In this document: one piece after another, positions 1 to 64,000 of the stretch
Position numbering within the stretch: the first letter of the stretch is position 1
How the letters are laid out: every line of letters begins with the position of its first letter
NCBI GenBank assembly: GCA_043821445.1
Contig: JBDRCT010000031.1
Span: forward strand, 35,620-99,619
Source: Candidatus Omnitrophota bacterium
Lineage (GTDB): Bacteria; Omnitrophota; Omnitrophia; Omnitrophales; Aquincolibacteriaceae
Length of the DNA stretch: 64,000 nucleotides
Direction of reading: 5' to 3'
Notes under the pieces: generated by a model
Databases searched by the model: none
Told to the model about the DNA's origin: nothing
The model's input: only the letters and a program-made list of their open reading frames with translations
Translations under genes and position numbers: made by a program

Positions 1-176
1 TCAAACAAGAAAAGGAAATACACGCTAAGGTCCAGGATCATGCCAAACATCTAGAAGAAGCCTTTCTTGCCCTGGAGAAAAAGATCAACACGGTTCTCTA
101 AATCCCGCAGCGGTGATCCTCAGAGGAGTATTTAACAGGTAGTAAGACCAGCTTGGAGCCAATTTTTCTCTACAGA

Positions 177-1925
177 ATGGACTCGTTTAAAGTTAAGAAT
201 CATATGAAAAAAACAAAACTCCTGCAGCCGGGAGCGTCTCTCTTTAAAAAAACAGCTTTAGTATTCCTTGGGATACTTTCCCTTTTTGTGCTCCTAGAGG
301 TGGGTTTGCGCCTGGGCGGGTTTATCCTGTCTTCGGTACAGGAGTACGGGAACCTACAATCCATAAAACAAAGAGGCATCTACCGTATTCTCTGTTTAGG
401 GGAGTCTACCACTGAGAGGCAATACCCTCATCTTCTCGAACAAGTCTTAAACCAGCAAAATATCGGGGTGCGGTTCAGCGTCATCGATAAAGGCAGAACC
501 ACTGCGAATACCCTCTATCTATTAAGTCGAGTCGAATCTTATTTAGCCGAGTATCATCCCGATATGGTCGTTGCAATGATGGGGATCAATGATAAGGGTG
601 TCAAATATTATGAAGATATACCCGAGTCTGATACTTGGCTATTTAAACATTGCCGGATCTATCGATTCGGCCGGATCCTGTACATGCATCTTTGGAAGAC
701 GATCCAGAAAAAGGACATTTATGGATTCACCCCAAAAGCTTCGGGCAGGAAAGCCAAGCCAAGAGATGCGGATACTGTTCCTGAAAAATTAAAACCAAGC
801 AGTCCTTTTCTAATCAGCAGCAGGCTTTTTTGGGAAGAGAAATTTCTCCGAGCTGAAAATTCATTCAAAAAAGCTGTGGAAATTAATCCTAAAAATGATG
901 ATGCCTACGTTGAACTGGGACGGGTTTGCCAAGATTATCGCAAAGACCTCCAGGCTGAAAACTTATTCAAGAAAGCCATAGAAATTAATCCTAAAAACGA
1001 TCAAGCCTATGTAGAATTAGGACAGCTTTATCTCGAACAAGTTAAATTTCCCCAAGCCGAAAATTTATTCAAGAAAGCCATGGAAATTAATCCTAAAAAC
1101 GATGATGCCTACGTTGGATTTGGAAGGATTTATAGAAGTCAAGGCGATTATTTGCATGCCGAAGACTTCTTTAACAAAGCTATCGAACTTAATCCTAAAA
1201 ACGATCGTACCTGCGTTGAATTAGGACAACTTTATCTGGAGCGTGGGAAATTTCAACAAGTCGAGGACTTCCTGAAGAAGGCCGTCGAACTTAACCCTGT
1301 CAATTATCGTGCTTTGATTAATTTGGGAAAGATTTATCGGGAACAAGGTAAATTTCCAGAGGCCGAAGACGCCTTCAAGAAATCCATCGAGCTTAATCCC
1401 GTCAACGATTATGCCTATGTTGAATTTGGGGCGCTTTATCGAGAGGAAGGCAAATTTCCCCAGGCCGAAGACCTTTTTAAGAAAACTCTCGAGCTTGATC
1501 CTGAAAACGATCGTGCAGCGGGGGCCCTGTTGTCGATGTACAAAGAAATGGGCAAGCCGGAACTAGCGAAAGAATATGCTAAAAAAGTGAAGGAGTTGAA
1601 ATCAGAGGATTATGCTGCCATGACAGTCAACAACTATCGAAAGCTCAAAGAGATCCTGGACCGCAAAAGGATCCAACTGGTTTGCGCGCAGTATCCTATG
1701 CGTCCTGTGGAGCTGTTAAAGAGAATATTCGAAAATAATAAAGGCATTGTTTTTGTCGATAACGAACGTGTCTTCAAGGAAGCGGTGAAGAAAGGCAGTT
1801 ATAAAGAGTATTTTGGAGATATATTTGCCGGTGACTTTGGCCACTGCACTCAAAAAGGCAACAAACTTTTAGCTCAAAATATCGCGAATGTGATCCTCAA
1901 AGAAGTGTTTAAAAGCGGGAAATAA
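177..1925 (+). CDS. Membrane-anchored TPR-repeat protein with split SGNH/GDSL-hydrolase-like motifs
   Basis: ORF 153..1925; an ATG at 177 or 198 is more plausible than the TTG at 153. N-terminal hydrophobic anchor. About 9 tandem 34-aa TPR-like repeats (FKKAxEINPKNDxAYVELG...) occupy the middle. The flanks carry SGNH-like blocks LGESTT, GINDKG and DFGHCTxxG. Confidence 0.55.
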   Translation: MDSFKVKNHMKKTKLLQPGASLFKKTALVFLGILSLFVLLEVGLRLGGFILSSVQEYGNLQSIKQRGIYRILCLGESTTERQYPHLLEQVLNQQNIGVRFSVIDKGRTTANTLYLLSRVESYLAEYHPDMVVAMMGINDKGVKYYEDIPESDTWLFKHCRIYRFGRILYMHLWKTIQKKDIYGFTPKASGRKAKPRDADTVPEKLKPSSPFLISSRLFWEEKFLRAENSFKKAVEINPKNDDAYVELGRVCQDYRKDLQAENLFKKAIEINPKNDQAYVELGQLYLEQVKFPQAENLFKKAMEINPKNDDAYVGFGRIYRSQGDYLHAEDFFNKAIELNPKNDRTCVELGQLYLERGKFQQVEDFLKKAVELNPVNYRALINLGKIYREQGKFPEAEDAFKKSIELNPVNDYAYVEFGALYREEGKFPQAEDLFKKTLELDPENDRAAGALLSMYKEMGKPELAKEYAKKVKELKSEDYAAMTVNNYRKLKEILDRKRIQLVCAQYPMRPVELLKRIFENNKGIVFVDNERVFKEAVKKGSYKEYFGDIFAGDFGHCTQKGNKLLAQNIANVILKEVFKSGK

Positions 1926-1997
1926 TGGACTTCAACAGGGAACACGTAGGGGGTAAAATCCCGCAGACGAACGCGATTTTTCGATCGCGGTGGAAGT

Positions 1998-2741
1998 TTA
2001 TAAATAAGCAGAAAATAATTTTTCAAAATTTTTCAGTTTTTCGGGCTCGAGAGTCATCTGTGTGAACTGGGCGTAGCAGTCCAAATTTCCGATGGCGTTG
2101 AGGTTTGCATCCGAAAAACCGGCGCTCTGAAGGCGTTTATGAAAGGCACGATTGACGGTGGCCACATCCCGGTAGATCTTGTCCAGTCCTTTGAATTCCC
2201 AATCGATCTCGCCGCCTTTTCTTTTGATAAAAAACTGCGCCAGCGCGTACATGGAAAGCGCTCGATACGTCGTCTCGGCCATGGTGGCGAACGGCAAATG
2301 GATCAGTACCAGCGGACGGAGTTTATTCATGATAGGACATCCGCTTGTGACCATATAAATCCCGAAAAGGGATCGCAAGGCTTCATGAAGCGGGATGTCT
2401 CTTTGGTAATTCCTAGGCTTTGTCCGGATCGTGACGCTGACTTCCTCATAGGAGATATTCATCGAAAATTCCTCTGTGATCTTGATAAGGCTTACAGCGA
2501 CGGGGCAATGGGGATGGTCCCTTGGATCAAGCGGACAATTTTCGCATTGGCAGCAGCCGAGCTTGGTCCATTCCGGATAAACGGCGGGAGGGGGGAGGCA
2601 TAAGGCAAGGGAATCAGGATCAAGTTCGATCAGGAAATTTTTCTTCCGACCCTCCCGTGAAGAGATTTCATATTCTAATCGGATATTCTTTTCCGCCATG
2701 GAAAATACCCCGCATTCTGCAGCAGGCACATCATAACACAT
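1998..2741 (-). CDS. Hypothetical Cys/His-rich protein
   Basis: 247-aa ORF in the gap between convergent neighbours. Overlapping + strand ORFs look like shadows. No recognisable motif. Confidence 0.4.
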   Translation of the reverse strand: MCYDVPAAECGVFSMAEKNIRLEYEISSREGRKKNFLIELDPDSLALCLPPPAVYPEWTKLGCCQCENCPLDPRDHPHCPVAVSLIKITEEFSMNISYEEVSVTIRTKPRNYQRDIPLHEALRSLFGIYMVTSGCPIMNKLRPLVLIHLPFATMAETTYRALSMYALAQFFIKRKGGEIDWEFKGLDKIYRDVATVNRAFHKRLQSAGFSDANLNAIGNLDCYAQFTQMTLEPEKLKNFEKLFSAYL

Positions 2742-3005
2742 TTCCGGATCTTAATGAACAGACGGATCTTGCTCCCAGCGACAAACTCCGAGGAATAGGA
2801 TCTTCGGCGAGGCCCCCAGGGCCTTCCGGCGGCCATTTTTTTACAAAGGATGTTTTGCTTAAGGGATCACTTTTTTTGCGGTATAATCCCCACAGTTTTG
2901 TCTCTTCGGTTTTTTTCTTTTACATGGCAGAACAAAAAACAATAAGGACGGCCATACTCCTTTTTGTTTTTTGTGAAGACGAAAAATCAGCTACAAGGAG
3001 CACGC

Positions 3006-3344
3006 ATGGAGATCATAAACGCCATATCGCTGGGTATCGGATGTGTCGGGGTGGCTGTGATCGTTTGGGGCGCGCTCGTGTCCTTGGTCGAGCTGTGCGG
3101 TTTGGAGTTCAAAAGGTTCTCAGGGACCCTCTCTTTCAAAAAAAGGAACCTCGTGAGGCAACATTTTGGATTTTATCTTCTCATGGGGCTGGAGTATATG
3201 ATCGGTGCCGATATCGTCCGGACCCTGATAAGGCCGACGCTCCAGGAGCTCGCGGTCCTGGGCTCGATGGTGGCCATCCGGACGGTGACGAGTTATTTTC
3301 TGAATAAAGAAATGGGACGGGATCCTGAGGGCGGCTCAAAATAA
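3006..3344 (+). CDS. Small membrane protein (DUF1622-like)
   Basis: ATG at 3006 is preceded by AAGGAG. Two predicted TM helices. MEIINAISLGIG start resembles the DUF1622 family. Confidence 0.45.
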   Translation: MEIINAISLGIGCVGVAVIVWGALVSLVELCGLEFKRFSGTLSFKKRNLVRQHFGFYLLMGLEYMIGADIVRTLIRPTLQELAVLGSMVAIRTVTSYFLNKEMGRDPEGGSK

Positions 3345-3360
3345 TAAGGAAAGGTACAAA

Positions 3361-3573
3361 ATGAAAAAATGGATGATAGCATCGTTGGGTTTCTTATTTG
3401 TGGCGGTTTTTTTGATCCACGGGAAGATTTTTGCGGCGGAGCATATTAACGCAGAAATGACGTCGGTCGAAGAAGCGAAGGTGACCGAAGCAACCTTCGC
3501 AGGCTTGCCCGAGGGCCAGGTCCCGCTGGACGAAGAACTTAAAGACGCAGAAGTGGTCGATGCCGACGCCTAA
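3361..3573 (+). CDS. Small secreted acidic protein
   Basis: N-terminal signal peptide (MKKWMIASLGFLFVAVFLIHG). RBS AAGGAAAGG upstream. Confidence 0.4.
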   Translation: MKKWMIASLGFLFVAVFLIHGKIFAAEHINAEMTSVEEAKVTEATFAGLPEGQVPLDEELKDAEVVDADA

Positions 3574-3843
3574 ACCCGCGACCGGCTTTTCAAATGTCGG
3601 CCGTCAAGATCCAGGCGAGGATCCGTGAAACGTCACCATAAAATAGGGTTCGCCGTGGCGTTGCTGCTGGCCCTGATCGCCATGATAAGTTTGATGCTCT
3701 TGCAGGCCTAGCGTTCAAGGGAATGAACCTAGGGAGTTACAGAAGACTCCCACAGTGCCTACGAGTTTTTGTTGCGTGGGCCAGGAGGTTGCTTGCGTCA
3801 ACAAAGCAGAAAACTTTAACGGAATAAACAGCAGGAGGGAATT

Positions 3844-4473
3844 ATGGAGATGGAGCCAGAGATGAATCCGGAGTTGGAGATGAAGCCGGAGATGGAGCCG
3901 AAAATCTGTCCGAAGTGTTCAGCAAAGAATAACCCTGAGTTCAATGAGTGTTGGAAGTGCCAGCATTCATTTTTGCCATGGAGTGAACGGCTCCGAATTT
4001 GGGCGGAAGGTATTCCGCTCAAACTGATAGCATTTGTACGGCACATGTTGGGTGTGTTGGGGTTCCTATGTTTCGTGGGGCTGTGCTTTTTTTGCTGGGG
4101 CCTGTTTTCCCATGTCATCCTAGGGAAAATGACCACGGGTCAATATGTCCACGAGATCCGTATGGATCTACAACAAAGCGAGCTGGACATCAGGAACAAA
4201 TGGCCGGGACCCATCCTTGAAACCATAGGTCGAATCACGAACATTGGACGCAACGGGACGACCAAGAGATATTTTGGAAACGGACGTTTAAAAAGCGAAA
4301 CACCCTATAAGGATGGAGTCCCGGATGGGAATTTCAGGGCTTATTTCGAGAACGGGCGAGTGAGGGCGGAGGGTTTGTTCAAGAACGGAATGCTCGTGGG
4401 AAAGTTTAAGGAATATTACGAAAACGGATTCTTAAAGCACGAGGGAATAGTCACCGATGCATTCGAGCGGTGA
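3844..4473 (+). CDS. Zinc-ribbon / TM / MORN-variant (YwqK-like) repeat protein
   Basis: N-terminal EMxPE repeats, CxxC...CxxC zinc ribbon, one TM helix. C-terminal repeats of the form YFENGRxxxEGxFKNGxLxGKFKEYYENG. RBS GGAGGGAA precedes the ATG. Confidence 0.6.
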   Translation: MEMEPEMNPELEMKPEMEPKICPKCSAKNNPEFNECWKCQHSFLPWSERLRIWAEGIPLKLIAFVRHMLGVLGFLCFVGLCFFCWGLFSHVILGKMTTGQYVHEIRMDLQQSELDIRNKWPGPILETIGRITNIGRNGTTKRYFGNGRLKSETPYKDGVPDGNFRAYFENGRVRAEGLFKNGMLVGKFKEYYENGFLKHEGIVTDAFER

Positions 4474-4542
4474 GACTCAAGAGAAACCGTGGAGAAGTTA
4501 TGGAAAAAATAATGATCTGATATGCCATGAAGAGGAGGGAGA

Positions 4543-4707
4543 ATGTTCGATCTTAAGCAGCTTGGGGATATGGCGAAAATAGCGGGAGAAGCCAAGAGTA
4601 TGCAGGAAAAGCAGGAAAGAATGTCGAGAGAACAAATGGAAATACTCCACAAAATATCCAACCAGATGGACACGGTCATTTCCCTTCTAAAAGATTGCAA
4701 AAAATAA
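4543..4707 (+). CDS. Small 54-aa protein (weak YbaB-like N-terminus)
   Basis: ATG follows GAGGAGGGAGA. Absent from the ORF table because shorter than 60 aa. Coiled-coil-like, Q/E/K-rich. Confidence 0.3.
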   Translation: MFDLKQLGDMAKIAGEAKSMQEKQERMSREQMEILHKISNQMDTVISLLKDCKK

Positions 4708-4750
4708 GAGGCAAGGCCCCCGTTTTTTTAAAGGACCCTGCCGTTATGGC

Positions 4751-5347
4751 ATGGAATACAGGTTGTCGATGGGGATAAAAACGGTTTTTTCGCTGGGTGT
4801 GTTTTTTCTTCTTCTGGGTGTCACGCCGTTGAGACTTTGCCGGGCCTCTGATTCGTTTACCGTTTCCAGCGTTGTGGACGGTGAAACTCTTAAGCTTTCC
4901 AGCGGCGAGAAGATCCGTTTGATCGGGATCGACGTCCCCGCATCTTCCAGAAACGTCAAACTTCGCGATGATATCAAGAACACGGGACAGAACGCTGCGA
5001 CGCTCATAGCGGCCGGGAAAAATGCGGCAAAGTTTCTCCGCGAATTGATCCAGAATAAAACGGTCGTTCTGGAATATGATATCAAGGAGAAAGAAAGATC
5101 CGGCCGGCGATGGGCGTATGTTTATTTTTATCTGGATCCCAGTCTTAATATGGAAATACCCGAAGCGTGGTATGCGGAGCTTGTCCCGGAAGCCAAGGAA
5201 AGGCAGCTCCGGGTGTTCCTGAATGCCACGCTGGTACGGGAAGGCTATGCTTCCATGAGGACCGTCCCGCCGAACGTGAAATATCAGGAGCTTTTCTCAA
5301 AGTTACAGGAAGAAGCGAAAGCCGAGAAGCGGGGATTATGGGTTTGA
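4751..5347 (+). CDS. Thermonuclease (SNase-like) family secreted nuclease
   Basis: Signal peptide. VVDGETLKL...IRLIGIDVPA matches the staphylococcal-nuclease-fold motif (DGDT...RLxGIDxPE). Confidence 0.7.
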   Translation: MEYRLSMGIKTVFSLGVFFLLLGVTPLRLCRASDSFTVSSVVDGETLKLSSGEKIRLIGIDVPASSRNVKLRDDIKNTGQNAATLIAAGKNAAKFLRELIQNKTVVLEYDIKEKERSGRRWAYVYFYLDPSLNMEIPEAWYAELVPEAKERQLRVFLNATLVREGYASMRTVPPNVKYQELFSKLQEEAKAEKRGLWV

Positions 5348-5413
5348 TAGGGGGTGGAAGATCCCGGTCTTTTGCGGATTTTTTAAAACAAAAAAATCAG
5401 GAGATCCGGCGGA

Positions 5414-6448
5414 GTGAAGATCGAACAGAACAAGTCCCTTAGATCTCTTAACACGTTCGGCATCGATGTGATGGCGAAATATTTCGCGGAGATCCGCTCG
5501 GTCGAAGCATTCAAAGAGCTTCGTAGCGACAGGCGGTTCTCCGGCGAAGAAAAGCTGGTTCTCGGTGGCGGCAGCAATATTCTTTTGACGAAGGATTTCG
5601 ACGGGTGGGTCATCAAAAACGCGATCCCCGGCGGCACGGTCGTAAGCGACACAGGAACGGAGGTAATCCTGAGGGTCGGAGCCGGCGTGGAGTGGAGCGA
5701 TCTGGTATTTGAGTGCATCGAAAAGAATTACGGGGGACTTGAAAATCTTTCTCTCATCCCGGGCCTTGTGGGCGCCGCACCCATTCAGAATATCGGAGCT
5801 TACGGAGCTGAGCTCAAAGACACGTTCCACGAATTGGAAGCGATCGATCTTCGTTTAGGCGTTCCGGTAAAATTCAGCGCCGGAGATTGTGCCTTTGGAT
5901 ACCGGGACAGTGTTTTCAAACATAAATTCCAAGGGCAGTTCCTCATCAGCTCGGTTTCGTTCAGGCTTACGAAGCTTTCTGCGCCTAAAGTTCATTATCG
6001 CTTTCGGACCGAATACGGGGAGGTCCGGAAAACCCTGAGCGAAATGAACGTTCAAGATCTCTCCCTGAAGGCGATGAGTGATGCGATCTGCCGGATACGG
6101 CGCGCCAAACTTCCGGACCCGAAGGAGCTGGGAAATGCCGGGAGTTTTTTCAAGAATCCCGCTGTTTCTCAAGCCCGATTCAAAATGCTCGTTTCCCGGT
6201 ATCCCAAGATGCCGCACTATCCGCAAGAAGACGGGACCGTGAAAGTTCCGGCGGGCTGGCTTGTCGAAGAGTGCGGGTGGAAGGGGAAAAAGGCCGGACG
6301 CGTGGGCTCTCACAAAACTCAAGCGCTCGTGCTTGTGAATTACGGCGGCGCGACCGCTAAGGAGATCCTGGAGTTTTCGGAGGCCATCTTCGGGTCGGTG
6401 AAAAAGAAATTCGGGATCGAGCTCTCCCGTGAAGTGAACGTGGTCTAA
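5414..6448 (+). CDS. murB: UDP-N-acetylenolpyruvoylglucosamine reductase MurB
   Basis: FAD-binding N-terminus (SLRSLNTFGID..., GGGSNILL) and MurB C-terminal domain. GTG start after GGAG. Confidence 0.85.
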   Translation: MKIEQNKSLRSLNTFGIDVMAKYFAEIRSVEAFKELRSDRRFSGEEKLVLGGGSNILLTKDFDGWVIKNAIPGGTVVSDTGTEVILRVGAGVEWSDLVFECIEKNYGGLENLSLIPGLVGAAPIQNIGAYGAELKDTFHELEAIDLRLGVPVKFSAGDCAFGYRDSVFKHKFQGQFLISSVSFRLTKLSAPKVHYRFRTEYGEVRKTLSEMNVQDLSLKAMSDAICRIRRAKLPDPKELGNAGSFFKNPAVSQARFKMLVSRYPKMPHYPQEDGTVKVPAGWLVEECGWKGKKAGRVGSHKTQALVLVNYGGATAKEILEFSEAIFGSVKKKFGIELSREVNVV

Positions 6449-6499
6449 GGGGAGCCCGGGCTTCAACCTGCCCTATAACTCGGAGAGTGGAGGTGAGCG

Positions 6500-6748
6500 G
6501 TGTTTGAGGAAGAAGGGCCGAAGGATTGGGAGGTCCGGGATGAAGAGCCTCCCGAACGGCTTCAAAAGAAATGGGAGCAAGAAGAGGCGAAAGGTCCCCG
6601 GATGACCGTCTGTCCGTCCTGTAAAAAAGAGACGTCTGCGGAGAACCTGACTTGTATTTTCTGCGGCACTGATCTTAATTTTAATGACGAAGGTTGTCCG
6701 ATCCGCTGCTTTTTCACCTGGGTCAAACGTTTATTCAAGAAGGGATGA
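6500..6748 (+). CDS. Small zinc-ribbon protein
   Basis: CPSCKK...CIFCG zinc-ribbon pattern. GTG start. Confidence 0.35.
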   Translation: MFEEEGPKDWEVRDEEPPERLQKKWEQEEAKGPRMTVCPSCKKETSAENLTCIFCGTDLNFNDEGCPIRCFFTWVKRLFKKG

Positions 6749-6834
6749 TATGACGTCCAAACTACCCTTTCGGAAAAGAAATGAAAAGTTTGGGCTGTTA
6801 TGATGCCCCGTTTATTTTTATATGAAGGAGAATC

Positions 6835-7149
6835 ATGAAAAAATGTCCGTTTTGCGCTGAAGAGATCCAGGATGAAGCCATTAAATGCAGGCATTGCGAT
6901 GAATTCCTTGCTGCGCGTCCGGAAGCGCCCAAAACTCCCTGGTACGGCAAAACCGCGGTCTTGATCGTCAGCTTTTTGACCGTGGGACCGTTCGCTTTGC
7001 CGCTCGTGTGGTTCAATCCGACGTATAGCCGCCTCAAAAAGATCATTGTGACCGTGATCGTGCTGACGCTGACCGGCGTTCTTGTTGCGGCGGCCCTCAA
7101 CGCCGTCAAGACGATCTACGGTTATTACAAGCAGGCAGGTGTTTTTTAA
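6835..7149 (+). CDS. Zinc-ribbon membrane protein
   Basis: MKKCPFCAEEI...CRHC zinc ribbon followed by two TM helices. RBS GAAGGAGAA. The same N-terminus is seen at 35238. Confidence 0.55.
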   Translation: MKKCPFCAEEIQDEAIKCRHCDEFLAARPEAPKTPWYGKTAVLIVSFLTVGPFALPLVWFNPTYSRLKKIIVTVIVLTLTGVLVAAALNAVKTIYGYYKQAGVF

Positions 7150-7286
7150 CTTCTTGCAGAGGCAAGGTTTGTGGGACCTATTTTATTGCATATCATGGTT
7201 CGTGTCTGACGAGATTGATGCGGCAGGATTTCCGATTATAATAAGGCGATTTTTCACAATCCCAATCTAAAGAAAGGAAAAAATCC

Positions 7287-7559
7287 ATGCGCAAACTTAT
7301 AATGGCGCTCTTTATTCTTGCCCTTATGCTCGGGGGGCTCTCTGTGACCGCTTATGCCGCGGATTGCGGTAAGGATACTCTGGTCGATCAGGCCGGGGAC
7401 TGGTTCGGGACTCTCGGCAAAAAGGGAATGGAAAAAGATCAGATCTTGGCGAAGCGTAAAGCGGATCGTTTGCTCGTCTGCGCGAAACGGGAGGCCGAAA
7501 AAGCCGCCAAGGAAGTGCAGAAATCCAGCAAAGACATGAAAAAAAGGCTCGGGTTCTAA
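7287..7559 (+). CDS. Small secreted protein
   Basis: Signal peptide ending AYAADCG. RBS AAAGGAAA. Confidence 0.4.
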   Translation: MRKLIMALFILALMLGGLSVTAYAADCGKDTLVDQAGDWFGTLGKKGMEKDQILAKRKADRLLVCAKREAEKAAKEVQKSSKDMKKRLGF

Positions 7560-7719
7560 TACGTAAGCCTTTTTTAGCGTGACATGAGAATGGCCTGATT
7601 CAAAAAATCGGGTCATTTTTTTAAAGTATAGAAATAATCTTTAAGCCATAAAAACAGTGGTATGAGGAAACTTTTCTCTCCGGGGTGCTGTCTAAGGGGT
7701 CGAGGCCTGAGGTGTGAAC

Positions 7720-7805
7720 GATCCTTGTCTTCTGTTTCATTTCTTTGACGGTCGACAAGGATCGCCCCAATTTCATCTTTGATGAAATTGAAAGGAATTG
7801 GGACG
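7720..7805 (+). promoter_or_regulatory. Conserved structured 5' leader motif, copy a (P1 hairpin + GCCCCAATTTCA hairpin + AAAGGxATTGGGAC-ATG)
   Basis: P1 hairpin is GATCCTTGTC-N24-GACAAGGATC. It is followed by GCCCCAATTTCATC-TTTG-GATGAAATTG and AAAGGAATTGGGACG, immediately before the sigma-factor ATG. The same architecture recurs at 10994, 18083 and 55729 with compensatory stem changes. Confidence 0.6.
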
Positions 7806-8369
7806 ATGCAAGAGATTGAGCGGGAACTGATCATCCAAGCGGGGCAAGGAGAAATGAGGGCCTTCCGGGAGATCTATCAAAGGGTCTCCGGATATGTCTA
7901 CACCTTGGCTTATCGCGTCGTGAACACGAAGCATGACGCCGAGGAGGTGACGCAGGACGTGTTCCTCAAGATCCATCGCAGTCTTAGCTCCTTCAAATTT
8001 GAATCGTCCTTCAAGACCTGGCTTTACCGGATCGCGGTGAATACTGCTCTCAATCACGCTAAAAAAAGAAGCCGTGTGACGACACACGAAGTGGAAGAAA
8101 TTTTCGAGGATCCCGCGACCGTGACGCAACCCGATGCCGGGAAGCGTCTGGAAGCCGGAGAAACGGAGCATCGGCTTAAGATCCTTCTCGATCAACTGAA
8201 CCCGGACCAAAGGGCTTGTATCGTTCTCCGGGAGATCGAAGGACTGGATTACCAAGGGATTGCAAGCAGCCTGGGCATCAACATCAACACAGTCCGTTCG
8301 AGGCTCAAAAGAGCCCGTGAGACCTTGATGGCCCTCGGGCAAGAGGAGGTGGCGAGCCATGGAGTGTAA
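7806..8369 (+). CDS. RNA polymerase sigma-70 factor, ECF subfamily
   Basis: Region 2 (DAEEVTQDVFLKIHRSL...WLYRIAVNTALN) and region 4 helix-turn-helix (DYQGIASSLGININTVRSRLKRARE). ATG at 7806 chosen over the upstream in-frame ATG at 7779. Confidence 0.9.
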   Translation: MQEIERELIIQAGQGEMRAFREIYQRVSGYVYTLAYRVVNTKHDAEEVTQDVFLKIHRSLSSFKFESSFKTWLYRIAVNTALNHAKKRSRVTTHEVEEIFEDPATVTQPDAGKRLEAGETEHRLKILLDQLNPDQRACIVLREIEGLDYQGIASSLGININTVRSRLKRARETLMALGQEEVASHGV

Positions 8370-8877
8370 AAAAGTTCAGGAACAGCTCCTGACAGAATAT
8401 GGGGACCAAGAACTAGGTCCGGAAGAAAATGCCGAGGTTGAGCGGCATTTAACCGCGTGCCTGGATTGCCGGGAGTTTTTCGGGGCAGTCCAAAGAAGCG
8501 CCGTGATCCCTTTCAAAGAGGCCGGCGAAATGCAACCGGATAGCGCCCTTTGGCAGAGAATCCAGGAGAAGATCGAGGAGGAACAAGCGCGTTCCCGGAA
8601 TGGATTCTGGAAACTGGCGGACGTCTTAACACCCTTCTTGAGAATGCCGCAACCGATTTTTCGTGCGACATTTGTGACGGCTTTGATCCTGGTGACCGTG
8701 GTGCTCGCGAGATGGCCGGCCAGTTATGCAGATCCTGTCTACGGCTATCTCTCCGAGCAAATGACCTTCATGAGCGGGCTCAAGGCCGGGAATCCGGATT
8801 TCCTGAACGGCGGTTTGAAGGATTACGACGCAGTTTTTGAAGAAATAGACATGTCCCATTCTCCATCAAAAAAATGA
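8359..8877 (+). CDS. Putative zinc-finger (zf-HC2) anti-sigma factor
   Basis: Overlaps the sigma-gene stop. HLTACLDCREF matches the Hx3Cx2C anti-sigma motif. One TM helix. Confidence 0.7.
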   Translation: MECKKVQEQLLTEYGDQELGPEENAEVERHLTACLDCREFFGAVQRSAVIPFKEAGEMQPDSALWQRIQEKIEEEQARSRNGFWKLADVLTPFLRMPQPIFRATFVTALILVTVVLARWPASYADPVYGYLSEQMTFMSGLKAGNPDFLNGGLKDYDAVFEEIDMSHSPSKK

Positions 8878-8996
8878 AAGGTTAATGGGACTAGTCCCGG
8901 CAACCGTTGATAAAAAGAAAATAGAGGCCAGGGCATGTGATGGAACTTTATGTGAACGTGGGTTGTCTTACAAGACAGGAAAGGGAGGGTGTCAAA

Positions 8997-9491
8997 ATGA
9001 AAAACAAACTAGCAAAGATCGTAGCGGTTTTCACGGTGGTGGGGCTGATGTCTGCGGGACCCGTGGCTTATGCTGTGTCCGGGGAGGACGATTCGAAGAG
9101 CCACAAGAGCTCTCATCGGGGGGAAGGCAAAGAGTTCATGAAAGAGCTCAACTTAACCCCGGAACAGAGAGAAAAGTTGCTGGAACAGAGGAATGATCCG
9201 GCCAAACAGGGAAGCTACAAGGCGATACATGAGCAGTTAAAGACAAAAACGCAAGCGCTTTATGCGGCGATTGCCAAGCCGGGCGCGACGCGGGCGGATG
9301 TGAGTGAGCTCATCGATGAGGTGAACGTACTCACAGGGCAGATGTTTTCCCAGAAGATCGATGGCATTTTCGCCATGAAGGAGATCCTTACGCCCGAGCA
9401 GTTCGCGAAGATGCAGGAAAAGCATCAGGTCCGGATGAACAAGGATCATGAAGGTTGGGGGAAAAAGAAACAGGGGTCGGATCAGGGCTAG
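8997..9491 (+). CDS. Periplasmic LTXXQ-motif (Spy/CpxP/ZraP-like) protein, paralog 1
   Basis: Signal peptide. LNLTPEQREKL and ILTPEQFAKMQE LTXXQ motifs. RBS AAGGGAGGG. Confidence 0.7.
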   Translation: MKNKLAKIVAVFTVVGLMSAGPVAYAVSGEDDSKSHKSSHRGEGKEFMKELNLTPEQREKLLEQRNDPAKQGSYKAIHEQLKTKTQALYAAIAKPGATRADVSELIDEVNVLTGQMFSQKIDGIFAMKEILTPEQFAKMQEKHQVRMNKDHEGWGKKKQGSDQG

Positions 9492-9648
9492 GTCGGATTC
9501 CCCGTCTTTTTGACGTCCGGCGTCAGATTTTGCACCAGGCGTCAAAAACATGTTGGATATAATGCTCGCTTTCTATGCGACGCATTTTTTGCTATCATAC
9601 CCGCTTCATAGGGCCATTATCCTCAGGGCAGAGAAGGAGGGTGTTAGA
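9492..9648 (+). promoter_or_regulatory. Repeated intergenic unit (palindromic hairpin + T-runs, TATAAT -10 box, RBS), copy 1
   Basis: TTTTTGACGTCCGGCGTCAGATTTTGCACCAGGCGTCAAAAA inverted repeat, then GGATATAATG and AAGGAGGG. About 85% identical to 10159..10316 and 10878..10990. Confidence 0.5.
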
Positions 9649-10158
9649 ATGAAAGATAAACAAACAGACCTCATAGCAGTTTTGGCGATGGTGGGGGTGA
9701 TGTTGGTGGGGATTGTGGCTTATGCTGTGTCCGGGGGGTACAAGAAAGGCCAAGGGCCCATGGAGGAACTCAACTTGACCCCGGAGCAGAGAGAAAGCAG
9801 AGGGTCTATGGAGGAGCTCAACTTGACCCCGGAGCAGAGAGAAAAGTTGCTGGAGCAGAGGAATGATCCGGTCCAACAGGAAAACCACAAGGCGATGCGC
9901 GAGCAGATGAAAACCAAGATGCAGGCGCTTAATGCGGCGGTCGACAAGCCGGGCACGACGCTAACGGATGTGAGCGGCCTCATCGCTGAGGTGGGCACAC
10001 TCCAGAAGCAGATGTTTTCCAAGAGGATGGAGCGCCTTTTCGCCATGAAGAAGATCCTCACGCCCGAGCAATTCGCGAAGATGCTGGAAATAGAACAGAT
10101 GAACAGGAAATACTACGCAAGTGGGAAAGGAAAGGACCCAGGACCGGGTCAGGACTAG
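9649..10158 (+). CDS. Periplasmic LTXXQ-motif (Spy/CpxP-like) protein, paralog 2
   Basis: Paralog of 8997..9491. Contains an internal 13-aa duplication (MEELNLTPEQRE twice). Confidence 0.7.
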   Translation: MKDKQTDLIAVLAMVGVMLVGIVAYAVSGGYKKGQGPMEELNLTPEQRESRGSMEELNLTPEQREKLLEQRNDPVQQENHKAMREQMKTKMQALNAAVDKPGTTLTDVSGLIAEVGTLQKQMFSKRMERLFAMKKILTPEQFAKMLEIEQMNRKYYASGKGKDPGPGQD

Positions 10159-10316
10159 GTCGGATTTCCCGTCTTTCTGACGCCCGGTGTCAGATTTTGC
10201 GCCGAGCGTCAAAAAAATATTGAATATAATGCCCGCTTTCTATGCGACACATTTTTTGCTACCATATCCGCTTTATAGGGACTTTATCTCCAAGACAGAA
10301 AAGGGAGGGTGTTAAA
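10159..10316 (+). promoter_or_regulatory. Repeated intergenic unit, copy 2
   Basis: Same palindrome (GACGCCCGGTGTCAG...GCGTCAAAAAAA) and TGAATATAATG -10-like box as copy 1. Confidence 0.5.
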
Positions 10317-10877
10317 ATGAAAAACAAACTAGCAAAGATCGTAGCGGTTTTCACGGTGGTGGGGCTGGTGTCTGCGGGGCCTGTGGCTTATGCTGTGTCC
10401 GAGGAGGACAATCTGGAGAGTGGCATGGGCTATAAGCGCCAAGCAGACCAAGGGTCCATGCAAGGGAAGCCTATGCAAGGGGGGCCCATGCAAGGGTTAA
10501 TGGGGCTTGACTTGACCCCGTCGCAGCAAGCAGAGGTTATGGCACTGCAGGATCCAGCCAAACAGAACAAAATCCAGGCGATGGCAGAGCAGGTAAGGAC
10601 AAAGATGCAGATGCTTAATGCGGCGATTGCCGAACCGGGCACGACGCTGACGGATGTGAGCGATCTTATCGAAGAAATAGGCACACTCCAGGCGCAGTCG
10701 CTTTCCCAGAGGATGGAGTACCTTTTCGCCATGAAGAAGATCCTCACGCCCGAGCAGTTCGCGAAGATGCAGGAAATGAAGAAGGAACGGCAGGGACCCG
10801 GAGGTTTTGGGGGACAGAACCCGAGGCCGGATCAGGGAAATTCTGGGGAACAGAACCCGGGGCCGGATCAGTACTAG
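10317..10877 (+). CDS. Periplasmic LTXXQ-motif (Spy/CpxP-like) protein, paralog 3
   Basis: Paralog with a divergent Q/G/P-rich middle. Conserved C-terminal ILTPEQFAKMQE motif. Confidence 0.7.
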   Translation: MKNKLAKIVAVFTVVGLVSAGPVAYAVSEEDNLESGMGYKRQADQGSMQGKPMQGGPMQGLMGLDLTPSQQAEVMALQDPAKQNKIQAMAEQVRTKMQMLNAAIAEPGTTLTDVSDLIEEIGTLQAQSLSQRMEYLFAMKKILTPEQFAKMQEMKKERQGPGGFGGQNPRPDQGNSGEQNPGPDQY

Positions 10878-10990
10878 GTCGGATCTTCCATCTTTTTTAA
10901 CGCCCGGTGACGGACTCGGTGCCGGGCGTCAAAAAAATTCAGATGTAATGCCCGCTTCTCATACAACGCATTTTTTGCTATCATACCCGC
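10878..10990 (+). promoter_or_regulatory. Repeated intergenic unit, copy 3 (not followed by a fourth paralog)
   Basis: Same palindrome and a GATGTAATG box, but followed by the hrcA leader motif instead of another LTXXQ gene. Confidence 0.4.
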
Positions 10991-10993
10991 CCT

Positions 10994-11077
10994 GTCCCAA
11001 CTTTAAATTTCTTTTCATAAAGGATAGTTGGGATTGCCCCAATTTTCACTTCGTAAAAATTGAAAGGTATTGGGACT
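10994..11077 (+). promoter_or_regulatory. Conserved structured 5' leader motif, copy b (upstream of hrcA)
   Basis: P1 hairpin GTCCCAACT-N23-AGTTGGGAT. Then TGCCCCAATTTTCAC...TAAAAATTG hairpin and AAAGGTATTGGGACT immediately before the hrcA ATG. No CIRCE element seen. Confidence 0.6.
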
Positions 11078-11857
11078 ATGGAAACCCTATCCCCAAGACA
11101 GGACGACATCCTCCGGGGTGTCATTGAGACGCATATCGAGACCACTCAGCCGGTGGGTTCCCGTTCGATCGCCGAAAAATATGCTATTTCTTTTTCTCCC
11201 GCGACCATTCGTCATGAGATGGGCGCCTTGGAGGAGATGGGTTATTTGACGCATCCCCATATCTCGTCGGGCCGTTTGCCGACGGATCAGGGTTACCGTT
11301 ATTATCTGGACCATTCTTCATTCGAAGATCATTCCGGCGAGCCCCTGGGCCGTTTGGAGGAAGAGATCGTTCCTTCGGACAGGGAGGACAGGCTCGAGGA
11401 GTTCCTGGACCACGTTTCGCTCCTGCTTTCCTCGCTTTCTCAGGAGATCGGATTGACCCTCATGCCCTTTACGGAAGATCCGGCAGTTGAAAAGCCGGGC
11501 CGCATCAAGCTTTCTTTGCAAGGTTTGTCCTACATGCTCGAAAAACCGGAATTTCAAGATATCCGGAAGATCAGGAATCTGCTGGCCGTTTTTGAGGAAA
11601 AAGTGGCGCTGATGCGATGGGTCCTGACGCACGGGGATCCGCAACATGTATCTGTCTCCGTAGGCCGCGAACATTCGAACGAAGCCTTGGAAGATTGCGC
11701 CATTGTAACGGCCCGCTATACCGCGGGGAAAAACCGCCGGGGGGCCATCGCGATCCTGGGGCCCAAGCGCATGGCGTACCGGCAGATCATTCCTTTGGTC
11801 TCCCGCATGGCTATGACGGTGGGCGATATTCTTGAACACCGGGAGCTTAAGGCGTGA
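11078..11857 (+). CDS. hrcA: Heat-inducible transcription repressor HrcA
   Basis: Winged-helix N-terminus (LSPRQDDILRGVIETHIETTQPVGSRSIAEKY..ATIRHEMGALEEMGYLTHPHISSGRLPTDQGYRYY) and HrcA C-terminal domain. Confidence 0.9.
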   Translation: METLSPRQDDILRGVIETHIETTQPVGSRSIAEKYAISFSPATIRHEMGALEEMGYLTHPHISSGRLPTDQGYRYYLDHSSFEDHSGEPLGRLEEEIVPSDREDRLEEFLDHVSLLLSSLSQEIGLTLMPFTEDPAVEKPGRIKLSLQGLSYMLEKPEFQDIRKIRNLLAVFEEKVALMRWVLTHGDPQHVSVSVGREHSNEALEDCAIVTARYTAGKNRRGAIAILGPKRMAYRQIIPLVSRMAMTVGDILEHRELKA

Positions 11858-12504
11858 TGAGTCATCATTCTAAAAAAAATCATCACGAAAAAGGGGACTA
11901 CGGAGGGCCGAAGTCGGACGCTAAGGCATCCTCGCCGCAAGCCGGTGAAAAAGTGGAAATCCCGGCGCAGGAGTACGAAGATCTTCAAAAAAAGGTCGTG
12001 GAACTCGAAGGACTGCGCGAGAAATTCCTGCGCTCAGCGGCAGATTATGAGAACGCCAAAAAGAGAAATGCGCGGGAGAAGGAAGATTTCATCAAATTCA
12101 GCCAAGAGCGGATCTTGAGGGATCTCCTTCCGGTGCTGGATAATTTTGAGCGTGCGGTGGGTCATGCGAACACGGCCTCCGCGAGCGCCTCCGGTGAAGA
12201 GGCCCTGCAGCAGAATTTGAAGACGCTCGTCTCCGGCGTGGAGAGGGTGCGGAAGCAATTGATCGATATTCTCAAAATGTACGGACTCAAGCGGATCGAG
12301 ACCGCGGACCAGGTGTTCAATCCGCATTTCCACGAAGTCGTCGCGCATGTGCCCGAAGAGGGCAAGGAAGACCAGATCGTGGACGAACTGGAACCCGGCT
12401 TTATGCTGCATGACCGCCTTCTCAGGGCCGCCAAGGTCCGTGTCCGCGTGTCACCCCAACGGGAGACGCCCGTTTCCGAAGAGAAACAGGACGAGATCAC
12501 CTAA
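11854..12504 (+). CDS. grpE: Nucleotide exchange factor GrpE
   Basis: Overlaps the hrcA stop. Coiled-coil N-terminus and GrpE core (ENAKKRNAREKEDFIKFSQERILRDLLPVLDNFERA...GFMLHDRLLRAAKVRV). Confidence 0.9.
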   Translation: MMSHHSKKNHHEKGDYGGPKSDAKASSPQAGEKVEIPAQEYEDLQKKVVELEGLREKFLRSAADYENAKKRNAREKEDFIKFSQERILRDLLPVLDNFERAVGHANTASASASGEEALQQNLKTLVSGVERVRKQLIDILKMYGLKRIETADQVFNPHFHEVVAHVPEEGKEDQIVDELEPGFMLHDRLLRAAKVRVRVSPQRETPVSEEKQDEIT

Positions 12505-12580
12505 AACGCGCACAACGCACAGCGGGCAACGGACAACGAAAAAAAAGAACATTGCGCGTTGAGCGTTGCGCGATTCCGAA
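12505..12580. repeat. Intergenic palindromic element (copy 1 of 2)
   Basis: GCGCACAACGC...AAAAAAGAACATTGCGCGTTGAGCGTTGCGCG. About 75% identical to 14186..14258. Imperfect inverted repeat around an A-run. Confidence 0.45.
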
Positions 12581-12586
12581 GGAATT

Positions 12587-13678
12587 ATGACCAAACGTGA
12601 TTATTATGAAGTGCTGAGTGTGAGCCGGACCGCGGACGCGGAAACCATCAAGAAAAGCTACCGCAAGCTTGCGCTCCGATATCATCCTGACCGCAATCCC
12701 GGGGACAAGGCGTCCGAAGAAAAATTCAAGGAAGCCGCCGAGGCCTATGCCGTCCTAAGCGACCCGGACAAACGGGCCCGTTACGACCAGTTCGGCCACA
12801 GCATGGGAGGCGCCGGATTTTCCGGTTTCGAAGGTTTCCAGGACGCGTTCGGCGGGTTCAGCGATATCTTCGGCGATCTCTTCGAAGATTTCTTCGGCGG
12901 AAGCGGGGGCAGACGGCGCGGCCGCGGGGCCCGGGGTTCGGACCTGGAATATACGGTCGAGCTCGAACTCGCCGAGGTTCTTACCGGTAAGACCTTTGAC
13001 CTGGAGATCCCCCGCAAGGAGACTTGCGGCGACTGCCAGGGAACGGGCGCGGAAAAGGGTTCCAAAAAGAAGACCTGCGCGGATTGTGGGGGCCGCGGAG
13101 AAGTCCGCGTCTCCCAGGGTTTTTTCACGCTTCGCAGGACCTACCCCCGTTGTCATGGTGAGGGGGAATCGATCGAGAAGCCCTGCCCAACTTGTCGCGG
13201 GGAGGGACGCGCACGCAAGACACGGAAATTACAAGTGAAGATCCCGGCCGGTGTCGAACACGGTTCACGGCTTCGCGTGACCGGCGAAGGCGAGGCCGGG
13301 CAGGGCGGCGCTTCGCGCGGGGATCTTTATATCCAGGTGCTTGTGAAGAAAAACAAGACCTTCGAGCGGCAGGACCATGACATCTATTGCGAGGTCTTGA
13401 TCCCTTACACCGTGGCCGTGCTCGGCGGAGAAGTGGAAGTCCCGACGCTTACGGGAAAGACCCGGCTTGAAATCGCGGGCGGTACCCCGGCCGGAAAGGT
13501 CCTTAAGATCAAGGGCGAGGGTGTCCCGGCTTTGGGAGTGGAAGGCCGGCGCGGGGACGAATATGTGAAGGTGGACATCGAGATCCCGGCGAAATTGAGC
13601 AAATCCGAGCGCGAGCTGCTCGAAAAACTAGCGGCCGAACGCAACGAAAAGATCCAGACGAAAAAAAGCTTTTTCTAA
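12587..13678 (+). CDS. dnaJ: Molecular chaperone DnaJ
   Basis: J domain with HPD (DYYEVLSV...[16 protein letters not shown]). G/F-rich linker. Four CxxCxGxG zinc-finger repeats. C-terminal domains. Confidence 0.9.
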
Positions 13679-13747
13679 AATCTTTTTGCGGGGAACGGGT
13701 AACGGGGAACGAGATCGTTTGCCGTTCGGCGTTTCCCATTCATTGAG

Positions 13748-14185
13748 GTGCGTATGGAATATTTTGATTATCGTTACCGGGTGATCTACGCGGACACGGA
13801 CCAGATGGGGATCACGTATTACGCGAACTATCTGAAATGGTTCGAGGCCGCGCGTACCGAATATTTCCGGGCGTTGGGGTTCCCGTACACCGAATGCGAA
13901 AAGAAAGGGATCTATCTTCCGGTCGCGGAAGCCCACGTCAATTATATCGCGCCGTCGACCTACGATGACGACATTACGGTCCGGACAAGCGTGGCGAAGA
14001 TCGGCAGCAGCACCTTGCGTTTTGAGTACCAGGTGATGCATACGAAGACCCGGATCCCGCTCGCGACCGGATATACTTTGCACGTTTTTGTGAATAAGGC
14101 CATGAAACCTTGCCGCGTGCCCGCGGAGATCAAAGAAGTCGTCAAGGAATGCGCGCTTCTCAAGAAGCGCTGCCGGTGTAAATAA
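13748..14185 (+). CDS. Acyl-CoA thioesterase, YbgC/4HBT family
   Basis: YRVIYADTDQMGITYYANYLKWFEAARTEYF hot-dog fold signature. Length 145 aa. Confidence 0.75.
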   Translation: MRMEYFDYRYRVIYADTDQMGITYYANYLKWFEAARTEYFRALGFPYTECEKKGIYLPVAEAHVNYIAPSTYDDDITVRTSVAKIGSSTLRFEYQVMHTKTRIPLATGYTLHVFVNKAMKPCRVPAEIKEVVKECALLKKRCRCK

Positions 14186-14258
14186 AATGCGCACAACGCG
14201 CAACGCTCAGCGGAAAAAAGACATTGTGCTTTGCGCATTGAGCGTTGTGTCCTGGAAT
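14186..14258. repeat. Intergenic palindromic element (copy 2 of 2)
   Basis: AAAATGCGCACAACGCGCAACGCTCAGCGGAAAAAAGACATTGTGCTTTGCGCATTGAGCGTTGTG. Paralog of 12505..12580. Confidence 0.45.
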
Positions 14259-14283
14259 GCTAGAGTAATCACAGGATAGAAGG

Positions 14284-15342
14284 ATGACTATGGAAAAGAA
14301 TATCAGGGTGACGATTCTCGGGGACGGCGGATGGGGAACGGCGCTCGCGCTCGTGAACCTTCGCCGCGGCAACGAGGTGATGATGTGGTCCGCCTTCGCG
14401 GATTACGCCGCAGTGCTCCGGGAAGAGCGCGAGAACGTCAAATTCCTTCCGGGTGTGAAATTACCCAAGGACCTCAGGATCACGTCCAACCTGAAAGAGG
14501 CCGTCGATTTCGGCGACGCGCTCGTGCTGGCCATTCCTTCGCAATATCTCCGCAATATTCTTTTCAAGCTCAAAGAGTTCCCTTATCAAAATAAGATCCT
14601 TGTCAGTACCGCAAAGGGGATCGAAAAGAAGACCTGCCTCCGGCCCTCTGAGATCATTCGTTTTGTGCTGGGCAGGAATCTTCCCGTCGTCGTGCTGTCA
14701 GGTCCTTCGCATGCCGAGGAGGTGGCCCGTGAAATCCCGACCCTGACGGTGGCGGCTTCCGATGACCCCCAACACGCCCAATACGTCCAGGAGCATTTCC
14801 GTGACCCGCAATTCCGGATCTATGTCCAGAAGGACCTCGCGGGCGTCGAATTCGGCGGCGCGCTCAAGAACGTGATCGCGATCGCGGCGGGGGTCTGTGA
14901 CGGCCTGAAGTTCGGGGACAATACCAAATCCGGCCTGATCACGCGGGGGCTTTACGAGATCGTCCGGCTCGGGGTCAAACATGGCGCGAACCCGAACACC
15001 TTCTTCGGGCTCTCCGGGATCGGGGACCTGATCACGACCTGTTTTTCAAAACACGGACGGAACCTTCACGTAGGCCGCGAGCTCGGCAAGGGACGGAAGA
15101 TCAAGGAGATCCTCGGGGAAATGGACATGGTCGCCGAAGGCGTGGATACGGCCTTGAGCGTGCACCAGCTTTGCAAGCGCGAGGACCTCCAGCTGCCGAT
15201 CATGGACGAGGTTTACCAAATGCTCTTTGAGGATAAGGACCCCGGAGAAGTCGTGGCGGCCCTTCTTGCGCGCACGCCGTATGAGGAATGGAAAGCCTTC
15301 GATCTCAGCTCTTTCCGGGAAAAGATCGCCAAAAGGAATTAA
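14284..15342 (+). CDS. gpsA: NAD(P)H-dependent glycerol-3-phosphate dehydrogenase GpsA
   Basis: N-terminal Rossmann motif ILGDGGWGTALA. Conserved GpsA core (GLKFGDNTKSGLITRGLYEI...). Confidence 0.9.
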   Translation: MTMEKNIRVTILGDGGWGTALALVNLRRGNEVMMWSAFADYAAVLREERENVKFLPGVKLPKDLRITSNLKEAVDFGDALVLAIPSQYLRNILFKLKEFPYQNKILVSTAKGIEKKTCLRPSEIIRFVLGRNLPVVVLSGPSHAEEVAREIPTLTVAASDDPQHAQYVQEHFRDPQFRIYVQKDLAGVEFGGALKNVIAIAAGVCDGLKFGDNTKSGLITRGLYEIVRLGVKHGANPNTFFGLSGIGDLITTCFSKHGRNLHVGRELGKGRKIKEILGEMDMVAEGVDTALSVHQLCKREDLQLPIMDEVYQMLFEDKDPGEVVAALLARTPYEEWKAFDLSSFREKIAKRN

Positions 15343-15363
15343 AAAAAGACAGGAAAGCAAAAA

Positions 15364-15405
15364 GGGGACAGGCAGTCAATGAATGCCTGTCCCCTTTTTA
15401 TTTTT
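15364..15405. terminator. Bidirectional rho-independent terminator between gpsA (+) and the FadL-family gene (-)
   Basis: GGGGACAGGCA-gtcaatgaa-TGCCTGTCCCC hairpin followed by TTTTTATTTTT. A- and T-runs on both sides. Confidence 0.7.
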
Positions 15406-15408
15406 GCT

Positions 15409-16830
15409 TTACGCCGCCGGATTCATGCTGATCGAACTCATCGAAGACCCCTCGGCCTCGGTGCCTTTATTCGCGAGCGTTCGCGGAAAAAGATCGTCCC
15501 AATGCATCGTGAGGCTCACCACGAACTCCTGCATATAGGAAGTGTAGGTCCCGTCCATGGAAGAATTGAGGAGCAACGCATTTTCTCCTACGCTGTTGTC
15601 GATGTGCCTCCTGAAATAGAAGGCATTGGAGTAGGCAAGGTCCGCCGTGAGATATTTGCTGATGGCATAGCCCGCGCCGATGCTTAAGGAAAGGTGGTTA
15701 GAATCGGGGACGGCCGGTATGAAACTCTTCTCTGGGACCGGGGTGAAGTAGAAAAAGGAGCCGCACCGGAGCGTCAGTTTCTTCGTGAGTTTATGGGTGA
15801 TGCCCAGTTGGATCCCGTAGCCGTCATGATAGTCTTTGTCGGCCGCGCGGATGGCGTTCAGGACCGCATCGTCGGTCGCATTACCTGAAGGATCGGTGAC
15901 AAAATACTGGCGTTTATAAGTACGCCAATGGGACCAAGTAAAGTCCGCCTCATAATGGGTTTTCTCGGTCGGCTGGTAGGCATAGCCCCAGGTCATGTTC
16001 ATCGGTAAAGAAACCTTGGTGTGGACCCCCGTTTCGAAATTGTGGGGACCCGTCAAGCCAACCGCGGAGAAATCGGAATTTTCGACTTTGGCCAGGCCGC
16101 TGGTTTTCACGACCACGGGGCTCCGGAAATAATAACCCAGCCGGTGTTTTTTGGTCAGTTTGAGCAAAGCGCCCATCTGCCATCCCCATTTGTTTCCGGA
16201 GGTGTTGAGCCGGACCTGTCCGTCCGGGGTATTCAAACCGAATGGAAGTGTGACAAGGTTGTTAGGGTAGCCCTGGATCCCGCCGAAATCGGAAACACGG
16301 TACCACATCGGGCCGCCGCCCACCGAGATCTTGTCGGTGAACTTGTAAGCGACCGTGGGCTTGATCGTGTACATCTTGAGGTAATTGCGCCATCCGGCGT
16401 AATGGACCGACGGATCATTGGAGTTGTATTTATTCATCAGACCGAAAGGAGAGTCCGTGCCGACCCCAAGCGCCAACTTGTCCTGGAACATCTTGCCGGG
16501 GTTGATCGTGATATAAGCGGTCGGGACCGTACTGATCGTCCCGGAACTGCGAAAATCACCCGTGGCGTCATTGTCCTTCCATGTGAACATACTGATAAAA
16601 TTCGCGTCGGTCTGGACCTGGACGCCCGGAAGGTCCACGATGCCGGCCGGGTTGTAAGAGATGGCCGCGGGTTCCTCGGGACTTGCGGTCCCCGCGCCGC
16701 TTAAGGCGATCTGTGCGGCGCTGAAAGAAGCGTTTTCAAAACCTCCTCCGCCGACCGCAAAAGCCAAAGAGGGGGCCAGAAACATAAGGGCGATCACCAT
16801 CCCAAGCAGGAGGATTTTCTTCGTCATCAT
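15409..16830 (-). CDS. FadL/OmpP1/TodX-family outer-membrane hydrophobic-compound transporter
   Basis: Signal peptide. N-terminal hatch motif GGGFENASFSAAQIALSGAGTA...ISYNPAG typical of FadL-family proteins. Beta-strand-rich with alternating aromatic residues. Confidence 0.7.
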   Translation of the reverse strand: MMTKKILLLGMVIALMFLAPSLAFAVGGGGFENASFSAAQIALSGAGTASPEEPAAISYNPAGIVDLPGVQVQTDANFISMFTWKDNDATGDFRSSGTISTVPTAYITINPGKMFQDKLALGVGTDSPFGLMNKYNSNDPSVHYAGWRNYLKMYTIKPTVAYKFTDKISVGGGPMWYRVSDFGGIQGYPNNLVTLPFGLNTPDGQVRLNTSGNKWGWQMGALLKLTKKHRLGYYFRSPVVVKTSGLAKVENSDFSAVGLTGPHNFETGVHTKVSLPMNMTWGYAYQPTEKTHYEADFTWSHWRTYKRQYFVTDPSGNATDDAVLNAIRAADKDYHDGYGIQLGITHKLTKKLTLRCGSFFYFTPVPEKSFIPAVPDSNHLSLSIGAGYAISKYLTADLAYSNAFYFRRHIDNSVGENALLLNSSMDGTYTSYMQEFVVSLTMHWDDLFPRTLANKGTEAEGSSMSSISMNPAA

Positions 16831-17473
16831 GAAGCGGAACTCCTTGTTATAAGGGCACACGGCCCGCGTGTTTTAATGCCGGTCTCTCGTCACGATGTAA
16901 GCCGAGACGTTCCTTTAACTTGTACAGCTTGTATATTATCGAATTCACCGGATATTTTCTTCAACTATATTTAGGCCCTTTTTTCACCCGTTCTTCCCGG
17001 ATAGATCATTAATGCTATCTATTGCTATTTTTAATTTTGTTTTGACTTGTCAATATCAAAATAGGGTGCTACAACTCTATTAGAAAGGGGAGGAAGGGAA
17101 ATGTCGTCCGAAGAATTAGAGTGCCGGTTGGCACAGATCAAGGACAAAAAACTTGCGACGGAGGTTCGTCGCTTCCTCTTGAATTTATTCCTCCTTTTCG
17201 ATGGTAACCCCCCGCCGCATATCCAGGTCTATATCACCGAGATCATGGATATCGTCGAATCCAAAAGGGTCCCTGAGCCGGTCCGGCTCAGACCCTAGGA
17301 CTTGAAATCCCGTACCTCTAGGGAGGCGTTAACAGACAACTGCTCCGAAGGAGGGAAATCCTCAAAAATTTTATAGATATTAAACAGAACGGATAATAGA
17401 ATTCCCTTACCGGCCCTTTCCGCGGGATAGTTTTTGAAAATAATCGGGATGTTCAAATCAGGGAAAGTCCAAC

Positions 17474-17878
17474 ATGTCAGGCCATGAAAAGCGTCTACTG
17501 ATCATAGATGATGAGGACGATATCTGCCAGATCGTCAAAGAGAAATTCGAGAATTTGGGCTACAAAGTCTTGACCGCGAATACCACCCACGAAGGATTCA
17601 AGAAAACCGAACAAGATAAACCCGATTGTGTGATTCTTGATATCCGCATTCCCGGAAGAGAGGGCGGATTGGGCTATCTTCAAAGACTTCGCTCTTACCT
17701 TCACAACGATCCCGAGAAACAGGCCCGTATGCGAGAAACCCCGGTGATCGTACTTACGGGGGCCGGCGTCGTGATGCAACCGCTCTTTGAGCAACAGGGG
17801 ATCAGCGGTTTCATTGAAAAGCCTTTAGATTTCACAAAGCTCCAGGCTCAGATCCAAAATATTGTTTGGAAACATTAG
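17474..17878 (+). CDS. Standalone response-regulator receiver domain protein
   Basis: LLIIDDEDDICQIVKE...DCVILDIRIP...PVIVLTGAG. CheY-like receiver with the phospho-acceptor Asp and no output domain. Paralog at 40757. Confidence 0.8.
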   Translation: MSGHEKRLLIIDDEDDICQIVKEKFENLGYKVLTANTTHEGFKKTEQDKPDCVILDIRIPGREGGLGYLQRLRSYLHNDPEKQARMRETPVIVLTGAGVVMQPLFEQQGISGFIEKPLDFTKLQAQIQNIVWKH

Positions 17879-18082
17879 TCCGCTTTCCCCCCGCCCCATT
17901 TCTCCCAAATTAGAATCATGCAAATTTCGATACCCACTTAGCTCCTATGCTTCGCCGGGTGCGCGTATCCTGGCTGTTGATTCCTATCATTGATAGATAT
18001 TAAACGTTCCTGAGTCGACTCCCGTCAAATTTCTTCCCTCTTTCGATTTTCTTTTCATTCCCTTGGGGTTAGGGTTGTGCCA

Positions 18083-18165
18083 GCCCCAAACTTTTTATTG
18101 TTTTCTAAAAGGGCAGTTTGGGCAGCCCCAATTTCAACAGGGCTGAAATTGAAAGGTATTGGGAC
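18083..18165 (+). promoter_or_regulatory. Conserved structured 5' leader motif, copy c (upstream of an RHH gene and the giant gene)
   Basis: P1 hairpin GCCCCAAACT-N22-AGTTTGGGC. Then AGCCCCAATTTCAAC-agggc-TGAAATTG and AAAGGTATTGGGAC. The RHH ATG lies 35 nt downstream after GGAGGAAG. Confidence 0.6.
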
Positions 18166-18200
18166 AGGGAGAAATAAAAAAAGTTTTGAAGGAGGAAGCC

Positions 18201-18401
18201 ATGCGAAGCGTTCAGGAAGTACCCAAGGCGCCGGCCAAACCCCGGGTCCCGGAGGGCACGTGGATGCAGATCACTTTCACGCTCGATCCCGCGCATTACC
18301 GGAGGCTCTGGCAGCGGGCCGAAGAGGAACACCGGACCCTCCCCGACCTCGTCCGTGAAAGCGTAATCTGTTTTTTGGGAGAAATAAAAATCGTTCCTTG
18401 A
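18201..18401 (+). CDS. Small ribbon-helix-helix-like (CopG/ParD-type) protein
   Basis: 66 aa. ITFTLDPAHYRRLWQRAEEEHRTLPDLVRESV resembles an RHH beta-strand-helix-helix DNA-binding fold. Sits immediately upstream of the giant gene. Confidence 0.45.
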   Translation: MRSVQEVPKAPAKPRVPEGTWMQITFTLDPAHYRRLWQRAEEEHRTLPDLVRESVICFLGEIKIVP

Positions 18402-18438
18402 AAGAAACATCCACGGAACGAAACATAGGAGATCTGTC

Positions 18439-21400
18439 ATGAAGCGTTCATTTTCATTTCCCCTCAGATGGGTTGCGTTTTGCATTGCGATGATCTTTGG
18501 CTGGAATCAGATCGTTTGGGCGGGGGAGATTCTTCCGCGGGATTACATCGTTCCTTCAGAACAGCCTGCCACTACGACGTCTGTTTCTGTCCCAGTCGTG
18601 TCGACAGGAGCGATGCCGGTTCAGATGCTGACGACAACGGATTTTTTAGCGAATAAGCGGGGGCCTTTATCTCCCGCAACTAAAGACACGTCTGAAATCA
18701 TTCCAAAGGCGGTCGCTTCTCCAAATACCGCTCGTTATGAATATGAGCGCTATGATTTTCAAGATACGCTTGATCTTTTGAGGCCTGAATTTGCAAGCGC
18801 TGTGATCGTGAAAGAGATCACGGCTGAGGATTTGAAGAAACTTTCCGAGCTGTCGTTTGAAACCGGCGTGATCGTATTGCATGGCGAAATCGTGCTCTTC
18901 ACCTCAGGGAGTGAAGATGAGATTGGCATGTTGTCCGCCGTTAAGATGCTCGCAGACCAAGCGACTTTTATTTCTCATACGCATCCAAGCATTTATTCTG
19001 CAGGAGGCCCGAGCGGTGGTGATATTAACGAAGCCGTTGCAGCACCGGGCGAGGAGTATGTGATCACGCATACCGGAGTTTATGCGTATAACAATGAAGG
19101 GATTTTGAATAATGGCGATTCCCATGGCTATGACTGGTATCTCGAAAAACTTAAGGAAGCCGTGGGGGCTTCAAAAGCGGAACAAGATCAAATTGAGGCG
19201 AGAAAGGATCTCAATGAATTTGTCACAGCTCAGGATGCGTATAACCGCGCCAAGGAAGATGAACGCGAGACCTTCCGGATGGGCGGCACGCTTTCTTATG
19301 CCTCAGGGCTGAAAACTTCGAACATTACGACTTTGTCCGGGAGCCCTTACCCCTACATAACAACCGGTTCAAGCGCTGGGACTGCACTTTCCTATGCCTC
19401 TTCTACCAGTCAATTTAATTTGAGTTATAACGTACCGGGCGCGAGCGACGTCTCGGGTTTTACAATCTCTTTTGATAATGCAAGCACTCCAACAATGGAG
19501 ACGCAGAACATCAGCATTCTTACCAATCTCGTGTTTGGGCTTAAGGGGCCGGCCACTTCGATCAAACTCGAAATCGTAGATATCAATAATGCAAAAGACA
19601 CATTCACGCTGACCGGCATCTCGAACAAAACAGAACGGTTCTGGCGAGTACCTGTCTCGGCGATCCTCAACACGATCGACAAAACCCGGATCACGCAACT
19701 GAATTTTATCATGACGCAGGCTAACACAACCTCGTCCAGAAGGACCGGCGTAATTTCAATCCGCTCCAAGGGCTTGAAAACGACTGCACCTTCTCAACCG
19801 GCTGTTACCTCAACGGTACCTGCTGCGACGAATCAAACAACCCTTCTGCTGTCGGGAACCAAAGAGGCGAACTCGGCCATTTTCATCAATGGCACACAAG
19901 TAGTAGCTCGTGACACTTCCACGACTTGGACATCTACCGTGAATCTTACAACCGAAGGAAATAATACCTTCAATATAACAGCCAAGAACTCCATCGGACT
20001 GGTAAGCACCGCGAAAACTGTAACAATTCAGCGGGATACGGTTGTCCCGACTGGTTCGATCAATATCAATTCGGGAGCCGCCTACACAGCCTCAGTCGCA
20101 GTGACTTTAGATCTTTCGTCAACTGATTCCGGAAGCGGAATCAGTACGATGAGTTTTTCGATGGATAATGTGACCTGGACCACGCCCGAAACTTATGCGG
20201 ATTCCAAGGCTTTTACGCTTCCAATCGGCGACGGTGATAAAACTGTTTATGTGAAGTACTACGATAAGGCTGGGAACGTCAGCGCCGTTTTTTCAAAGCA
20301 TATTCAATTGAGAGCAACCGGTCCGGTGGTTGTGATTGCGACTGGAACTCCGAGTCTGATCAAGGTAAAGACGCTCACGATCAATTACACGGTGGATGGC
20401 GTTGTGAAAGAAAAGACATTCACGGATCTTGCGGAAGGTGAAAACATGTTAACGATTACGGAACAGGATGAAGCTGGTAATGAAACATCCGTTAACTGGG
20501 CCGTGACTCTAGACACAATTCCCCCTGCGGTGGTGGTGACGAACGCTGTTCCGAGTCTGACGAATCAGGCCGCGCTCGTGGTGGATTACACAGCGGATGG
20601 CGTAGTGAAGCAGAAGACCTTCACACTTGCGGAAGGTGACAATGCAGGACTGACGATCAGGGAAGAAGATGCTGCGGGGAATGTTCGGATGATTACTTTA
20701 TCGAACATCGTGCTGGATACGGTGGCTCCGGTGATCGTGGTGACGAGCGCTGTTCCGAGTCTGACGAATCAGGCCGCGCTCGTGGTGGATTACACGGTGG
20801 ATGGCGTAGTGAAGCAGAAGACCTTCACGCTTGCGGAAGGTGACAATGCCGGCCTGACGATTACAGAAGAAGATACTGCGGGAAATGCTCAAACGATCAC
20901 GTTAGCGAATGTGGTGCTAGATACGGTGGCTCCGGTGATCGTGGTGACGAGCGCTGTTCCGAGCCTGACGAATCAGGCCGCGCTCGTGGTGGATTACACG
21001 GTGGATGGCGTAGTGAAGCAGAAGACCTTCATGCTTGCGGAAGGCGATAACACCGGCCTGACGATCACGGAAGAAGATGCCGCGACAAATTCAAGGACGG
21101 TCACCCTATCCAAGGTAATGCTGGATACAGTCCCCCCCGCGATCATGATCGATCCCGCAACGCCACATCTGATAAGTGTGAATACGTTCACTGTCAGCTA
21201 CACCGTAGATGGTGTGTCAAAACTAAAGACCTTTGCCAGTTTGGTAGAAGGTGAGAATGCGCTCACCGTCACAGAAACCGATCTTGCGGGGAACAGAACG
21301 ACCTTGACCCATAGTGTGACTTATACACCTCTCACGGCCATTGCCTTTCCTGTTCTTGAACTCCGTTCTCCGCAAATCGTTACAACACCCAATTATGAAT

Positions 21401-24400
21401 TAATTTATGCCGTGGACGGAACGGAAAAAAGAGAGACCTACGCTTTACAGGAGGGCGTAAATCTTCTTACGATCGAAGAGTCCAGCGCTGCCGGTAAAGT
21501 AATCGCACATTATCTGGTGGTGCTCAATGTAATTGCCGATCCTGTCTTTCCGGCGAATGAGACCGAACTCATTTTCAACCTGAACGGAACCGACGCCGCG
21601 CTTGTCGATCCAAACTTCGATGCTTCAGGATTGATCCAGGCGGGATGGATCAAATCCAAGGATAGGACTGCTTATCGGCTTTCCGGGGGACTGCTTGCGG
21701 AAGAATTCCGGTCCGATGGTACGCATATTTATTATGATTTCTTAGGACGCATTCATTCAAAAATAGACAAAAACAAAAAGATTACCAGCTATCAGTATAA
21801 GATCAATGCTACAGGCAACTTGTTAAGCGCTCATATTGAAGAAGGAAATAATCGGGTTGATCTGGATAGTAACGGTTTAATCCTCTTCTGGAAAAAAGGG
21901 GACGGAACAGAATTTTTCTTCGATTCCGGTCATTTGACCAAAATCAAAAAGGACGTGGTCGAATACCTCTATCAGCTCCGGCAAGTGGGCAGCGAATGGA
22001 TCTCGGAATCGATCGATCCTCTGCCTTTGGACTCTCCTTATCCTGCGTCGCTTCATTACACATCCGATTCGGTACTTTCCCGAACGGTGATGCCGGACGG
22101 GACCATTTATCAATATGATCTTTCGGGCGCGGTGACGCGCGTGGTGGATCCTGCCGGCAAAGAAACTCTTTATGATCCTGAGAAGGATCTGTTTGGCGCG
22201 TTCCATAGCTTTTCAGTGACCCGTGATGGTATTACAAGAATTTACGGCGAGCAAGGCAAGCTGACTCAATTGAAGGATGCGGACGGGACTGTTTTTACGA
22301 TCGATCAAGATAAGGTCGTAATGATCCAAAAACAGGAGGGCGCCTTATACCGGGACTTGGTTTATGACACGACTGGAACTCTTCAAAATGCCTTGGTGAA
22401 ACTGCCGGACGGAAGAGAACTTCTCATCGTCGGTCAGCAACTCACACAGATCAGGACGGTCGACGGAACGATCCTTGAAATCCAAAATGATAAACCGGCC
22501 AGGTCTTTGACCACAAACGGTCGCGTCTATCAGTACCGTGAGTCGACGGATGCAAACGGCAATCCCATTTTTATCGGTGACTTAACGGAATTTATCAACG
22601 ACAAAGGAAACCACATCTTTGTCGCAAACGGCCGGGTGAGCGGCATGGAAGAAACCCGTGGCAGTGTGTTGATCAAGACAGGATTTGCATACGATAACGC
22701 GGGAAGGATCGTCGAGGCCACGATCGATCAAGACGGTGTCCGGACCGCACGGTTCGTCTATGACTACCAAACTAGCGGAACCATTGTCACGAACAATGTG
22801 GGATCGATTCGTTATTACGACTCGTCCGGGACGCTCATGAAACTGATCACGCTCCGTGGGGAGGAGTACACGTTCAGCCAGATCACAGATCCAAGCGGAG
22901 CCGCCGGGTTCCTTCAAACCTTGATAAAAGTAGTCAACCAACTCGAAGGGACGATCGATTATGAGAACGGAAAACCGGTCCGGATCGTACGGCCGGACTC
23001 GATTGAAATGAAGGATATCGTTCTGAATCCCGACGATTCGCTTCTCAGCGCCGTTTTAATCTATCCCAGCGGGGCGGAAGGTCTTATCGAAGCGGGTGAA
23101 TTGAAACAGATCATCGAAACGGACGGCACGAAGAAAGAATATACGGCCGGTCTTCTTCGGAAGATCACTCGCCCCACTTTTGAAGCAACGAACTTCAGTT
23201 ATGCTTTTGATGTTTCGGGCAATCTCACTTCCGTCATCGTTCAGGACGGTTTAGGCTCCAGGACTTATACGACAGCAGGGATTCTGAGTTCTGCGGTCAA
23301 TCCGAGCGACGATATTTTTACCTATGATGCTTTGGGAAATTTGATCAAGGTCAAAACGAGCGCCAATGAAGAATTCAATTATTCAGGCCAGAATTTATCT
23401 TCCATCAAGTTTTCCACGGGGGAAATGCTGACCGGCATTGTTTTGAATGCGAACGGCAACCTTTCGGGAGGCACGTACGATCCCAAAGACGGTTCAATCT
23501 GGACGATCGCGGGCGGCGCGATAAGTCAGATCCGGGACGCAAGCGGGAATAATCTTTATTATTCAGGAGGGCGTGTCACTCAGATTGTTAAAATGAATGG
23601 CGACCGGATTACCTACAATACCTCCGGCCAGATCACTCAGATCACCTGGGCGGACGGTTCCTGCGCCCGTCAAATTACCACCAATTCTCAGGATGCATTG
23701 GTCAACGCGATCATTTATTCGCCCTCATTTGATAGCGCGGTGTTAAGCACTACGCTTTCCGGGATCGGGTCCATGGAAAGACCGCTGGTGAACGGAGTCC
23801 TTCAAACCCCCGGGTCGCAGGTCAGGACCGCGGGTAAGTTTTTTGACTTCAACGGGCTCTACTGGCGTGAAGTTAATTCGACCGCGTTACACGGAACGAC
23901 TCAGAATTACATCCGGGTCAAAATGACGGGTTCGAATTTCACGGTGAGTTTCTACGCCACGAATTACACGAACTCTCTTTTTAGTCAGCAAACCTATCAG
24001 TCCGCGGCAGGGTCTCCGTATGTCTACATCCCGCTTCCCGATCTTTCCGTAAAATATCTTTACGCGATCGAGATTTCCCCCAAAGGGAATGCCACGGTAG
24101 ATATCACGGACACTCCACTCGTTTTTTCGAGCGGGGACTATCAGCCCGTTGCATGGGTGAATACGGCCACCGCCTTTATAAATCAAAAAATAGTGCCGGG
24201 TTTTCCGGAAAGGATCACTGCGGCATTGTCCCAGAAAACGGCCTTGGAAAGCGCCTCTCAAGATTTTTCCGCTGCCGAAACCTTTAGTACGGTCAAAGTC
24301 AGCGATAGCCAATTCCAAATAGAAAGTCTCAAGAACGCGGTACTGCAAGCGCGACTGTCGCCGGATGCTGTTATCTCGGCCACTTATAACAGAGACACGA

Positions 24401-27400
24401 ACCTTCTTTTTACGGCCCACAGTGATCCTGCTTTTGATCCTGCGGCGGACGCAAACGGAGAATGGAAAAACTCGGTGTCCGGCTGGGAAGAGGATGGATT
24501 TGATTTTGCACCCGTCGTCACCGCGCCTTCCGGGGATGTGCCGCTTAAGATCGAATATGCCTCGAATGGCGGAAGCCAGACGGTGTCTTTTCAAAACGCA
24601 TCTCGGGCCATCTATCAAAACGATCGCATCGAGACCCTTATTACCCCGGAAGGGAAGACGGTTCATTACTCCTATGCCGCTGGGTCCAGTGATGTCGACC
24701 GGGTGATCTTCGACCCCGATCAAATCGACCCAGAAACGACCGAAGTGAAATACGAGTATGGAAAAATACGAGAGATTAGAAAAGCAGGGGCACTTGTCTA
24801 TCTTTACTCCTATGAATTTGACGATTTAGGGGACGAGATCACCGTGATCGAAGATACTGTAGAAAATCAGATCCGCCGGTTTTTGAAAGGAAAACTTATC
24901 TCGATAAGCAATTTAAATAGCGGCTTTAAGACGGTTTATGATTACGACGGCTCAGGCCGGATCGCGAAAGCAGTCACCTCCCGTTCGGGCCGCATCTTCG
25001 GCGCATTCGCTTATGCTTACTCCGGCGACGATACCCTGATCACCGAGGAAGCGACGGGTATTTCAAGGCGTTACGGCGCGGACGGGTTCCTGAAAGAATT
25101 GATCACGGCCAAAGATGAATTTTATAAATATTCCGTTCTTTCGGACGGACAAGCCGAGGACCTTCTGCTTCAGGAGCTCGTGAAGATCGTTACTTCCCGC
25201 GGCACGATCGAGTACAGCAGAGAAAAACCTGTTGAGATCACCGCCGCGGACGGTACCGTGATCAAAAACCTCATCGTCGAATCTTTCGTGGATGAAAATC
25301 ACATGACCCGCATGGTGATCCAACGAGCCGAAGTGCATTTGCCCGCTCCGGACGGAAGGATCGCCTTGATCGAAAAAGGGAAGGTGTTTTATATAAGCTC
25401 TCCGGGCGGAGAGATCCAGGAATTTGAGAATGGATTTTTGGAAAGACTGGTTAATGCCCAGGGTGAGATCACGGACCTCATTTACACGCGGAACGCCTCC
25501 GGGGAGATCGAATCGATCGGTGTAGAGGACAAGAACGGACTGAGGATTTATGACAGGAATGGACAATTGATTCGCGCGGTTCTGCCGGATACCACGCAGA
25601 TCGATTATGACGCGAGCGGCCAGTTGCTCCGGCTCCAGACTCCGGGCGGAGAAATATGGGGATATTCAGCGGGCAGTCTAAGTTCGATGACCTTGGCGGG
25701 GGGTGGCGGAAAAATCGAGCAGATTGTCTTAGATGCGTCAGGAAACGTGCAGTCCTGTGTTTACACTAAAGACGGCATCGTCACCACCATTCAAAACGGC
25801 GCCGTTGCCAGCAAAAAAACGTTGGATGGCACTCTTTTCATCTATGGCTCTTCCGGGAAAGTAGTTGAGATCCTGAAACCGGCGGGCGCGGGTTATGACC
25901 GGCTGATCTATGATGCGAACGGAGTCTTGACTTCCGTTGAACGCGCGGACGGTTCCCGTGCGCGTCAGATCACGGCCGATGCACAGGACACCTTGATCAA
26001 CGCGATCATTTACTCGCCCTTATTTGACGGTGCCGTGTTAAACGCAACGCTTCCCGGAATCGGGTCCAAGGAAAGACCTCTGGTGAACGGGGTCCTTCAA
26101 ACTCCCGGGTCGCAGGTCGGGACCGCCAACGAATTTTTTGACTTCAACGGGCTTTACTGGCGCAGTGTTAATTCAACCTCGTTGCACGGCGCGAATCAAA
26201 ATTATCTCCGGATCAAGATGATGGGTTCGAATTTTACGGTGAGTTTCTACTCCACCAATTACACGAACTCCCTCTTCAGTCAGCAAACTTATCAGTTTGT
26301 GGTCGAATCTCCGTATGTCTACATCCCGCTTTCCGATCTTTCCGTAAAATATCTTTATGCGATCGAGATTTCCCCCAAAGGGAATGTCGCGATGGATATC
26401 ACGGATACTCCGCTTGTTTTTTCGAGTGGGGATATGCCCGCTATGGATTGGACGGGGATCGCGAGCGGTTTTACGGATCAAAAAGACAGACCCGCAGTGC
26501 CGTCGATCATTAACGAGACTCTTTTTAAAAAAGCAGCTTTTGAGACCCAGGCCGCGGATCAATTCTTACTTCGGTCGCCGGACCAGCTTGATGAAGGCCA
26601 AGCTCAGACGTTCTACGATTCTGCTCTCGGCATCGTGAAGGGCGCGTTGCTTGAACCCGAAACGATCATTGCGGCGGCTTACCGGGCCTCTGACAGCACA
26701 CTCTTGATGGCTGCCCGTGCCAATAACACCGTGGCGCACTACGTCAACGGGCAGATCGACTATGTCACGGATCTGGACGGGAATTTGCTTATCGACCACG
26801 AGTATGACGCCGCTGGGGACCTGGTCGCGGTTCATCTCATGGATGCGAAGAAAAAATTAGAGGAGCAGATCATCGCTGCTCAGACGGAGGTCTCACGTCA
26901 GGAAACTGAGGCGCTGATGGCGCTTGCCGTTGAGCGCGGGCACGCGATCGAGGCGATCCAAAACAAATTGAATGAGGGCCTGGCTGCGATCAATGCCGAG
27001 CGGGAAAGGATCCGGCAGCTCAGTTCTCAGCGGGTCTGCCGCACAGTCCTGTTCTTTAAATCTTGCGAGAACGTTCAAGTCGATGTGAGCGCACCCCTTT
27101 CGGAACTCGATCAGATGGAGAAGGACCTTCGCGAAGAAACGGCCGTGGCGCTTGCCGGACTTGATGCCGTTGTGGCCCAGAAGAAAACAGAGATAGAAAC
27201 GGATGCCAAGGCGGCGTTTGTCGAATTAGAGAAGCAGCAGCTCACCACCTACCGCGAGATCCTGAAACAGGAATTAAGACCCGTTCTTTTCCATCACTAC
27301 CGGAAGATTCTCGGAAGAGATCCGTCCGAAGGCGAGATCGATACGTGGCTTAAGCGCGAGATCGGAGACGACCATGTGAGCCTCCTCTCATTTAAAGAGG

Positions 27401-30400
27401 CGGTCTCAGCCCGCGGGCTGAATTTTGCGGGGGCTTGGGTGGATCTTGACCAGTTGAAAGTCTTGTCAGGCTTGTCTCAAACCGGTGTTTTAGCCTCTCT
27501 CAAGGATGTCGGTTTTGTGATGGTGACGGACGTGAGCGGCGGGAATGTGACTTTTGTCCAACGGAGTCTCGGCAACCGGACCCAGGAACTGAAGATCGAG
27601 CTCGTGCCGTGGCTCGATGCGAACGGGGTGCCGATCCTGGATACCGGAGGGAATATCATTTGCGTCGAAAAATATGTCTTCGTTTCCAAGAATGACGGCT
27701 TCGGCGGCGAAGAAGTGACGGTGAGCGAGGACGAGTTCTTAAGCCGTTGGCTTAAAGAGAACAGCCTTAAGGGAGCGGTGTTCACCGATCAGCCGCTTGG
27801 GACGGGTTCCGTTCTTATGACGGACGAGGAGGCAAAGGCCATCTCCGGATTATCTTCCTGGGATATCCTTGTGGAATATTTCAAATCGGCGTTCGGGATC
27901 GATCCGGAGCGGGCCAACGTTCCGAAACTTATCAGAGAATTGAGCAGTAGTGAAGAATACAGTGTTCGTTTGGCGCAAGTGAACGCGATCAAAGCAGCGG
28001 TCCGGGATTTTCTGGACTTGTATCTCGCGTCGGACGAAGCGGGACGTTCCGCCAAGATCCAGTCTTTGGGCCTGGTCCCGGAAGAGGTCATTTCTATTAC
28101 ATCCCCGGAAATAGAAACGATCCTGGCCTGGCTCGATTCCCGCGACCTCCACTTCGGTCATTCCGCCTTTTTTGCGATCCAGCATTTGATCGAAGAAAAC
28201 AATGTTCAGGCGTCGCTTTTTGATATCGCCCGCGAAGCAATTCTAATCGATATCATGACGGGCGTGATCCATCCGCTCACGACCGGGGACCTGGAACTTT
28301 CCCTTTTTGCTCTCAACCGGGTTGCCAAAAACCGCGGCGTGCTCTTGACTCCCGCCAAAGTCACTTTCGAGGAACTCAAGCGCGAAGTCGTTCAAGGCAA
28401 GGGCGTTCTGGTTCATATGAACGGCAACCATTACGTCGTGGTGACCCAAATAGCACTCGCGGCCCGGACGGACGAAAATGGCGACCCTGTGCTGGATGAG
28501 CAAGGCGCTCCTGTCATGATCGAGGTCGTGACCTATATCGAAAAGAATGTGGGGCCGTCGGGCGAGGCGCAAACGCTCGCGCGGTCAGAATTTGAAAAGA
28601 TATGGATGGTGACCGCGGAGGGCGAGGGGATCGTGCTGACGCCGGCGGAAGTTTCGAACAACGCCACAATCATGACGGACCGGGAGACCCAGCAGATCAC
28701 GGGCGCGTTCTTCGGTTTTATCTTCGGGATCCTGAAGAAGATCTTTGATACCGTGATCCAGGTGGTGAAAGCTGTTTTTGAGGCTGTAAAGACGGTTTTG
28801 CGTTATGTCGTCGATCTTGTGGTCGATGTGGTCCGGGCTCTCACGGATTTCGTGTTGGAGCTCGGTAAAAGTCTCGTCTCGCTCGGGCAGTTCTTCTTTG
28901 AGGCCGTTCGTTTTGTCGGGGCCATTTTGAGCGGAGATCTGAACGGAGGGTTCCAGTCGCTCCAGCGGGCGCTCGGTCATTTCGGGAATTTCCTGTTCTT
29001 CGCCGCGGCGGTGGGTGGGTTCCTTGTGCCGGGGCTGGCCCCGCTTCAAGTGATCGGCTTCCAGGTCTTGAGCGTTGCCCTGAGCAAAGGGACCGGCGTC
29101 GTTCTGGATAAGATCGGGATCAAAAGCCCGGTAATCAAAAACCTGATCGGTAGTTTTATTACGGGCGGGGTCTTTGGCTTTGCCGGCGGTCAGATCGGAT
29201 CGGGGACCACGTTTTTAAACTCCGCATTGGCCAATCTTGCCATGTCGGGCGTCAATGAGCTTGCCCTGCATATCGGCCTTTCTCCTCCGATCGCGGCGAA
29301 CCTGGGTATTCTTGCGAGTATTATCACCGGCTCCGTGGAAGGCGGCGCAAGCCTCCCGGAAGCTTTCAAGACCGTCGCCCCGGACCTGATAAAAGAACTG
29401 ACCCTTTCCGGTGTATGGGCCCTCGGAACCTCCCTTGGCATCGACCCTCGTCTGACCTCGCTCATATCCCTGCCACTTGGAGCCGGTATCGGCGTTGGTT
29501 TTGACAGTTTACTTCACGCAAGCACGATCAATTTCGCCAGTCTTACGGCCGCTATCAAAAACGGTCTCGCCGCCGGTGCAAAATCGATCGGTTTCGATTT
29601 CGGGGGCGCGACAAGTCATCCGATTTTCGGTTCGCTTCTGAGTGGAAATATTTTAAGTTCTATCGGAAGCGCCATGGGGGACGGCAGCCTCTTCAGCGGC
29701 ATTCTGGATATTCTCAAAACGGCGGTCCTTATCCCGTTCAACGCCGCGAATGACATGGTCCAAATGACGCTTCAGGGGGTACGCAATTTTGATTCCTTGA
29801 TCCAGGAAAAAGGTCTTGCCGGAGCGCTGGAATCCCTGCTTACGTCCATATTCAGCCGCCAGACAATAGAAAAATTGTTAGGTTCCGGAGGCATTGGAGG
29901 ATTCGTCGGTTCTGTGGCAAAGATCCCCGCCACGCTCAACGGCCAAAGCGTTCTGGAACAGAAGTTCGACGGCACGACCTCTCTTTTTTATGACCTTGCG
30001 GGCAATTTTATCGGCAAAAAAGAGAATGGCGTCACGCAACTCGGCGCCTTTGGCTTCGATGTTGCCGGCAAATGGGCCCTTCTGGCCGGCCAGGTATTCG
30101 CGCCGCTTGCCGGTGGCTTGGCCTTTGCCGGAGAAGTGGCGGATGGTCAGCTCCGTAATGGAAAGGTCTATGATCCGAATGGCATTTTAGTCGGTACCCT
30201 GGATCCGGAAAAGGATGGCGAATTCATAGAAATCGACGGTCGCGATCCTCAAAATCCGGATTCCAATTCTTCCGGCAAATTCTGGTCCGGTATTTTTAAT
30301 CTTGCCACATTGGGACTGCAGTTCTTCTTCCAGGATGGAGTTTTGCGGAAGATCGAGTCCTCGGTTTCCAGCAACGCCGATGTGTCCAATTTGTTTAAAA

Positions 30401-31368
30401 GTAAATTTCTTTTTGGCAACGGGTTTAATAGCACAATGGTTCCCGAAGGAACACTAGATACGTTAATTCCGGCCTATAGCAACAACCTATTATTAGATGG
30501 TGTGATCAATTTAATGCAAACGTTAATGGTTTCCTTATACGAAACAACAGAGCTATTCGGAAATATGGGAGAGTGGGCGAGCGACTTCATCTACAGAATG
30601 GACGACAAGGATTTCTTTCAAAGCCTGCTTTCGGGGACCTTTACCGGAGTTCTCCCTGCTCTTTTTATGAACTGGCTCTTTCCCAATAATTTGGTCACGG
30701 AGGTTAGAAATAAACTCTTGGCCCTTGAAGATAGTCAGGGTTGTCTCGAAAAGGGGATCGCGTTCGCTCATTCAGGGTTTTTTGCCCCTCTTCTTGGCGT
30801 TTTAAGTGACACGCGTCCAGATGGCTCAAAATTTGATGTTCAGACTCTCATCAACTATGAAGGTCCTTATGTGGATTACAACGCATACATTGACAATCCT
30901 TATTTGAAACGTATTATCAACGTTTGGGGAACAGCTCCAACAATTTTCCCACCCCTAACAGGGCAGTGGACAGGGAATTACGTCATAGATCCTCGTTCGG
31001 GTGATTTGGTTCGAGAATTGGATCCAACGAAAAAGGATGTGCAGATCAGTGATTTTGGTCCACCGTTTATTGCTCCTGCGAATTTCACGGGGCTGGCGGA
31101 TATTGAGAATATCAATATCGAGATCATTGGAGCCCGGCACAATGACTTTGCGTATGATCCAATCGCTTGGAATATGGATCGCTATCTCCCTGAAGAACGT
31201 GCGAGAAAGATCAATCTCCTGACGAATCAATTTATGCGACAATTATATGGCGCCGTGGCACAAGATCAAGCCGAACCGGGTAAGTTGCTCTTATTCTTGC
31301 GAAACCATCCAAATGCCGAGCAAGACACCGTGACTGGGATTTGGCAAATTGATTTTGGCATAGCATGA
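18439..31368 (+). CDS. Giant secreted YD/RHS-repeat-like polymorphic-toxin-type protein (4309 aa)
   Basis: Uninterrupted 12.9 kb ORF. RBS GGAGA. Signal peptide. Ig-like repeat region (aa ~450-1000). Dozens of YDxxG(R/N)L YD-like repeats. Coiled coil. DUF4214-like YRKILGRDPSEGEIDTWL. C39-like GNHYVVV segment. A ~480-aa Gly-rich hydrophobic region. The last ~100 aa are homologous to the orphan cassette at 32396..32716. Stop overlaps the next gene's ATG (ATGA). Confidence 0.9.
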   Translation: MKRSFSFPLRWVAFCIAMIFGWNQIVWAGEILPRDYIVPSEQPATTTSVSVPVVSTGAMPVQMLTTTDFLANKRGPLSPATKDTSEIIPKAVASPNTARYEYERYDFQDTLDLLRPEFASAVIVKEITAEDLKKLSELSFETGVIVLHGEIVLFTSGSEDEIGMLSAVKMLADQATFISHTHPSIYSAGGPSGGDINEAVAAPGEEYVITHTGVYAYNNEGILNNGDSHGYDWYLEKLKEAVGASKAEQDQIEARKDLNEFVTAQDAYNRAKEDERETFRMGGTLSYASGLKTSNITTLSGSPYPYITTGSSAGTALSYASSTSQFNLSYNVPGASDVSGFTISFDNASTPTMETQNISILTNLVFGLKGPATSIKLEIVDINNAKDTFTLTGISNKTERFWRVPVSAILNTIDKTRITQLNFIMTQANTTSSRRTGVISIRSKGLKTTAPSQPAVTSTVPAATNQTTLLLSGTKEANSAIFINGTQVVARDTSTTWTSTVNLTTEGNNTFNITAKNSIGLVSTAKTVTIQRDTVVPTGSININSGAAYTASVAVTLDLSSTDSGSGISTMSFSMDNVTWTTPETYADSKAFTLPIGDGDKTVYVKYYDKAGNVSAVFSKHIQLRATGPVVVIATGTPSLIKVKTLTINYTVDGVVKEKTFTDLAEGENMLTITEQDEAGNETSVNWAVTLDTIPPAVVVTNAVPSLTNQAALVVDYTADGVVKQKTFTLAEGDNAGLTIREEDAAGNVRMITLSNIVLDTVAPVIVVTSAVPSLTNQAALVVDYTVDGVVKQKTFTLAEGDNAGLTITEEDTAGNAQTITLANVVLDTVAPVIVVTSAVPSLTNQAALVVDYTVDGVVKQKTFMLAEGDNTGLTITEEDAATNSRTVTLSKVMLDTVPPAIMIDPATPHLISVNTFTVSYTVDGVSKLKTFASLVEGENALTVTETDLAGNRTTLTHSVTYTPLTAIAFPVLELRSPQIVTTPNYELIYAVDGTEKRETYALQEGVNLLTIEESSAAGKVIAHYLVVLNVIADPVFPANETELIFNLNGTDAALVDPNFDASGLIQAGWIKSKDRTAYRLSGGLLAEEFRSDGTHIYYDFLGRIHSKIDKNKKITSYQYKINATGNLLSAHIEEGNNRVDLDSNGLILFWKKGDGTEFFFDSGHLTKIKKDVVEYLYQLRQVGSEWISESIDPLPLDSPYPASLHYTSDSVLSRTVMPDGTIYQYDLSGAVTRVVDPAGKETLYDPEKDLFGAFHSFSVTRDGITRIYGEQGKLTQLKDADGTVFTIDQDKVVMIQKQEGALYRDLVYDTTGTLQNALVKLPDGRELLIVGQQLTQIRTVDGTILEIQNDKPARSLTTNGRVYQYRESTDANGNPIFIGDLTEFINDKGNHIFVANGRVSGMEETRGSVLIKTGFAYDNAGRIVEATIDQDGVRTARFVYDYQTSGTIVTNNVGSIRYYDSSGTLMKLITLRGEEYTFSQITDPSGAAGFLQTLIKVVNQLEGTIDYENGKPVRIVRPDSIEMKDIVLNPDDSLLSAVLIYPSGAEGLIEAGELKQIIETDGTKKEYTAGLLRKITRPTFEATNFSYAFDVSGNLTSVIVQDGLGSRTYTTAGILSSAVNPSDDIFTYDALGNLIKVKTSANEEFNYSGQNLSSIKFSTGEMLTGIVLNANGNLSGGTYDPKDGSIWTIAGGAISQIRDASGNNLYYSGGRVTQIVKMNGDRITYNTSGQITQITWADGSCARQITTNSQDALVNAIIYSPSFDSAVLSTTLSGIGSMERPLVNGVLQTPGSQVRTAGKFFDFNGLYWREVNSTALHGTTQNYIRVKMTGSNFTVSFYATNYTNSLFSQQTYQSAAGSPYVYIPLPDLSVKYLYAIEISPKGNATVDITDTPLVFSSGDYQPVAWVNTATAFINQKIVPGFPERITAALSQKTALESASQDFSAAETFSTVKVSDSQFQIESLKNAVLQARLSPDAVISATYNRDTNLLFTAHSDPAFDPAADANGEWKNSVSGWEEDGFDFAPVVTAPSGDVPLKIEYASNGGSQTVSFQNASRAIYQNDRIETLITPEGKTVHYSYAAGSSDVDRVIFDPDQIDPETTEVKYEYGKIREIRKAGALVYLYSYEFDDLGDEITVIEDTVENQIRRFLKGKLISISNLNSGFKTVYDYDGSGRIAKAVTSRSGRIFGAFAYAYSGDDTLITEEATGISRRYGADGFLKELITAKDEFYKYSVLSDGQAEDLLLQELVKIVTSRGTIEYSREKPVEITAADGTVIKNLIVESFVDENHMTRMVIQRAEVHLPAPDGRIALIEKGKVFYISSPGGEIQEFENGFLERLVNAQGEITDLIYTRNASGEIESIGVEDKNGLRIYDRNGQLIRAVLPDTTQIDYDASGQLLRLQTPGGEIWGYSAGSLSSMTLAGGGGKIEQIVLDASGNVQSCVYTKDGIVTTIQNGAVASKKTLDGTLFIYGSSGKVVEILKPAGAGYDRLIYDANGVLTSVERADGSRARQITADAQDTLINAIIYSPLFDGAVLNATLPGIGSKERPLVNGVLQTPGSQVGTANEFFDFNGLYWRSVNSTSLHGANQNYLRIKMMGSNFTVSFYSTNYTNSLFSQQTYQFVVESPYVYIPLSDLSVKYLYAIEISPKGNVAMDITDTPLVFSSGDMPAMDWTGIASGFTDQKDRPAVPSIINETLFKKAAFETQAADQFLLRSPDQLDEGQAQTFYDSALGIVKGALLEPETIIAAAYRASDSTLLMAARANNTVAHYVNGQIDYVTDLDGNLLIDHEYDAAGDLVAVHLMDAKKKLEEQIIAAQTEVSRQETEALMALAVERGHAIEAIQNKLNEGLAAINAERERIRQLSSQRVCRTVLFFKSCENVQVDVSAPLSELDQMEKDLREETAVALAGLDAVVAQKKTEIETDAKAAFVELEKQQLTTYREILKQELRPVLFHHYRKILGRDPSEGEIDTWLKREIGDDHVSLLSFKEAVSARGLNFAGAWVDLDQLKVLSGLSQTGVLASLKDVGFVMVTDVSGGNVTFVQRSLGNRTQELKIELVPWLDANGVPILDTGGNIICVEKYVFVSKNDGFGGEEVTVSEDEFLSRWLKENSLKGAVFTDQPLGTGSVLMTDEEAKAISGLSSWDILVEYFKSAFGIDPERANVPKLIRELSSSEEYSVRLAQVNAIKAAVRDFLDLYLASDEAGRSAKIQSLGLVPEEVISITSPEIETILAWLDSRDLHFGHSAFFAIQHLIEENNVQASLFDIAREAILIDIMTGVIHPLTTGDLELSLFALNRVAKNRGVLLTPAKVTFEELKREVVQGKGVLVHMNGNHYVVVTQIALAARTDENGDPVLDEQGAPVMIEVVTYIEKNVGPSGEAQTLARSEFEKIWMVTAEGEGIVLTPAEVSNNATIMTDRETQQITGAFFGFIFGILKKIFDTVIQVVKAVFEAVKTVLRYVVDLVVDVVRALTDFVLELGKSLVSLGQFFFEAVRFVGAILSGDLNGGFQSLQRALGHFGNFLFFAAAVGGFLVPGLAPLQVIGFQVLSVALSKGTGVVLDKIGIKSPVIKNLIGSFITGGVFGFAGGQIGSGTTFLNSALANLAMSGVNELALHIGLSPPIAANLGILASIITGSVEGGASLPEAFKTVAPDLIKELTLSGVWALGTSLGIDPRLTSLISLPLGAGIGVGFDSLLHASTINFASLTAAIKNGLAAGAKSIGFDFGGATSHPIFGSLLSGNILSSIGSAMGDGSLFSGILDILKTAVLIPFNAANDMVQMTLQGVRNFDSLIQEKGLAGALESLLTSIFSRQTIEKLLGSGGIGGFVGSVAKIPATLNGQSVLEQKFDGTTSLFYDLAGNFIGKKENGVTQLGAFGFDVAGKWALLAGQVFAPLAGGLAFAGEVADGQLRNGKVYDPNGILVGTLDPEKDGEFIEIDGRDPQNPDSNSSGKFWSGIFNLATLGLQFFFQDGVLRKIESSVSSNADVSNLFKSKFLFGNGFNSTMVPEGTLDTLIPAYSNNLLLDGVINLMQTLMVSLYETTELFGNMGEWASDFIYRMDDKDFFQSLLSGTFTGVLPALFMNWLFPNNLVTEVRNKLLALEDSQGCLEKGIAFAHSGFFAPLLGVLSDTRPDGSKFDVQTLINYEGPYVDYNAYIDNPYLKRIINVWGTAPTIFPPLTGQWTGNYVIDPRSGDLVRELDPTKKDVQISDFGPPFIAPANFTGLADIENINIEIIGARHNDFAYDPIAWNMDRYLPEERARKINLLTNQFMRQLYGAVAQDQAEPGKLLLFLRNHPNAEQDTVTGIWQIDFGIA
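20519..21150 (+). repeat. Tandem 210-nt (70-aa) near-identical coding repeats within the giant gene
   Basis: Three almost identical copies (VAPVIVVTSAVPSLTNQAALVVDYTVDGVVKQKTFTLAEGDNAGLTITEED...) plus more divergent flanking copies from ~20320 to ~21540. Confidence 0.85.
23641..24140 (+). repeat. Internal ~500-nt segmental duplication in the giant gene (copy 1)
   Basis: ITWADGSCARQITTNSQDALVNAIIYSP...SVKYLYAIEISPKGN...PLVFSSGD is repeated at 25936..26435 (about 80% nt identity). Confidence 0.85.
25936..26435 (+). repeat. Internal ~500-nt segmental duplication in the giant gene (copy 2)
   Basis: VERADGSRARQITADAQDTLINAIIYSP...SVKYLYAIEISPKGN...PLVFSSGD. Confidence 0.85.
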
Positions 31369-31874
31369 AAAAAACATTTATTGTTTCCATGATTTTAATA
31401 GTCTTGGGGCTTACTGTCGCAATGCTATTTTTTCAAAAAGAAAATTCAGGATCGAGCGTTCAACCCATAGGTGAAAAAGGGATTTCTGTAGGAAGTCGAA
31501 GCGGAGCGTTTATTTCTATGGACGCAAAGCAAAAACCGCATCCTGAAACTCTAAAAGAGGTAGAGGACTATAAACGTGATATTAAAGCAATTGATGATGC
31601 GTGGGCCAATATTAGGACTGGGAGTTCTTACTTTAAGAATGGTGACTATGCAAAGGCCGCAGAAGCATATGAAAAGGCTTATGTAATCGGCGGTGGGATA
31701 AAGCATGTGAGTGGTTTTGATTTAGCTGACGTATATGAAAAGCTTGGTCGTTATGATGATGCCGTAACAGTTTTGGACAATATGATTAAAAATCGAGAAA
31801 CGAATGAGTATGGTATTCAGAAAGCCAGCGAAATTCGCACCTGCCTCCTTGCCGCTAAAGCCAAACAGCAATAG
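31365..31874 (+). CDS. Candidate immunity protein (TM + TPR-like, 169 aa) coupled to the giant gene
   Basis: ATG overlaps the giant-gene stop (gcATGAaa). N-terminal TM helix. TPR-like YFKNGDYAKAAEAYEKAY. Conserved tail FDLADVYEKLGRYDDA..NEYGIQKA..IR. Paralog at 32716. Confidence 0.6.
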   Translation: MKKTFIVSMILIVLGLTVAMLFFQKENSGSSVQPIGEKGISVGSRSGAFISMDAKQKPHPETLKEVEDYKRDIKAIDDAWANIRTGSSYFKNGDYAKAAEAYEKAYVIGGGIKHVSGFDLADVYEKLGRYDDAVTVLDNMIKNRETNEYGIQKASEIRTCLLAAKAKQQ

Positions 31875-31925
31875 ACTTAAAGTTTAGAACTTTTCTTCCA
31901 GAAATTTCCTCTACGGAAACCGGAC

Positions 31926-31988
31926 ATCCGGTTCCGGGAATCGCTCAAGGAAACCGCGGTTGAGGCGGGCATCACGATCCCATGGTAA
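31926..31988 (+). pseudogene. Displaced 3'-end fragment of the 36238..37164 gene family
   Basis: CCGGTTCCGGGAATCGCTCAAGGAAACCGCGGTTGAGGCGGGCATCACGATCCCATGGTAA is near-identical to 37105..37164 (...RFRESLKETAVEAGLTIPW*). No upstream gene body. Confidence 0.7.
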
Positions 31989-32236
31989 TCCCTATGAATC
32001 CATTATGGCTGGCTGGCATAGCGGTCTTGGTTTTGAATCTTCCCTTCGGATTTTGGCGCGTCCACGTCCGGAAATTTTCACCCTCCTGGTTCCTGGCGGT
32101 CCATCTTCCCGTCCCGTTCGTGATCGCGATCCGCTTCCTCATGCGGCTTGGCTTTCATCCCGTCACGTATCCGGTCCTTGTGGGCGCGTTTTTTACGGGG
32201 CAATTCCTTGGCGGTAAGATCGCAAAATCGAAGTAG
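31982..32236 (+). CDS. Small hydrophobic membrane protein (84 aa)
   Basis: Two to three predicted TM helices. Lies between the two displaced gene-end fragments. ATG at 31982 or 31994. Confidence 0.4.
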   Translation: MVIPMNPLWLAGIAVLVLNLPFGFWRVHVRKFSPSWFLAVHLPVPFVIAIRFLMRLGFHPVTYPVLVGAFFTGQFLGGKIAKSK

Positions 32237-32238
32237 GG

Positions 32239-32390
32239 ATCCCGCAGTTATGTCTGTCCCCCCAAAAGGGACTGCCACAGGTTCTTGTCGGTGCCGGTGG
32301 GGACGAGCGTCGGACCTTGGAGGAACAGGATCTCCTGGCTTCCCGGCGGCGTGGCCGCGGTGCACCGAATGACGGGAACGCTTACGGAGA
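32239..32390 (-). pseudogene. Displaced 3'-end fragment of the 37188..38420 (-) gene family
   Basis: About 85% nt identity to 37188..37335. Encodes the conserved C-terminal tail ...SVPVIRC(T/I)A(A/S)TPPGSQEILFLQGP(T/M)LVP(T/A)GTD(K/Q)N(L/M)WQS(L/P)LGGQT. Homology ends abruptly at ~32390. Confidence 0.7.
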
Positions 32391-32719
32391 ATGGAGATTT
32401 TGGTCCGCCGACCTGGACTTTTGATGATGCTAACTTTACAGGCCCAGCAGGAATTGAAAATATTAATATCGAGATCATTGGGGCCAGACATAATGATTTT
32501 TCCTATGATCCTGCCGCTTGGAATTCGAATCCCTATGAACCGGAAGCAGAAGCGCAGGAAATTAATCGGAAAACGAATTTATTTATGAGAGATTTATACA
32601 AATTTGCTCTTCAGGATCAAACCAATGCGGGTGTTTTATCGAATTTTCCGAGAACCGAATCTGTCGTGAGTTATAACTCATCTAGAAATATTTGGGTCGT
32701 AGATTTTGGTGATGTATGA
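32285..32719 (+). CDS. Orphan toxin C-terminal-domain cassette (homolog of the giant protein C-terminus)
   Basis: From ~32396 (DFGPPTWTFDDANFTGPAGIENINIEIIGARHNDFSYDPAAWN...) it is about 50% identical to giant aa ~4195-4309. The upstream part of the ORF (32285..32395) is antisense to the displaced fragment, so an independent start is doubtful. Stop overlaps the next ATG (ATGA). Confidence 0.55.
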   Translation: MSVPVGTSVGPWRNRISWLPGGVAAVHRMTGTLTENGDFGPPTWTFDDANFTGPAGIENINIEIIGARHNDFSYDPAAWNSNPYEPEAEAQEINRKTNLFMRDLYKFALQDQTNAGVLSNFPRTESVVSYNSSRNIWVVDFGDV

Positions 32720-33225
32720 AAAATAGAACGCTTTTCATTCTGGGCTTTATTTTTACTATTCTGATGCTCGTTATTTTCTTATTTCGGCAAACGAATACAT
32801 TCCAATCTAAGCTTGAAATCTGGCCGATGGGAGACGGTAAGGGGATTTTCGTTGGAGAAAGTAAATCCCGATATATGGAACGTAATTCCCAAGGCCAATC
32901 TGAAGAGATAAGGAAAAGAATAGAGCAACATGAGGTTGATGTCGGTGCCATTGAGGAAGCACATCGATACAGGATGCAGGCCTATGGTTTTATTAAAAAT
33001 GGCCAGTTGAAGGAGGCTGCCGTAGCGTTTGAGAAAGCATATGCGGCAAAAAGGCATGCTGTCACAGTTTTTGATTTAGCTGACGTATATGAAAAGCTCG
33101 GTCGTTATGATGACGCTATCACTATTTTAGATAATATGGTTCTAAGTAAAGAAACCAATGAATACGGGATCCAAAAAGCCGTTGAAATTCGTGCCCGTCT
33201 CCTAGCTGCCAAAGCCAAACCGTAA
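32716..33225 (+). CDS. Candidate immunity protein paralog (169 aa) of 31365..31874
   Basis: Same length, N-terminal TM helix and conserved tail (VFDLADVYEKLGRYDDAITILDNMV..ETNEYGIQKAVEIRARLLAAKAK). ATGA coupling to the orphan toxin domain. Confidence 0.6.
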   Translation: MKNRTLFILGFIFTILMLVIFLFRQTNTFQSKLEIWPMGDGKGIFVGESKSRYMERNSQGQSEEIRKRIEQHEVDVGAIEEAHRYRMQAYGFIKNGQLKEAAVAFEKAYAAKRHAVTVFDLADVYEKLGRYDDAITILDNMVLSKETNEYGIQKAVEIRARLLAAKAKP

Positions 33226-33432
33226 AAAAACGGCATCGTTCTATTTTGATCCAATCAGAGGGACAAATTTTGAAAGCATATTGAAAAAAAGGGGTCACAC
33301 CTGGGGCGGAGGCGTTACTGTGGGTGTCAGGCAGGCTTATATTTCCCGGCTAGAGTCAGGAGAGGTCAAGCCAACGCAGGAGCAGATAGAGGTTATTCAG
33401 ACGTTTCTTGATTAGCAACGGAGTGCCAGACG

Positions 33433-33543
33433 ATGAGATATAAAAAATTATCCGATCTGCAACGGGACATTGAAACGTTTGACGGAAAATGGGAGCTGTC
33501 GCCTTGCGTGGTATACTTACCTCAGAAAAAAGATCAGCAATGA
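33433..33543 (+). pseudogene. Truncated 5' fragment of a 36238-family paralog
   Basis: 33356..33505 is about 85% identical to 36160..36310. MRYKKLSDLQRDIETFDGKWELSP matches MRCRKLADLQKDIETFDGKWELSP, then diverges and stops after 36 codons. Confidence 0.65.
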
Positions 33544-33550
33544 GGTGCTT

Positions 33551-34096
33551 ATGACAGCCGTTAACATAGAAAAAGAGATCGAGAAGCATTTTTTCCCGGA
33601 CCCGATTCCTTCCTATGGCCCCCCTAAATTCATTATTTTTACGGGATGTGTCGGATCGGGAAAAACGACCGAGCGGCGGAAGCATTTCTCCCAAAGCTAT
33701 GTCACGGTCGATGCCGGCGAGATCTTCTGCTCGCTGACGAAAGGCGGTCACGGCGCTTTCGGCAAAGACTATTTTTATGAAATGAACACCATCGGCTTCA
33801 GGGTCCTGGAGCGCGCCGTCACGGAAAAACGGAATATTGTCATGGAGATCGTAGGCGCGGAGCCTGAGATACTGAAGGGCTTCGACGACATTATTTCGAG
33901 CTTCGGATATAAAGTTGATTTTCAGGCTGTGAATTGTGAACCCGCAGAAGCGTATGAACGCCACGTGAATGCCGGCATCAATGATCCCTCGTATATTTCC
34001 GCCCATCATACCGAACCTTATCATCAGAAATGGGTTGCTGACCTGTGGGATAAAATGACAGGTCAAAAAGAAGATGATGCGCGGCAAAACAACTGA
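33551..34096 (+). CDS. P-loop NTPase, zeta-toxin/AAA_33-like kinase
   Basis: Walker A motif FTGCVGSGKTT and Walker B-like NIVMEIVGAE. Size and layout fit small zeta-toxin-type kinases. ATG at 33551 (MTAVNIEKE). Confidence 0.5.
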   Translation: MTAVNIEKEIEKHFFPDPIPSYGPPKFIIFTGCVGSGKTTERRKHFSQSYVTVDAGEIFCSLTKGGHGAFGKDYFYEMNTIGFRVLERAVTEKRNIVMEIVGAEPEILKGFDDIISSFGYKVDFQAVNCEPAEAYERHVNAGINDPSYISAHHTEPYHQKWVADLWDKMTGQKEDDARQNN

Positions 34097-34232
34097 GCTA
34101 ATGTCGCTATTCATCTGAAAAATGACATGAGAGGGCAGTTAAGCAGATCCTAAGCAACCTCCCCCAATTTCCCTAAGCCAAACACCCCACTAAGGTGTAT
34201 ACAGATCACAAAGTTGGTGCAAGGCATCTCCC

Positions 34233-34802
34233 GTGCAAGCTATAATCGCCATCATGAGAAGGTTTTTCCTTGCTCTTGCGATATTCTTTTTATTTCCTAC
34301 CCTCGTGTTTTCTGCTGATCCTATCAGTACGTCTCATGTCTATTTCTCTCCGAAGGGTGGCTGCACCAAAGCCATGACGGATGCCATAGGACAAGCCAAG
34401 CAACCGGTCTTGGTTCAGGCATACTCTTTTACTTCATACCCCATAGCTCAGGCTCTCATTGAGGCCGGGAAGAGAGGCGTTAAGGTCGAAGCCATTGTTG
34501 ATGGGAAACAGATCCATGAGAAGAAAACAAAGTGAGGGTTGGTGGCCAAGGGGGGAGTGATCACTTATCTGGACCATGCTCATTCGACCGCCCATAACAA
34601 GGTGATGATGATTGATGGCAAGACCATTATGACTGGCTCTTTCAACTTTACAAATGCTGCTCAAGAACGTAATGCGGAGGATGTGTTGATTTTGGATGCT
34701 CCGGCTTTGGCGACTGAATATACGAAAAACTGGAAAATACATCAAAAGCGCTCAGAACTTTATAAGATTGAGAACAGGCGGAGTTGTGGGGATGAGCATT
34801 AA
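34233..34802 (+). pseudogene. Phospholipase D-family (Nuc-like) nuclease interrupted by an in-frame TGA
   Basis: Signal peptide. Nuc-like N-terminus (VLVQAYSFTSYPIAQALIEAGKRGVKV). In-frame TGA at 34533..34535. Same frame continues with the HKD motif HNKVMMIDGKTIMTGSFNFTNAAQERN. Confidence 0.6.
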
Positions 34803-35214
34803 AGCGGGGGCTTTCATTGGCGGCTTGACCGGGGTCGTCATGATTTCGGCGGTAACATTTAGTCCTATGGGACATGGAGAGGAACCTGTCAGGGAATATT
34901 ATGCAAATGGAAAGCTAAAATCAGAACAGTCCTTCAAAGATGGAAAGCTTGAGGGAATCTTTAAGGTATATTACGACAACGGACAATTAAGAAAAGTGGG
35001 ATCTTACAAGAACGGGAAGCGAAATGGGCCGTTTAAGACGTATTATGAAAACGGGCAAGTAGTTTTAGATGAATTTTACATGAATGGAAAACAAGAGAGG
35101 TCGTTTAAGACATATTATAAAAATGGGCAATTAAGGAGCTATTCGCTCTACAAGGATGGAAAACGAGTGGGAGCGGTTAAGGAGTATGACAAAGACGGAA
35201 AGTTAAGGCCGTGA
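34792..35214 (+). CDS. TM-anchored MORN-variant (YwqK-like) repeat protein
   Basis: MSIKAGAFIGGLTGVVMISAV TM helix. Six repeats of YYxNGxLxxxxSYKxGKxxG type. Confidence 0.6.
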   Translation: MSIKAGAFIGGLTGVVMISAVTFSPMGHGEEPVREYYANGKLKSEQSFKDGKLEGIFKVYYDNGQLRKVGSYKNGKRNGPFKTYYENGQVVLDEFYMNGKQERSFKTYYKNGQLRSYSLYKDGKRVGAVKEYDKDGKLRP

Positions 35215-35237
35215 GAACGTAGGAGGGGGTTGTGGGG

Positions 35238-36125
35238 ATGAAAAAATGTCCTTTTTGTGGGGAGGAAGTAAAAGAGGAGCCTCCGGTTTGTCGCCTCTGT
35301 CACTTTGATTTAAAGACGGGCAAGATCGTGAATTTTATAGACCCCATAGTAAAGAGCGCACCTTTTCCCAAGCCAGTTAAAAAAAGAAAAAGAAAAAGAA
35401 AAGATGTTAGGGTGGGCATTAAGATAGGATTTGGTATATTTGTATTGCTTCCATTGGGATTATTATCTTCGTGGTTTTTGTTTACCTTCCAGTCAGCTCC
35501 TCAAGAGTTGAATTCGCAATATCAAATATTTCTCGTTGCCGCTTCGAAGGTCATTAGCCTATTGACCGGCCTAGTGCCCTTTTGGATTGCTAAAAACAAA
35601 GGGCGTACGAGACTCGCAAAATCCTCATTCTGGATTTGTGTGGCCTTAGCACTTACGGGTGGAGCTGTTTTTGCTTGGCCCGGAGCTGCTATTTTGACCG
35701 TGATTGCACTGGCTGCTAAAAAACCCAAAAAAACCAAGGGCCGGTTGCTGGGAAAGACGATGGCGAGAGAGGCATTGATTTTTTTGGGGGTAATGTTTGT
35801 TATCTTTATCTATATGTTTGTCATTGAAGAGTTTGTTTTAAACGGTATGGATACAAAGATTCTGAGGATCGAAAACGAGTATTCTTTGAGGCATTTTTAT
35901 TCCTATGAAACTTCAAAATATATTATTAGTCCACGTGATATAGACACTGATTTAAATGGAACCCCAGGTGCCAAACCTCCTGATTTTGTCAATGAACTGC
36001 AGTTTCTTTTGTCTTCGCGACGCTTTTTAGAAGACGATGTCGGAAAGTTATTGTTTTTTTCCTATCTACTTTATCTTTTAGTCCGCGTTGTCATCCGGGC
36101 AATTAAAAAATCGAGGACAAAATGA
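35238..36125 (+). CDS. Zinc-ribbon multi-pass membrane protein
   Basis: MKKCPFCGEE...CRLCHFDL ribbon. KKRKRKRK stretch. About 5 TM helices. Confidence 0.55.
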   Translation: MKKCPFCGEEVKEEPPVCRLCHFDLKTGKIVNFIDPIVKSAPFPKPVKKRKRKRKDVRVGIKIGFGIFVLLPLGLLSSWFLFTFQSAPQELNSQYQIFLVAASKVISLLTGLVPFWIAKNKGRTRLAKSSFWICVALALTGGAVFAWPGAAILTVIALAAKKPKKTKGRLLGKTMAREALIFLGVMFVIFIYMFVIEEFVLNGMDTKILRIENEYSLRHFYSYETSKYIISPRDIDTDLNGTPGAKPPDFVNELQFLLSSRRFLEDDVGKLLFFSYLLYLLVRVVIRAIKKSRTK

Positions 36126-36237
36126 CCGGATCCCTAGCCTCTTACTTTGCTTGTCTTGGGCTGGGAGAGATTAAGCCCACGCAGGAGCAGATTGAGGTTA
36201 TTCAGACGTTTCTTGACTAGCGACGGAGTGCCAGACC

Positions 36238-37164
36238 ATGAGATGCCGAAAACTAGCTGATCTCCAGAAGGACATAGAAACATTCGACGGTAAGTGGGAG
36301 CTGTCGCCCACGCATGAGCTTACGTATAAGGAGCGCGGTGGGGACAAAGAAGCGACGATTAAAGGACTGCTTGTAGCGGTGGAGCCGGATGCGCTGGTGA
36401 TCTCGGTCACGATGAAAGAAGACGAGAAGCGTACCGTGACCGGGCTCGTGAAGCTGTCGGGCAAATGGGAGCTTGACGAAAAGAACCGCATTACCTTCTC
36501 TGTGAAGCGCGGCCTCGACCGCTACGGCAAGCTTACGTTTCAGGGCTCCTGGGAGATCAATGATAATTTTCAGGTGACCTATTCTTTTTCCACACAACAA
36601 GTTCTCGAGGGTTCGGGGAAGAAACGCCGGCGTGTAACACGCACGACGCAGAAACTTATTTTCGAAGGCCGTTGGGATTTTTCAGAGAAAAATTGCCTAA
36701 CCTATCTGATCGGAGTGGACTCCGGATCTTCGTTTCGGTTCCGGGGAACATTTGAGACGCACAGCATTCTCGCGAAGAAAGGGGAGATCCGCTACCAGGT
36801 TGGCGTGGAGTATAAAACTTCCCGGGGTGCGAAAAAATGGTTGACGCAGACGATCACTCTTTTCGGGAAGTGGAAACTTTCGGACGACCTCGCGCTTTCT
36901 TTCGAGCTCGAACGCGCAGACGGCCGCAGGTCCGAGATTCGCGTTGGTGCCGACCTTTCCTTGAAAAAACTCCAAGGGCCGGGGCTCCGGCGTCTGCTAT
37001 CCGACGAGGTTTCAGTGGATCTTAAAAACCGTGAAGGCGATCCTCTCGGCATCGAACTCGTTCTCACCAAGGACCTCTTCGACGGCAATGCCCAAACTTT
37101 TGTCCGGTTCCGGGAATCGCTCAAGGAAACCGCGGTCGAGGCCGGCCTAACGATCCCGTGGTAG
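36238..37164 (+). CDS. Beta-repeat protein (five GKWEL-type ~55-aa repeats), function unknown
   Basis: Internal repeats GKWELSPTHELTY / GKWELDEKNRITF / GSWEINDNFQVTY / GRWDFSEKNCLTY / GKWKLSDDLALSF. No signal peptide. 5' and 3' fragments of paralogs occur at 33433 and 31926. Confidence 0.6.
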   Translation: MRCRKLADLQKDIETFDGKWELSPTHELTYKERGGDKEATIKGLLVAVEPDALVISVTMKEDEKRTVTGLVKLSGKWELDEKNRITFSVKRGLDRYGKLTFQGSWEINDNFQVTYSFSTQQVLEGSGKKRRRVTRTTQKLIFEGRWDFSEKNCLTYLIGVDSGSSFRFRGTFETHSILAKKGEIRYQVGVEYKTSRGAKKWLTQTITLFGKWKLSDDLALSFELERADGRRSEIRVGADLSLKKLQGPGLRRLLSDEVSVDLKNREGDPLGIELVLTKDLFDGNAQTFVRFRESLKETAVEAGLTIPW

Positions 37165-37187
37165 TATTAAAAAAGGGAATCTTGCCG

Positions 37188-38420
37188 TTATGTCTGTCCC
37201 CCCAAAGGGGACTGCCACATGTTTTGGTCGGTGCCGGCGGGGACGAGCATCGGGCCTTGCAGGAACAGGATCTCCTGGCTCCCCGGCGGCGGCGTGGCCG
37301 AGATGCACCGGATGACGGGAACGCTCACGGGGGCGCTTGAATTGCCGGCCAAGTCTTCCGCAAGGACGGTAAAATGATTATCCCCTCTGACGAGGCCTAC
37401 CAGAACCGACCAGGTCACGGAACTATCGTTTGTGACAAGCGGCGTGTACGAGAGGCCGCCATCGGAGGAGATCCAGATGCTTGCTCCGGGAGCCTTGCTT
37501 CCGCTTAAGGTGACGGTACGAGTGGTCACGGTCGCGAGCGGTGGTGTCACCAGGGGGGCGGTCATCATATAAGTGATCGGGGGAATGGTCACCACGGCGC
37601 TTGGATGGCCGGCCCTGTCCTGAGCGAGAATCGTGAAATGATTGGTACCGCTGACCAGTTTCACCGGAGCGGACCACGTCGTGGCGGTAGTTTTTGGCAC
37701 AAGCTGTGTGTAGAACCGGCCCCCGTTGGATGAGATCCGGATGCTTTCTTCGGCCGCTTTCGTTCCGTTTAACACGATCCATGGATGGTTCGACACGGTC
37801 CCGGGCGGCGTCACCGTGGGAGCGGGCACCGTATAACTGTAGGTAATGGTCGGGACGATCACTTCGGCGCTTGGATTTAAAGTCTCATCTGCCGCGACGA
37901 TCCTGAAATCATTGGTTCCGTCAACAAGGTCCACCGAAGCGGACCAGGGGGTCTCTGTGCTCTCCGCCACAAACAGCGTGTACGACCTGCCGCCGTTTGA
38001 GGAGATCCAGAGGCTCTGCCCCGGGGCCTTGGTCCCGCCGAGTGTGAGCGTGCTCATGCTGACGGTCCCGGGCGGCGGCGCGACATCAGGGGGAGGCACG
38101 AACTCCGGTGTTTCGGGAGCCTTCAGGGTTTGCGTTTCTGCACCGGCTGAAGGAGCGGAGAGCGCGCCGGTGGCCAAAAAGTCAAGGATCGCGGGAGGGA
38201 TCCGTATCGCGGGAGGTACAGGGGCCGTTTCCGCTACGGAGTTTTTTTGCGCCAGGGTGTCCGTCTGAGGCTGGTCCCATCCGGCCTGGATGCCGGTCTC
38301 AGGCTGCGTCGTCACCGCGAAGCCCGGCAGAACGGCCTGTGAGAGAACAAAAGAGAGGGCGGCGGTCAGTAGGAGGCTCTTCTTTGCGACGAGTACTTTC
38401 TTAAACCGGTCATGGATCAA
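37188..38420 (-). CDS. Secreted protein with three Ig-like ~90-aa repeats
   Basis: Signal peptide. Three tandem repeats (PGTVS..L.GTKA.G.S..ISSNGGR.YT..V......WSA.V.LV.GTN.F.I.A.D..) resemble the giant-protein N-terminal Ig-like domains. Its C-terminal tail is duplicated at 32239..32390. Confidence 0.65.
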   Translation of the reverse strand: MIHDRFKKVLVAKKSLLLTAALSFVLSQAVLPGFAVTTQPETGIQAGWDQPQTDTLAQKNSVAETAPVPPAIRIPPAILDFLATGALSAPSAGAETQTLKAPETPEFVPPPDVAPPPGTVSMSTLTLGGTKAPGQSLWISSNGGRSYTLFVAESTETPWSASVDLVDGTNDFRIVAADETLNPSAEVIVPTITYSYTVPAPTVTPPGTVSNHPWIVLNGTKAAEESIRISSNGGRFYTQLVPKTTATTWSAPVKLVSGTNHFTILAQDRAGHPSAVVTIPPITYMMTAPLVTPPLATVTTRTVTLSGSKAPGASIWISSDGGLSYTPLVTNDSSVTWSVLVGLVRGDNHFTVLAEDLAGNSSAPVSVPVIRCISATPPPGSQEILFLQGPMLVPAGTDQNMWQSPLGGQT

Positions 38421-38764
38421 GGCGGTCTGCGCTCCTCTTTTTATTCCCGATTTTCAGTACCGTTCTCCATTTATTTTAAAGGTTAACGGTACCCTACTGC
38501 AAACCCTAAAAATCAATTGGAATGCAGCATGATGGATTCTTTTATGACGCGAAAAAGCTAACATCAGAAACGTCTTTTTGCAATAGCTCCTGGAATAAAA
38601 AGACAGATGACTTCACCCGTCTTTGCCCGTTCCCAAGGTACCCCCGTTATCTTTCCATTGACGAAGTTCCTCAGATAGAGCAATATATAGCAAAAGGTGC
38701 GCCTTGGAAGTGCCGATGGTGATATCAACACGACAAAAAGCATATGGGAAAAACAGGGGGAACC

Positions 38765-39349
38765 ATGAAGCAGAATACAAGAACAAGGATGCTTGTTGGG
38801 GGTGTCATAGCGGCGATCATCATCTTGGTAGTGTCTCTTCTTCCGCGTCAGGCCGACCAAATCGTGGTAAAGACGAACTATTTTAGCAACGGACAATTGG
38901 AGTTTGAATGTCCTTACAAGAATGGACAGCGCGACGGCCTGTGTAGGACTTATTATCCGAGCGGACAAGCGAGACTCGTAGAGTATTTTCAGGATGGACT
39001 ATTCAACGGCTCGCGCAAAACTTATTTTCCGGATGGGAAATTGGAGACGGAAACAATTTATCAAAACGGGAGGATCGACGAGAGATGGCTTAAGGAATAC
39101 TACGCCAGTGGACAATTGAAAACACAAGTGATCCACCAGCAGGGGAGGAGGCTCGCGGAGAGGATCATTCAAGAGTATTATGAAAGCGGGCAATTGAAAT
39201 CAGAGACCGCCTCCGACGGTGCGTCCGGGATAATAACCATTAAGGAATATTATGAGGACGGAAAGTTGAAGGCCCAGCGGATCCTCAAGGATGGCAAGCC
39301 TGAAGGAATATCTAGCGAGTATGACGAGGCCGGGAACTTGAAGCCGTAG
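38765..39349 (+). CDS. TM-anchored MORN-variant (YwqK-like) repeat protein
   Basis: TM helix, then seven repeats YF.NGQLE/YYPSGQARL/YFPDGKLE/YYASGQLK/YYESGQLK/YYEDGKLK. Confidence 0.6.
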   Translation: MKQNTRTRMLVGGVIAAIIILVVSLLPRQADQIVVKTNYFSNGQLEFECPYKNGQRDGLCRTYYPSGQARLVEYFQDGLFNGSRKTYFPDGKLETETIYQNGRIDERWLKEYYASGQLKTQVIHQQGRRLAERIIQEYYESGQLKSETASDGASGIITIKEYYEDGKLKAQRILKDGKPEGISSEYDEAGNLKP

Positions 39350-39391
39350 AGCGTTTTCCGTGTTCAAATAGATAAAAATGGAGTAACACCC

Positions 39392-39431
39392 AAGGCCATC
39401 GGGGAATAACCCCGATGGCCTTCGTATTTTT
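39392..39431 (+). terminator. Rho-independent terminator
   Basis: AAGGCCATCGGGG-aataa-CCCCGATGGCCTT followed by CGTATTTTT. Confidence 0.7.
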
Positions 39432-39497
39432 AGAACGGCACCCGGTCCCTTTCTGCGCAGGGGCCCGCCTGAAATTCGTCTCATCCCGCCCTCCTAG

Positions 39498-39986
39498 ATG
39501 GCCGATAACCATGCCGTTCCAGGTTTGGGGGCAAAAGGTTTTCCGACACGGCAAAGGAGATCTCACGGAGTGAAGGGTCCATGGAACGGTTTTTCACAGA
39601 TTTGGCTGCCGGTGCTTTTGTGGATGCTCTTCATTTACATCCTTTCCTCGGTCTCCGGAAAAGACATTCCCGATTTTCCGGTGCCGTATTTCCACAAGAT
39701 GGTCCATTTCTTCGAATACTCGATCTTGGGAGGGCTTTGGATCAGAGCGTTCTTACTTCGCCGGCCCGGCGCGCCGTGTCTCAAATTCTCGATCCTCGCC
39801 TGGACCCTGACAACGATCTTCGCTTTTTCGGACGAATGGCATCAGACTTTCGTTCCCGGGAGATCGGGCAAACTCGAAGACGTTTTTTTTGACATGATCT
39901 GGGCGGTCTTGGGGATCCTGCTCTATCTTCACGGGCAACACAAACCCGGGCAGAAACACTCACCCAAAAAGGATGCCCTTGCCTGA
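39498..39986 (+). CDS. VanZ-like family membrane protein
   Basis: Four TM helices. FSDEWHQTFVPGRSGKLEDVFFDMIWAVLG matches the VanZ-like DExHQxFxPGR motif. The true start may be downstream of 39498. Confidence 0.65.
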   Translation: MADNHAVPGLGAKGFPTRQRRSHGVKGPWNGFSQIWLPVLLWMLFIYILSSVSGKDIPDFPVPYFHKMVHFFEYSILGGLWIRAFLLRRPGAPCLKFSILAWTLTTIFAFSDEWHQTFVPGRSGKLEDVFFDMIWAVLGILLYLHGQHKPGQKHSPKKDALA

Positions 39987-40112
39987 TCCTCGCGCGGCCT
40001 GCGTTTACTGATAGCTTTTTTGATTTTTAGACGTAAAATATCTCCTGTGATAAGGCATCCATGGGTAGGATACCTGTGGTGATGTTGAGAGGAGAGAAAG
40101 GAGGTTCCAGGA

Positions 40113-40631
40113 ATGGACATCAAAGTTCGAATTTTTATGGGCGGGTTGATCGGAGGGGTTATCCTTTCGGCAGTCCTATTGAATCCTGTGGGGTACGGGA
40201 AGTACCCTGTTTGGACGCCCGTTGAGGAACCCGTCAAGACATCCGTTAAGCGGTATTATAAAAGCGGAAAATTATTTTCAGAGAAGTTTTACGGGAAAAC
40301 CGCATCAGAGTGGACGGTCAAGGAGTATTACGAAGACGGGCCGTTGCGTTCAGAGATCTCTTATAAGGATGGAAATCGGGAAGGGATTGCTAAGGAATAT
40401 TACAAAAACGGGCAATTGCGCTCAGAAATATCCTATAAGGATGGAAAGCGGGAGGGGCCTTCCAAGACGTACTACGAAAACGGAAAATTGAAAGGCGAAA
40501 TGGCTTATAAGAACGGAAGGCTCGAGGGACTGTTGCGGTATGACCAGAACGGGCCGTCAGAAAGAGAAATAGGAAGAGAAATAGCAAAAGAAATGGCAAA
40601 AGAAATGGATCCGGAGAGTGGAAAGTCATAG
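40113..40631 (+). CDS. TM-anchored MORN-variant (YwqK-like) repeat protein
   Basis: TM helix, then YYKSGKLFSE/YYEDGPLRSEISYKDGNREG/YYKNGQLRSEISYKDGKREG/YYENGKLKGEMAYKNGRLEG repeats. Tail carries a short EIAKEMAKEM repeat. Confidence 0.6.
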   Translation: MDIKVRIFMGGLIGGVILSAVLLNPVGYGKYPVWTPVEEPVKTSVKRYYKSGKLFSEKFYGKTASEWTVKEYYEDGPLRSEISYKDGNREGIAKEYYKNGQLRSEISYKDGKREGPSKTYYENGKLKGEMAYKNGRLEGLLRYDQNGPSEREIGREIAKEMAKEMDPESGKS

Positions 40632-40756
40632 CAAGGCATCTTTCTGGAATTATTTTGATATTCAATGGAGTTCGTCGTAGAATTCCTCAGGCCTATTCAG
40701 TTTGTGAGTGTTCTGGGCGGTAACAGGGACGTACGAACCCTTAGAGCGAGGCTGAA

Positions 40757-41161
40757 ATGTCAGAAAATAAGAAATGTATCCTGGTCATCGATGACGAAGA
40801 TGATGTTTGCCAGATCATCAAAGAGAAGCTCGAGCCTTTGGGCTATACGATCCTGACAGCTCCCGGTGGGGAGGAGGGTTTCCGGAAAACCGTGGAAGAA
40901 AAGCCCGATTGCGTGCTTCTGGATATTCTCATCCCGAGGGGTGAGGACGGGCTGACTTATCTCCGCACTCTCCGCTTTTATCGCCACCCGGATCTTGAAA
41001 AACAGGAACAGATCAGGAAAACTCCTGTGATCGTGATCACCGGCGCGGGGCTGAAGATGCGGCCTCTCTTCGAGTTTGAGGGGATCAGTGGTTTCATTGA
41101 GAAGCCTTTCGATCTGGCCAATCTCCGCGGCAAGATCGAGCACGTCCTTCGAACGCGTTAG
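40757..41161 (+). CDS. Standalone response-regulator receiver domain protein (paralog of 17474..17878)
   Basis: ILVIDDEDDVCQIIKE...DCVLLDILIP...PVIVITGAGL. About 60% identical to the 17474 protein. Confidence 0.8.
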   Translation: MSENKKCILVIDDEDDVCQIIKEKLEPLGYTILTAPGGEEGFRKTVEEKPDCVLLDILIPRGEDGLTYLRTLRFYRHPDLEKQEQIRKTPVIVITGAGLKMRPLFEFEGISGFIEKPFDLANLRGKIEHVLRTR

Positions 41162-41493
41162 TCCGCGTCACTTTCCCGGGAACTTCCGCGGTTTCTCCCG
41201 TGACTCGCACGCCCTCTTTTTTCCCTCATGACCCGCGTTCCTGAGGCCCTTTTTCCCGTCTGTTCTGGCCCACGCCGGAGACTTTTTCCCAAGGAAGGGT
41301 AAAGCGAAAAGAAAGATTTTTGATTGCATGGAAATGTATTACAATTTCAGAGAAGCTCATTCAATGCCTTGTCTTTCGAGCTCCTTTGAGTACGAAGGAT
41401 GGGTGTGTTCAAGGAAAGGGTTGAATGGGGAAAGAGTGTCCGGTCCGTTGACGCCCGGCATTGTGGGGTCCGATATTTGAGGTGCTATTCGAG

Positions 41494-42942
41494 ATGAAGA
41501 TCTGCCTGATCAATCCACCCTTTACAGACCGGTTTTGCCGCGGTGCCCGTTGGCAAGCTTCCAGCAAAGGCACGGCCCTGTGGATGCCGATCTGGCTGAT
41601 CTATGCGACCGGGGTGCTCGACAAAGCCGGGCACCAGACGCGTCTGATCGACAGCCCGGCCAAGAAGCAATCCCGTGAGGAGCTTTTGGACGAGGTGAAG
41701 GGATTTGCCCCACAAATGATCGTCATTTATACGGCGACGGGGAGCATTGTGAACGATCTGGAAATAACGGATCTCCTGAAGCGGGCGTGTCCGGAAGCGA
41801 TCACCGTGGTCACAGGGCCGCATGTTTCCGTTTTGCCCGAGGACTCCCTGCGCCGTTCGCCGGGAACTGATTACGTGATCTGCCGCGAGTTCGACTCTGT
41901 GTTGCGTGATATGGCGGCCGTGATGGACCGGGGGGGCGATCCTTCATCCCTTGCGGGTCTCGCGTATCTTCGCGACGGGAAATTTACGGCTAACGAACCA
42001 CCGCCTCCGATTGAGAATCTCGACGAGCTGCCCTTCTCCATCCAGGTCATCGAAAAACATCTGAATATTCATCATTATCACATGGATTATTTGCTTTACC
42101 CGTGGGTTCAGACCTATTTCGGACGGGGCTGCTACGCGCAATGTGTTTTCTGCCTGTGGCCGCAAACCCTGATGGGCCGGAAGTACCGCAAGCGCAGTCT
42201 CGACAGCATTTTTGCCGAATTGGACTATATCCGCGACCGGGCGCCTTACGTCAAAGAACTGATGATCGATGATGACACTTTCACCTTCGACCTGGGGCGT
42301 GTCCGGGAATTCTGCGAGCGGAAGATCGCGGGGGGGTATAAGATCAACTGGTGCGCCAATGTCCGGCCCAATATCACCGACATCGAGCTTCTCCGGCTCA
42401 TGAAAAAAGCGGGTTGCCGCGCGATGGTGGCCGGGTACGAATCCGGGAGTCCGGAGATCCTGAAACGGATAAAAAAAGGCATCACCCTGAGGCAAATGGA
42501 GGCTTTTGCCGGGGCCGCCCGCAAGGCCGGCATTCAGGTGCACGGCGATTTCATTATCGGCCTTCCGGGTGAAACTCCCGGGACCATCGAAGAGACTTTC
42601 AGGACGGCGCTCCACCTTAAGCCGGCGACGATGCAGGTTTCGATCGCCCTGCCGCTTCCCGGTACGGAGTTTTATGACTGGCTCAAGGAGAATAAATTTC
42701 TGAAGACCGAGGATTTCTCGCAATTCCTGACCCCGGAGGGGGCCCAGAATGTGATGATGGATTATCCGGGTCTTTCGGGCGAAGACATGAAAAAAGCCAT
42801 GCATCGCATTGTCGTCCGTTATTATTTGCGGCCGGGTTACCTGGCCGGCGCTCTTTGGAGGATCGTGAAAGATCCCCGCGAGGCCGTGAAGTTCTGGCAT
42901 GCGGGGTGCAAGTTTTTTAAATATGCCATGTTTGGAACCTGA
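41494..42942 (+). CDS. B12-binding domain radical SAM protein (class B), paralog 1
   Basis: N-terminal cobalamin-binding-like domain (KICLINPPF...). Radical SAM motif GRGCYAQCVFC (Cx3Cx2C). TIM-barrel core. Confidence 0.8.
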   Translation: MKICLINPPFTDRFCRGARWQASSKGTALWMPIWLIYATGVLDKAGHQTRLIDSPAKKQSREELLDEVKGFAPQMIVIYTATGSIVNDLEITDLLKRACPEAITVVTGPHVSVLPEDSLRRSPGTDYVICREFDSVLRDMAAVMDRGGDPSSLAGLAYLRDGKFTANEPPPPIENLDELPFSIQVIEKHLNIHHYHMDYLLYPWVQTYFGRGCYAQCVFCLWPQTLMGRKYRKRSLDSIFAELDYIRDRAPYVKELMIDDDTFTFDLGRVREFCERKIAGGYKINWCANVRPNITDIELLRLMKKAGCRAMVAGYESGSPEILKRIKKGITLRQMEAFAGAARKAGIQVHGDFIIGLPGETPGTIEETFRTALHLKPATMQVSIALPLPGTEFYDWLKENKFLKTEDFSQFLTPEGAQNVMMDYPGLSGEDMKKAMHRIVVRYYLRPGYLAGALWRIVKDPREAVKFWHAGCKFFKYAMFGT

Positions 42943-44371
42943 GGAACCCATTTTGGATTTACTTCTGATCAATCCCTACTCCTCGAACCCTCATCCGATG
43001 ATCCCGCTCGGTCTGGCGTCCCTGGCCGCTGTGGCCTTGGAGGCAGGTTATTCTGTCAAGGTCGTGGACGCCTGGGCTGAGGGTTTGCGGGATCCCGATC
43101 AACTGGCGAAAAGACTGCGTGCGTTGCCGGTGCCCCGAGTGACGGGGATCAGCGTGCTCACGACCAACCTGCGCAGTGCCAAGGAAACCGCAGTTGCTTC
43201 GCGAACGATCTTTCCCGGGACTCTGCTTGTAATCGGGGGGCCCCACGTGTCGGCGTTGCCCGATGAAGTTTTAAAAGAATTTCCCGCTGCTGATCTGGGG
43301 GTCTATGGCGAAGGGGAAATGACGCTCAAGGAGATCCTCGCGGCCTTTACGCCGGAGGGCAAGCCGCCCCGGGATCTGCCCGGCACCCTGTGGCGGAACG
43401 CAGATCAAACGACCGTTAAGGCCGGACCGCGGCCGACGATCAAGGATCTGGACAGCCTGCCACGGCCTGCCCGGCATCTTTTTACTCTGGACAAATATCA
43501 TCCGCATTCCCCCTACGGCAGAAGATGGCGTTATGTCAATGAGATCACATCGCGTGGTTGTCCCTTTCATTGCGCTTATTGTTCCAAAAGCGTCTTCGGG
43601 GATTCTTACCGGGCGTTCTCCCCGGAACGTGTTGTGGACGATCTCCGGGAACTGGTGGCCCGTTACCACGTGCGGGAGATCCATTTTTATGATGACGATC
43701 TGACCCTAAATCGTAAACGGGCGGTGGAGATCATGGAACGCCTGATCGCGGCGGACCTGGACCTGATCTGGTCCTGCACGACCCGGTGTGATCTCGTGGA
43801 CACCGAACTTCTGGGTCTGATGAAAAAAGCCGGATGCTGGATGATCAGTTATGGCATTGAATCGGGGAATGAAGCTCTGAGGCAGACCGTGCAGAAGGAA
43901 GTCACCCGGGAGCAGATCGAAACCGCGGTCCGGGACACCAAACGGGCCGGGATCAGAGTCACCGGTTATTTCATGATAGGGCTGCCGGGCGAAACAGAAG
44001 AGACCGTAAAAGAAACCATGGGTTTTGCCGACCGGTTGAAGTTACACTACGTCAATTGGGCGGTGATGACCGTGTATCCGGGGAGTCCTTTCTATTTCGA
44101 TATTAAAAATGGAAAATACAAGGATTGCAAATTAACGAAGCAGGGCAGTGAAAAAGGGTCTCTCTTCCAGGACTCATTCGAGACCGGCGTGGAAGGTTGT
44201 TTGACCCGCGATCGCATGGAAACATTGGTTCGCCTGGCCACGCGCCGTTTCTACTTGCGGCCTGACAGCCTGTTGCGGACCCTGACCGATATCAGGTCCT
44301 TCGGTCAGCTGCGGCGTACCTTGCAGACGGGATGGAACATGTATCATTGGTTGAGAAAAGCATCGGCATGA
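42923..44371 (+). CDS. B12-binding domain radical SAM protein, paralog 2
   Basis: LLLINPYSS B12-like domain. SRGCPFHCAYCS motif. Overlaps the upstream gene by 20 nt. Confidence 0.8.
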   Translation: MPCLEPEEPILDLLLINPYSSNPHPMIPLGLASLAAVALEAGYSVKVVDAWAEGLRDPDQLAKRLRALPVPRVTGISVLTTNLRSAKETAVASRTIFPGTLLVIGGPHVSALPDEVLKEFPAADLGVYGEGEMTLKEILAAFTPEGKPPRDLPGTLWRNADQTTVKAGPRPTIKDLDSLPRPARHLFTLDKYHPHSPYGRRWRYVNEITSRGCPFHCAYCSKSVFGDSYRAFSPERVVDDLRELVARYHVREIHFYDDDLTLNRKRAVEIMERLIAADLDLIWSCTTRCDLVDTELLGLMKKAGCWMISYGIESGNEALRQTVQKEVTREQIETAVRDTKRAGIRVTGYFMIGLPGETEETVKETMGFADRLKLHYVNWAVMTVYPGSPFYFDIKNGKYKDCKLTKQGSEKGSLFQDSFETGVEGCLTRDRMETLVRLATRRFYLRPDSLLRTLTDIRSFGQLRRTLQTGWNMYHWLRKASA

Positions 44372-45843
44372 AAGTCCTGCTGGCTTGCCCCAACGATAGT
44401 GAGCTCGCGGCTTCTTTTAGCAAAAAAGGCGGGGTGTCGATCCCTCTGGGGCTTGCGTATCTCGGCGCGTATGTTCAGGATATTCCCGGAATTGAGTTAG
44501 CGGGATTGGATAACAATGCCCTGAAATTAGAGCCGGAAAAATATCGCGAGATCATTGCCCGTGAAGCTCCCGACATTGTTGCGATCAGCGTGATGACCGC
44601 AACGGTATTTACCACATGGGAAATGGCGAGGGTGGTCAAGGATATTAATCCTCGCGCGATCATTGTGGTCGGAGGCGGCCACTGTTCGGCATTGCCCGAG
44701 AGCACGTTCGAGGAACCTGCCATCGACTATGGGGTGGTGGGGGAAGGGGAAGAGGCCTTCCGCGAACTGCTTATGGCACTCCTGGAAAAACGGGATCCGT
44801 CCCGTATCCCTAATCTTATTTACCGACACGACGGAAAGGTCCACGTCAATCCCAGGCGTTCCCCCATCCGGGACATCGACAAGATCCCTTTTCCCAAACG
44901 CGATCTTTTCGACAATTCTAAATACAATATGAATGTCAACCGGCGCGCTACCTCCGGGAAAAACACCACCCTTCTTACCAGCCGTGGGTGTCCCTACGGA
45001 TGCATTTTTTGCTCTAAATCGATCTACGGGCACCATTTTAATCAGAGATCCCCGAAGAACGTGATCGAGGAAATAAAGGCTCTTGAAAACGAGGGTTATA
45101 GCGAGATCCTGATCGTGGATGATACGTTCACCGTCCATAAAAAATGGGTGTTGGAATTCTGCGGTCTCTTTAGCGAACTCCAACTCAAAATGCGGTGGAA
45201 TTGTCACGCACGCGTGAATACCCTCGACGAGGAAACGGTCTCGGCGATGAAGCGGGCGCATTGCACGGGGATGGCGTTCGGGATAGAGTCCGGGAATCCG
45301 GAGATGCTGAAAAAAATAGACAAGCGCATCACCCTGGACCAGGCCCGCGAGGCGGTCCGCCTGTGCAGAAAATACGGGATCAGCACGCTCTGCAGTTACA
45401 TCTTCGGCCATCCGGGGGACACGCGTCAAACGATGAACGATACGCTCCGCGTGGCTCTGGAGTTGGACTCGGACTATGCGAATTTCTGCGTTCTGGTGCC
45501 GATGCCGGGGTCCAAGATCTTTGATGATTTGATGAAAAAAGAAAACGTCGAAAAAAGATGGGACCGCTATCTGGCACATTCCAAATCCCCGATGGCCAAC
45601 AGTCTTTGCGAGATCTCTCAATCGGAACTTCAGACGATACAGAAAAGCGCTTTTCGGCGATTTTATTTTCGGCCCAAATATATCTGGCGGAAACTACTTG
45701 CCATTAAAAATCCTGCAGCGCTATGGAACTTGATCAAAGGCGCCTATATCGTGTTACTCTTTCAGATTCAGGCAGTGTCACGGAAAAATCGTGGCGAAAC
45801 AGGTAGCCGTGATGCGGGTAAAAGTGATCATGGGGCAGAATAA
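44368..45843 (+). CDS. B12-binding domain radical SAM protein, paralog 3
   Basis: ATGA overlap with the upstream gene. SRGCPYGCIFCS motif. Confidence 0.8.
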   Translation: MKVLLACPNDSELAASFSKKGGVSIPLGLAYLGAYVQDIPGIELAGLDNNALKLEPEKYREIIAREAPDIVAISVMTATVFTTWEMARVVKDINPRAIIVVGGGHCSALPESTFEEPAIDYGVVGEGEEAFRELLMALLEKRDPSRIPNLIYRHDGKVHVNPRRSPIRDIDKIPFPKRDLFDNSKYNMNVNRRATSGKNTTLLTSRGCPYGCIFCSKSIYGHHFNQRSPKNVIEEIKALENEGYSEILIVDDTFTVHKKWVLEFCGLFSELQLKMRWNCHARVNTLDEETVSAMKRAHCTGMAFGIESGNPEMLKKIDKRITLDQAREAVRLCRKYGISTLCSYIFGHPGDTRQTMNDTLRVALELDSDYANFCVLVPMPGSKIFDDLMKKENVEKRWDRYLAHSKSPMANSLCEISQSELQTIQKSAFRRFYFRPKYIWRKLLAIKNPAALWNLIKGAYIVLLFQIQAVSRKNRGETGSRDAGKSDHGAE

Positions 45844-45869
45844 AGTGAGCGAGGAGATCGACTGCGGGT

Positions 45870-46823
45870 ATGAATGAGCCATCCGTCAATGTCATTATCC
45901 CGGTCCTGAACGGAGAGCGCACGCTTGCGCAATGCCTGGAGGCTATCGTCCGTCAAACTTATGGCGGCAAGATCATCCCGGTGGTCATTAACGACGGTTC
46001 CACCGACCGCACCTCCGAAATTGCGCGATCGTTCAAAAATGTCCAACTCGTTGAACAGGAAAATAAAGGACGGGCCGTGGCACGTAACGCCGGCATTGCC
46101 GCCTCCGGTGCAGAAATCCTGGCCTTTACCGACGGCGACTGTATTCCCACTGAGACCTGGCTGGCGGTGCTTGTGGAACAGCTTACAAAGCAAGGCAAAA
46201 AACGCGGCCTTGTGGGGGGATCGGTTGCGATCCCCTCAAAAACCAATATTTGGCAGCGGCTTGACCATCAGGCCTGGGCGCATTCTATCGGGCCGGAAGC
46301 TCCCGCCGGTCCCACGATCTTCGGTTCCACCGCCAATATGGCCCTCTTCAGGACGGTATTCAACGCGGTGGGAGGTTTTGATCCCCGTCTGCGGGGGAGC
46401 GAGGATTCCGATTTGGCATTCCGGATACACCGCGCTGGATACGAAAATTTCTTTGAACCCAAGGCGGTCGTGATGCATGATCATCCGCGTACCACGATGG
46501 GCGCTTTTCTCCGCCAGCGCTTCAATTACGGAAAGTGGACCATACAAACGGTGCTCAAGCACAAGCCCTTGCCGCCTTATTCCTGGATGTTCCCGAACAG
46601 TCGGATCCTGTTGGCTTTGCTCTGGCCGTGTTATGCCTTTTTGGCGACCGTCTTTACCGTGCTGCGCAATCTTCCTCGCGATCCCTCTGTCCTTTGGCTG
46701 AGTCCCCTGCACTTGTTGGGGCGCATTTGGGAATATCTCGGCACCGTGGCAGGTTGCGGGGATTATCAGCGGATCTTCGGCAAGGACGCCGGGTCACGCA
46801 CGCAAGGAGATCCCCGATGCTGA
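45870..46823 (+). CDS. Glycosyltransferase family 2
   Basis: VNVIIPVLNGERTLAQCLEAI...VVINDGSTDRT GT-A N-terminus. DGD/DxD-like motifs. Confidence 0.8.
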   Translation: MNEPSVNVIIPVLNGERTLAQCLEAIVRQTYGGKIIPVVINDGSTDRTSEIARSFKNVQLVEQENKGRAVARNAGIAASGAEILAFTDGDCIPTETWLAVLVEQLTKQGKKRGLVGGSVAIPSKTNIWQRLDHQAWAHSIGPEAPAGPTIFGSTANMALFRTVFNAVGGFDPRLRGSEDSDLAFRIHRAGYENFFEPKAVVMHDHPRTTMGAFLRQRFNYGKWTIQTVLKHKPLPPYSWMFPNSRILLALLWPCYAFLATVFTVLRNLPRDPSVLWLSPLHLLGRIWEYLGTVAGCGDYQRIFGKDAGSRTQGDPRC

Positions 46824-47878
46824 CCGATATCCTCCAATGGAAGCTGACTTCGCGGGCATGCCGTCTGCCCCTCTATATGATCGTTTTTGTGACCTACCGG
46901 TGCAACTCCCGGTGCCGGACTTGTTTTTATCACGAGCAGATCGAAAGTCCGCAGTCCGCGGACTTGCCGCTCGATTTTTATGCCGAGGTGGCGCGTTCGC
47001 TGCCTCGCTTACTTTGGCTGCATCTCTCGGGCGGTGAACCTTTTTTACGCAAAGACCTGCCGGAGCTTGTGGCGGAGTTCTACCGGCATTCCGGCGTTCG
47101 CAAGATCGGCATTCCCACGAACGGTCTCGCGGGGGAGAACCTTTTGGAGAGCGCCCGCCGGATCCTCGCTCTTTGTCCGGAGGCACAGCTCAATATTGTT
47201 TTGTCCCTGGATGGATTGGAGAAAACACACGATTTTCTGCGGGGCGTTCCCGGCAATTATCAAAAGACGATGCTCGCGCTCGAAGGGCTCAAAGAGATCC
47301 GCTCGAAACATCCCCGGTTGGCTTTGAACGTGTGCACCGTTCTCAATAATTACAATGCGGGGGAGATCCCGGAATTGTTACGGCACGTGCAGGAACTGGG
47401 CGTTGACTTTCACGATGTGGGACTCTTGAGAGGAGATTTCCCTGATAAGAGCCTGGAACTTCCGCCGGCCGACGAAGTGGAGAAGATCCTGGACCTGGTG
47501 GATTACTATGCCGAACGTTATTACGCGGCCGGCCGCCATTATCCGGGGGTGTCTGCCCGTCTTGCCGCCCGGGCGCACCGGCACCTCAATCGTTCTTTTC
47601 TCGAGTTTTTACGCACCGGTACGGTGGCCCGGCCTTGTCAGATCGGGGACGGATTCGCCGTGATAGAGCCCAACGGCGATGTGCGCTTGTGTGAGATGAC
47701 GCCCGTGATCGGGAACCTTCTTAAATGGCACGGTGATCTTGCCGCTTTCTGGAATAGCACCGCCGTACGCAAAGCCAGGCGAACGGGGCTCTGTTCCGCC
47801 GGCGCCTGTACGCACAGCAATTTTCAGACACGGAATTTTCTTTTGAATCCCGGCCAGTGGTGGAGGGCCTTCTCCTGA
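46817..47878 (+). CDS. Radical SAM protein with C-terminal SPASM-like Cys cluster
   Basis: ATG at 46817 overlaps the GT2 stop. YRCNSRCRTC (Cx3Cx2C). C-terminal CQIGDG...CEMTPV...CSAGACTHSN cysteine cluster. Confidence 0.7.
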   Translation: MLTDILQWKLTSRACRLPLYMIVFVTYRCNSRCRTCFYHEQIESPQSADLPLDFYAEVARSLPRLLWLHLSGGEPFLRKDLPELVAEFYRHSGVRKIGIPTNGLAGENLLESARRILALCPEAQLNIVLSLDGLEKTHDFLRGVPGNYQKTMLALEGLKEIRSKHPRLALNVCTVLNNYNAGEIPELLRHVQELGVDFHDVGLLRGDFPDKSLELPPADEVEKILDLVDYYAERYYAAGRHYPGVSARLAARAHRHLNRSFLEFLRTGTVARPCQIGDGFAVIEPNGDVRLCEMTPVIGNLLKWHGDLAAFWNSTAVRKARRTGLCSAGACTHSNFQTRNFLLNPGQWWRAFS

Positions 47879-49278
47879 AGATCCTTTTTCTGAACCCGCC
47901 CTTTGGCTCGCGCCGTCCGGAAGGCCTTGATGCGCCGATGGGCATCATGTATCTGGGCGCCGTGCTGAAGCAAGCGGGGCACTCGTGTTCCCTGGTGGAC
48001 CATGTGTGGGAAAAACAAGATGATTGGCGCAAATGGGATCTTGCGCTTTCCAAAAAACCCGATGCGGTGCTCGTCAACACGCAGATCCGGTTCAGTAACG
48101 AGACCCATGCGGCGATGCGGAGACTCCGGTCCCAATATCCTTCGCTCCCGGCGATCGCGTTCGGTCCCCAGGCCTCGACGGAGCCTTCCCGGTTATTACT
48201 GGAAACGGGATTTGACGCTTGCGTGATCGGCGAACCCGAAGAAGTGATCCCTGACGTGTTCCATGACATGGCAAGGCGAAAGACGATCTTGGCCCGGCCG
48301 GGTATCGCCACCGTGGAAAACCCGAATTCCGGACCGGCGTCCCGGATGGACGTCGAAAAACTTCCATGGCCCGATTGGGACTTGGTGGAATACGGGCGGT
48401 ATATCCACTCCACCCACAGCGCCGTTTTTATGGCTTCGAGGGGATTGAACTATGAGGATAAGTTCAATCAGCCGCCGCTTATCTATGCGAAAAAACCCAC
48501 TCGGCGTCTCAGTATCGAACGCGTCATGTGCGAACTTACGCAGTTACGCGAACGTTTTCCTGGCAACTACATGCTTCTTTTTCACGATGAGATCTTCACG
48601 GAAGACCGAGATTGGGTGATCAAACTATGCGCCGCATTGAGGAAATCCCAATGGAAAGCGCCTTATTGGTGCTTCACTCGTCCCGATCTTATCGACACAG
48701 AACTTTGCCGCACCCTGCGCCGGAGCGGGTTCGTGGGCCTCAGCATGGGGATGGAAAGCGCCTCGGACCGGATCCTGGGGATCTTGGGGAAAGAGTTGAC
48801 CGTTTCCCAAATTGAAAAAGGATTCCGTTCGGCACAAAAAGCGGGGCTTCTTACGACAGGCTCGGTCATGATCGGCACCGCCAGTGATGAACTGGGACAA
48901 CCCGATGAAGACCGGCGCGAGCTCGAGTCGACTGTCCATATGGTAGGCCGCCTGCATCCGGATGTTCTTACCGTGACGCTCACCACTCCGCTGCCGGGAA
49001 CGCCTCTGTATGAGTCTTTGAAAGAGAGGGTTCTGGCAAAGTCACCGGAGGAATTTAACTATTATCATGTTTGGCCCGGAAAATATCCGTTACGCCTTGA
49101 AACTCTTACCGCCGGGGACCTTGCAAAAGCCGCGGCGCATATCAGGGCCGTATGGAAACGCAAACTTTGGAAAACGGCATTAAGAATATTGGTCCTTGCT
49201 TTTAGTAATGGAGCGTTCCGTAATACCTTGTTCAACCAGATCGCAAAGGTCGTGAAGCGCAAAGTCCTTCCTGCGTGA
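47857..49278 (+). CDS. B12-binding-domain radical-SAM-like protein lacking the CxxxCxxC motif (probable pseudoenzyme)
   Basis: Clear homology to the three upstream paralogs (LFLNPPFGSRR..., downstream core). The position of GRGCxxxCxFC reads ASRGLNYEDKFN, so all three Cys are replaced. Confidence 0.65.
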   Translation: MVEGLLLKILFLNPPFGSRRPEGLDAPMGIMYLGAVLKQAGHSCSLVDHVWEKQDDWRKWDLALSKKPDAVLVNTQIRFSNETHAAMRRLRSQYPSLPAIAFGPQASTEPSRLLLETGFDACVIGEPEEVIPDVFHDMARRKTILARPGIATVENPNSGPASRMDVEKLPWPDWDLVEYGRYIHSTHSAVFMASRGLNYEDKFNQPPLIYAKKPTRRLSIERVMCELTQLRERFPGNYMLLFHDEIFTEDRDWVIKLCAALRKSQWKAPYWCFTRPDLIDTELCRTLRRSGFVGLSMGMESASDRILGILGKELTVSQIEKGFRSAQKAGLLTTGSVMIGTASDELGQPDEDRRELESTVHMVGRLHPDVLTVTLTTPLPGTPLYESLKERVLAKSPEEFNYYHVWPGKYPLRLETLTAGDLAKAAAHIRAVWKRKLWKTALRILVLAFSNGAFRNTLFNQIAKVVKRKVLPA

Positions 49279-49294
49279 TCGCCGGAGAAATCAC

Positions 49295-50305
49295 TTGATG
49301 GATATATCGGTTTGCATTGTGACCTATAACGCCGCAGAACATATCGGTGCCTGCCTAAGGTCGATCCTGAATCTCGTGCCCCATGGCGGCAGAACGGAGG
49401 TCCTGGTGGTCGATGGATGCTCCACGGATGATACCCTCAAAATAGTCCGCGGTTTTGCCGGCCGTGTCCGTCTCGTCGAAAATCCGAAGAGGACGATTGC
49501 CTCGAACCGGAATGTGGCCCTTCGCGAGGCCCTCTATCCCTACATCGCCTTCACGGATTCAGACTGCATCGTGCCGCCGAACTGGCTTGGGATGCTTGCG
49601 GCATCCTTCGAGGAGATCCAAAAAAACGATACCCGTTTAGCCGGCGTGGGCGGCGGAAACATAGCTCCTTCCGGGGAAAGCCCGTTTCAGACCGCGCTCG
49701 GCATCGCGCTTGATTCATTGCTCGGCAGTCTCGGTTCCGTGCAGGGAAGGATCTTCGTGGAACAGCGCCGGGTGGCAAGTATCGCGTGCCTCAATGCCCT
49801 CTATGCGCGCGCCGCCCTGGAATCAGCCGGGGGATTCGATGAACTCTTGGGAAATATGTGCGAGGATGCGGACATGAACTATCGCCTGAACAAAAAAGGA
49901 TACGGATTGTATTTTGTTCCCGGGGTTCTCGTGGAGCACGGTGCGAGGCGGTCGTTTGGGTCCTGGTGCATGAATATGTATCATTACGGGATCGGCCGGG
50001 CCAGGATCATGCGTAAGCACCGGACCCTCTTTTCTCCGGCGTACGTGATCGCTTTTCTTTTTCTTCCCGGATTATTCGTCGCAAGCCTGTTGGGCATCTT
50101 GTGGCCGCAGGCTTTTCTCGTGTGGCTCTACATTCCATTTGTGATGCTTTCCGGTTTTTTTCTAGCGATGCATAAACACCCTGCTTCAGGCTTGCGTGTA
50201 GGCCCTATTTTGATCGGGACGCATCTTTTTTATGCCGCGGGCCTTTGGCACGGATTTTTCGCGGGTTATCCCGGGAATTCCGGAACCGGTCAAGTGAGGT
50301 CCTAG
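49295..50305 (+). CDS. Glycosyltransferase family 2 with C-terminal TM segments
   Basis: ISVCIVTYNAAEHIGACLRSI...VVDGCSTDDT GT-A N-terminus. Two C-terminal TM helices. Confidence 0.8.
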   Translation: MMDISVCIVTYNAAEHIGACLRSILNLVPHGGRTEVLVVDGCSTDDTLKIVRGFAGRVRLVENPKRTIASNRNVALREALYPYIAFTDSDCIVPPNWLGMLAASFEEIQKNDTRLAGVGGGNIAPSGESPFQTALGIALDSLLGSLGSVQGRIFVEQRRVASIACLNALYARAALESAGGFDELLGNMCEDADMNYRLNKKGYGLYFVPGVLVEHGARRSFGSWCMNMYHYGIGRARIMRKHRTLFSPAYVIAFLFLPGLFVASLLGILWPQAFLVWLYIPFVMLSGFFLAMHKHPASGLRVGPILIGTHLFYAAGLWHGFFAGYPGNSGTGQVRS

Positions 50306-50466
50306 CACCGCATAGTATTTTAAATGAGGGGTATGCGGTACAGCGCTTGATTTTCATTAATAAAAAATGATCAGAAATCAGTGCAGTCCAAGTCACCATT
50401 CATGAAAAGAAATAAAGACTTGGGCAGTACTTTTAACCCTTAAAATGAAATGGAGAAAAGTACTCG

Positions 50467-50877
50467 ATGTTCCTTAAAGAGCATATCCTTACGGGAGCTG
50501 TTGCGGCGGGGGTGGTGGGCTGGTACGTATCCCCCCAGGCGGGTATTTCGGTGCTGGCCGGAAGCGTGCTGATTGATGTGGACCATTACTTATGGTATAC
50601 CGTAAAATTCAAAGATAACTCGCTCGGACGGGCCACGCATTTTTTTGAAGCCAAAGAGGCGGATCACTATTATTGTCTTTGTGTTTTGCATACGGTCGAG
50701 GTGATCGCGGTCTATATCGCCGGGGTCTTATTCATGCATGGCGCGATCTTTTGGATTTCGGCCGGCTGTCTCATGCATATGGCGCTTGACGTGGCCCAGG
50801 GCATTCTGGACGGGGGGCTCTTTCGCAGAAAGTGGAGTCTGATCCACGCGATCTTCTTTCGCGCCAGGGGCGGGTGA
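50467..50877 (+). CDS. Hypothetical membrane protein
   Basis: Three to four hydrophobic helices. No recognisable motif. Confidence 0.45.
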   Translation: MFLKEHILTGAVAAGVVGWYVSPQAGISVLAGSVLIDVDHYLWYTVKFKDNSLGRATHFFEAKEADHYYCLCVLHTVEVIAVYIAGVLFMHGAIFWISAGCLMHMALDVAQGILDGGLFRRKWSLIHAIFFRARGG

Positions 50878-50919
50878 TTTTTTTTCATAACGTAAAAAAT
50901 GATAAGAAAGGATCAGGCG

Positions 50920-51642
50920 ATGAGCGGCACAAACAGTTCGCGTTCGCTGGTGCTTATCCCGGCCTATAATGAGGCTTTGCGAATAAGCGGGCTTATTGAA
51001 AGTATCAGGCGTGTCGTACCTGAAATGTCCATTCTTGTGGTGAATGACGGTTCAAAGGATGATACTCTAAACATTTCCCGCCTATCCGGCGCTACCGTCG
51101 TCACTCACCCTTTTAACATGGGATACGGCGTTGCGATCCAAACCGGTTACAAGTACGCTCTTGCCCAGAACTATGATTATCTTGTCCAGCTTGACGCCGA
51201 CGGCCAGCACGATCCGTCCTGCATTTCGGCGCTTTTGGCTCCGGTGATCGCGGGAACGGCCGATTTCGCTATCGGCTCGCGTTTTCTCGGGAACAGCTAC
51301 CGCCCGCCGCTTGCGCGCAGGGTGGGCATGGCGCTCTTCCGCGGGATCGTATTTCTGGTCACGGGCAAGTTCATTACAGATACGACCTCAGGATTTCAAG
51401 CGTTCAACCGTGAGGTCATACGTTTTTTTTCTACGGATATCTTTCCCGTCGACTATCCGGACGCCGATATGCTGATCACGCTCCATCGCGCGGGCTTTCG
51501 CATGATCGAGATCCCGGTCCGGATGATCGAAAACCGCGACGGAAAATCCATGCACGGCGGATGGAAGCCGGTCTACTACATGTTCAAGATGCTGTTGTCC
51601 ATTGGCGTGACGCTCATGAGGGCCAAGGGAAAAAATAAATGA
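50920..51642 (+). CDS. Polyprenol-phosphate glycosyltransferase (GT2, DPM/GtrB/ArnC-like)
   Basis: LVLIPAYNEALRI...VVNDGSKDDT...VQLDADGQHDP. Typical of polyisoprenyl-phosphate hexose transferases. Confidence 0.8.
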   Translation: MSGTNSSRSLVLIPAYNEALRISGLIESIRRVVPEMSILVVNDGSKDDTLNISRLSGATVVTHPFNMGYGVAIQTGYKYALAQNYDYLVQLDADGQHDPSCISALLAPVIAGTADFAIGSRFLGNSYRPPLARRVGMALFRGIVFLVTGKFITDTTSGFQAFNREVIRFFSTDIFPVDYPDADMLITLHRAGFRMIEIPVRMIENRDGKSMHGGWKPVYYMFKMLLSIGVTLMRAKGKNK

Positions 51643-51771
51643 GATGCCCTGCGATCGTGCGGCGGTATCAACCTAGCACCGCCTCAAGATTGAATTTATG
51701 GGTTGGCGGTACAGCACTGTTAATCCATAAAATCCAAATTGAAAACAGTGCTAGGGAAAAACGGGGGAACC

Positions 51772-52137
51772 ATGCTTGAAAGCCAAAAAATATTTGCTTT
51801 ATTGACTTGCTGTTTTGTTTTTGTGTATACCCTCAATCTGGTGAGAAGGCGAAAACTCCGCGAAGAATACTCCGTCCTCTGGCTGGGGACCAGCCTGCTG
51901 ATGTTCATCCTCGTGATACGCTACGAATGGCTCGTGGCCCTCACCGGCCTGATCGGAGCCGGCCTGCCGACGACCACTTTGTTTATTGGCGCGATCATCT
52001 TTCTCATGCTGATAGCGGTTCAGCTTTCGATCAAGATATCGAATCTGACAGACCAGGTAAAAAATCTTGCCCAGGAAAATGCCTTGCTCCGGAACGAGGT
52101 GATCCCATGTCCGCGAGGACCGGACGCAAAGGGATAG
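51772..52137 (+). CDS. DUF2304-like small membrane protein (partner of the GtrB-type GT2)
   Basis: Two to three TM helices plus a C-terminal coiled coil. Conserved synteny with DPM-like GT2 genes. Confidence 0.55.
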   Translation: MLESQKIFALLTCCFVFVYTLNLVRRRKLREEYSVLWLGTSLLMFILVIRYEWLVALTGLIGAGLPTTTLFIGAIIFLMLIAVQLSIKISNLTDQVKNLAQENALLRNEVIPCPRGPDAKG

Positions 52138-52226
52138 GACATAAGCCGATCGGCGGGCAGGCGTGCGGGACTCTCCAATGAGGCGGGACTTCGGGCAGTC
52201 ACTTGCCGGGATCTGGGACGATCGCT

Positions 52227-53585
52227 TTAGGATCGCCGCCAACTTATATGATCGTGTTTTACCATTGTGTTATCCAGAAGATGTGTGTCGGCATCTTCCT
52301 GCGAGATAAGACCTTTCTGAACACCTTCCCTTAGGGCGTCGTTACGCAAGAGCATTCCCTGAGCCCGATTCATCGCCATGACATTGTAGATCTGAATAGT
52401 TTGGTTATCCCGTATCAGATTACGGATCGGAATCGTGACCGGCATCGTTTCAAAGATCGCCACACGTCCGGGGCTGTCCTTTCTTTTGAGCAGGACCTGC
52501 GAGATGACCGCCTGAAGCGTCATGGCCAGCTGGACCCTCATTTGAGACTGTTGGTTGGGAGGGAAGACGTCGATCAAGCGTTCGATGGCTTGGACGGCAT
52601 CGTTAGTGTGAAGTGTTGCAAAGACCAGGTGGCCTGTTTCGGCTGCGGTCAAAGCCATCGAGATGCTTTCCAGGTCACGGATCTCTTCAACGACGAGCAC
52701 GTTCGGGTCTTCCCGGAGTGCCACACGAAGAGCGCTTGCAAAAGAGATCGCATCGTCTCCGATCTCGCGTTGGCTGATCACGCAGCATTTATTCTTGTGG
52801 ACATATTCGATAGGGTCGGACAGCGTGATGATGTGGGCATTCCTGTGATTGTTCATATGGTGCACCAAGGCCGCCAGGGTCGTGGTCTTGCCGCAGCCCG
52901 TGGCGCCGGTAAGCAGCACGAGCCCATTAGGCAAAGCGACCAGCTTTTCCATTAAGGGAGGAAGCCCGAGTTGCTCCATGGTGGGTGGGACAATGGGGTT
53001 GGCGCGAAAAACACCGCTCAGATGGTTCCGTTGATAGAAAAAATTAATACGGAACCGGTGGGTGAAATTCGGAAGTGTTACGGAACAATCCACTTGGCGG
53101 TTTTCAAGAAGATACTCTTTTTGATCCCTGCTGAGGAATATCTGGATGCAGGAATCCATAAAATCGTCCGTGACGGGTTTTACCTGCATGAAAGGAGACA
53201 GAATGCCGTCGATTCTGAAGATCGGATGGCTTCCCACCTGAAAATGGATATCCGAGGCGTTGCGACTCAGGCCGCTTTTCAAAACGCTCAGGACATCGTC
53301 CGGTGTTTTTGGAACGTTACCGGCCTTCTTGGAAGATTCTTCCTCGGGCTCGTTCTTTGGGTCCCCTTGAATATAGACGATATCGTCAACCATGAAAATC
53401 CCCCCCTTGGATTTTGAAAGTTCACGCTTGTAAGAAAAAGTATCTGTATAAAAGTATATCTGGAGGAAGGTTTGTTGGGAAGCATTTAAATGGGGATTTG
53501 TGTTGCGAAAGACCGGGTCTTTCGATATTTTAAAGGCCCTAAGCAAATCCGTCGCATACGCCTTTAACGGGAGATCCTGAGACAA
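52227..53585 (-). CDS. PilT/PilU-family type IV pilus retraction ATPase (with N-terminal extension)
   Basis: Walker A GLVLLTGATGCGKTTT. Asp box and His box (LVVEEIRD, TLHTNDAV). Alternative start at the Met corresponding to nt 53393 would give ~388 aa. Confidence 0.8.
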   Translation of the reverse strand: MSQDLPLKAYATDLLRAFKISKDPVFRNTNPHLNASQQTFLQIYFYTDTFSYKRELSKSKGGIFMVDDIVYIQGDPKNEPEEESSKKAGNVPKTPDDVLSVLKSGLSRNASDIHFQVGSHPIFRIDGILSPFMQVKPVTDDFMDSCIQIFLSRDQKEYLLENRQVDCSVTLPNFTHRFRINFFYQRNHLSGVFRANPIVPPTMEQLGLPPLMEKLVALPNGLVLLTGATGCGKTTTLAALVHHMNNHRNAHIITLSDPIEYVHKNKCCVISQREIGDDAISFASALRVALREDPNVLVVEEIRDLESISMALTAAETGHLVFATLHTNDAVQAIERLIDVFPPNQQSQMRVQLAMTLQAVISQVLLKRKDSPGRVAIFETMPVTIPIRNLIRDNQTIQIYNVMAMNRAQGMLLRNDALREGVQKGLISQEDADTHLLDNTMVKHDHISWRRS

Positions 53586-53595
53586 GGAGGTTGCC

Positions 53596-54279
53596 GTGAG
53601 TTCCTACGAATATACGATGGGGAAAACGTTGGATCTAAAAGCCGAGCAGGAGAGGACGCTTGCGACGCCCAAGCTTCCGGCGAATGGGATATTGAGGCTC
53701 ATGTTCTGGCAATTTAATGTGCTCTACGGGAAGCCTCGGTCGCTGCCGAAGGTCATGGTTCTCGAGATCCTTGCGCGCTACCCTTACTGGGCGTGGGAGA
53801 ACGGCGCCTACCATTTTTTGTCGAAACTTTACAGCGGTACCAAAAAAGTCCCCGTTGAAAAGGTCGAGGTGGCCCTGCGCCATATCCAAATGGGGCGCGA
53901 ATCACAGGATAACGAACAGTGGCACATGTTCCTTTGGGCGGACCTTTGCCACCAGAAGGGGATCAAACTCGGCTGGCTCCGTCATTTTGTGATCCCCAAG
54001 TCCATGACGCTTGTTTATTTCTTCATGACGCGCATCATGTATTGGCTCAAGCCTGTTTGGTCATTCGCCATGAACGCCGCCTTTGAGTCCCACGCCGAAC
54101 ACGAATACATGCTCTATGCCAAAGAACACCCCGAGTTTGAGGATATGCCTGTGGATTCTGTGTGGTTTCAGCATTACCCCAAGCAGAAGTCCTTGGCGGA
54201 TCTCATCCGTCGCGTGGGCCTGGATGAGCGGGATCACATGAATCACTCCCTGGAAGAGATTGAAAAGCTGACAAAGTAA
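53596..54279 (+). CDS. Hypothetical protein
   Basis: 227-aa ORF, helical and Trp/His-rich. No motif recognised. Confidence 0.4.
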   Translation: MSSYEYTMGKTLDLKAEQERTLATPKLPANGILRLMFWQFNVLYGKPRSLPKVMVLEILARYPYWAWENGAYHFLSKLYSGTKKVPVEKVEVALRHIQMGRESQDNEQWHMFLWADLCHQKGIKLGWLRHFVIPKSMTLVYFFMTRIMYWLKPVWSFAMNAAFESHAEHEYMLYAKEHPEFEDMPVDSVWFQHYPKQKSLADLIRRVGLDERDHMNHSLEEIEKLTK

Positions 54280-54289
54280 TTTCGAGGGA

Positions 54290-55447
54290 TTAAGAAGAAG
54301 TTTGTTGGTAAAGGGAAAGGGCGGGAGCGGGAAGCTTGAGATCGGGGAAGCGCCTTGCAATGCTTTCGTGGAACAGATAATCCAGGTGATCATTGCTTTC
54401 GGGGGCATCTCCCATTACCTCACGCCAGACGGTCCTGTTCTCCATACAGAAATAAACGAAGACATCCTCCCAGCGCCTCCGGATCTCGCTATAAATATGC
54501 CGGTAGAGCCCGACACGTTCCGGCCGGAAATAGCGCATCTTTCCGTCCAGGCCCTTGACGAATTCCGCCGTCGTGATCTTTGTTCTTGGAAAGCGTTCCT
54601 CGATGACCTTTTTAAGTGAGGCCGGATAGCGCAAGCTGCCAAGGCTGATCCACATCACTTCTTTTTCTGGGATGGCTGAGGTCAGTTTTTCGAGAAGTTC
54701 CGCGTACCGTTCCTTCCATCCCGGCAGCATGAGCAGGGGATCGAAATGAAAGCCCAGGCGGTAACCTTTTTTGAGGGCCTTGCGGGCCGCTTTCAAACGC
54801 ACCTCCAAAGACACGGTTTTGTGCTCCTCCGTCCGGATGAAGGGGTCAGGATTCAGCGACCAGGAGACGAGGACGTTTTTTTTTGGAATATCCGGCAAAT
54901 GATCGACCTGAGCGGTCTTGGTCTTGATCTCCAGGATCATTTTCGTACCGAGGACGTGACGGATCAAGCCCTCATTCAGGCGGATCAGCCGGTCCAGCGC
55001 GAGGCTGTCCGTCAGTTCTCCCGTGCCCATCCGGAAAAGGCGCCGTGGCTGGCTTGCGATCAGGGCGTCAATCTCGCGGGGAATATTCCCGGTATTGACA
55101 TAGACCGTGATCAGCGGGACATTCAAATAATTCTGCAGGATGCAATAAGTGCAGTCGAGAGGGCAGTGGGTTTGCGCGTTGAGGATCCGGTAGCCGCAAC
55201 AAAGGTAATCCGTCCCCGTGGCGGGGCAAGGTTTGAGGAAGGGCCCCTTGAAGTTCGTGAGCCAAAGTTTTTTCTTGCCGGCGGTAAGCGGTGTTTTTTC
55301 AATCGTTCTGAGAAAGGCGTTCTTGTCCGAGACGGTCGTGACCGGGATGCCGCCGAGGGTCCGAAGGATGTGCCCGGCAAGAGGCGAGCGAGCGACATTT
55401 TTATCCAGATAGATATGATCGATCCCGGGAATGGGTTTTGAGTTCAT
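54290..55447 (-). CDS. Spore-photoproduct-lyase-family radical SAM DNA repair protein
   Basis: CPLDCTYC (Cx3Cx2C) radical SAM motif. Overall length and layout fit SPL (SplB-like) family proteins. Confidence 0.7.
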   Translation of the reverse strand: MNSKPIPGIDHIYLDKNVARSPLAGHILRTLGGIPVTTVSDKNAFLRTIEKTPLTAGKKKLWLTNFKGPFLKPCPATGTDYLCCGYRILNAQTHCPLDCTYCILQNYLNVPLITVYVNTGNIPREIDALIASQPRRLFRMGTGELTDSLALDRLIRLNEGLIRHVLGTKMILEIKTKTAQVDHLPDIPKKNVLVSWSLNPDPFIRTEEHKTVSLEVRLKAARKALKKGYRLGFHFDPLLMLPGWKERYAELLEKLTSAIPEKEVMWISLGSLRYPASLKKVIEERFPRTKITTAEFVKGLDGKMRYFRPERVGLYRHIYSEIRRRWEDVFVYFCMENRTVWREVMGDAPESNDHLDYLFHESIARRFPDLKLPAPALSLYQQTSS

Positions 55448-55728
55448 GGCGCATTCTACCCCGCATTTCTCATTCCGATAAAGAGAAATGCGCGCGAAGC
55501 GATGGAGTGCAAATCAGTTTTATCATTTGCGCTCCGGGGGTTGTCTTTTGAGGGCTGCAGGAGGCAGTGCCTCAAAACTTTGTCCGTAATCTGTTTCGGC
55601 AAAGCGGTTTTCTCATGGATCATGATAAATCCATGAGAAAGCCGGGCTAGCGGTATTTCGCCCCTTGCCCTCTATTTTTTAAAGGGTTGACATACTGATC
55701 TTGTTCGAAATCAATGGTGATCAGTATA

Positions 55729-55813
55729 GTCCCAACCACCTTTGAGTTTTTACAAGGTTGGGACAAGGGCGGCCCCAATTTCAACGAGTTGAAATTGATA
55801 GGTATTGGGACCG
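55729..55813 (+). promoter_or_regulatory. Conserved structured 5' leader motif, copy d
   Basis: P1 hairpin GTCCCAACC-N18-GGTTGGGAC. Then GGCCCCAATTTCAAC-GA-GTTGAAATTG (perfect 10-bp stem) and ATAGGTATTGGGACC. Followed by a 23-codon uORF (55821..55892) and then the rlmH ORF. Confidence 0.6.
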
Positions 55814-55906
55814 AACGCGATGAGAAGAAAAATTATTGAAGAAACGGCTAAAAAGTTGATACTAGCACTGCGTTACCATTCATTTAAATGAGGAGCGTCC
55901 CATTTT

Positions 55907-56410
55907 ATGTATATCCGATTTTCTTTAGCCTGGCTCAAGCCCCTGCCTCGCCGGCAGGCAGGCGCGCAGGCTCCGGGCAGAGCTTTCAAATCTTCCGCGG
56001 CCTTTTCTTTGGTCCGTGAATATATGGAAAGGATCGGGCATTTTCTGCCCTGCGAGGCCGGTGCTTATTCTTCTCCGCCAAAGGACGGATCCGCCCAACG
56101 TTTTATGGCGGACAAGACAAGGCCCTGCATTTGGGTGTGCGAGAGGGCCAAGAAGAGCAAGGCGGCCTCTTCCGAGGATCTTGCGAGAGAACTCCAAAAA
56201 TGCATGAACTCCGGCGTCCAGGTCCTTGAGATCATGATCGGGGGTCCGGACGGATTCACGGGCGAAGCCCTGGATAAGATGAGACCTTCTTTCCGCTGGA
56301 GTTTTGGTCCCATGACCTTGCCTCACGAGCTCGCCGCGGTAGTTGCTACGGAGCAGATCTACCGGGCGCTTACCATCCTCCATCACCAGCCCTATCACTC
56401 CGGGCATTAA
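55907..56410 (+). CDS. rlmH: 23S rRNA (pseudouridine1915-N3)-methyltransferase RlmH (SPOUT)
   Basis: C-terminal half MIGGPDGFTGEAL...SFGPMTLPHELAAVVATEQIYRALTILHHQPYH matches the RlmH signature (...LTLPHxLxRVxLAEQLYRA..I..NHPYH). The N-terminus is atypical and the start is uncertain. Confidence 0.6.
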   Translation: MYIRFSLAWLKPLPRRQAGAQAPGRAFKSSAAFSLVREYMERIGHFLPCEAGAYSSPPKDGSAQRFMADKTRPCIWVCERAKKSKAASSEDLARELQKCMNSGVQVLEIMIGGPDGFTGEALDKMRPSFRWSFGPMTLPHELAAVVATEQIYRALTILHHQPYHSGH

Positions 56411-56539
56411 CAAGAGATATCGCCTCATTTTTTCTTTGCTGGTCTAAGTCTCTCCCTGGATTTTCTCCGTTCCCTGGTCCCCATGAAAAAATCTCAAAAG
56501 AACATCCGCAGTGGCTATAAGAAAATAATATTTTTTTCA

Positions 56540-56790
56540 TAAAAAATAATAAATATAAAAAATTTAAGTTCATTTAGATATCATGTGGATTTAATTGATC
56601 AATTTATATCAAAATTAGTTATTTTAGAATTTTATTGTTATAAAAAATATATAATAAACTATATTATGATATAAATGATAGTTTTTGCTAGTCGTTATTT
56701 TTTGCAAAGCTATTGAAATACATTAATTAAGGTGTTACCAACTTGAATAGATATAAAGGCAAATAGCTATATCAGGAGCATAAAACATTG
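56540..56790. other. AT-rich (~25% GC) intergenic island upstream of the second giant gene
   Basis: Run of A/T-rich sequence (ttaattgatcaatttatatcaaaattagttattttagaattttattgttataaaaaatatataataaactatattatgatataaatga...) in a ~50% GC context. Confidence 0.7.
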
Positions 56791-56988
56791 TGAAAGGGTG
56801 GCACGTATGAGGAAAGTGACGGCGAACGAGATATTGAATCAACGAACTTATGGCCCTGAAATCTTGTATATACCAGTGACGTCATTTTATACGGAGATCG
56901 CTCGCGAAGTGGCTTTTGCCAGTTGGAGCCAAAACAATGATTCGATCTATTTCCACCGGCAATTATTCCCAAAAGGAGGAAACAAAAT

Positions 56989-59900
56989 ATGAAGACCTTT
57001 GCGACGCGGAAATTCATCTGTGTTTTCACAGCGGTCAGTTTGGCCTTCTTACAGGTCGTTCCCGTGAGTTTTGCGAGACCGGCCGTTCTTGTCGATGAGA
57101 CTGGCAATTTTGTTCCCGAGCAACCTGTGGACCAGGCATCTGAAGCCACGCCGGATCAAATCCCATCGGATCCCCTAAGTGAATTTCTATCCGGAGACAA
57201 TCCGCTCTCCGAGTCGACCGATGAGTCGGCGTTAGCTGCTGAACAAGCTGCCGCGGATCAAGCTGCCGCGGACCAAGCTGCCGCGGATCAAGCTGCTGCG
57301 GACCAAGCTGCTGCGGACCAAGCCGCCGCGGACCAAGCTGCCGCAGATCAGGCTGCCGCGGACCAAGCTGCTGCGGACCAAGCTGCTGCGGACCAAGCCG
57401 TCGCGGACCAAGCTGCTGCTGAGCAAGCCGCCGCGGAAGAAGCCGCAAGGATTACGGCAGCACAGGAAGCGGCTCGTATTGTTGCGGAGGCGGAGGCTGC
57501 CCGGATCGCAACGCAACAGGCGGCGGAAGAGGCTGCCCGGATCGCAGCGCAACAGGCGGCGGAAGAAGCTGCAAGATTAGCCGCGGTAGAAGCCGCAAGG
57601 ATTGCCGCAGCTGAGGAGGCTGAAAGATTGGCTGCTGAAGCGGAAGCTGCCCGGCTTGCCTCGCTTGTTCCTTCGAATGAGGATCTCGATATTTATTCCA
57701 CAATTCCTTGGCAAAATCTTACTTCGGAGCAACAGCAGCATTTTATCGATTTGTACGCCAACGGTAATAACGTAAACACTATTCCGACGAATTTTGATAG
57801 CAGCAGCTCTTTTGCGTATGCCCTTGGCCTGGGGAATCAGGCAGGGACGGTGGTAGGTGCTAATAATCAAACCTACGTTAATGACGGTTCCGGATGGATG
57901 ACGGCGGAAGAGGCTGCCCGGATCGCCGCGCAGCAGGCAGCGGAAGAGGCTGCCCGGATCGCAGCGCAACAGGCGGCGGAAGAGGCTGCGAGGTTAGCCG
58001 CATTGCCGCCAGCTTCCGTAGTTGTTAAAAGCGCCGTGACACCGGATATTAATGATGCGTCCAAAGGAACGGTCGTGATTACCAATGCTGATGGGACGAC
58101 GACTGAGATTACAGTTGCGGTGTTACCGGATGGAAGGATTTTCGGGACCGACGGGCAGGAAGTGAGCGGGCTTAATGACGCAACGGCACAGGCGATTCGT
58201 AACGCCATTGCCACGGGAGCTCAGGATGCGGCAAGATTGGCCGCGCAACAGGCCGCCCAAGAGGCTGCCCGGATGGAGGAGATCCTCACATCTGCCGGAA
58301 GCCTGTCGTATGGGTCTTTGTCTGAAAGTGAACGGAATGCGCTGACCGCTTATCTGACGGCGCATCCCTTCGCGCTGCTGGATCAGAATGTTTCGGCTTT
58401 TGCCCCGGGCTCAGTATTTGCTTGGGCGCTGGGAAGCGGTACGAATACAGACGTGAACGATGCAGCCCGTTCTTTGGGGTTTGTCCGCTATGACCCAGCG
58501 ACGGGAACGTTCGTAAAAATTTCGGAAGCAAGTCAAGGAGCCGCGCCAACCGTGACCGTTCAAGGGACTGTAAGGCCGGATATTAATGATGCATCAACAG
58601 CGGCTATCACGATCACGAACGCTGACGGGACTACGTCGCAAATGACTGTGTCGGTCCTTCCGGACGGCAAGGTCTTTGGAACGGACGGACACGAAGTCAC
58701 GGGACTTTCGGAAGCCACCCTGCAGGCCATCCGGGATGCGATTGCTGTGGCCAAGGCAACTCCGCCGGCTACGCCGCCCGCAACACCATTGGTTCCGACA
58801 CCAACTCTAACGACACTTTATGCCACCACTTCCTGGCAAGACCTTACGCCTCAACAGCAACAGGATTTTATTAATTTATACGGCAACGGCAATCATGCCG
58901 ATACGATTCCCTCCACGTTTGGTAGCGGCAGCGCTTATGCCTATGCCTTAGGATTAGGCAGTATTTTGGGCACTCGGGTCGGGCTTGATTCCAGGATTTA
59001 TACCAACGATGGAACCACTTGGAGGTTACAAACTGCGGGGGTAGGGGCAACCTTCAGGGGAAGCACAGATTTCAATCTGACCACAGGTGCACAGGATGTG
59101 CTTAATTCTTTGAGCAACGGTGGCAGCAGTGTTCCCATCCAGCTCTGGGCAGCACCCAATTATACAGCGCACTATCCGACAGATACCTTCGACTCCAGTA
59201 ACATCAATAGTTTGCTTGATTTGGTTCAATCAACGCCGTTCCAGACATTCTTGGGCCAAATGAACCAGGAAGGCGGACAAACTGTGGTGCTTACGGCGAA
59301 TACATTTTCAAACTGGAATTTTCTTGGCGGTGCAGGAACTTTTGACGCGCAGGCGGAACACGACGAGATGGCGGCGTTGGCGCGCTATTTGACCGAAACG
59401 TACCCTAATACTGTGTTCGTGATCCAGAACTGGGAAGGGGATAATGACATACAACGCACAGGCTTTGGCCTTTCCGAAGGTTCTCCGTTTGTCGGGAACG
59501 GCCTTTTTGTTCCCACCGACGAGCAATTGCAGAGTTATCAAGATTATCTTGCTGCCAGGATCAGCGGGATCAACGATGGCCGTGGAAATCTGAGAAATGT
59601 TCTGTCCGCGGCCACGATCAGCTCCACGTACGGGGTTCCCGATGCCAACGACCCCAATAGCACAGGACAGAATTGTGTGGCAGCGGCGATCAGAAATTTA
59701 ATAGCCCAAGGCACGGTGCCGGACATTGTGGGCTATTCCGCATATTATACGGTCAATGATCCCGTTGCGGCTGGGAGGCAGGCTTGGGATCCGAATGTGC
59801 CCCTTGATTTAAATACTCGCATCAGCAATGACTTAAGGAATCTGTGCGCTTTTTTAGGTATCACCCCTCAGCAGTTAATGATTTCCGAATTTGGTTTTTC

Positions 59901-62900
59901 AAACAATGCGCCTGATGCATTCGCGAACACCCAGGAAGCCATTGATGCGTTTACGCAATTGGGTGTGTTTAATCTGCAGGCGTGGTCGCTTACTGACGAC
60001 GGGACCGGAGACGGCCTCTATGTTTTACAAAGAAATCCCGATGGCACCATTACCCATAGTCCGATGGGGCAGGCCATATTTGACCATAATACGCTGGTAG
60101 TTCTTCCGGACGGCAGGATCTTGGGGCCGAATGGACAGGAAGTCACCGGGCTTGACGATGCTACGGAACAGGCTATTCAGGCCGCGATTGCTGCAGCGCA
60201 AGCGGCAGCAGAGGCAGCGAGGATTGCCGCGTCTCCGTCCGTGGTTGTCGAGGGGGCTGTTACTCCCGATATTAATGACGCATCGAAAGCGACCGTTACG
60301 ATCACGAATGCTGACGGAACAACATCACAAATGACGGTATCCGTTCTTCCGGACGGCAGGATCTTCGGGACCGACGGGCACGAAGTGTCGGGACTTTCCG
60401 ATACCGCGATGCAGGCCATTCGGGACGCGATCACCAAGGCCAAGGAGGGTCAGCTTCCCGGGGATACATCGGCTTCATTGCCGCCTGCTCCTACCGCTCA
60501 AACTCTCTCCGGGCAAACTTCCACTGCCACGACACCCGCACCGCAAAATCACACGATCAATAATTGGATCGAGCCTCTGAATTATTCCGTGATTTTTAAT
60601 GCGGACGGCAGTGTTTCCGTGATCCTTGACGGCAAAGAGATCGCGAAAGGGAGAACTATCGCAGATCTTCAGGCGGCCGCCAATACCTATCCAGCGATTT
60701 ATGCGACGCCCGGAAGGCTCGTGATCAATGATGTCATGCGTAACTTCACAGACTTTTTCAGTACTACGGCTACGGGGGCGGTAACAACGAACAATCGGCC
60801 TACGGTCGCCGCTGATTCCGCAAGAGAAGTGTGGAGGGATGAATATGGTACTTCCGTTGCATGGTTCAGCGAGGTCGGGGGGCGGGTTTTCCTCTTGCCT
60901 GACGGCCGGCTTATTTTTGAAAAAGCGGATGGATCATACTCCGTCCTGACCGTGGGGACTACTGCGGGCACCGTCAGCCAGACCACTTACAATACTGTTA
61001 GGGCCCAACTGTCCAATACGACGAGCGCCGGGTCCGTAACGATCAGCCTCAGCCCCGCCGGCCATAATCTTGCGGGTGAGATCGGAACAAGTACGTCGAC
61101 CAAGCCCTATAATGGTGGAACAGCGGGGAAATGGATGTCTTGGGACCTTTGGAGTGAGGAAACATGGGACCTTTTAAGCCCTTACAATCTGACCACCATG
61201 AGGAATGCCGACGGATCAAGTACGGCTTATACCTTTACGGTGACCATGAAAGACGGTACGCAGGTCGTAAGGACTTTTTTGAGCCTTGCGGAAATGACGA
61301 ATTTCCTGTATTCCTCCCGTGCAACAATGGATGCCTGGGAAGCCCTTTCGAACCAGGAAAAGGCATTGTGGTTTGCCATCATTGACGCAAAGGACAGAAG
61401 TCCGCAACTGCGTAATGTACTTCTTCCCGGTTTACCGACCGCCACGACCAATTCCGAGATGGTTTATAAGGATCCCGAGACCGGCCAGGTCACCACCTGG
61501 GGCTACAACACGGCCTATTGGTCGACGCCGGAACAGGTCCAAATGCTTCAGGTCTTATTTCCCAATTCTAAGCTCTATGAAGTTCTGCGTTACTTTCCAT
61601 GCGCGACCATGGTCTATGACCCAACTGACAACCGCCGTGAATTTGAACTGATCCTTGCGGACGGCACGCATGTCAATGTCGGGATGTTGTTGCGCTCCAT
61701 GCACTGGAACGAACAGACCCAGACCTATGATATTTGGTCGCTTGATGAAGCCACTGCCAGGCATTTGCAGTCGACGGCGGATTTCAACGTCAGAATCCTC
61801 AATGTGATCACGCCGCCCCCTCCGCCGCCGGCACCTGCCCGAAATTTTAATGTGAAGACCATTTTGGATCCGGTCACTAGGACTGAGATATCCTTCTCGC
61901 TAGCCGATCGGGCGGGATCAAAAACAGCGGGAGTTGCAACGCTCCGGGTGAACGGTCAAGAGCGTCAGGGTTTCTTGATGTATGAGAACCGGACAATTAC
62001 GTGGTATTCACCAACGGATATGGACACCACATGGACCGTCCAGCTCGAGGATACACAGAAGGGCACCTATTATCTCCAGTCCTTCACGATCGAGTCGAAG
62101 TCCGGCACGAAAGAAGTCTATCATTTCGATATGAACGGCAGGGTCATCATGATGTATTCGGTGACGGCTCCCGATGCGATGGGCAAGGTCAGCTATAAAA
62201 CGACCTATTATGACCAGGACTGGTCGAAAGAAGTGCTTCCTCCCGCGCCCGGCGATTCCATGATCTATCCTGCTACGCTCAAGTACTACAATACCAGTGG
62301 CCAGTTGTACAAGGATATCGGCCTGGACAAGGACGGGAAGATCGTCGCTATGACCGTATATGGGAAATATGGGAGCACAACGATCGCGGCGATCGCGGTA
62401 GTGACTCCGGTCAAGGTTGTGGTCGAGAACGCTGTTACTCAAAAAGCTTTCGCAGAGAATTACTACGACGCTCAAGGTAAGTATTTAAAGACCGTGTATT
62501 TGCCGCAGGATCCGGCGCCTTCTACTCCCGGAACCACGACGCTAACAACATCAGCTCCGATCAGCGGATTTCCGATGCAGGTCCCGGCCGTGTGGCATTA
62601 TGACGGGACGACTGTGGTCGATGCCGCTATGGGGAAGTCCGTGTTTGTTTCGATCACGGATTACGGGAGACTCACGCTTCGCTGGGACGGTCAGGAATAC
62701 ACGGCGAACTCCTTTGACTATGTCTGGAAAGGAGTCACATTCGAGTCTGAGGACGGGACGGTCATTGGGGCACAATTCAATCTAGACTCGAAGGGTTATC
62801 TTTATTTGTCCAATTTTTACCTTCTTCCGACTGCCGGGGGGAGTTCGAGGAACTATAGTTTTAACGCGCAGGGAAAGATCATCGGGATGAGCTTTCAGAT

Positions 62901-64000
62901 CTATAACCTTGAAAGTCACGTCGGAAGGAACATGACCATTGCTTTTGATGCGCAGGGGAATGTGATGGGAGGTGTAGGCCTGCCGGGAATCCCGGGTCAG
63001 CAAGGATATTCCTCGATCGCGGGCATTTCGATCGTTTCCTCCGATGTCGTCCTTCTAACCTTAAAAGATGGAAGCCAGTATCAGGTGACACTTGATATCA
63101 GCGGGCAGGTGGTCATGACACAAGTCAAGGCTCCGACAGCGCCCGCGGCTATAACGCCGACTCAAACCACAACGATTCCGGCACCGGCTCCAACACCAAC
63201 ACCAACACCAACACCAACACCAACACCAACACCAACACCAACGCCAACACCAACGCCGATTTCGACAGGGCCTCAAGAACCCGTGGTAAAACACTATCAA
63301 GCTACTCTCATTGTCGATCCCAAAACGCGCCAGGAGCTTTATTTCTCTGTCACCGATAGCGGAGACGTGACCCTAAGGTGGAACGGCCAGGAATACAGTG
63401 CCAGCTCCTTTGACTATAAGTGGAAAGCTGTGACATTTATGACGGCGGAAGGCACTATCTTGAGTGTCCAGCTCAATCTTGATACGAAGGGACTGCTTTT
63501 TCTCTCGAACTTTAATGTGAAACCAGCTTTTGGCGGGGATTCCTATGTCTTTGATATGCAGGGTCGCGTTCTCAGCAAGACCTCAGTGATCATTAGTGCA
63601 TCGGGAGTCCAGACAACGCAGACAACTTATTATGATGCGCAAGGGAATGTTACGCCAACACTAACGCAAACACCGGTCACGACATCTGTGTCCACTCCAG
63701 TCACAACTTCTGTGACAACTCCTGAACCAGCACCCGTGTTATCCCGGATACCAGCACCAGCGCCGGTTGAAAGCGCAACACCCGTCGAAAGTCCAAAACC
63801 AACGGCGGGAGTCGGCGTCATTGTGAGCCAGCTTGAAGACACGGAACCTATACCGTATCCCGTAGTTCCTGAAAATTTTGCGACAGCCGGGTCCTCTGAT
63901 GTCGCGGCGGATGAGACTGTTGTCATCCCGGTTCCCGGGAACATGCCCCCGATAGTGGCTGATACACCTATTCTTGTCAAATCTCCGGTCCTAGCTCCTG
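56989..64000 (+). CDS. Second giant secreted repeat protein (partial, >2337 aa, runs off window end)
   Basis: RBS AAGGAGGA. Signal peptide. (AADQ)n and Ala-rich coiled coil. Four copies of a ~60-aa module (VTPDINDAS..ITNADGTT..VLPDGRIFGTDG.EV.GL). GH-clan-A-like segment (VIQNWEGDND...MISEFGF). Duplicated ~75-aa beta modules. (TP)n linker. No stop before nt 64000. Confidence 0.85.
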   Translation, partial: MKTFATRKFICVFTAVSLAFLQVVPVSFARPAVLVDETGNFVPEQPVDQASEATPDQIPSDPLSEFLSGDNPLSESTDESALAAEQAAADQAAADQAAADQAAADQAAADQAAADQAAADQAAADQAAADQAAADQAVADQAAAEQAAAEEAARITAAQEAARIVAEAEAARIATQQAAEEAARIAAQQAAEEAARLAAVEAARIAAAEEAERLAAEAEAARLASLVPSNEDLDIYSTIPWQNLTSEQQQHFIDLYANGNNVNTIPTNFDSSSSFAYALGLGNQAGTVVGANNQTYVNDGSGWMTAEEAARIAAQQAAEEAARIAAQQAAEEAARLAALPPASVVVKSAVTPDINDASKGTVVITNADGTTTEITVAVLPDGRIFGTDGQEVSGLNDATAQAIRNAIATGAQDAARLAAQQAAQEAARMEEILTSAGSLSYGSLSESERNALTAYLTAHPFALLDQNVSAFAPGSVFAWALGSGTNTDVNDAARSLGFVRYDPATGTFVKISEASQGAAPTVTVQGTVRPDINDASTAAITITNADGTTSQMTVSVLPDGKVFGTDGHEVTGLSEATLQAIRDAIAVAKATPPATPPATPLVPTPTLTTLYATTSWQDLTPQQQQDFINLYGNGNHADTIPSTFGSGSAYAYALGLGSILGTRVGLDSRIYTNDGTTWRLQTAGVGATFRGSTDFNLTTGAQDVLNSLSNGGSSVPIQLWAAPNYTAHYPTDTFDSSNINSLLDLVQSTPFQTFLGQMNQEGGQTVVLTANTFSNWNFLGGAGTFDAQAEHDEMAALARYLTETYPNTVFVIQNWEGDNDIQRTGFGLSEGSPFVGNGLFVPTDEQLQSYQDYLAARISGINDGRGNLRNVLSAATISSTYGVPDANDPNSTGQNCVAAAIRNLIAQGTVPDIVGYSAYYTVNDPVAAGRQAWDPNVPLDLNTRISNDLRNLCAFLGITPQQLMISEFGFSNNAPDAFANTQEAIDAFTQLGVFNLQAWSLTDDGTGDGLYVLQRNPDGTITHSPMGQAIFDHNTLVVLPDGRILGPNGQEVTGLDDATEQAIQAAIAAAQAAAEAARIAASPSVVVEGAVTPDINDASKATVTITNADGTTSQMTVSVLPDGRIFGTDGHEVSGLSDTAMQAIRDAITKAKEGQLPGDTSASLPPAPTAQTLSGQTSTATTPAPQNHTINNWIEPLNYSVIFNADGSVSVILDGKEIAKGRTIADLQAAANTYPAIYATPGRLVINDVMRNFTDFFSTTATGAVTTNNRPTVAADSAREVWRDEYGTSVAWFSEVGGRVFLLPDGRLIFEKADGSYSVLTVGTTAGTVSQTTYNTVRAQLSNTTSAGSVTISLSPAGHNLAGEIGTSTSTKPYNGGTAGKWMSWDLWSEETWDLLSPYNLTTMRNADGSSTAYTFTVTMKDGTQVVRTFLSLAEMTNFLYSSRATMDAWEALSNQEKALWFAIIDAKDRSPQLRNVLLPGLPTATTNSEMVYKDPETGQVTTWGYNTAYWSTPEQVQMLQVLFPNSKLYEVLRYFPCATMVYDPTDNRREFELILADGTHVNVGMLLRSMHWNEQTQTYDIWSLDEATARHLQSTADFNVRILNVITPPPPPPAPARNFNVKTILDPVTRTEISFSLADRAGSKTAGVATLRVNGQERQGFLMYENRTITWYSPTDMDTTWTVQLEDTQKGTYYLQSFTIESKSGTKEVYHFDMNGRVIMMYSVTAPDAMGKVSYKTTYYDQDWSKEVLPPAPGDSMIYPATLKYYNTSGQLYKDIGLDKDGKIVAMTVYGKYGSTTIAAIAVVTPVKVVVENAVTQKAFAENYYDAQGKYLKTVYLPQDPAPSTPGTTTLTTSAPISGFPMQVPAVWHYDGTTVVDAAMGKSVFVSITDYGRLTLRWDGQEYTANSFDYVWKGVTFESEDGTVIGAQFNLDSKGYLYLSNFYLLPTAGGSSRNYSFNAQGKIIGMSFQIYNLESHVGRNMTIAFDAQGNVMGGVGLPGIPGQQGYSSIAGISIVSSDVVLLTLKDGSQYQVTLDISGQVVMTQVKAPTAPAAITPTQTTTIPAPAPTPTPTPTPTPTPTPTPTPTPTPISTGPQEPVVKHYQATLIVDPKTRQELYFSVTDSGDVTLRWNGQEYSASSFDYKWKAVTFMTAEGTILSVQLNLDTKGLLFLSNFNVKPAFGGDSYVFDMQGRVLSKTSVIISASGVQTTQTTYYDAQGNVTPTLTQTPVTTSVSTPVTTSVTTPEPAPVLSRIPAPAPVESATPVESPKPTAGVGVIVSQLEDTEPIPYPVVPENFATAGSSDVAADETVVIPVPGNMPPIVADTPILVKSPVLAP
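57235..57435 (+). repeat. Tandem 15-nt repeat (GCTGCCGCGGACCAA)n encoding (AADQA)n
   Basis: About 13 near-perfect 15-nt units inside the second giant gene. Confidence 0.9.
63190..63256 (+). repeat. Hexanucleotide microsatellite (ACACCA)n encoding a (TP)n linker
   Basis: About 11 units (ccaacaccaacaccaacacca...) inside the second giant gene. Confidence 0.9.

Follow-up and report, generated by a model that had tools for sequence, protein, structure and literature searches.

A giant surface protein of an uncultured Omnitrophota bacterium carries a module in which a C39-like peptidase domain, a double-glycine-leader-like motif and a hydrophobic Gly-rich block precede a variable C-terminal domain. 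We give an even chance to the reading that this module is the pre-toxin release-and-membrane-entry cassette of an Omnitrophota polymorphic toxin, built from a C39-type domain, its in-cis motif and a putative membrane-entry domain. Judging from the sequence, such a cassette would probably free an exchangeable toxin by cleavage and bring about its delivery.

Architecture of the giant protein and conservation of the module

The features of the gene and of its downstream neighbours in the analysed stretch of DNA (64 kb, hereafter the window) are collected in Table 1. From the N-terminus, the protein consists of a Sec-type signal peptide, Ig-like repeats, RHS/YD repeats, a coiled coil, the module and the variable C-terminal domain. 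Pfam matched RHS_repeat (PF05593, E=9.5e-22) and Big_13 and NCBIfam matched YD_repeat_2x / TIGR01643, and the protein thus has the repeats that are expected of Rhs and YD-repeat toxins. There was no NCBIfam match to the Rhs-associated core, and a regular-expression search found no PxxxxDPxGL aspartyl autoprotease motif. The CdiA hallmarks (TPS domain and FHA repeats) gave no Pfam or NCBIfam match in the giant protein, which also lacks VENN and RTX motifs.

Table 1 Features of the giant gene, its module and the downstream cassette.
Feature	Position (nt)	Strand	Residues	Remarks
Giant ORF	18439..31368	+	4,309 aa	uncultured Omnitrophota bacterium
C39-like peptidase domain	28084..28653	+	3216-3405	
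Invariant His	28150-28152	+	His3238	four residues before Ser3242
Candidate nucleophile	28162-28164	+	Ser3242	triad member
Candidate triad His	28429-28431	+	His3331	
Candidate triad acid	28540-28542	+	Glu3368	
Double-glycine-leader-like motif	28672..28707	+	3412-3423	MTDRETQQITGA
Hydrophobic/amphipathic head	28708..29043	+	3424-3535	
Gly/Ala/Ser-rich helical repeats	29044..29718	+	3536-3760	four in tandem, ~55 aa each, with G-h-(D/S)-P turns
Conserved helical segment	29719..29922	+	3761-3828	with LIQEKGLAGALESLLTSIFSRQTIEKLL
Beta-rich subdomain	29923..30240	+	3829-3934	ends I-x-I-D-G
Variable C-terminal domain	30241..31365	+	3935-4309	putative alpha/beta-hydrolase-like toxin; NG, Ser4112, His4234
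Candidate immunity protein	31365..31874	+	169 aa	N-terminal membrane anchor or signal, TPR repeats
Orphan C-terminal-domain fragment	32285..32719	+		55% identity to last ~105 aa of the giant's C-terminal domain, E=4e-25
Second immunity paralog	32716..33225	+	169 aa	44% identity to the first

The original prediction had suggested searching for the hydrophobic block in other giant ORFs. A full HMMER scan recovered the C39-like domain and the block, conserved as a single unit, in at least 393 cluster representatives (151 at E <= 1e-30). A single-query search gave 2 relatives and a search with a 35-sequence alignment gave 0, because of the word-index limit of these searches. A related-locus search with alignment A2 returned one genome locus. 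Among the 150 relatives listed, giants of 2,000-7,000 aa are the majority, and the module lies at a constant position, ~300-500 aa upstream of the C-terminus.

A C39-like domain with serine at the nucleophile position

The two C39-like motifs picked out by the original prediction lie where it had placed them (LHFGHSAFFAIQHL at aa 3237, nt 28147; GVLVHMNGNHYVVVTQ at aa 3322, nt 28402), within a domain whose modelled papain-like alpha+beta fold can be superimposed on the peptidase domains of PCAT, ComA and LahT. No catalytic Cys had been seen in this segment, and the one that Peptidase C39 carries at the start of helix alpha1 is indeed absent from the query, which has Ser3242 instead. In the aligned relatives this column is Ser in 121 of 123 (98%) and Cys, the sole alternative, in 2 of 123. 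The two Cys-bearing relatives, P0110 and P0119, are exactly those in which His3238 is replaced by D or N. His3331 is retained in 97% of relatives and the acid position is D in 61 and E in 59 of 132 (91% acidic). His and acid are 16 residues apart in most members, the same spacing as in LahT150 (H101/D117), and the query carries a 21-residue insertion between them. The domain therefore has the C39 arrangement of a catalytic His and Asp ~16 residues apart on adjacent strands. The oxyanion Gln that canonical C39 domains carry six residues ahead of the nucleophile is missing, position -6 being D or S.

The query scored 19.5 bits against Pfam PF03412 (gathering score 22 bits) and relatives with the same module scored 23.9-39.8 bits against Pfam C39, all these matches covering profile positions ~45-130 only. 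In P0110 and P0119, as in the query, the Cys region lies outside the part aligned to Pfam C39, and Ser3242 is the putative counterpart of the Cys in the Pfam profile. The profile of the module family matched PCAT1 (E 1.7e-9) in an HMMER alignment that runs on into the PCAT1 elbow/TM1 region. Pfam gave no ABC_membrane or ABC_tran match in the giant protein.

The double-glycine-leader-like motif lies 7-18 residues beyond the C39-like domain and is unique in the 4,309-aa protein, in which F-F follows it directly. Its family consensus is L(-12) S/T(-11) x x E(-8) A x x I/V(-4) R/K G(-2) A/S(-1), and G(-2) is kept in 97% of relatives. When 151 proteins (438,731 aa) were scanned, 99 of 144 motif matches fell at the module boundary and 45 elsewhere. 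Positions -12, -11, -8, -4, -2 and -1 agree with the published leader consensus and with the accepted GG/GA/GS sites (PMC6363468). The scissile bond is predicted from the sequence to be that between A3423 and F3424 (nt 28707 and 28708). In the AF2 model the motif segment has a pLDDT of 85-97, and residues -10 to -6 form a short helix.

These sequence features suggest that the Ser form of the domain may be catalytically active. Ser3242 would be the nucleophile, acting with His3331 and Glu/Asp3368 and aided by the family-specific His3238, and the leader-type motif would be the in-cis substrate, docking on the C39-like domain as a short helix. Papain-fold domains with a Ser substitution may be catalytically dead, as exemplified by Plasmodium SERA5. 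C39-like domains (CLDs) of the HlyB type bind their substrate without cutting it (PMC6363468). In the same way the Ser form might be a non-catalytic latch or chaperone that binds the leader helix and shields or positions the head during export, any release then depending on another protease or on a mechanical or conformational trigger on contact. We consider this improbable: a domain that only binds could do without Ser/Cys, His (97%) and acid (91%) placed and spaced precisely as in the triad, and without G(-2) followed by a small residue. Moreover, HlyB-type CLDs do not conserve a nucleophile at the corresponding position, which is Tyr in HlyB. In contrast to the CLD of HlyB-type T1SS (3zua), the nucleophile position is here strictly Ser/Cys, the His/acid pair is kept and the partner is a double-glycine leader instead of RTX.

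A variable C-terminal domain with immunity-like genes

The gene is 84% identical at the nucleotide level to its Omnitrophota ortholog at locus L003 until nt 30089, where homology is lost, to resume past the cassette. A close relative comes from a fen MAG (PLLJ01000038.1). The module is 81-97% identical between the two orthologs, whereas the C-terminal domains share 26% identity. A conserved body with a C-terminal domain that varies among close relatives is a mark of polymorphic toxins sensu Zhang et al. 2012, and this is what the giant protein displays. The C-terminal domains of the relatives fall into 29 clusters, one of which gave, in one relative, a weak match to Tox-ART-HYD1. The query C-terminal domain matched nothing in Pfam, NCBIfam or PDB sequences. 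N-G, S and H are invariant among 51 related C-terminal domains, and the query enzyme is probably, on sequence criteria, an alpha/beta-hydrolase with an S/D/H motif.

The candidate immunity ORF starts within an overlap with the stop codon of the giant gene. Such a small overlapping ORF is present in three loci, and the candidate immunity proteins of all three are extracytoplasmic or membrane proteins. Further downstream follow an orphan C-terminal-domain fragment and a second immunity paralog (Table 1).

The hydrophobic block is made of distinct parts

The original prediction had described a ~480-aa hydrophobic, Gly-rich block. The region is hydrophobic and Gly-rich as stated: aa 3422-3900 contain 14.8% Gly versus 7.6% in the remaining protein, are rich in L/A/F/V/I, have 3-12% charged residues in most 40-aa windows and include the sequences cited in its support (GGFLVPGLAPLQVIGF at aa 3526 and GSFITGGVFGFAGGQIGSG at aa 3571). 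It is not uniform, however, and comprises several distinct parts (Table 1). The abundance of GxxxG-like pairs was borne out by 16 occurrences versus 10.1 +/- 2.6 in shuffled sequences, and [GAS]xxx[GAS]xxx[GAS] occurs 30 times versus 17.3 +/- 4.2 in shuffles, both being modest excesses beyond composition. The amphipathic character proposed in the original prediction was seen in the long helices of the head (muH 0.55-0.69). Only one segment of the query, aa 3512-3556, is TM-grade (KD19 >= 1.6).

In most relatives the head is an uncharged TM-grade stretch from +1 of the motif onwards, which in 77 of 131 extends over at least 20 uncharged residues; 127 of 131 modules have one or more TM-grade segments just beyond the motif. 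The head is under purifying selection (Ka/Ks 0.024). The four repeats have a Ka/Ks of 0.097. Self-BLAST gave no match indicative of an internal duplication, unlike string searches, which revealed it; hhalign paired R2 with R3 at a probability of 96.7% (E 4.8e-10) and R1 with R3 at 93%, flanking control segments remaining below 1%. The beta-rich subdomain has nine strands in the AF2 model (pLDDT 72-89), and coincides with the junction between conserved and variable sequence, as judged by alignment to relatives P0001 and P0002 and by the end of nucleotide homology to the L003 ortholog.

The AF2 model of aa 3408-3940 has a pLDDT of 59 and a pTM of 0.37, with helices that lack confident packing. 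A Foldseek search of this poor model against the PDB found nothing (best E 0.027, TM <= 0.16), and the quality of the model makes this a weak test of the fold of the block. Pfam and NCBIfam searches with the block alone gave nothing meaningful, the best matches being Acr30-35 and HMD at E > 0.1. The TcdA_TcdB_pore family gave no Pfam match at E <= 10, and no PDB sequence match or, with the poor model, fold match. A PDB sequence-profile search brought up phage/tailocin tape-measure proteins (9j1k, E 1.4e-3; 6v8i, E 2.9e-3), but these matches are very compositionally biased and were therefore treated as composition, not homology. We also discarded a degenerate ABC transmembrane domain, there being no ABC_membrane match and the similarity to PCAT1 ending at the elbow region.

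TM-grade segments together with an N-terminal Sec signal are equally compatible with stop-transfer anchoring in the producer. If so, stop-transfer helices would tether the ectodomain to the producer membrane and the C39-like domain, lying at the membrane surface like the domain that sits beside the TM domain of PCAT transporters, would cut at the double-glycine site to free a 3,400-aa filament while the C-terminal remainder stays behind. The signal peptide fits this self-shedding, as do the uncharged stretches from +1 of the motif in most relatives and the C39-then-TM order, which mimics PCAT1 up to the elbow/TM1 region reached by the HMMER alignment. In one Omnitrophota giant, West-Roberts et al. 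likewise took the TM regions beyond a C-terminal C39-like domain to be anchors. We nevertheless regard shedding from an anchor as unlikely. It leaves unexplained the swap of ~375 aa past the block between 84%-identical orthologs, the 29 clusters of C-terminal domains, and the immunity-like genes and orphan C-terminal-domain/immunity pair downstream. Moreover, in the query and in several relatives the head does not look like a TM segment but carries charges and is amphipathic, and ~300 aa of conserved repeats plus a folded beta subdomain exceed what an anchor needs.

Since the motif has the canonical form that PCATs recognise, a separate PCAT/T1SS might process it in trans and export the C-terminal fragment, with the embedded C39-like domain serving as decoy or adaptor. 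This is highly improbable: neither the ORFs scanned in the window nor the flanks examined of loci L001-L003 contain an ABC transporter or C39-ABC gene, the giant protein has an N-terminal Sec signal, and a 'leader' of 3,400 aa is unprecedented. Finally, a low-complexity hydrophobic linker, which the original prediction had named as what would undo it, combined with a chance resemblance to C39 has a negligible probability despite the biased composition, a GxxxG count only ~2 SD above shuffles and a Pfam C39 score under threshold in the query, because the conservation of the module refutes it.

Discussion

The original prediction of a membrane-insertion or translocation module, or an autoprocessing site, for delivering the C-terminal toxin is partly supported by our analysis, with cleavage and membrane activity argued from sequence. 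As a release-and-entry cassette, the module would cut after G3422-A3423 and so free a C-terminal fragment of ~890 residues. This fragment would begin with the hydrophobic/amphipathic head and the four Gly-rich helical repeats, like an oversized class II bacteriocin or microcin, and may insert into the envelope of a target cell, bringing the exchangeable C-terminal enzyme along; cleavage position, insertion and target compartment are all proposed on this basis. A bolder version, in which the domain is the first serine-nucleophile C39 double-glycine peptidase and, acting in cis, frees from a giant surface filament of Rhs-like type a 'mega-bacteriocin' of ~890 residues made up of the Gly-rich, membrane-inserting repeats and the exchangeable enzyme, is conceivable, although we lean against it.

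Class II bacteriocins and microcins such as microcin V and E492 have double-glycine leaders and a membrane-active, hydrophobic cargo of low charge that is rich in Gly, Ala and Ser. The sequence past the GG/GA/GS site is of the same kind here, with membrane activity putative; we detected no sequence homology, however, and the cargo is ~890 aa long and includes an enzyme domain, the leader being internal. Large clostridial toxins and MARTX unite an autoprocessing protease, a hydrophobic/Gly-rich translocation region and effector domain(s) in a single chain, their protease being a clan CD InsP6-activated cysteine protease and their targets eukaryotic. Their chain is comparable to the one proposed here, but domain order and protease clan differ.

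The C39 domains of AMS/PCAT bacteriocin exporters (LahT150 6mpz, ComA 5xe8, PCAT1 4ry2/7n87) have a Cys nucleophile and an oxyanion Gln, whereas the present family has Ser and no Gln, an additional invariant His at position -4 relative to the Ser, and an N-terminal third too divergent for Pfam. It also differs in having no ABC fusion, in being placed at residue ~3,200 of a giant with a Sec signal, and in carrying the putative substrate motif on the same chain, C-terminal of the domain. The C-terminal C39-like domain of StbD CdiA-CT and other papain-like toxins (8ssk, 9l5u) is itself the toxin and has a Cys, whereas the domain described here lies inside the chain, ahead of the variable one.

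With polymorphic toxins (PMC3482391) the protein shares a repeat-rich N-terminal body, a conserved pre-toxin region, a variable C-terminal domain, a candidate immunity gene downstream, putative orphan cassettes and a protease-like domain immediately upstream of the putative toxin. The releasing peptidases in that survey are HINT, ZU5, PrsW, caspase, MCF1-SHE, PVC-metallopeptidase and PLOTU, and C39 is listed solely among the C-terminal toxins (Tox-PL-C39, with C, H and D); it describes no Ser-type C39, in-cis double-glycine site or ~400-aa Gly-rich hydrophobic domain (PMC3482391). C39 domains have been reported in very long Omnitrophota proteins, once in a C-terminal position followed by TM, and cleavage of the giants was speculated (bioRxiv 10.1101/2023.11.21.568195; 10.64898/2026.06.07.730766). 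Those giants exceed 10,000-30,000 aa, with TM regions followed by SecA-like domains, as compared with 4,309 aa here, and neither paper mentions a Ser in place of the Cys, a leader motif in cis, the repeats, or C-terminal domains that are polymorphic and accompanied by immunity genes.

The present analysis gives one class of Omnitrophota giants a testable anatomy, with a candidate cleavage bond and candidate catalytic residues in a pre-toxin cassette. Activity of the Ser form, if real, would extend the C39 peptidases by a serine-nucleophile branch and by intramolecular action, and a self-cleaving double-glycine protease cassette might serve as a tool for tag removal. The ~400-aa repeat domain would, if our reading is true, be a new membrane-entry/translocation domain without a Pfam or PDB relative. 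Omnitrophota are uncultured, ultra-small bacteria that are thought to live on other cells, and their giant proteins are almost entirely unannotated. The cassette would supply a missing link in how a Sec-exported giant toxin that is not of T5, T6 or T7 type frees and delivers its warhead. In the bolder version it would also place the logic of bacteriocin maturation (C39, GG leader and hydrophobic Gly-rich cargo) inside a polymorphic toxin, as a contact weapon of putatively predatory Omnitrophota.

The C39-like domain and the adjoining leader-like motif

Downstream of its Rhs body, the giant protein carries a module made of a C39-like domain, a leader-like motif and a hydrophobic block, and a variable C-terminal domain follows (see table). 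The original prediction described here a C39-like segment without a visible catalytic Cys, and indeed the nucleophile position holds no Cys; the four peptides quoted with it were located at aa 3237, 3322, 3526 and 3571, all within 28130-30140. Taken alone, the query scored 19.5 bits against Pfam C39, below the gathering score of 22, and relatives with the same module scored 39.3 and 39.8 bits. A 35-sequence profile of the domain matched the PCAT1 peptidase domain (E 1.7e-9), LahT150 (3.3e-4) and ComA (0.066) in the PDB, and aligned G-N-H-Y-V with the catalytic-His motif and Y-x-(D/E)-P with the A-D-P motif. Foldseek alone returned only papain-like toxins (E ~6e-3) for this domain.

Over 132 aligned modules, the column of Ser3242, at the start of model helix H26-38, holds Ser in 121 sequences and Cys in 2; conservation is 97% for His3331, and the position of 3368 is acidic (D in 61, E in 59). 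The His-to-Asp spacing is 16 in most members, as for the His101/Asp117 pair of LahT150 (PMC6363468). Ser3242 is very probably equivalent to the catalytic Cys of C39. His3238, four residues N-terminal of Ser3242, varies only in the two sequences that bear Cys, where D or N replaces it. Two cases make this covariation no more than suggestive, but it points to an active site that has adapted to Ser as nucleophile. At -6 from the nucleophile, the C39-like domain family lacks the canonical oxyanion Gln.

Right after this domain, and counting back from the predicted scissile bond A3423|F3424, the family shows L/I at -12 (90%), S/T at -11, E/Q at -8 (75%), I/V at -4 (94%), R/K at -3, G at -2 (97%) and A/S/G at -1 (97%), then F and F/W. 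Published double-glycine leaders have GG, GA or GS sites, Leu-12 and Glu-8, with hydrophobic residues at -4, -7 and -12 docking in a groove (PMC6363468), and the family pattern matches this signature. A relaxed regular expression for the motif matched once in 4,309 residues, at 3412-3423; over 151 family proteins (438,731 residues), 99 matches fell at this boundary and 45 elsewhere. In the AF2 model the motif segment has a pLDDT of 85-97, and the short helix predicted at -10 to -6 resembles the two-turn helix of a bound leader (PMC6363468).

Coordinates of the putative toxin ORF, its module and the genes that follow it (aa, residues of the giant protein; otherwise window positions)
Feature	Position	Strand	Description
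Giant ORF	18439..31368	+	4,309 aa, 12.9 kb, single ORF
C39-like domain	aa 3216-3405	+	
Leader-like motif	aa 3412-3423	+	
Head	aa 3424-3535	+	strongly amphipathic helices (muH 0.55-0.69) and TM-grade segment 3512-3556 (query)
Repeats	aa 3536-3760	+	four, ~55 aa, Gly/Ala/Ser-rich helices with G-h-(D/S)-P turns between
Conserved helical segment	aa 3761-3828	+	
Beta-rich subdomain	aa 3829-3934	+	pLDDT 72-89; I-x-I-D-G at its end
Variable C-terminal domain	aa 3935-4309	+	
Candidate immunity ORF	31365-31874	+	overlaps toxin stop codon; membrane-anchored or secreted TPR protein
Orphan fragment	downstream of 31365-31874 ORF	+	55% identical to last ~105 aa of C-terminal domain
Paralog of TPR protein	after orphan fragment	+	44% identical to first TPR protein

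The hydrophobic block and conservation of the module

The block had been described as glycine-rich and hydrophobic, and aa 3422-3900 contain 14.8% Gly versus 7.6% in the rest of the protein, with abundant L/A/F/V/I and few charged residues; together with the peptide positions and the lack of Cys at the nucleophile position, this composition confirms the initial observation. The excess of GxxxG over composition is only moderate (16 versus 10.1 +/- 2.6 in shuffles), as is that of [GAS]xxx[GAS]xxx[GAS] over the same residues (30 versus 17.3 +/- 4.2). The block is heterogeneous, comprising a head, four repeats, a helical segment and a beta-rich subdomain. The proposed check for TM and amphipathic helices found both in the query head (see table); at least one TM-grade segment is present in the head of 127 out of 131 modules, and at least the first 20 residues past the motif are uncharged in 77 of them. 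The repeats align with one another in hhalign (R2-R3 probability 96.7%, E 4.8e-10; R1-R3 93%), flanking segments of similar composition giving <1% as a control. The helical part was poorly modelled by AF2 (overall pLDDT 59), and searches of Pfam, NCBIfam, PDB sequences and, using this model, PDB folds gave no relative. Tape-measure proteins, the sole weak matches to the block, were rejected for their high compositional bias.

With one profile covering the C39-like domain and the hydrophobic block, HMMER was run over all 1.84 billion cluster representatives and gave at least 393 module matches at E <= 1e-3, of which 151 reached E <= 1e-30. The block does occur in other giant ORFs, where it had been suggested to look for it: most of the 150 matches listed are 2,000-7,000 aa long, and among these the module spans ~720 profile positions with ~300-500 aa remaining to the C-terminus. 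A genome scan gave one close relative, L003 ('MAG: Candidatus Omnitrophota bacterium isolate fen_1321'), whose module is 86% identical to that of the query; a distant family member, MDD4202291.1, is annotated Candidatus Omnitrophota. With the L003 ortholog as reference, Ka/Ks was 0.086 for the C39-like domain, 0.024 for the motif and head (96.7% identity; no other part of the protein is so constrained), 0.097 for the repeats and 0.124 for the Rhs body. The module is real, conserved and under strong selection.

Variable C-terminal domains and neighbouring genes

Nucleotide identity to L003 is 84% over 20533-30089 (aa 3884), is then lost, and returns at 31994-32237 and once more at 37180; between the query and the L003 ortholog, the C-terminal domain is 26% identical. 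Family protein P0001 combines a module 88% identical to that of the query with a C-terminal domain of a different kind, and P0002, 40% identical to the query, has a third kind. The C-terminal domains of 128 family members form 29 clusters, one with a weak Tox-ART-HYD1 match. That of the query, without a match in Pfam, NCBIfam or PDB sequences, belongs to the largest superfamily among them. In 51 C-terminal domains picked for an x-S-G-x motif, so that invariance of Ser4112 is built in, N-G and His4234 never vary and 78% have Asp, the residue order being that of the alpha/beta-hydrolase triad. We infer that the query domain is a putative lipase- or esterase-like enzyme.

The orphan C-terminal fragment and TPR paralog downstream of the candidate immunity ORF form a classical orphan cassette layout. 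At two loci of relatives, the ORF after the toxin encodes a three-TM protein (L001) or a signal-peptide protein (L002). At L001 the module opens an ORF just downstream of an IS200/RAYT-like tyrosine transposase gene (2-568, HYCLMGNHVHQLL), which lies directly upstream of the stand-alone C39-to-C-terminal-domain cassette P0002; given this arrangement, the whole unit can exist as a displaced cassette, and the locus suggests that P0002 was displaced or mobilised.

A small 84-aa polytopic membrane ORF (31982-32236) separates the immunity candidate from the orphan cassette; it has 90% nucleotide identity to L003 16924-17167 and so is conserved despite the swapped flanking toxin and immunity genes. 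Just 3' of the toxin locus is an ORF with a Zeta_toxin/AAA_33 kinase-like domain (33470-34096, E 8.5e-6). A PLD/Nuc-like gene with an HKD-type motif (34233-34802, HNKVMMIDGKTIMTGSFNFT) is interrupted by one in-frame stop between 34535 and 34539, which may reflect a pseudogene, read-through or a sequencing error. Three paralogs (34696-35214, 38744-39349, 40113-40631) are small membrane-anchored proteins with MORN-like repeats (YYENGQL.../YKDGK.EG). A secreted protein (37188-38420, minus strand) has three Ig-like repeats (Big_13/Glucodextran_B-type) like those of the giant protein, in a region that shares 88% nucleotide identity with the end of L003. Two single-domain response-regulator paralogs of 134 aa, sharing 59.5% identity, lie some way off on either side of the toxin region (17474-17878 and 40757-41161). 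Three tandem small secreted paralogs (8937-10877), in which the motif 'LNLTPEQREKLLEQRNDP' recurs and which look Spy/CpxP-like, are preceded by sigma-70 ECF-like and anti-sigma-like genes (7779-8877), and at 41461-50305 five B12-binding radical-SAM enzymes are interleaved with two family-2 glycosyltransferases. The other window ORFs scanned, with a FadL-type outer-membrane protein besides these radical-SAM enzymes and glycosyltransferases, contained no ABC or C39 transporter.

The giant protein starts with a Sec-type signal peptide and carries Ig-like domains together with RHS/YD repeats (matched by Pfam RHS_repeat at E 9.5e-22); a motif search found no Rhs core motif PxxxxDPxGL, CdiA VENN motif or RTX repeats in it. 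After the signal peptide, a region without a Pfam match (aa ~100-230, 18740-19130) bears a JAB/MPN-like metal-binding signature, ISHTHPSIYSAGGPSGGD (HxH-x9-S-x2-D), also visibly conserved in relatives P0011, P0013, P0014, P0015 and P0020, and could be a second processing peptidase, at the N-terminus. Three near-identical tandem Ig-like units of ~68 aa (aa 704, 772 and 840; 20548-21160) all contain VPSLTNQAALVVDYT. A large duplication within the Rhs-like body (aa ~1740-1900 and ~2505-2665; ~23660-24140 and ~25950-26430) places the long identical strings LVNGVLQTPGSQV, FFDFNGLYWR, SVKYLYAIEISPKGN and DTPLVFSSGD 765 aa apart and yields a second blastn match to L003. Upstream of the C39-like domain in most relatives, after a coiled coil with a conserved Cys pair (RVCRTVLFFKSCE, aa 2865), lies a family-wide conserved 'YR.ILGRDPS..E' motif (aa ~2950-2975, 27300-27345), reminiscent of DUF4214 and unreported by Pfam.

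Proposed mechanism and comparison with known systems

In its architecture, as judged from sequence, the locus fits a polymorphic toxin system with putative toxin and immunity genes; it encodes a putative polymorphic toxin with a novel candidate release/entry cassette. Building on the observed fold, the conserved residues and motif, the selection and architecture, the polymorphic C-terminal domains and the neighbouring genes, we propose, as the best-supported reading and with confidence evenly balanced, a self-cleaving pre-toxin cassette. The Ser/His/acid C39-type domain, presumably with Ser3242 as catalytic residue, would cut its own chain after G3422-A3423 and free a fragment with the hydrophobic head and repeats first and the exchangeable enzyme last. 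The head and repeats would then engage the target envelope, possibly by membrane insertion; the extracytoplasmic nature of the immunity candidates suggests that the toxin acts at the envelope. It is unlikely that the block is instead a stop-transfer anchor in the producer, with cleavage shedding the filament, which would leave the C-terminal-domain polymorphism and the immunity-like genes unexplained. We consider equally doubtful that the C39-like domain is a non-catalytic latch, as the HlyB CLD, since the strict conservation of Ser/Cys, His, acid, G(-2) and small(-1) residues would then have no explanation. Processing in trans by a PCAT is very improbable, as no such gene was seen nearby. Chance resemblance or a linker has a negligible probability, family conservation and low Ka/Ks excluding a low-complexity, unconserved linker.

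The self-cleaving cassette would follow the logic of bacteriocin maturation (C39 peptidase, double-glycine leader, Gly-rich hydrophobic cargo), here inside a polymorphic toxin. The releasing peptidases listed by Zhang et al. 2012 are HINT, ZU5, PrsW, caspase, MCF1-SHE, PVC-metallopeptidase and PLOTU, and C39 appears there only as a C-terminal toxin domain, with Cys (PMC3482391). Two preprints on Omnitrophota giants noted C39 domains and speculated on self-cleavage (bioRxiv 10.1101/2023.11.21.568195; 10.64898/2026.06.07.730766), one of them (West-Roberts et al. 2023, 10.1101/2023.11.21.568195) in a protein whose C-terminal C39-like domain precedes TM regions; the Ser substitution, in-cis leader motif, repeat domain and polymorphic C-terminal domain with immunity genes are reported in neither. 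The domain described here lacks the Cys, oxyanion Gln and ABC fusion of C39 and is therefore set apart from plain members as a C39-peptidase-like domain. The module lends itself to exact, inexpensive experiments. From Omnitrophota, a phylum with almost no functional annotation, it may add a C39 peptidase of serine type and a membrane-entry domain of a new kind.

Follow-up and report, generated by a model that had tools for sequence, protein, structure and literature searches.

A probable alpha/beta-hydrolase tip, with a putative TPR immunity partner, at the end of a polymorphic giant protein of Omnitrophota

At the 3' end of a giant gene in the window, i.e., the whole stretch of 64,000 nt analysed here from a Candidatus Omnitrophota bacterium, a conserved motif, ENINIEIIGARHNDF, raises the question of where the variable module of this protein begins and what it does. 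In a sequence-only reading, the motif was taken as the junction demarcating a C-terminal (CT) module, with the ~60 aa after it as the toxin. The giant protein (Table 1) combines a signal peptide (cleavage around VWA/GE, aa 28/29), Ig-like domains, YD/RHS repeats, a C39-like peptidase, a Gly-rich hydrophobic region and a C-terminal tip of predicted alpha/beta-hydrolase fold; it matches RHS_repeat (9.5e-22) and Big_13 (4e-7) in Pfam, and homologous giants are 2,000-4,500 aa long. Two copies had been announced, one at the tail of the giant gene and one in an orphan cassette, and both were found at these places. Their tails share 58 of 105 residues (55% aa identity; BLASTP, E 1e-25) and, as had been noticed, a conserved stretch precedes a more divergent one of ~60 aa, the identity being 75% over the first 48 codons (DFGPP to AWN) and 39% over the remaining 57. 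The shared block begins at DFGPP and no earlier, the start originally given, 31065, lying 14 nt inside it. VENN and PxxxxDPxGL were looked for and neither is present.

Table 1. Coordinates of the features discussed, numbered from the first letter of the window
Feature	Position (nt)	Strand	Basis or remark
Giant gene, 4,309 aa	18439..31368	+	ORF list
C39-like peptidase domain, aa 3223-3432	28105..28734	+	Pfam, alignment, local HMM
Gly/Leu/Ala-rich, weakly hydrophobic region, aa ~3427-3985	28717..30393	+	composition, hydropathy
Conserved-scaffold/variable-tip boundary, aa ~3970-3990	~30350-30410 (approximate)	+	homology end and GC step
Predicted alpha/beta-hydrolase-fold tip, aa ~3990-4309 (~320 aa)	30406..31365	+	model and conservation
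Tip landmark FGNGF	30412-30426	+	
Tip landmark AHSGF, putative nucleophile elbow	30766-30780	+	Ser4112, nt 30772
Tip landmark YEGP	30856-30867	+	Glu4141
Tip landmark NVWGT	30919-30933	+	
Tip landmark DFGPP	31051-31065	+	Asp4205
Tip landmark ENINIEIIGARHNDF	31105-31149	+	His4234 at nt 31138, Asp4236
Partner 1, 169 aa	31365..31874	+	TM helix at the N-terminus, then a disordered linker and ~2.5 TPR repeats; putative immunity protein, predicted to be periplasmic
Repeat X, copy A	31927..32387 (31927-31987 + 32236-32387)	+	blastn, GC
Orphan 5'-truncated tip fragment, DFGPP to end	32390..32719	+	HMM positions 203-312 of 320
Partner 2, intact 169-aa TM+TPR gene attached to orphan	32716..33225	+	
Repeat X, copy B	37103..37330	+	spans the 3' ends of two convergent ORFs, 36238-37164 (+) and the Ig-like 37188-38420 (-)

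Respective to the fold, the last ~320 aa of the giant are, with high probability, a sequence-orphan domain of the alpha/beta-hydrolase type, in which the flagged motif would very likely correspond to the last core strand and the catalytic-His loop. The family was rightly called unassigned by sequence, as searches of the tip against Pfam, NCBIfam and the PDB all returned empty. Confidence in its model is moderate (pLDDT 68.8, with 90 residues below 50); Foldseek gave nothing at E<=0.001, the top matches being mostly alpha/beta-hydrolases, i.e., cutinases, PETases and lipoprotein lipase, and the profile comparison with LipA was not significant. The domain did not fall into a well-characterised non-toxin family, the alpha/beta-hydrolase fold including the known toxins Tle1-4 and Tox-ABhydrolase-1/2/3 (PMC3482391). 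All 29 sequences have S130, H252 and D254 (model numbering), and 28 of them have E159. In the model, the invariant Ser (AHSGF) sits between a core strand and a helix, namely at the position of a nucleophile elbow, which deviates from G-x-S-x-G by Phe or Ala at +2, and the invariant His (ARHNDF) follows the last core strand. As regards the suggestion that the Arg, His, Asn and Asp of ARHNDF are catalytic, the His is very likely so and the Asp is conserved, but the Arg and the Asn are not; Glu4141, Asp4205 and Asp4236 are candidates for the catalytic acid. The tip is likely an active Ser-His hydrolase, for which a lipid substrate can be put forward tentatively. The family comprises 110 cluster representatives, across which the motif, no chance resemblance, provides the most conserved window of 20 residues and the Ser elbow the second; in the long proteins where the whole domain is matched, it occupies the extreme C-terminus, and the named source MAGs are mostly Omnitrophota, two being labelled Planctomycetia.

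The polymorphic-toxin context, already supposed from the sequence, is real. While 28 of the 72 complete related scaffolds end in the hydrolase-tip family, homology to the giant ends at aa 3818-3990 in the other 44, which retain the C39-like peptidase and the Gly-rich region and bear ~18 unrelated tip clusters, each with its own small downstream gene or partner type in other genomes. Ten of the alternative tips were compared with Pfam, and none hit a family of toxins or of any other kind, so that the label "toxin" comes to this scaffold solely from its architecture. At the boundary, the GC content drops from 53-55% to 41% (from 0.50-0.54 to 0.41 between the windows 30100-30399 and 30250-30549), with the step at 30250-30400; the tip and partner block is thus of foreign GC, in favour of a foreign origin. 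Within the scaffold, Ser occupies the nucleophile position of the C39-like domain (HFGHSAF, nt 28150-28170), where the homologue P0034 alone has Cys, and the His of the domain lies in NGNHYVV (nt 28420-28440). Pfam Peptidase_C39 is matched by 14 of 15 family members, at E 2.3e-10 in the best case; the copy in the window stays under the cut-off (20.4 bits vs a 22-bit threshold); a second copy, partial and degenerate, covers aa 2977-3139, and a double-glycine-leader-like L..E...ITGA/FF is found 3' of the domain (nt 28696-28713). The Gly-rich region (14% Gly, against 7.5% over aa 1-3,000) is conserved on scaffolds with different tips, with homology reaching aa ~3818-3990, and is possibly a membrane-insertion or translocation segment.

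The orphan, with DFGPP at 32396 and the motif at 32456-32500, keeps the last third of the hydrolase domain, His strand included, and lacks the Ser elbow and the N-terminal two-thirds, hence cannot act as an enzyme by itself. Its breakpoint is abutted by repeat X, copy A of which stops 3-8 nt short of the orphan homology. This copy is of host-like GC (56-59%) and is split by 248 nt carrying an 84-aa hydrophobic ORF (31982-32236), its pieces matching 37103-37163 and 37176-37330 at 92% and 87% identity (blastn); copy B lies at the other end of the low-GC island. Tip fragments truncated at the 5' end, with many breakpoints, occur at loci L001, L009, L011 and L056 and as ~25 short database proteins; several begin exactly at the motif, but the breakpoints are scattered from HMM position ~95 to ~270. 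The orphan is best read as the truncated leftover of an earlier, displaced tip.

Taking the motif as a pre-toxin junction like VENN or PxxxxDPxGL, with a variable toxin module of ~60 aa behind it, would suit the motif being the most conserved stretch, the divergence of the two copies beyond it and the database orphan fragments P0036, P0093, P0053 and P0046, which start at or just before it and by which the motif may be a favoured crossover point. This is nonetheless hardly credible, being contradicted by conservation over the whole domain, a single fold and a boundary near nt 30350-30410, where both scaffold homology and GC break. The ~230 aa 5' of the motif, from FGNGF on, are conserved in every homologue, invariant Ser elbow included, and the 320 aa are predicted to fold as one alpha/beta-hydrolase domain with the motif as an internal strand. 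The segment after it belongs to that same domain: it has conserved helices (N277, F283, M284, R285, L287, Y288), is homologous in all members, is never swapped for unrelated domains and, across the family, is no more variable than the rest; nor are the orphan breakpoints fixed at the motif. Equally improbable is that the orphan ORF is made as a protein of 116-144 aa with its own function, e.g., a regulator or a decoy titrating the product of partner 2 (TPR2). Its frame does run open from 32285 (a doubtful TTG start) or 32369 (ATG, the start of the public gene call P0027) up to 32719, with a 4-nt overlap at the start of TPR2 like that seen in the main gene; yet two-thirds of the fold are absent, central strands and Ser included, promoter, ribosome-binding and terminator signals at the orphan are no better than chance, and the frame 5' of DFGPP is repeat-X DNA without protein homology.

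The immunity-like gene expected after each copy is there: a 169-aa TM+TPR ORF lies 3' of both, with a 4-nt overlap between its start and the CT stop. The two partners are 44% identical (E 2e-42), and the duplication thus spans the downstream gene too; an NCBI entry identical to partner 1 is named "tetratricopeptide repeat protein" (Candidatus Omnitrophota bacterium). The TPR-partner HMM finds 15 of 27 hydrolase-tip loci vs 0 of 42 other-tip loci. At hydrolase tips, a membrane-tethered, exported partner always comes next, its start overlapping or nearly abutting the tip stop, and this partner, a small TM-anchored TPR protein in the window's clade, nearly always has a hydrophobic N-terminus or a lipobox; several other tip classes have cytosolic partners. 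Tip-less extra TPR genes occur at loci L009, L042 and L051. Together, tip and TPR protein probably form a toxin-immunity pair. In structure, however, the partner is closest to YfgM, a Sec-associated periplasmic chaperone partner, such that a chaperone role fits as well as an immunity role: the TPR protein would then serve, anchored in the membrane, as a periplasmic chaperone, foldase or docking factor of the tip, like the lipase-specific foldase Lif or YfgM, and the hydrolase a non-toxic surface enzyme for nutrient acquisition or prey-envelope processing. We regard this as unlikely; Lif is twice as large as the partner, to which Pfam gives TPR-type repeats only and no Lif, and, compared with Lif and YfgM, the partner behaves as an immunity gene, with orphans and class specificity. 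The same enzyme and partner could also be directed at the prey or host of predatory or epibiotic Omnitrophota rather than at kin, in which case the TPR protein would shield the producer during export alone and the tips would be diverse in keeping with the range of prey. The lineage, for whose members predation or dependence on a host, as well as giant surface proteins, have been reported (10.1101/2023.11.21.568195; 10.64898/2026.06.07.730766), and the adhesin-like Ig and YD repeats speak for such a target, but conflict among strains with different variants accounts best for the orphan immunity genes and the truncated remnants of earlier tips, which leaves a prey target rather improbable.

Among known systems, alpha/beta-hydrolase toxin tips have been described in polymorphic toxins as Tox-ABhydrolase-1/2/3 (Zhang, Aravind et al. 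2012, PMC3482391). Like these, the tip is a lipase-like alpha/beta-hydrolase that forms the very C-terminus of a large, secreted protein of several domains, with a small adjacent partner gene and alternative tips on one scaffold; unlike them, it has no Pfam or NCBIfam match and an A-H-S-G-F elbow, its scaffold (Sec signal, Ig, YD repeats, C39-like, Gly-rich) shows no T5, T6 or T7 marker, the lineage is Omnitrophota and the partner a TM-anchored TPR protein. Tox-ABhydrolase-1 is DUF2235, which we take to be the Tle1 family. Tle phospholipases acting in the periplasm have cognate immunity proteins (PMC13133936; 10.1101/2023.03.28.534661) and, by analogy with T6SS Tle1-4/Tli, the serine hydrolase probably acts on the envelope, where an exported, membrane-tethered immunity protein would meet it in the periplasm; it does not belong to that group, however, as GxSxG, a Tle family match and a VgrG, PAAR or Hcp context were not seen, and delivery would be via a giant Sec-exported protein. 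With Rhs/CdiA it shares YD/RHS repeats, variable tips, cognate downstream genes and 5'-truncated orphan tip-immunity pairs 3' of the main gene, but not PxxxxDPxGL or VENN, and the orphan, rather than being an unrelated toxin severed at a fixed junction, is a homologous variant of the enzyme that is broken within its catalytic domain. Compared with the minimal lipases Bacillus subtilis LipA and its homologue Lip_vut1 (PDB 1i6w, 6nkc), the tip has 13% identity without significant sequence or profile match and is ~140 residues longer, the additions being an insertion at model 53-101, a loop at 183-222 that is variable and, at the C-terminus, a long helix with a hairpin. As in giant Omnitrophota proteins (10.1101/2023.11.21.568195), a C39-type domain stands 5' of a hydrophobic region near the C-terminus, with a conserved L..E...I-x-G-A resembling a double-glycine leader; unlike in bacteriocin Peptidase C39, Ser replaces the catalytic Cys and the putative site is in the same polypeptide.

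On balance, the region probably encodes the active end of a secreted effector of polymorphic type, with a lipase-like tip, a TPR protein conferring immunity in the periplasm and an orphan module that has been displaced. The giant protein would be exported by Sec and displayed or released, the C39-like domain may cleave at the conserved ITGA/FF site and the Gly-rich segment may aid the tip in reaching the target envelope, where the Ser-His(-acid) hydrolase would cut ester bonds, most likely of membrane lipids; in the producer, the periplasmic TPR protein would confer immunity by binding and blocking the cognate tip. A new tip-immunity module, gained along with some of the flanking DNA downstream (repeat X), would have left the old tip as an orphan, whose TPR gene could still guard against the corresponding non-self variant; the cassette may be swapped by way of the homology at its two conserved flanks, the DNA of the His strand on one side and the 3' end of the TPR gene on the other. 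What the locus reveals is probably a toxin family that is new but of known type, with an unclassified, lipase-like domain, rather than a new junction motif.

The last ~105 residues of the giant protein (4,309 aa, encoded at 18439-31368 on the forward strand), i.e., from DFGPP (nt 31051) to the stop codon, recur in a short ORF (32285-32719; DFGPP at nt 32396) with 58/105 identical positions (55%, E 1e-25), so the two copies described in the sequence-only reading do exist. The duplication takes in the next gene, namely the ORFs 31365-31874 (TPR1) and 32716-33225 (TPR2), both of 169 aa, which share 44% identity (E 2e-42), possess an N-terminal hydrophobic helix and TPR repeats, and each start with a 4-nt overlap on the preceding stop codon. 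At the DNA level, the two copies are homologous from DFGPP onward and not earlier. Searches of Pfam, NCBIfam and the PDB with the tail, by sequence or by profile, returned no match, in keeping with its description as unassigned in the sequence-only reading, and 11 members of the family were likewise without a Pfam or NCBIfam match at E<=0.1-10. Alignment of homologues delimits the conserved unit as a domain of ~320 aa starting at FGNGF (nt 30412), hereafter the tip, rather than the ~105-aa tail. Such homologues are rare: a word-indexed search found 9, and 110 emerged when 1.8 billion cluster representatives were searched exhaustively with a profile. In long proteins matched over the whole domain, which measure 2,000-4,500 aa, it forms the extreme C-terminus. 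Its conserved blocks are, in order, FGNGF, AFAHSGFFAPL, INYEGP, NPxLKRIINVWGT, a loop of variable length, DFGPP, IENINIEIxGAxHNDFSY and NxFMRxLY.

The tip has an alpha/beta-hydrolase fold, in which helices flank a central, mostly parallel beta-sheet whose strands follow the canonical order. Structural matches of its model include 6nkc, a homologue of Bacillus subtilis LipA, and, next in rank, thioesterases, chlorophyllase, cutinases/PETases and other lipases. Foldseek comparison with the PDB gave weak scores (best E 0.022), although most top matches share this fold. Alignment of the family profile with LipA (hhalign) was not significant and gave no residue-level equivalence to a solved lipase. 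In the model, Ser130 (giant Ser4112, nt 30772) is placed after strand 124-129 and before helix 133-141, the position of a putative nucleophile elbow, and His252 (giant His4234, nt 31138) comes after the final core strand (241-247), as expected for the His of the fold. Ser130, His252 and Asp254 are invariant across 29 diverse full-length tip domains. The elbow consensus is (A/S/T)-H-S-G-(F/A/G/N/Q/S/D/H), where the +2 residue is often not small, as opposed to the usual small-x-Nu-x-small. Three residues are candidates for the triad acid, namely Glu159 (YEGP), after strand 152-158 and kept in 28/29 domains, Asp223 (DFGPP), in a loop after strand 176-182 with low pLDDT and kept in ~24/29, and Asp254 (29/29). 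Among 20-residue windows of the domain, conservation is highest at the flagged motif (ENINIEIIGARHNDF), which contains ARHNDF (mean pairwise identity 0.59); the Ser elbow ranks second (0.51). Together, the positions and conservation of Ser and His place this motif, in the predicted structure, as strand beta-8 plus the predicted catalytic-His loop. The suggestion that ARHNDF is catalytic is thereby favoured for its invariant His. The tail beyond the motif had also been called more divergent, which holds between the two copies (75% identity over the first 48 shared codons vs. 39% over the last 57) but not across the family, where these residues, at 0.28-0.46, vary no more than the N-terminal half does. 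The tip is a new family of lipase-like alpha/beta-hydrolase effector tips, orphan in sequence and with a TPR partner, carried by a polymorphic giant protein of Omnitrophota; we infer that it is toxic and may act on a lipid substrate.

Upstream of the tip, the giants share a scaffold composed of a C39-like peptidase and a Gly-rich region. A word-indexed homologue search with the scaffold region found only 2 proteins, and metagenome contigs were scanned with the C39-like region, ~870 aa upstream of the stop codon (alignment of 5 sequences), giving 80 loci. With an iterated profile, 28 of the 72 loci in which the gene end is contained terminate in the hydrolase family and 44 do not; the latter fall into about 21 sequence clusters, 3 of which are truncated or frameshifted scaffolds, leaving about 18 unrelated alternative tips on the same scaffold (loci L012-L091), each with its own small downstream gene. 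A conserved scaffold bearing alternative, unrelated C-terminal domains is one of the marks of polymorphic toxins (Zhang/Aravind 2012). None of 10 representative alternative tips had a Pfam match; one cluster (L040/L047/L079/L086) has a classical lipase-type GHSAG motif and a TM partner. These ~18 further unclassified tips are more interesting than the motif itself. By eye, the tips of L016/L020 and L045/L072 look like permuted papain or NlpC/P60-type domains, and those of L036/L089/L091 and L057 terminate in hydrophobic, Gly-rich tails.

When the giant is compared with the 44 other-tip proteins (BLAST), homology begins at aa ~3140 and breaks off at aa 3818-3990, beyond which those proteins have 200-550 unrelated residues. 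The GC content of the window falls from 0.50-0.54 to 0.41 between 30100-30399 and 30250-30549 and holds at 0.39-0.47 across the tip and the TPR gene. Therefore, the true scaffold/tip boundary lies at nt ~30350-30410, just before FGNGF and ~230 codons upstream of the motif, which is thus not the module junction it had been taken for. A pre-tip junction motif common to all tip classes was sought and none was found. Loci L040 and L037, considered as orphan cassettes of C39-like domain plus tip, were rejected, both being frameshifted or interrupted giants. Elsewhere, a truncated cassette of this kind in L069 (6357-9266, 10001-13123) adjoins three tyrosine-recombinase-like ORFs and phage-like genes, and orphan TPR genes alternate with IS200/RAYT-like transposase ORFs in L009 (988-3386); these neighbourhoods hint that tip modules travel with mobile elements.

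In every locus with downstream sequence, the gene following a close tip homologue encodes a protein of 145-210 aa (L001-L007, L009, L011, L046, L053 and L065), whose N-terminal TM helix is joined by a variable linker to a conserved TPR core (...YEKLGRYDEA...IRxRLLAAK). The downstream ORF starts -73 to +37 nt from the stop codon in nearly all loci (+120 nt in L068), and its type tracks the tip class, the HMM of the TPR partner matching it in 15/27 hydrolase-tip loci vs. 0/42 other-tip loci. Where partners were found beside more distant hydrolase tips, they exhibit a signal peptide, a lipobox or a TM helix in nearly every case, and for several other tip classes the small partners have no hydrophobic N-terminus. 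Exported partners for envelope-acting enzymes and cytosolic ones for other tips are the pattern seen in toxin-immunity pairs. A tip-specific small gene directly downstream is where immunity is encoded in polymorphic toxin loci, and the TPR protein is probably an immunity protein. It could instead be a Lif- or YfgM-like chaperone of the hydrolase, and for one immunity protein, activation of its lipase has been reported as well (10.1101/2023.03.28.534661). For both TPR partners, Pfam recognised only TPR-type repeat families (such as TPR, PPR and ARM_TT21) and NCBIfam gave mostly weak TPR-protein matches, neither including Lif. Class-specific partners, TPR genes occurring as orphans and an intact TPR gene next to a dead tip make a chaperone the poorer fit.

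That dead tip is the orphan (32390-32719), which keeps only HMM positions 203-312 of 320, next to an intact TPR2 gene. Because the N-terminal two-thirds of the fold are missing in full, the Ser elbow among them, it cannot act as an enzyme on its own. Orphan tip-immunity cassettes, another mark of polymorphic toxins, are present in the window (32390-33225) as well as in L001, L009, L011 and L056: L001 has one full-length orphan and one of 219 aa starting just before the Ser motif, the L011 orphan starts at VWGT and that of L056 is 69 aa long. Extra TPR genes stand without tips in L009, L042 and L051, and about 25 short database proteins start anywhere from HMM position ~95 to ~270, several of them exactly at the motif.

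A direct repeat, repeat X, brackets the low-GC island containing the orphan module (see the table). Its two parts are 92% and 87% identical between the copies; copy A is split by a 248-nt insert with an 84-aa hydrophobic ORF (31982-32236) that has no Pfam match, and a 65-nt piece also occurs in the metagenome locus L051 (14106-14170). Since a search of the whole window against Rfam was empty, repeat X is not a known RNA, and a promoter/terminator scan of the orphan's surroundings gave no signal above chance. We read repeat X and the orphan as the footprint of a tip displacement, in which an incoming tip-TPR1 module would have brought along part of the flank downstream of it. Its entry into the resident locus would have combined homologous recombination, within the scaffold, with an illegitimate join, within the resident tip. 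Between the two modules, nucleotide identity peaks at the motif (78-84%) and across the final third of the TPR gene (73-98%, including a 30-nt exact run), enclosing a diverged core of ~540 nt, and these peaks could serve as arms for exchange of that core. Among identical residues, 13/16 codons are identical in the TPR 3' arm vs. 14/33 elsewhere, which weakly suggests recent gene conversion there; the same was considered for the motif arm and rejected, protein constraint alone explaining its conservation. Downstream of the orphan module, the low-GC island carries three genes (33470-35214) and may be a conflict-gene island; we take the MORN_2/YwqK type to be a listed immunity family in polymorphic toxin loci. 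Further along the window (41461-49278), four B12-binding radical-SAM genes of HpnJ/BchE-like type (best match TIGR03471, E 3e-127, below the cut-off) appear unrelated to the tip.

Features of the giant gene and of the orphan region (window coordinates unless stated as giant aa)
Feature	Position	Strand	Remarks
Degenerate partial C39-like copy	giant aa 2977-3139		ends in ..EEAKAISGL
C39-like peptidase domain	28105-28734 (giant aa 3223-3432)	+	
Motif ENINIEIIGARHNDF	31105-31149 and 32456-32500	+	sequence position
Repeat X, copy A	31927-31987 and 32236-32387 (216 nt)		GC 56-59%; directly upstream of orphan homology start
Zeta_toxin-like P-loop protein	33470-34096		low-GC island
PLD-like (PLDc_2) gene	34233-34535 / 34539-34802		low-GC island; interrupted by in-frame stop
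MORN_2 repeat protein, YwqK type	34696-35214		low-GC island
Repeat X, copy B	37103-37163 and 37176-37330		convergent 3' ends of two genes, far side of low-GC island
410-aa ORF with Ig-like domains (Big_13, Big_6)	37188-38420	-	converges on island; 3' end in repeat X

The giant itself begins with a signal peptide, followed by Ig-like and RHS/YD repeats (Pfam RHS_repeat, E 9.5e-22), and conservation among the giants is highest in the N-terminal ~650 aa, with 51-59% identity to the database proteins P0070, P0015 and P0013. Just after the signal peptide, HTHPSIYSAGGPSGGD (18976-19023, giant aa 180-195) resembles the JAMM/MPN metalloprotease motif (HxH...S..D), and Pfam recognised no JAB domain. 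PF03412 matches 14/15 homologous segments of the C39-like domain (best E 2.3e-10), the copy of the window scoring 20.4 bits, under the 22-bit cut-off. Of the catalytic Cys and His of Peptidase C39, the His is kept (NGNHYVV) and the Cys position is occupied by Ser (HFG[QH]SAF) in all but P0034 (Cys, FGRCAF), the giant's domain having no Cys there. At a fixed distance after this domain, a conserved L..E...I(T/R)GA|FF (aa 3420-3425) resembles a double-glycine leader and is followed by a weakly hydrophobic, Gly-rich region of ~560 aa (14% Gly). Self-cleavage at GA|FF and membrane insertion of the Gly-rich region are hypotheses for how the giant might be processed and delivered. C39-like domains and C-terminal TM regions were noted in giant Omnitrophota proteins (10.1101/2023.11.21.568195).

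Compared with known systems, the tip and its TPR partner would work most like the Tle phospholipases of the T6SS with their periplasmic Tli immunity proteins (PMC13133936), and the tip resembles the Tox-ABhydrolase tips of polymorphic toxins (PMC3482391), but it belongs to neither of these sequence families; unlike Tle1-4 (e.g., DUF2235, GxSxG), its elbow is AHSGF. As in Rhs systems, YD/RHS repeats and orphan modules are present, but the core-terminating PxxxxDPxGL is absent from the giant (regex search of the 4,309 aa for P....DP.G[LWMI] and DP.GL). VENN and [VI]ENN, as in CdiA of contact-dependent inhibition, are absent too, and Pfam found no haemagglutinin, TPS or Fil_haemagg domains. The sequence-only reading is confirmed in what it observed and partly supported in what it made of it. 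In the literature library searched, no paper describes this tip or its TPR partner, or reads Omnitrophota proteins as polymorphic toxins.

Taken jointly, though we consider it unlikely as a whole, the scaffold might define a delivery system for polymorphic effectors, so far undescribed, in Omnitrophota and neighbouring PVC-type lineages, independent of T5SS, T6SS and T7SS. A Sec-exported giant adhesin with a Ser-type C39-like peptidase would cut itself at the double-glycine-like ..I-x-G-A|FF.., and the part freed would be a membrane-inserting, Gly-rich translocator that carries a tip from one of 18 or more families, all so far unclassified. Tip and TPR antidote would diversify by swapping, between two conserved homology arms, a sub-domain cassette made up of the C-terminal helices of the hydrolase plus the N-terminal two-thirds of the TPR protein.

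For motif-based readings, a caution follows, namely that where conservation peaks close to the end of a polymorphic toxin, the motif may mark a catalytic strand and not a module boundary. If the effector reading is true, the known bacterial conflict systems would gain two new families, one of lipase-like toxins and one of TPR-type immunity proteins, and the surface proteins of 3,000-4,500 aa in Omnitrophota would include bona fide polymorphic effectors, with about 18 tip families invisible to Pfam. Omnitrophota is an uncultured phylum of suspected predators or epibionts, for which the tip, its Ser/His residues and cognate vs. non-cognate TPR proteins would then provide a testable handle on how these bacteria act against other cells.

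Follow-up and report, generated by a model that had tools for sequence, protein, structure and literature searches.

In a Candidatus Omnitrophota bacterium, the 3' end of G, a giant RHS-repeat surface-protein gene, appears to form a polymorphic-toxin tip and immunity island, a reading supported by sequence comparison, and ~4.7 kb of DNA (32388-37102) now lies in the adjoining backbone between genes M and B. We put the probability at roughly 0.55 that this block was gained by general recombination with DNA from a related lineage, anchored in genes that flank the toxin. The window analyzed is a stretch of 64,000 nt, and all results are drawn from one contig of a metagenome-assembled genome in a single assembly.

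The giant gene, its tips and their partner genes

The following features make up the 3' end of G and the adjacent toxin and immunity remnants:

18439..30228, plus strand: core of G (4309 aa in total), with a signal peptide, Ig-like repeats, RHS/YD repeats and a Gly-rich hydrophobic region
30229..31368, plus strand: CT1, low-GC C-terminal tip of G; putative Ser-His alpha/beta-hydrolase (esterase or lipase type)
31365..31874, plus strand: imm1, 169 aa, combining a hydrophobic N-terminal helix with TPR repeats and overlapping the G stop by 4 nt at its start
32388..32719, plus strand: CT2', remnant of a second tip type, a dead 3' stub equivalent to CT1 residues 275-379; His motif kept, Ser absent
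32716..33225, plus strand: imm2, intact 169-aa TM-TPR gene (Pfam TPR_19), presumed orphan immunity gene

G has an RHS/YD-repeat core like that of Rhs polymorphic toxins. It carries nine YDxxGR-like motifs, and the main Pfam scan returned only two families for it, RHS_repeat (E 9.5e-22) and Big_13, to which a weak Peptidase_C39 match can be added; the orthologue at the relative locus L011 gave faint TEN_YD-shell and RHS_repeat matches. Regex searches of the whole of G found neither PxxxxDPxG[LWIVM] nor DPxG[LW], the motif of the Rhs core end, and ~1000 residues containing the weak C39-like match and the Gly-rich hydrophobic region separate the repeats from the tip. At ~30229, the GC content falls from 0.515 in the core to 0.43 in CT1 and imm1. 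Over its last ~5.1 kb (25004-30089), the core shares 86% nucleotide identity with the L011 orthologue, and the segment 28907-30084 shares 88% with the core at L055. Homology to both stops at 30084-30276, and a different tip and immunity gene follow in each, so that the variable tip is decoupled from the core with a drop in GC, as in Rhs toxins. In other proteins, of up to 4377 aa, the region matching the tip likewise lies at the C-terminal end. By these comparisons, the CT1 tip is exchangeable.

CT1 has no Pfam match and only 7 homologues in a search of 5.8 billion proteins. The tip alignment revealed conserved FGNGF, AHSGF (or GYSGG) and GARHNDF motifs, and in an AF2 model (pLDDT 61.6) Ser182 was placed at a strand-to-helix elbow. 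The top Foldseek matches of this model are alpha/beta hydrolases, although weak ones (E ~1e-2, TM 0.2-0.5), and CT1 is probably a secreted Ser-His esterase or lipase. The product of imm1 matches TPR_2 (E 2e-10), and the gene is presumed to be the cognate immunity gene giving self-protection. A small gene overlapping the tip stop was also found in five other contexts (L008/L009, L010, L011, L055 and L018), those of L008/L009 and L010 being sequence homologues of imm1 and imm2. We infer a toxin function for CT1 and an immunity function for imm1. No secretion genes were recognized among the scanned ORFs of the window; the literal string 'PAAR' is absent from G by regex, which is no domain test, and no PAAR-type Pfam domain was found on G at E <= 0.01.

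The stub CT2' is 55% identical in amino acids to the C-terminus of CT1 and 57% to the L008 tip, and the 3' parts of the two tips in the window match at 74% (31102-31247 versus 32453-32598). It begins at the equivalent of CT1 position 275 of 379 and has neither core sequence nor the AHSGF serine, which sets it apart from a complete orphan module. NCBI annotates it as a 116-aa ORF from an ATG at 32369, the start lying inside the B3' fragment described below. Similar dead 3' stubs of this tip family, variously cut, account for ~16 of the 55 cluster representatives in public data. The partner of the stub, imm2, is 44% identical in amino acids to imm1 (tblastn), and an orphan immunity paralogue is likewise present at L011. 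At their 3' ends, imm1 and imm2 are 79.6% identical (31715-31866 versus 33069-33220), with a synonymous difference of 0.55-0.73 and a non-synonymous difference of 0.10-0.13; this similarity is due to constraint on the protein. Recent gene conversion of these ends was considered and ruled out, since synonymous sites are equally diverged there and elsewhere.

Second copies of the ends of genes A and B

Downstream of imm1, two complete genes, A and B, are accompanied by partial copies of their ends:

31927..31988, plus strand: A3' fragment, second copy of the 20 last codons and stop of A
31994..32236, plus strand: M, intact gene for an 80-aa membrane protein (NCBI tag ABH891_04630)
32236..32387, minus strand: B3' fragment, second copy of the last ~46 codons and stop of B with ~12 nt of 3' flank
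33281..33415, plus strand: HTH', N-terminally truncated HTH_3 (XRE-type) remnant
33433..33543, plus strand: A5' fragment, codons 1-24 of a deeply diverged copy of A (33433-33504), continuing into an unrelated tail that ends in a stop
33551..36125, plus strand: cargo, low-GC DNA between the two HTH-A5' copies
36141..36220, plus strand: HTH'', second and shorter remnant of that HTH gene, preceding intact A
36238..37164, plus strand: A, intact gene for a 308-aa all-beta protein (NCBI tag ABH891_04665)
37188..38420, minus strand: B, intact gene for a 410-aa secreted protein with three Ig-like repeats

An earlier note, made from the letters and ORFs of the window, had pointed to these copies at 31926..31988 (with the stop), 32239..32390 and 33356..33505 (with the first ~25 codons of A), and had made their similarity under proper alignment the test of its reading. 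Blastn across the whole window upheld all three far above chance, at 84-92% nucleotide identity and E values from 5e-19 to 2e-49, and a separate repeat search recovered them as well. The A3' copy aligns 31927-31987 with 37103-37163 (91.8% over 61 nt, E 5e-19), the B3' copy 32236-32387 with 37176-37330 (87.1% over 155 columns, E 2e-49), and the A5'-side repeat 33359-33503 with 36164-36308 (84.1% over 145 nt, E 4e-40, with a weak extension to 33336). This last repeat comprises the tail of the truncated HTH_3 gene, an 18-nt spacer and codons 1-24 of A, after which the A5' frame diverges and reaches a stop at 33541-33543. The direct junction of the B fragment with the tip homology, placed by the note at ~32390-32396, falls between 32387 and 32393-32396. 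All repeats are direct and colinear with the intact A/B junction save for a clean 245-nt indel that corresponds to M, and the fragments have a backbone-like GC content of 0.59 versus 0.40-0.44 for the inserted DNA.

Other details of that first description had to be corrected. The giant ORF does not end directly against the fragments, as imm1 (31365-31874) and a 52-nt spacer intervene, and the spacer between intact A and B measures 23 nt rather than 24. The membrane ORF between the copied ends is present, at 80 aa from the ATG at 31994 rather than 84 aa, and is a conserved gene, not filler: M has 167 homologues across Omnitrophota, Desulfobacterales and Archaeoglobaceae, and its L011 orthologue, 90% identical in nucleotides, also sits between G and B. 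At the intact A/B junction M is missing and 8 nt stand in its place. When metagenomes were scanned with M, the relatives recovered were all distant (identity of 66% or below), and neither A nor B lay close by.

The copies had also been described as displaced fragments of intact A and B. Both genes are complete, and the fragments are diverged second copies, not pieces cut from them: they differ from the intact genes by 8-24%, with a synonymous bias and longest identical runs of only 34, 23 and 20 nt. A5' matches intact A at 76% of nucleotides, the differences being 12 synonymous and 5 non-synonymous (P = 1.2e-5 under neutrality, and P = 7e-4 even with one copy neutral throughout), a bias which argues that its source gene was functional for a long time. 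A3' shows 4 synonymous and 2 non-synonymous differences, and the only gap in the B3' alignment is a 3-nt, in-frame deletion in the fragment. Pooled, A3' and B3' give 10 synonymous to 9 non-synonymous differences (P = 0.012 against neutrality); by themselves these two pieces are still compatible with one copy decaying neutrally (P = 0.088 for the pair). The changes specific to the B fragment are 5 synonymous to 4 non-synonymous (P = 0.055 against neutral decay). The fragment peptides are also nearer the A-family consensus (MRYKKLSDLQ, GITIPW) than intact A is. The synonymous bias and these consensus-like peptides suggest that, during most of the time since the copies diverged, the genes behind the fragments were functional, as would be expected of alleles from another lineage.

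The divergence is not uniform among the pieces. In a three-way alignment with L011, B3' and intact B are sisters, with 9 changes unique to the fragment and 4 to intact B, a branch-length ratio compatible with either a functional allele or a decaying copy. The two copies differ by 9.3%, either one differs from L011 by 12-15%, and relatives at about the B3'-to-B distance do exist (L055). The similarity of A3' is 0.89 to the A of the window versus 0.59-0.78 to the A genes of relatives, while A5' is equidistant from intact A and the L007 orthologue. Synonymous difference reaches 0.81 in A5' versus 0.25 in A3' and 0.17-0.36 in the other pieces; the A5' value is significantly deeper (Fisher P = 3e-5) and equals the distance between genera. 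Such unevenness calls for one or more further events, or else for a mosaic A. The A5' and A3' pieces have different histories, with only A3' closest to the A of the window.

The surrounding genes were characterized in the same way. The HTH_3 match of HTH' covers only profile positions 19-48 of 55; its last ~74 nt plus the spacer are 90% identical to 36164-36237 and are absent from other A loci, and HTH' aligns with 36128-36217 (HTH'') at 67% (tblastn). By Pfam, the cargo (GC 0.44) encodes a zeta-toxin/AAA_33-like kinase, a PLD/Nuc-like gene with an in-frame TGA at 34533-34535, a MORN_2 protein and a 297-aa membrane protein, and PADLOC returned weak DrmC-like matches on the PLD halves only. A belongs to a family of 220 homologues, mostly from Omnitrophota, that has no Pfam match; its AF2 model is of low confidence (pLDDT 52), and its neighbours share no synteny across the loci of seven relatives. 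B matches Big_13 and Glucodextran_B, and its L011 orthologue (14472-15707; 87% nucleotide and 78% amino acid identity) precedes the same MORN gene. Over the length of B, identity to L011 stays even, giving no signal that the intact gene is a mosaic. A promoter and terminator scan gave nothing above shuffled controls.

Origin of the inserted block

The window and a relative of the fen_1321 type share a backbone of G, M, B (on the reverse strand) and a MORN gene, the homology between the two breaking off at the low-GC tip. L011-L014 and L017 have the G core, M, B and the MORN gene at 86-90% nucleotide identity and differ in all that lies between, and A is absent from the 20 kb examined at L011. 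The comparison with related genomes that the earlier note had called for yielded syntenic relatives with other tips and, among the relatives compared, no donor or pre-insertion arrangement; the closest relative of the locus found is ~13% diverged, and a genome scan with the end of the G core added one informative species only, arranged as L011.

Relative to this backbone, the block contains, in order, CT2' and imm2, HTH' and A5', the low-GC cargo, and HTH'' with most of complete A. It is flanked by a diverged direct repeat, whose left copy (31927-32387) spans the A 3' end, M and the B 3' end and whose right copy (37103-37330) is without M, so that the flanking homologies lie in chromosomal neighbour genes and not in the toxin core. 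In the recombination we favour, DNA from a related lineage would have been added with A and B as anchors, by a single crossover with a circularised fragment or through one homologous and one illegitimate end. Illegitimate joints would then lie at 31926/31927, 32387-32393, 33504/33505 and 36140/36141, and the inner HTH-A5' repeat around the cargo would stem from an earlier event of the same type. As a net effect, an extra immunity gene and defence-type cargo would have been gained or kept with no loss of M, A or B. Both this route and the identity of the resident copy are what we infer from the arrangement, and recombination is inefficient where divergence reaches 9% and identical runs extend to only 20-34 nt.

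A tandem duplication long ago in this lineage, with later deletions and decay, is a rival reading, which we regard as unlikely on balance while taking it seriously. From an ancestor ordered G-CT2, imm2, HTH, A, M, B, a duplication running from mid-CT2 to 155 nt inside B would have created the B3'/CT2' joint; CT2-imm2-HTH-A of the first copy would later have been replaced by CT1-imm1, leaving the last 61 nt of A before M, and the second copy would then have lost M and acquired the cargo. The pieces are indeed circularly permuted, A3'-M-B3' standing before CT2'-imm2-HTH'-A5', and a single novel joint is the textbook signature of such an event, which would also account for the stub and the G tip sharing one tip family and would make the loss of a redundant M natural. 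The sister relationship of B3' and intact B with respect to L011, with the longer branch on the fragment (9 versus 4), is likewise what a decaying copy would show. However, at least four further events are needed, and A5' has been under strong purifying selection over its synonymous distance of 0.81. A long-dead 155-nt B fragment should not show a 5:4 ratio of changes and an in-frame indel, although this signal is weak (P = 0.055), and L011, a syntenic relative, lacks A in the 20 kb examined.

That the assembly concatenated two strain variants of the locus, so that the joints occur in no cell, is improbable. Toxin loci of this hypervariable kind do vary between strains, the sequence is a metagenome-assembled genome, and the exact A, M and stub proteins each occur on a single contig or cluster, with no second assembly. 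Against a chimera, the joints lie at repeat edges between unique sequences rather than inside shared sequence, where graph misjoins arise, and the copies differ by 8-24%, with identical runs of at most 34 nt; the sequence has no Ns, the gene order on both sides is that of the relative's backbone, and similar dead stubs are common in other assemblies. We consider it very improbable that the block is a degraded integrative island or transposon that entered A or B with its own gene end and left the native end as a duplicate, as at attL/attR. Integrative islands do typically show, at the opposite end of the insert, diverged partial duplicates of a target gene end, and the low-GC cargo recalls defence or toxin genes (zeta-like kinase, PLD nuclease). 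Yet no transposase or integrase Pfam domain was found on the ORFs scanned from 11.8 to 43 kb, in agreement with the initial claim that a transposase is lacking, and the window holds no tRNA or Rfam element, no terminal inverted repeats (only weak inverted repeats at chance level) and no short target duplication. The left repeat spans two genes and their intergenic region with the M indel, which points to general homology and not to an attachment site, and A was not found on viral contigs. These observations support joints of a non-transpositional kind.

Comparison with known systems

In additive (Campbell-type or one-anchor) integration, foreign DNA enters through a flanking-gene anchor and an illegitimate joint, leaving partial anchor duplicates and no mobile-element genes. 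Homology-facilitated illegitimate recombination was reportedly described in naturally transformable bacteria by de Vries and Wackernagel in 2002. The partial anchor duplicates and the lack of mobile-element genes at the present locus resemble this process. The putative toxin itself recalls the Tle/Tli pairs of type VI secretion systems (T6SS), in which lipase effectors act in the periplasm and are countered by periplasmic immunity proteins. Like Tle, the CT1 tip has a GxSxG-like motif (AHSGF), a His motif and a predicted alpha/beta-type fold, and like Tli, its partner has an N-terminal membrane anchor or signal and is predicted to lie outside the cytoplasm. Unlike in Tle/Tli, the partner is a TPR protein and there is no sequence relationship (no Pfam or PADLOC match); no T6SS was found in the window.

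Orphan tips of Rhs and CDI systems can be re-fused to the main gene. For CT2', re-fusion to G is doubtful because the shared DNA is 74% identical over ~147 nt and the stub lacks the catalytic Ser. Tip displacement in Rhs loci leaves arrays of dissociated tips, for which RecA-type recombination with lateral, possibly circular DNA has been proposed (Jackson et al. 2009, PMC2935791). As in those loci, a high-GC conserved core is joined to a low-GC exchangeable tip with a silent older tip remnant downstream, and tips are decoupled from the core among relatives with no integrase (PMC2935791). Each dissociated Rhs tip, however, keeps a core fragment and a complete tip, the crossover being in the core (PMC2935791). 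In contrast, CT2' has only the last ~105 tip residues, without core or Ser nucleophile, and is joined to the 3' end of the unrelated gene B; the flanking homology lies in chromosomal neighbours, and G is without the PxxxxDPxGL core-end motif. Orphan cdiA-CT/cdiI and rhs-CT/rhsI modules have also been described (Poole et al. 2011, PMC3150448), and the toxin remnant and intact immunity gene downstream of the main pair, like the paralogous yet diverged immunity genes (44% amino acid identity here), resemble them. Unlike in CDI, G has no VENN motif (regex) and no TPS domain (Pfam), and the locus has no CdiB-type gene. The earlier suggestion of homology-driven cassette shuffling of the Rhs or CDI type thus stands as regards a polymorphic tip and immunity island with non-transpositional joints, and fails as regards a canonical orphan and the location of the flanking homologies, which are outside the toxin core.

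Giant proteins of Omnitrophota have been reported to contain repeat regions, C39-peptidase-like domains and TM segments near the C-terminus (10.1101/2023.11.21.568195). G comes from the same phylum and has a similar domain mix, but at 4309 aa is small by the standards of that preprint, a text search of which found no mention of exchangeable tips, immunity genes or recombination. The present locus suggests polymorphic-toxin behaviour in at least one giant RHS-repeat family of the Omnitrophota, bacteria that are very small and for the most part uncultured, and adds a previously uncatalogued alpha/beta-hydrolase-like tip family with TM-TPR partner genes. Its joints offer a readable record of locus rebuilding without mobile-element enzymes and of immunity genes outliving their toxins. 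For annotation, small ORFs such as the 116-aa "orphan toxin" are dead stubs, and a short duplicate of a gene end is not always a local copy but can be a diverged allele from another lineage. As a tentative proposal that we ourselves doubt, tips and immunity genes could be exchanged through ordinary flanking-gene anchors, unlike the core crossover of Rhs and CDI, routinely leaving a dead 3' stub that would be kept since its overlap with the immunity start (ATGA) sustains translation; the locus would then be an immunity-collecting island for a contact weapon of the lipase type, carried by ultra-small bacteria that may be predators. The phenomenon in general is familiar from Rhs and CDI systems and is met here in a little-studied phylum.

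Layout of the locus and its joints

A blastn search of positions 31300-33700 against the whole window recovered the three repeats described in the earlier note (E 5e-19, 2e-49 and 4e-40; 91.8%, 87.1% and 84.1% identity), confirming that partial copies of the ends of two genes, A and B, surround an orphan toxin tip. The same search matched the two immunity-like genes to each other and the tip of the giant gene to the orphan. The giant open reading frame (ORF), said to abut these fragments directly, is in fact separated from them by imm1 and 52 nt. Farther out lie chromosomal genes of ordinary kinds, for GrpE, DnaJ, GpsA, an outer membrane protein of FadL type, VanZ, and a radical-SAM enzyme.

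Features of the locus (window coordinates)
18439-31368, plus strand: G, giant RHS-repeat gene, 4309 aa (signal peptide, Big_13 Ig-like repeats, RHS_repeat E 9.5e-22, weak C39-like match, Gly-rich hydrophobic region); its C-terminal tip is CT1
31365-31874: imm1, immunity-like TM-TPR protein, 169 aa, followed by the 52-nt spacer
31927-31988: A3', 3' fragment of A
31994-32236: M, 80-aa membrane protein (NCBI ABH891_04630)
32236-32387, minus strand: B3', 3' fragment of B
32388-32719: CT2', stub of a second tip
32716-33225: imm2, full length
33281-33415: truncated HTH_3 remnant
33433-33504: A5', 5' fragment of A (ORF reaches 33543)
33551-34096: zeta-toxin/AAA_33-like kinase gene
34233-34802: PLD/Nuc-like gene (signal peptide, PLDc_2, weak DrmC-like PADLOC matches) with a single in-frame TGA at 34533-34535
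to 36125: MORN protein and 297-aa membrane protein genes
36141-36220: shorter HTH remnant
36238-37164: A, intact (100% identical to NCBI protein ABH891_04665)
37188-38420, minus strand: B, intact
38744-39349: second MORN gene

A single clean indel sets the left copy apart from the intact A/B junction: 245 nt carrying M in the former correspond to 8 nt in the latter, and homology starts again ~14 nt ahead of the B stop codon. The join between the B fragment and the tip falls between 32387 and 32393-32396. The left A3'-M-B3' and the right A3'-B3' thus form a homologous but ~9% diverged direct repeat around a 4.7-kb insert (32388-37102), within which an inner direct repeat (HTH tail plus A5') encloses a 2.6-kb cargo. 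A weak inverted repeat (32234-32254/36116-36136; 16/21 positions, GGATCC in both arms), whose arms enclose the B fragment through the end of the low-GC cargo, is probably due to chance. Within the cargo, the zeta-toxin/AAA_33-like gene begins 8 nt past the stop of the truncated A5' ORF, may now lie under the former A promoter region, and has no recognizable antitoxin neighbor. The TGA in the PLD/Nuc-like gene may reflect a pseudogene, a sequencing error, or recoding.

The giant gene, its tip, and the ancestral backbone

GC content drops at ~30229, from 0.515 in the G core to 0.43. The orthologous G of a syntenic relative (metagenomic L011-L014, and L017, MAG fen_1321) is 86% identical in nucleotides up to window position 30089, beyond which come another tip, a 245-aa TPR gene overlapping the tip stop, and a paralogous immunity-like gene. 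A closer relative (L055; core 88% identical in nucleotides) has a tip of the L011 type and a 260-aa partner; in a distant Omnitrophica genome (L018) of equivalent design, the tip differs again and the TM-TPR partner is 159 aa long. Only seven homologues of CT1 were found among 5.8 billion proteins, and in the two contexts retrieved the next, overlapping gene (171-175 aa) is homologous to imm1 and imm2. The tip alignment displays the motifs FGNGF, AHSGF, and GARHNDF, and an AF2 model of CT1 of medium confidence (pLDDT 61.6, pTM 0.64) places the motif Ser at a strand-to-helix elbow and the His after a strand; the best Foldseek matches were thioesterases, cutinases, lipase A, and PETases, at E ~1e-2 only. 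From the GC drop, exchanged tips, partner genes, motifs, model, and structural matches, we infer that G is a polymorphic toxin whose tip is of the esterase or lipase type and whose immunity partner is a TPR protein located outside the cytoplasm. Searching the sequence of G revealed neither PxxxxDPxGL nor VENN motifs, and no PAAR or TPS domain was reported by Pfam; the predicted protein therefore does not fit a canonical Rhs or CdiA identity.

In every context seen, the immunity-like start overlaps the tip stop by 4 nt (window 31365-31368 and 32716-32719; L008 1984-1987; L010 3588-3591; L011 6440-6443; L055 2516-2519) or, in L018, by 8 nt (11309-11316), which suggests translational coupling. 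The second immunity paralogue of L011 (7431-8201; also in L012-L014 and L017) directly follows the cognate one; the two are 42-47% identical in amino acids and 79% identical in nucleotides over the last ~250 nt, and no tip stub precedes the second gene. Translation of G also showed tandem Ig-like repeats that are nearly identical, and a ~160-aa module duplicated within the protein (residues ~690-900, ~1735-1900, and ~2560-2720), the latter also a secondary blastn match.

M, with 167 homologues in several phyla, is a real gene. Since its orthologue in L011 (90% identical in nucleotides) sits at the matching position between G and B, the genes G, M, B, and MORN form the ancestral backbone. The 20 kb retrieved for the L011 locus contained no A, nor does A have conserved neighbors in other Omnitrophota. 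Four MORN_2-repeat paralogues occur in the window (3844-4473, 34696-35214, 38744-39349, and 40113-40631), of which one belongs to the low-GC cargo of the insert and another is the backbone gene common with L011.

Diverged fragments and a dead tip stub

The fragments had been taken for displaced pieces of the intact genes; their divergence instead indicates diverged alleles, not recent local copies. A5' (24 codons) differs from intact A by 12 synonymous and 5 non-synonymous changes (synonymous difference 0.81, non-synonymous 0.087), a bias significant against neutral change (P = 1.2e-5) and with one copy neutral all along (P = 7e-4). Its identity is 0.76 both to intact A and to the orthologue in another genus (L007). 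The 74 nt upstream (HTH tail plus spacer) are 90% identical in both window copies and absent from other A loci. In A3' (20 codons), 4 changes are synonymous and 2 non-synonymous (synonymous difference 0.25), and this fragment is clearly nearest to the window's own A (0.89 versus 0.59-0.78 to others). B3' differs from intact B by 6 synonymous and 7 non-synonymous changes plus an in-frame 3-nt deletion; with L011 as the outgroup the two are sisters (90.7% between them; 85.0% and 88.1% to L011), carrying 9 (fragment) and 4 (intact B) unique changes. Because synonymous divergence is significantly higher in A5' than in A3' plus B3' (Fisher P = 3e-5), the fragments record at least two separate histories. 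The fragment peptides keep the family consensus (MRYKKLSDLQ, GITIPW), and intact A is derived at those sites.

CT2' is equivalent to CT1 residues 275-379, with the His motif kept, the Ser absent, and no core fragment, and is predicted to be a dead stub. The 116-aa ORF annotated for it by NCBI starts at an ATG (32369) inside the antisense B fragment; one idea is that this ORF might be kept because imm2 translation depends on it. An exhaustive search with the stub matched 55 cluster representatives, in each case at the very C-terminal end; the matching proteins reach 4377 aa. About 16 of these are short ORFs of 74-146 aa composed of a start codon (Met; Val in one), a few unrelated residues, and nothing of the tip but its C-terminal portion, truncated at varying points (P0250, P0254, P0255, P0260, P0263, P0268, P0271, P0273, P0274, P0281, P0284-P0286, P0289, P0291, and P0295). 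Dead 3' stubs thus appear to be a common, recurrent by-product in this tip family. The imm2 and imm1 proteins are 44% identical, and their conserved C-terminal 50 residues point to protein constraint; recent exchange is ruled out there by a synonymous difference of 0.55-0.73.

Proposed routes of insertion and comparison with known systems

The nested-repeat layout is that of additive integration by general recombination. This could have occurred by a single crossover with a circularized fragment, as proposed for Rhs tips by Jackson et al. (PMC2935791), or through one homologous and one illegitimate end. A single crossover would have to lie in the B part, given that only the left copy has M. 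Either CT1-imm1-A3'-M-B3' would have arrived and cut short a resident CT2, a true displacement, or CT2'...A-B3' would have arrived beside a resident M-B, with the stub as a passenger.

An old tandem duplication in this lineage followed by deletions is a serious rival, as it yields the same permuted order of pieces and suits the longer branch of the B fragment; however, it requires more events and leaves the selection signature and depth of A5' unaccounted for. With no recombinase among the ORFs scanned from 11.8 to 43 kb, and no tRNA or terminal repeats, transposition or site-specific integration is unlikely. The earlier interpretation, homology-driven rearrangement or Rhs/CDI-like shuffling rather than IS activity, is partly supported: the exclusion of IS activity holds, and the origin of the fragments from the intact genes does not. 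Chimeric assembly is also unlikely, since unique sequences border the joints and the copies share identical runs of at most 34, 23, and 20 nt.

Overall, the locus shows what is usual for polymorphic toxins, only in an unusual phylum. In the preprint on giant genes of Omnitrophota (10.1101/2023.11.21.568195), a text search turned up neither exchangeable tips nor immunity. In its workings the locus resembles Rhs C-terminal displacement and the orphan modules of CDI/Rhs systems (PMC2935791, PMC3150448). In contrast to these, the demarcation motifs that define those families are missing from G, the orphan lacks a core fragment and is predicted to be catalytically dead, both the tip family and the immunity family are uncatalogued, and the proposed recombination anchors are neighboring chromosomal genes.
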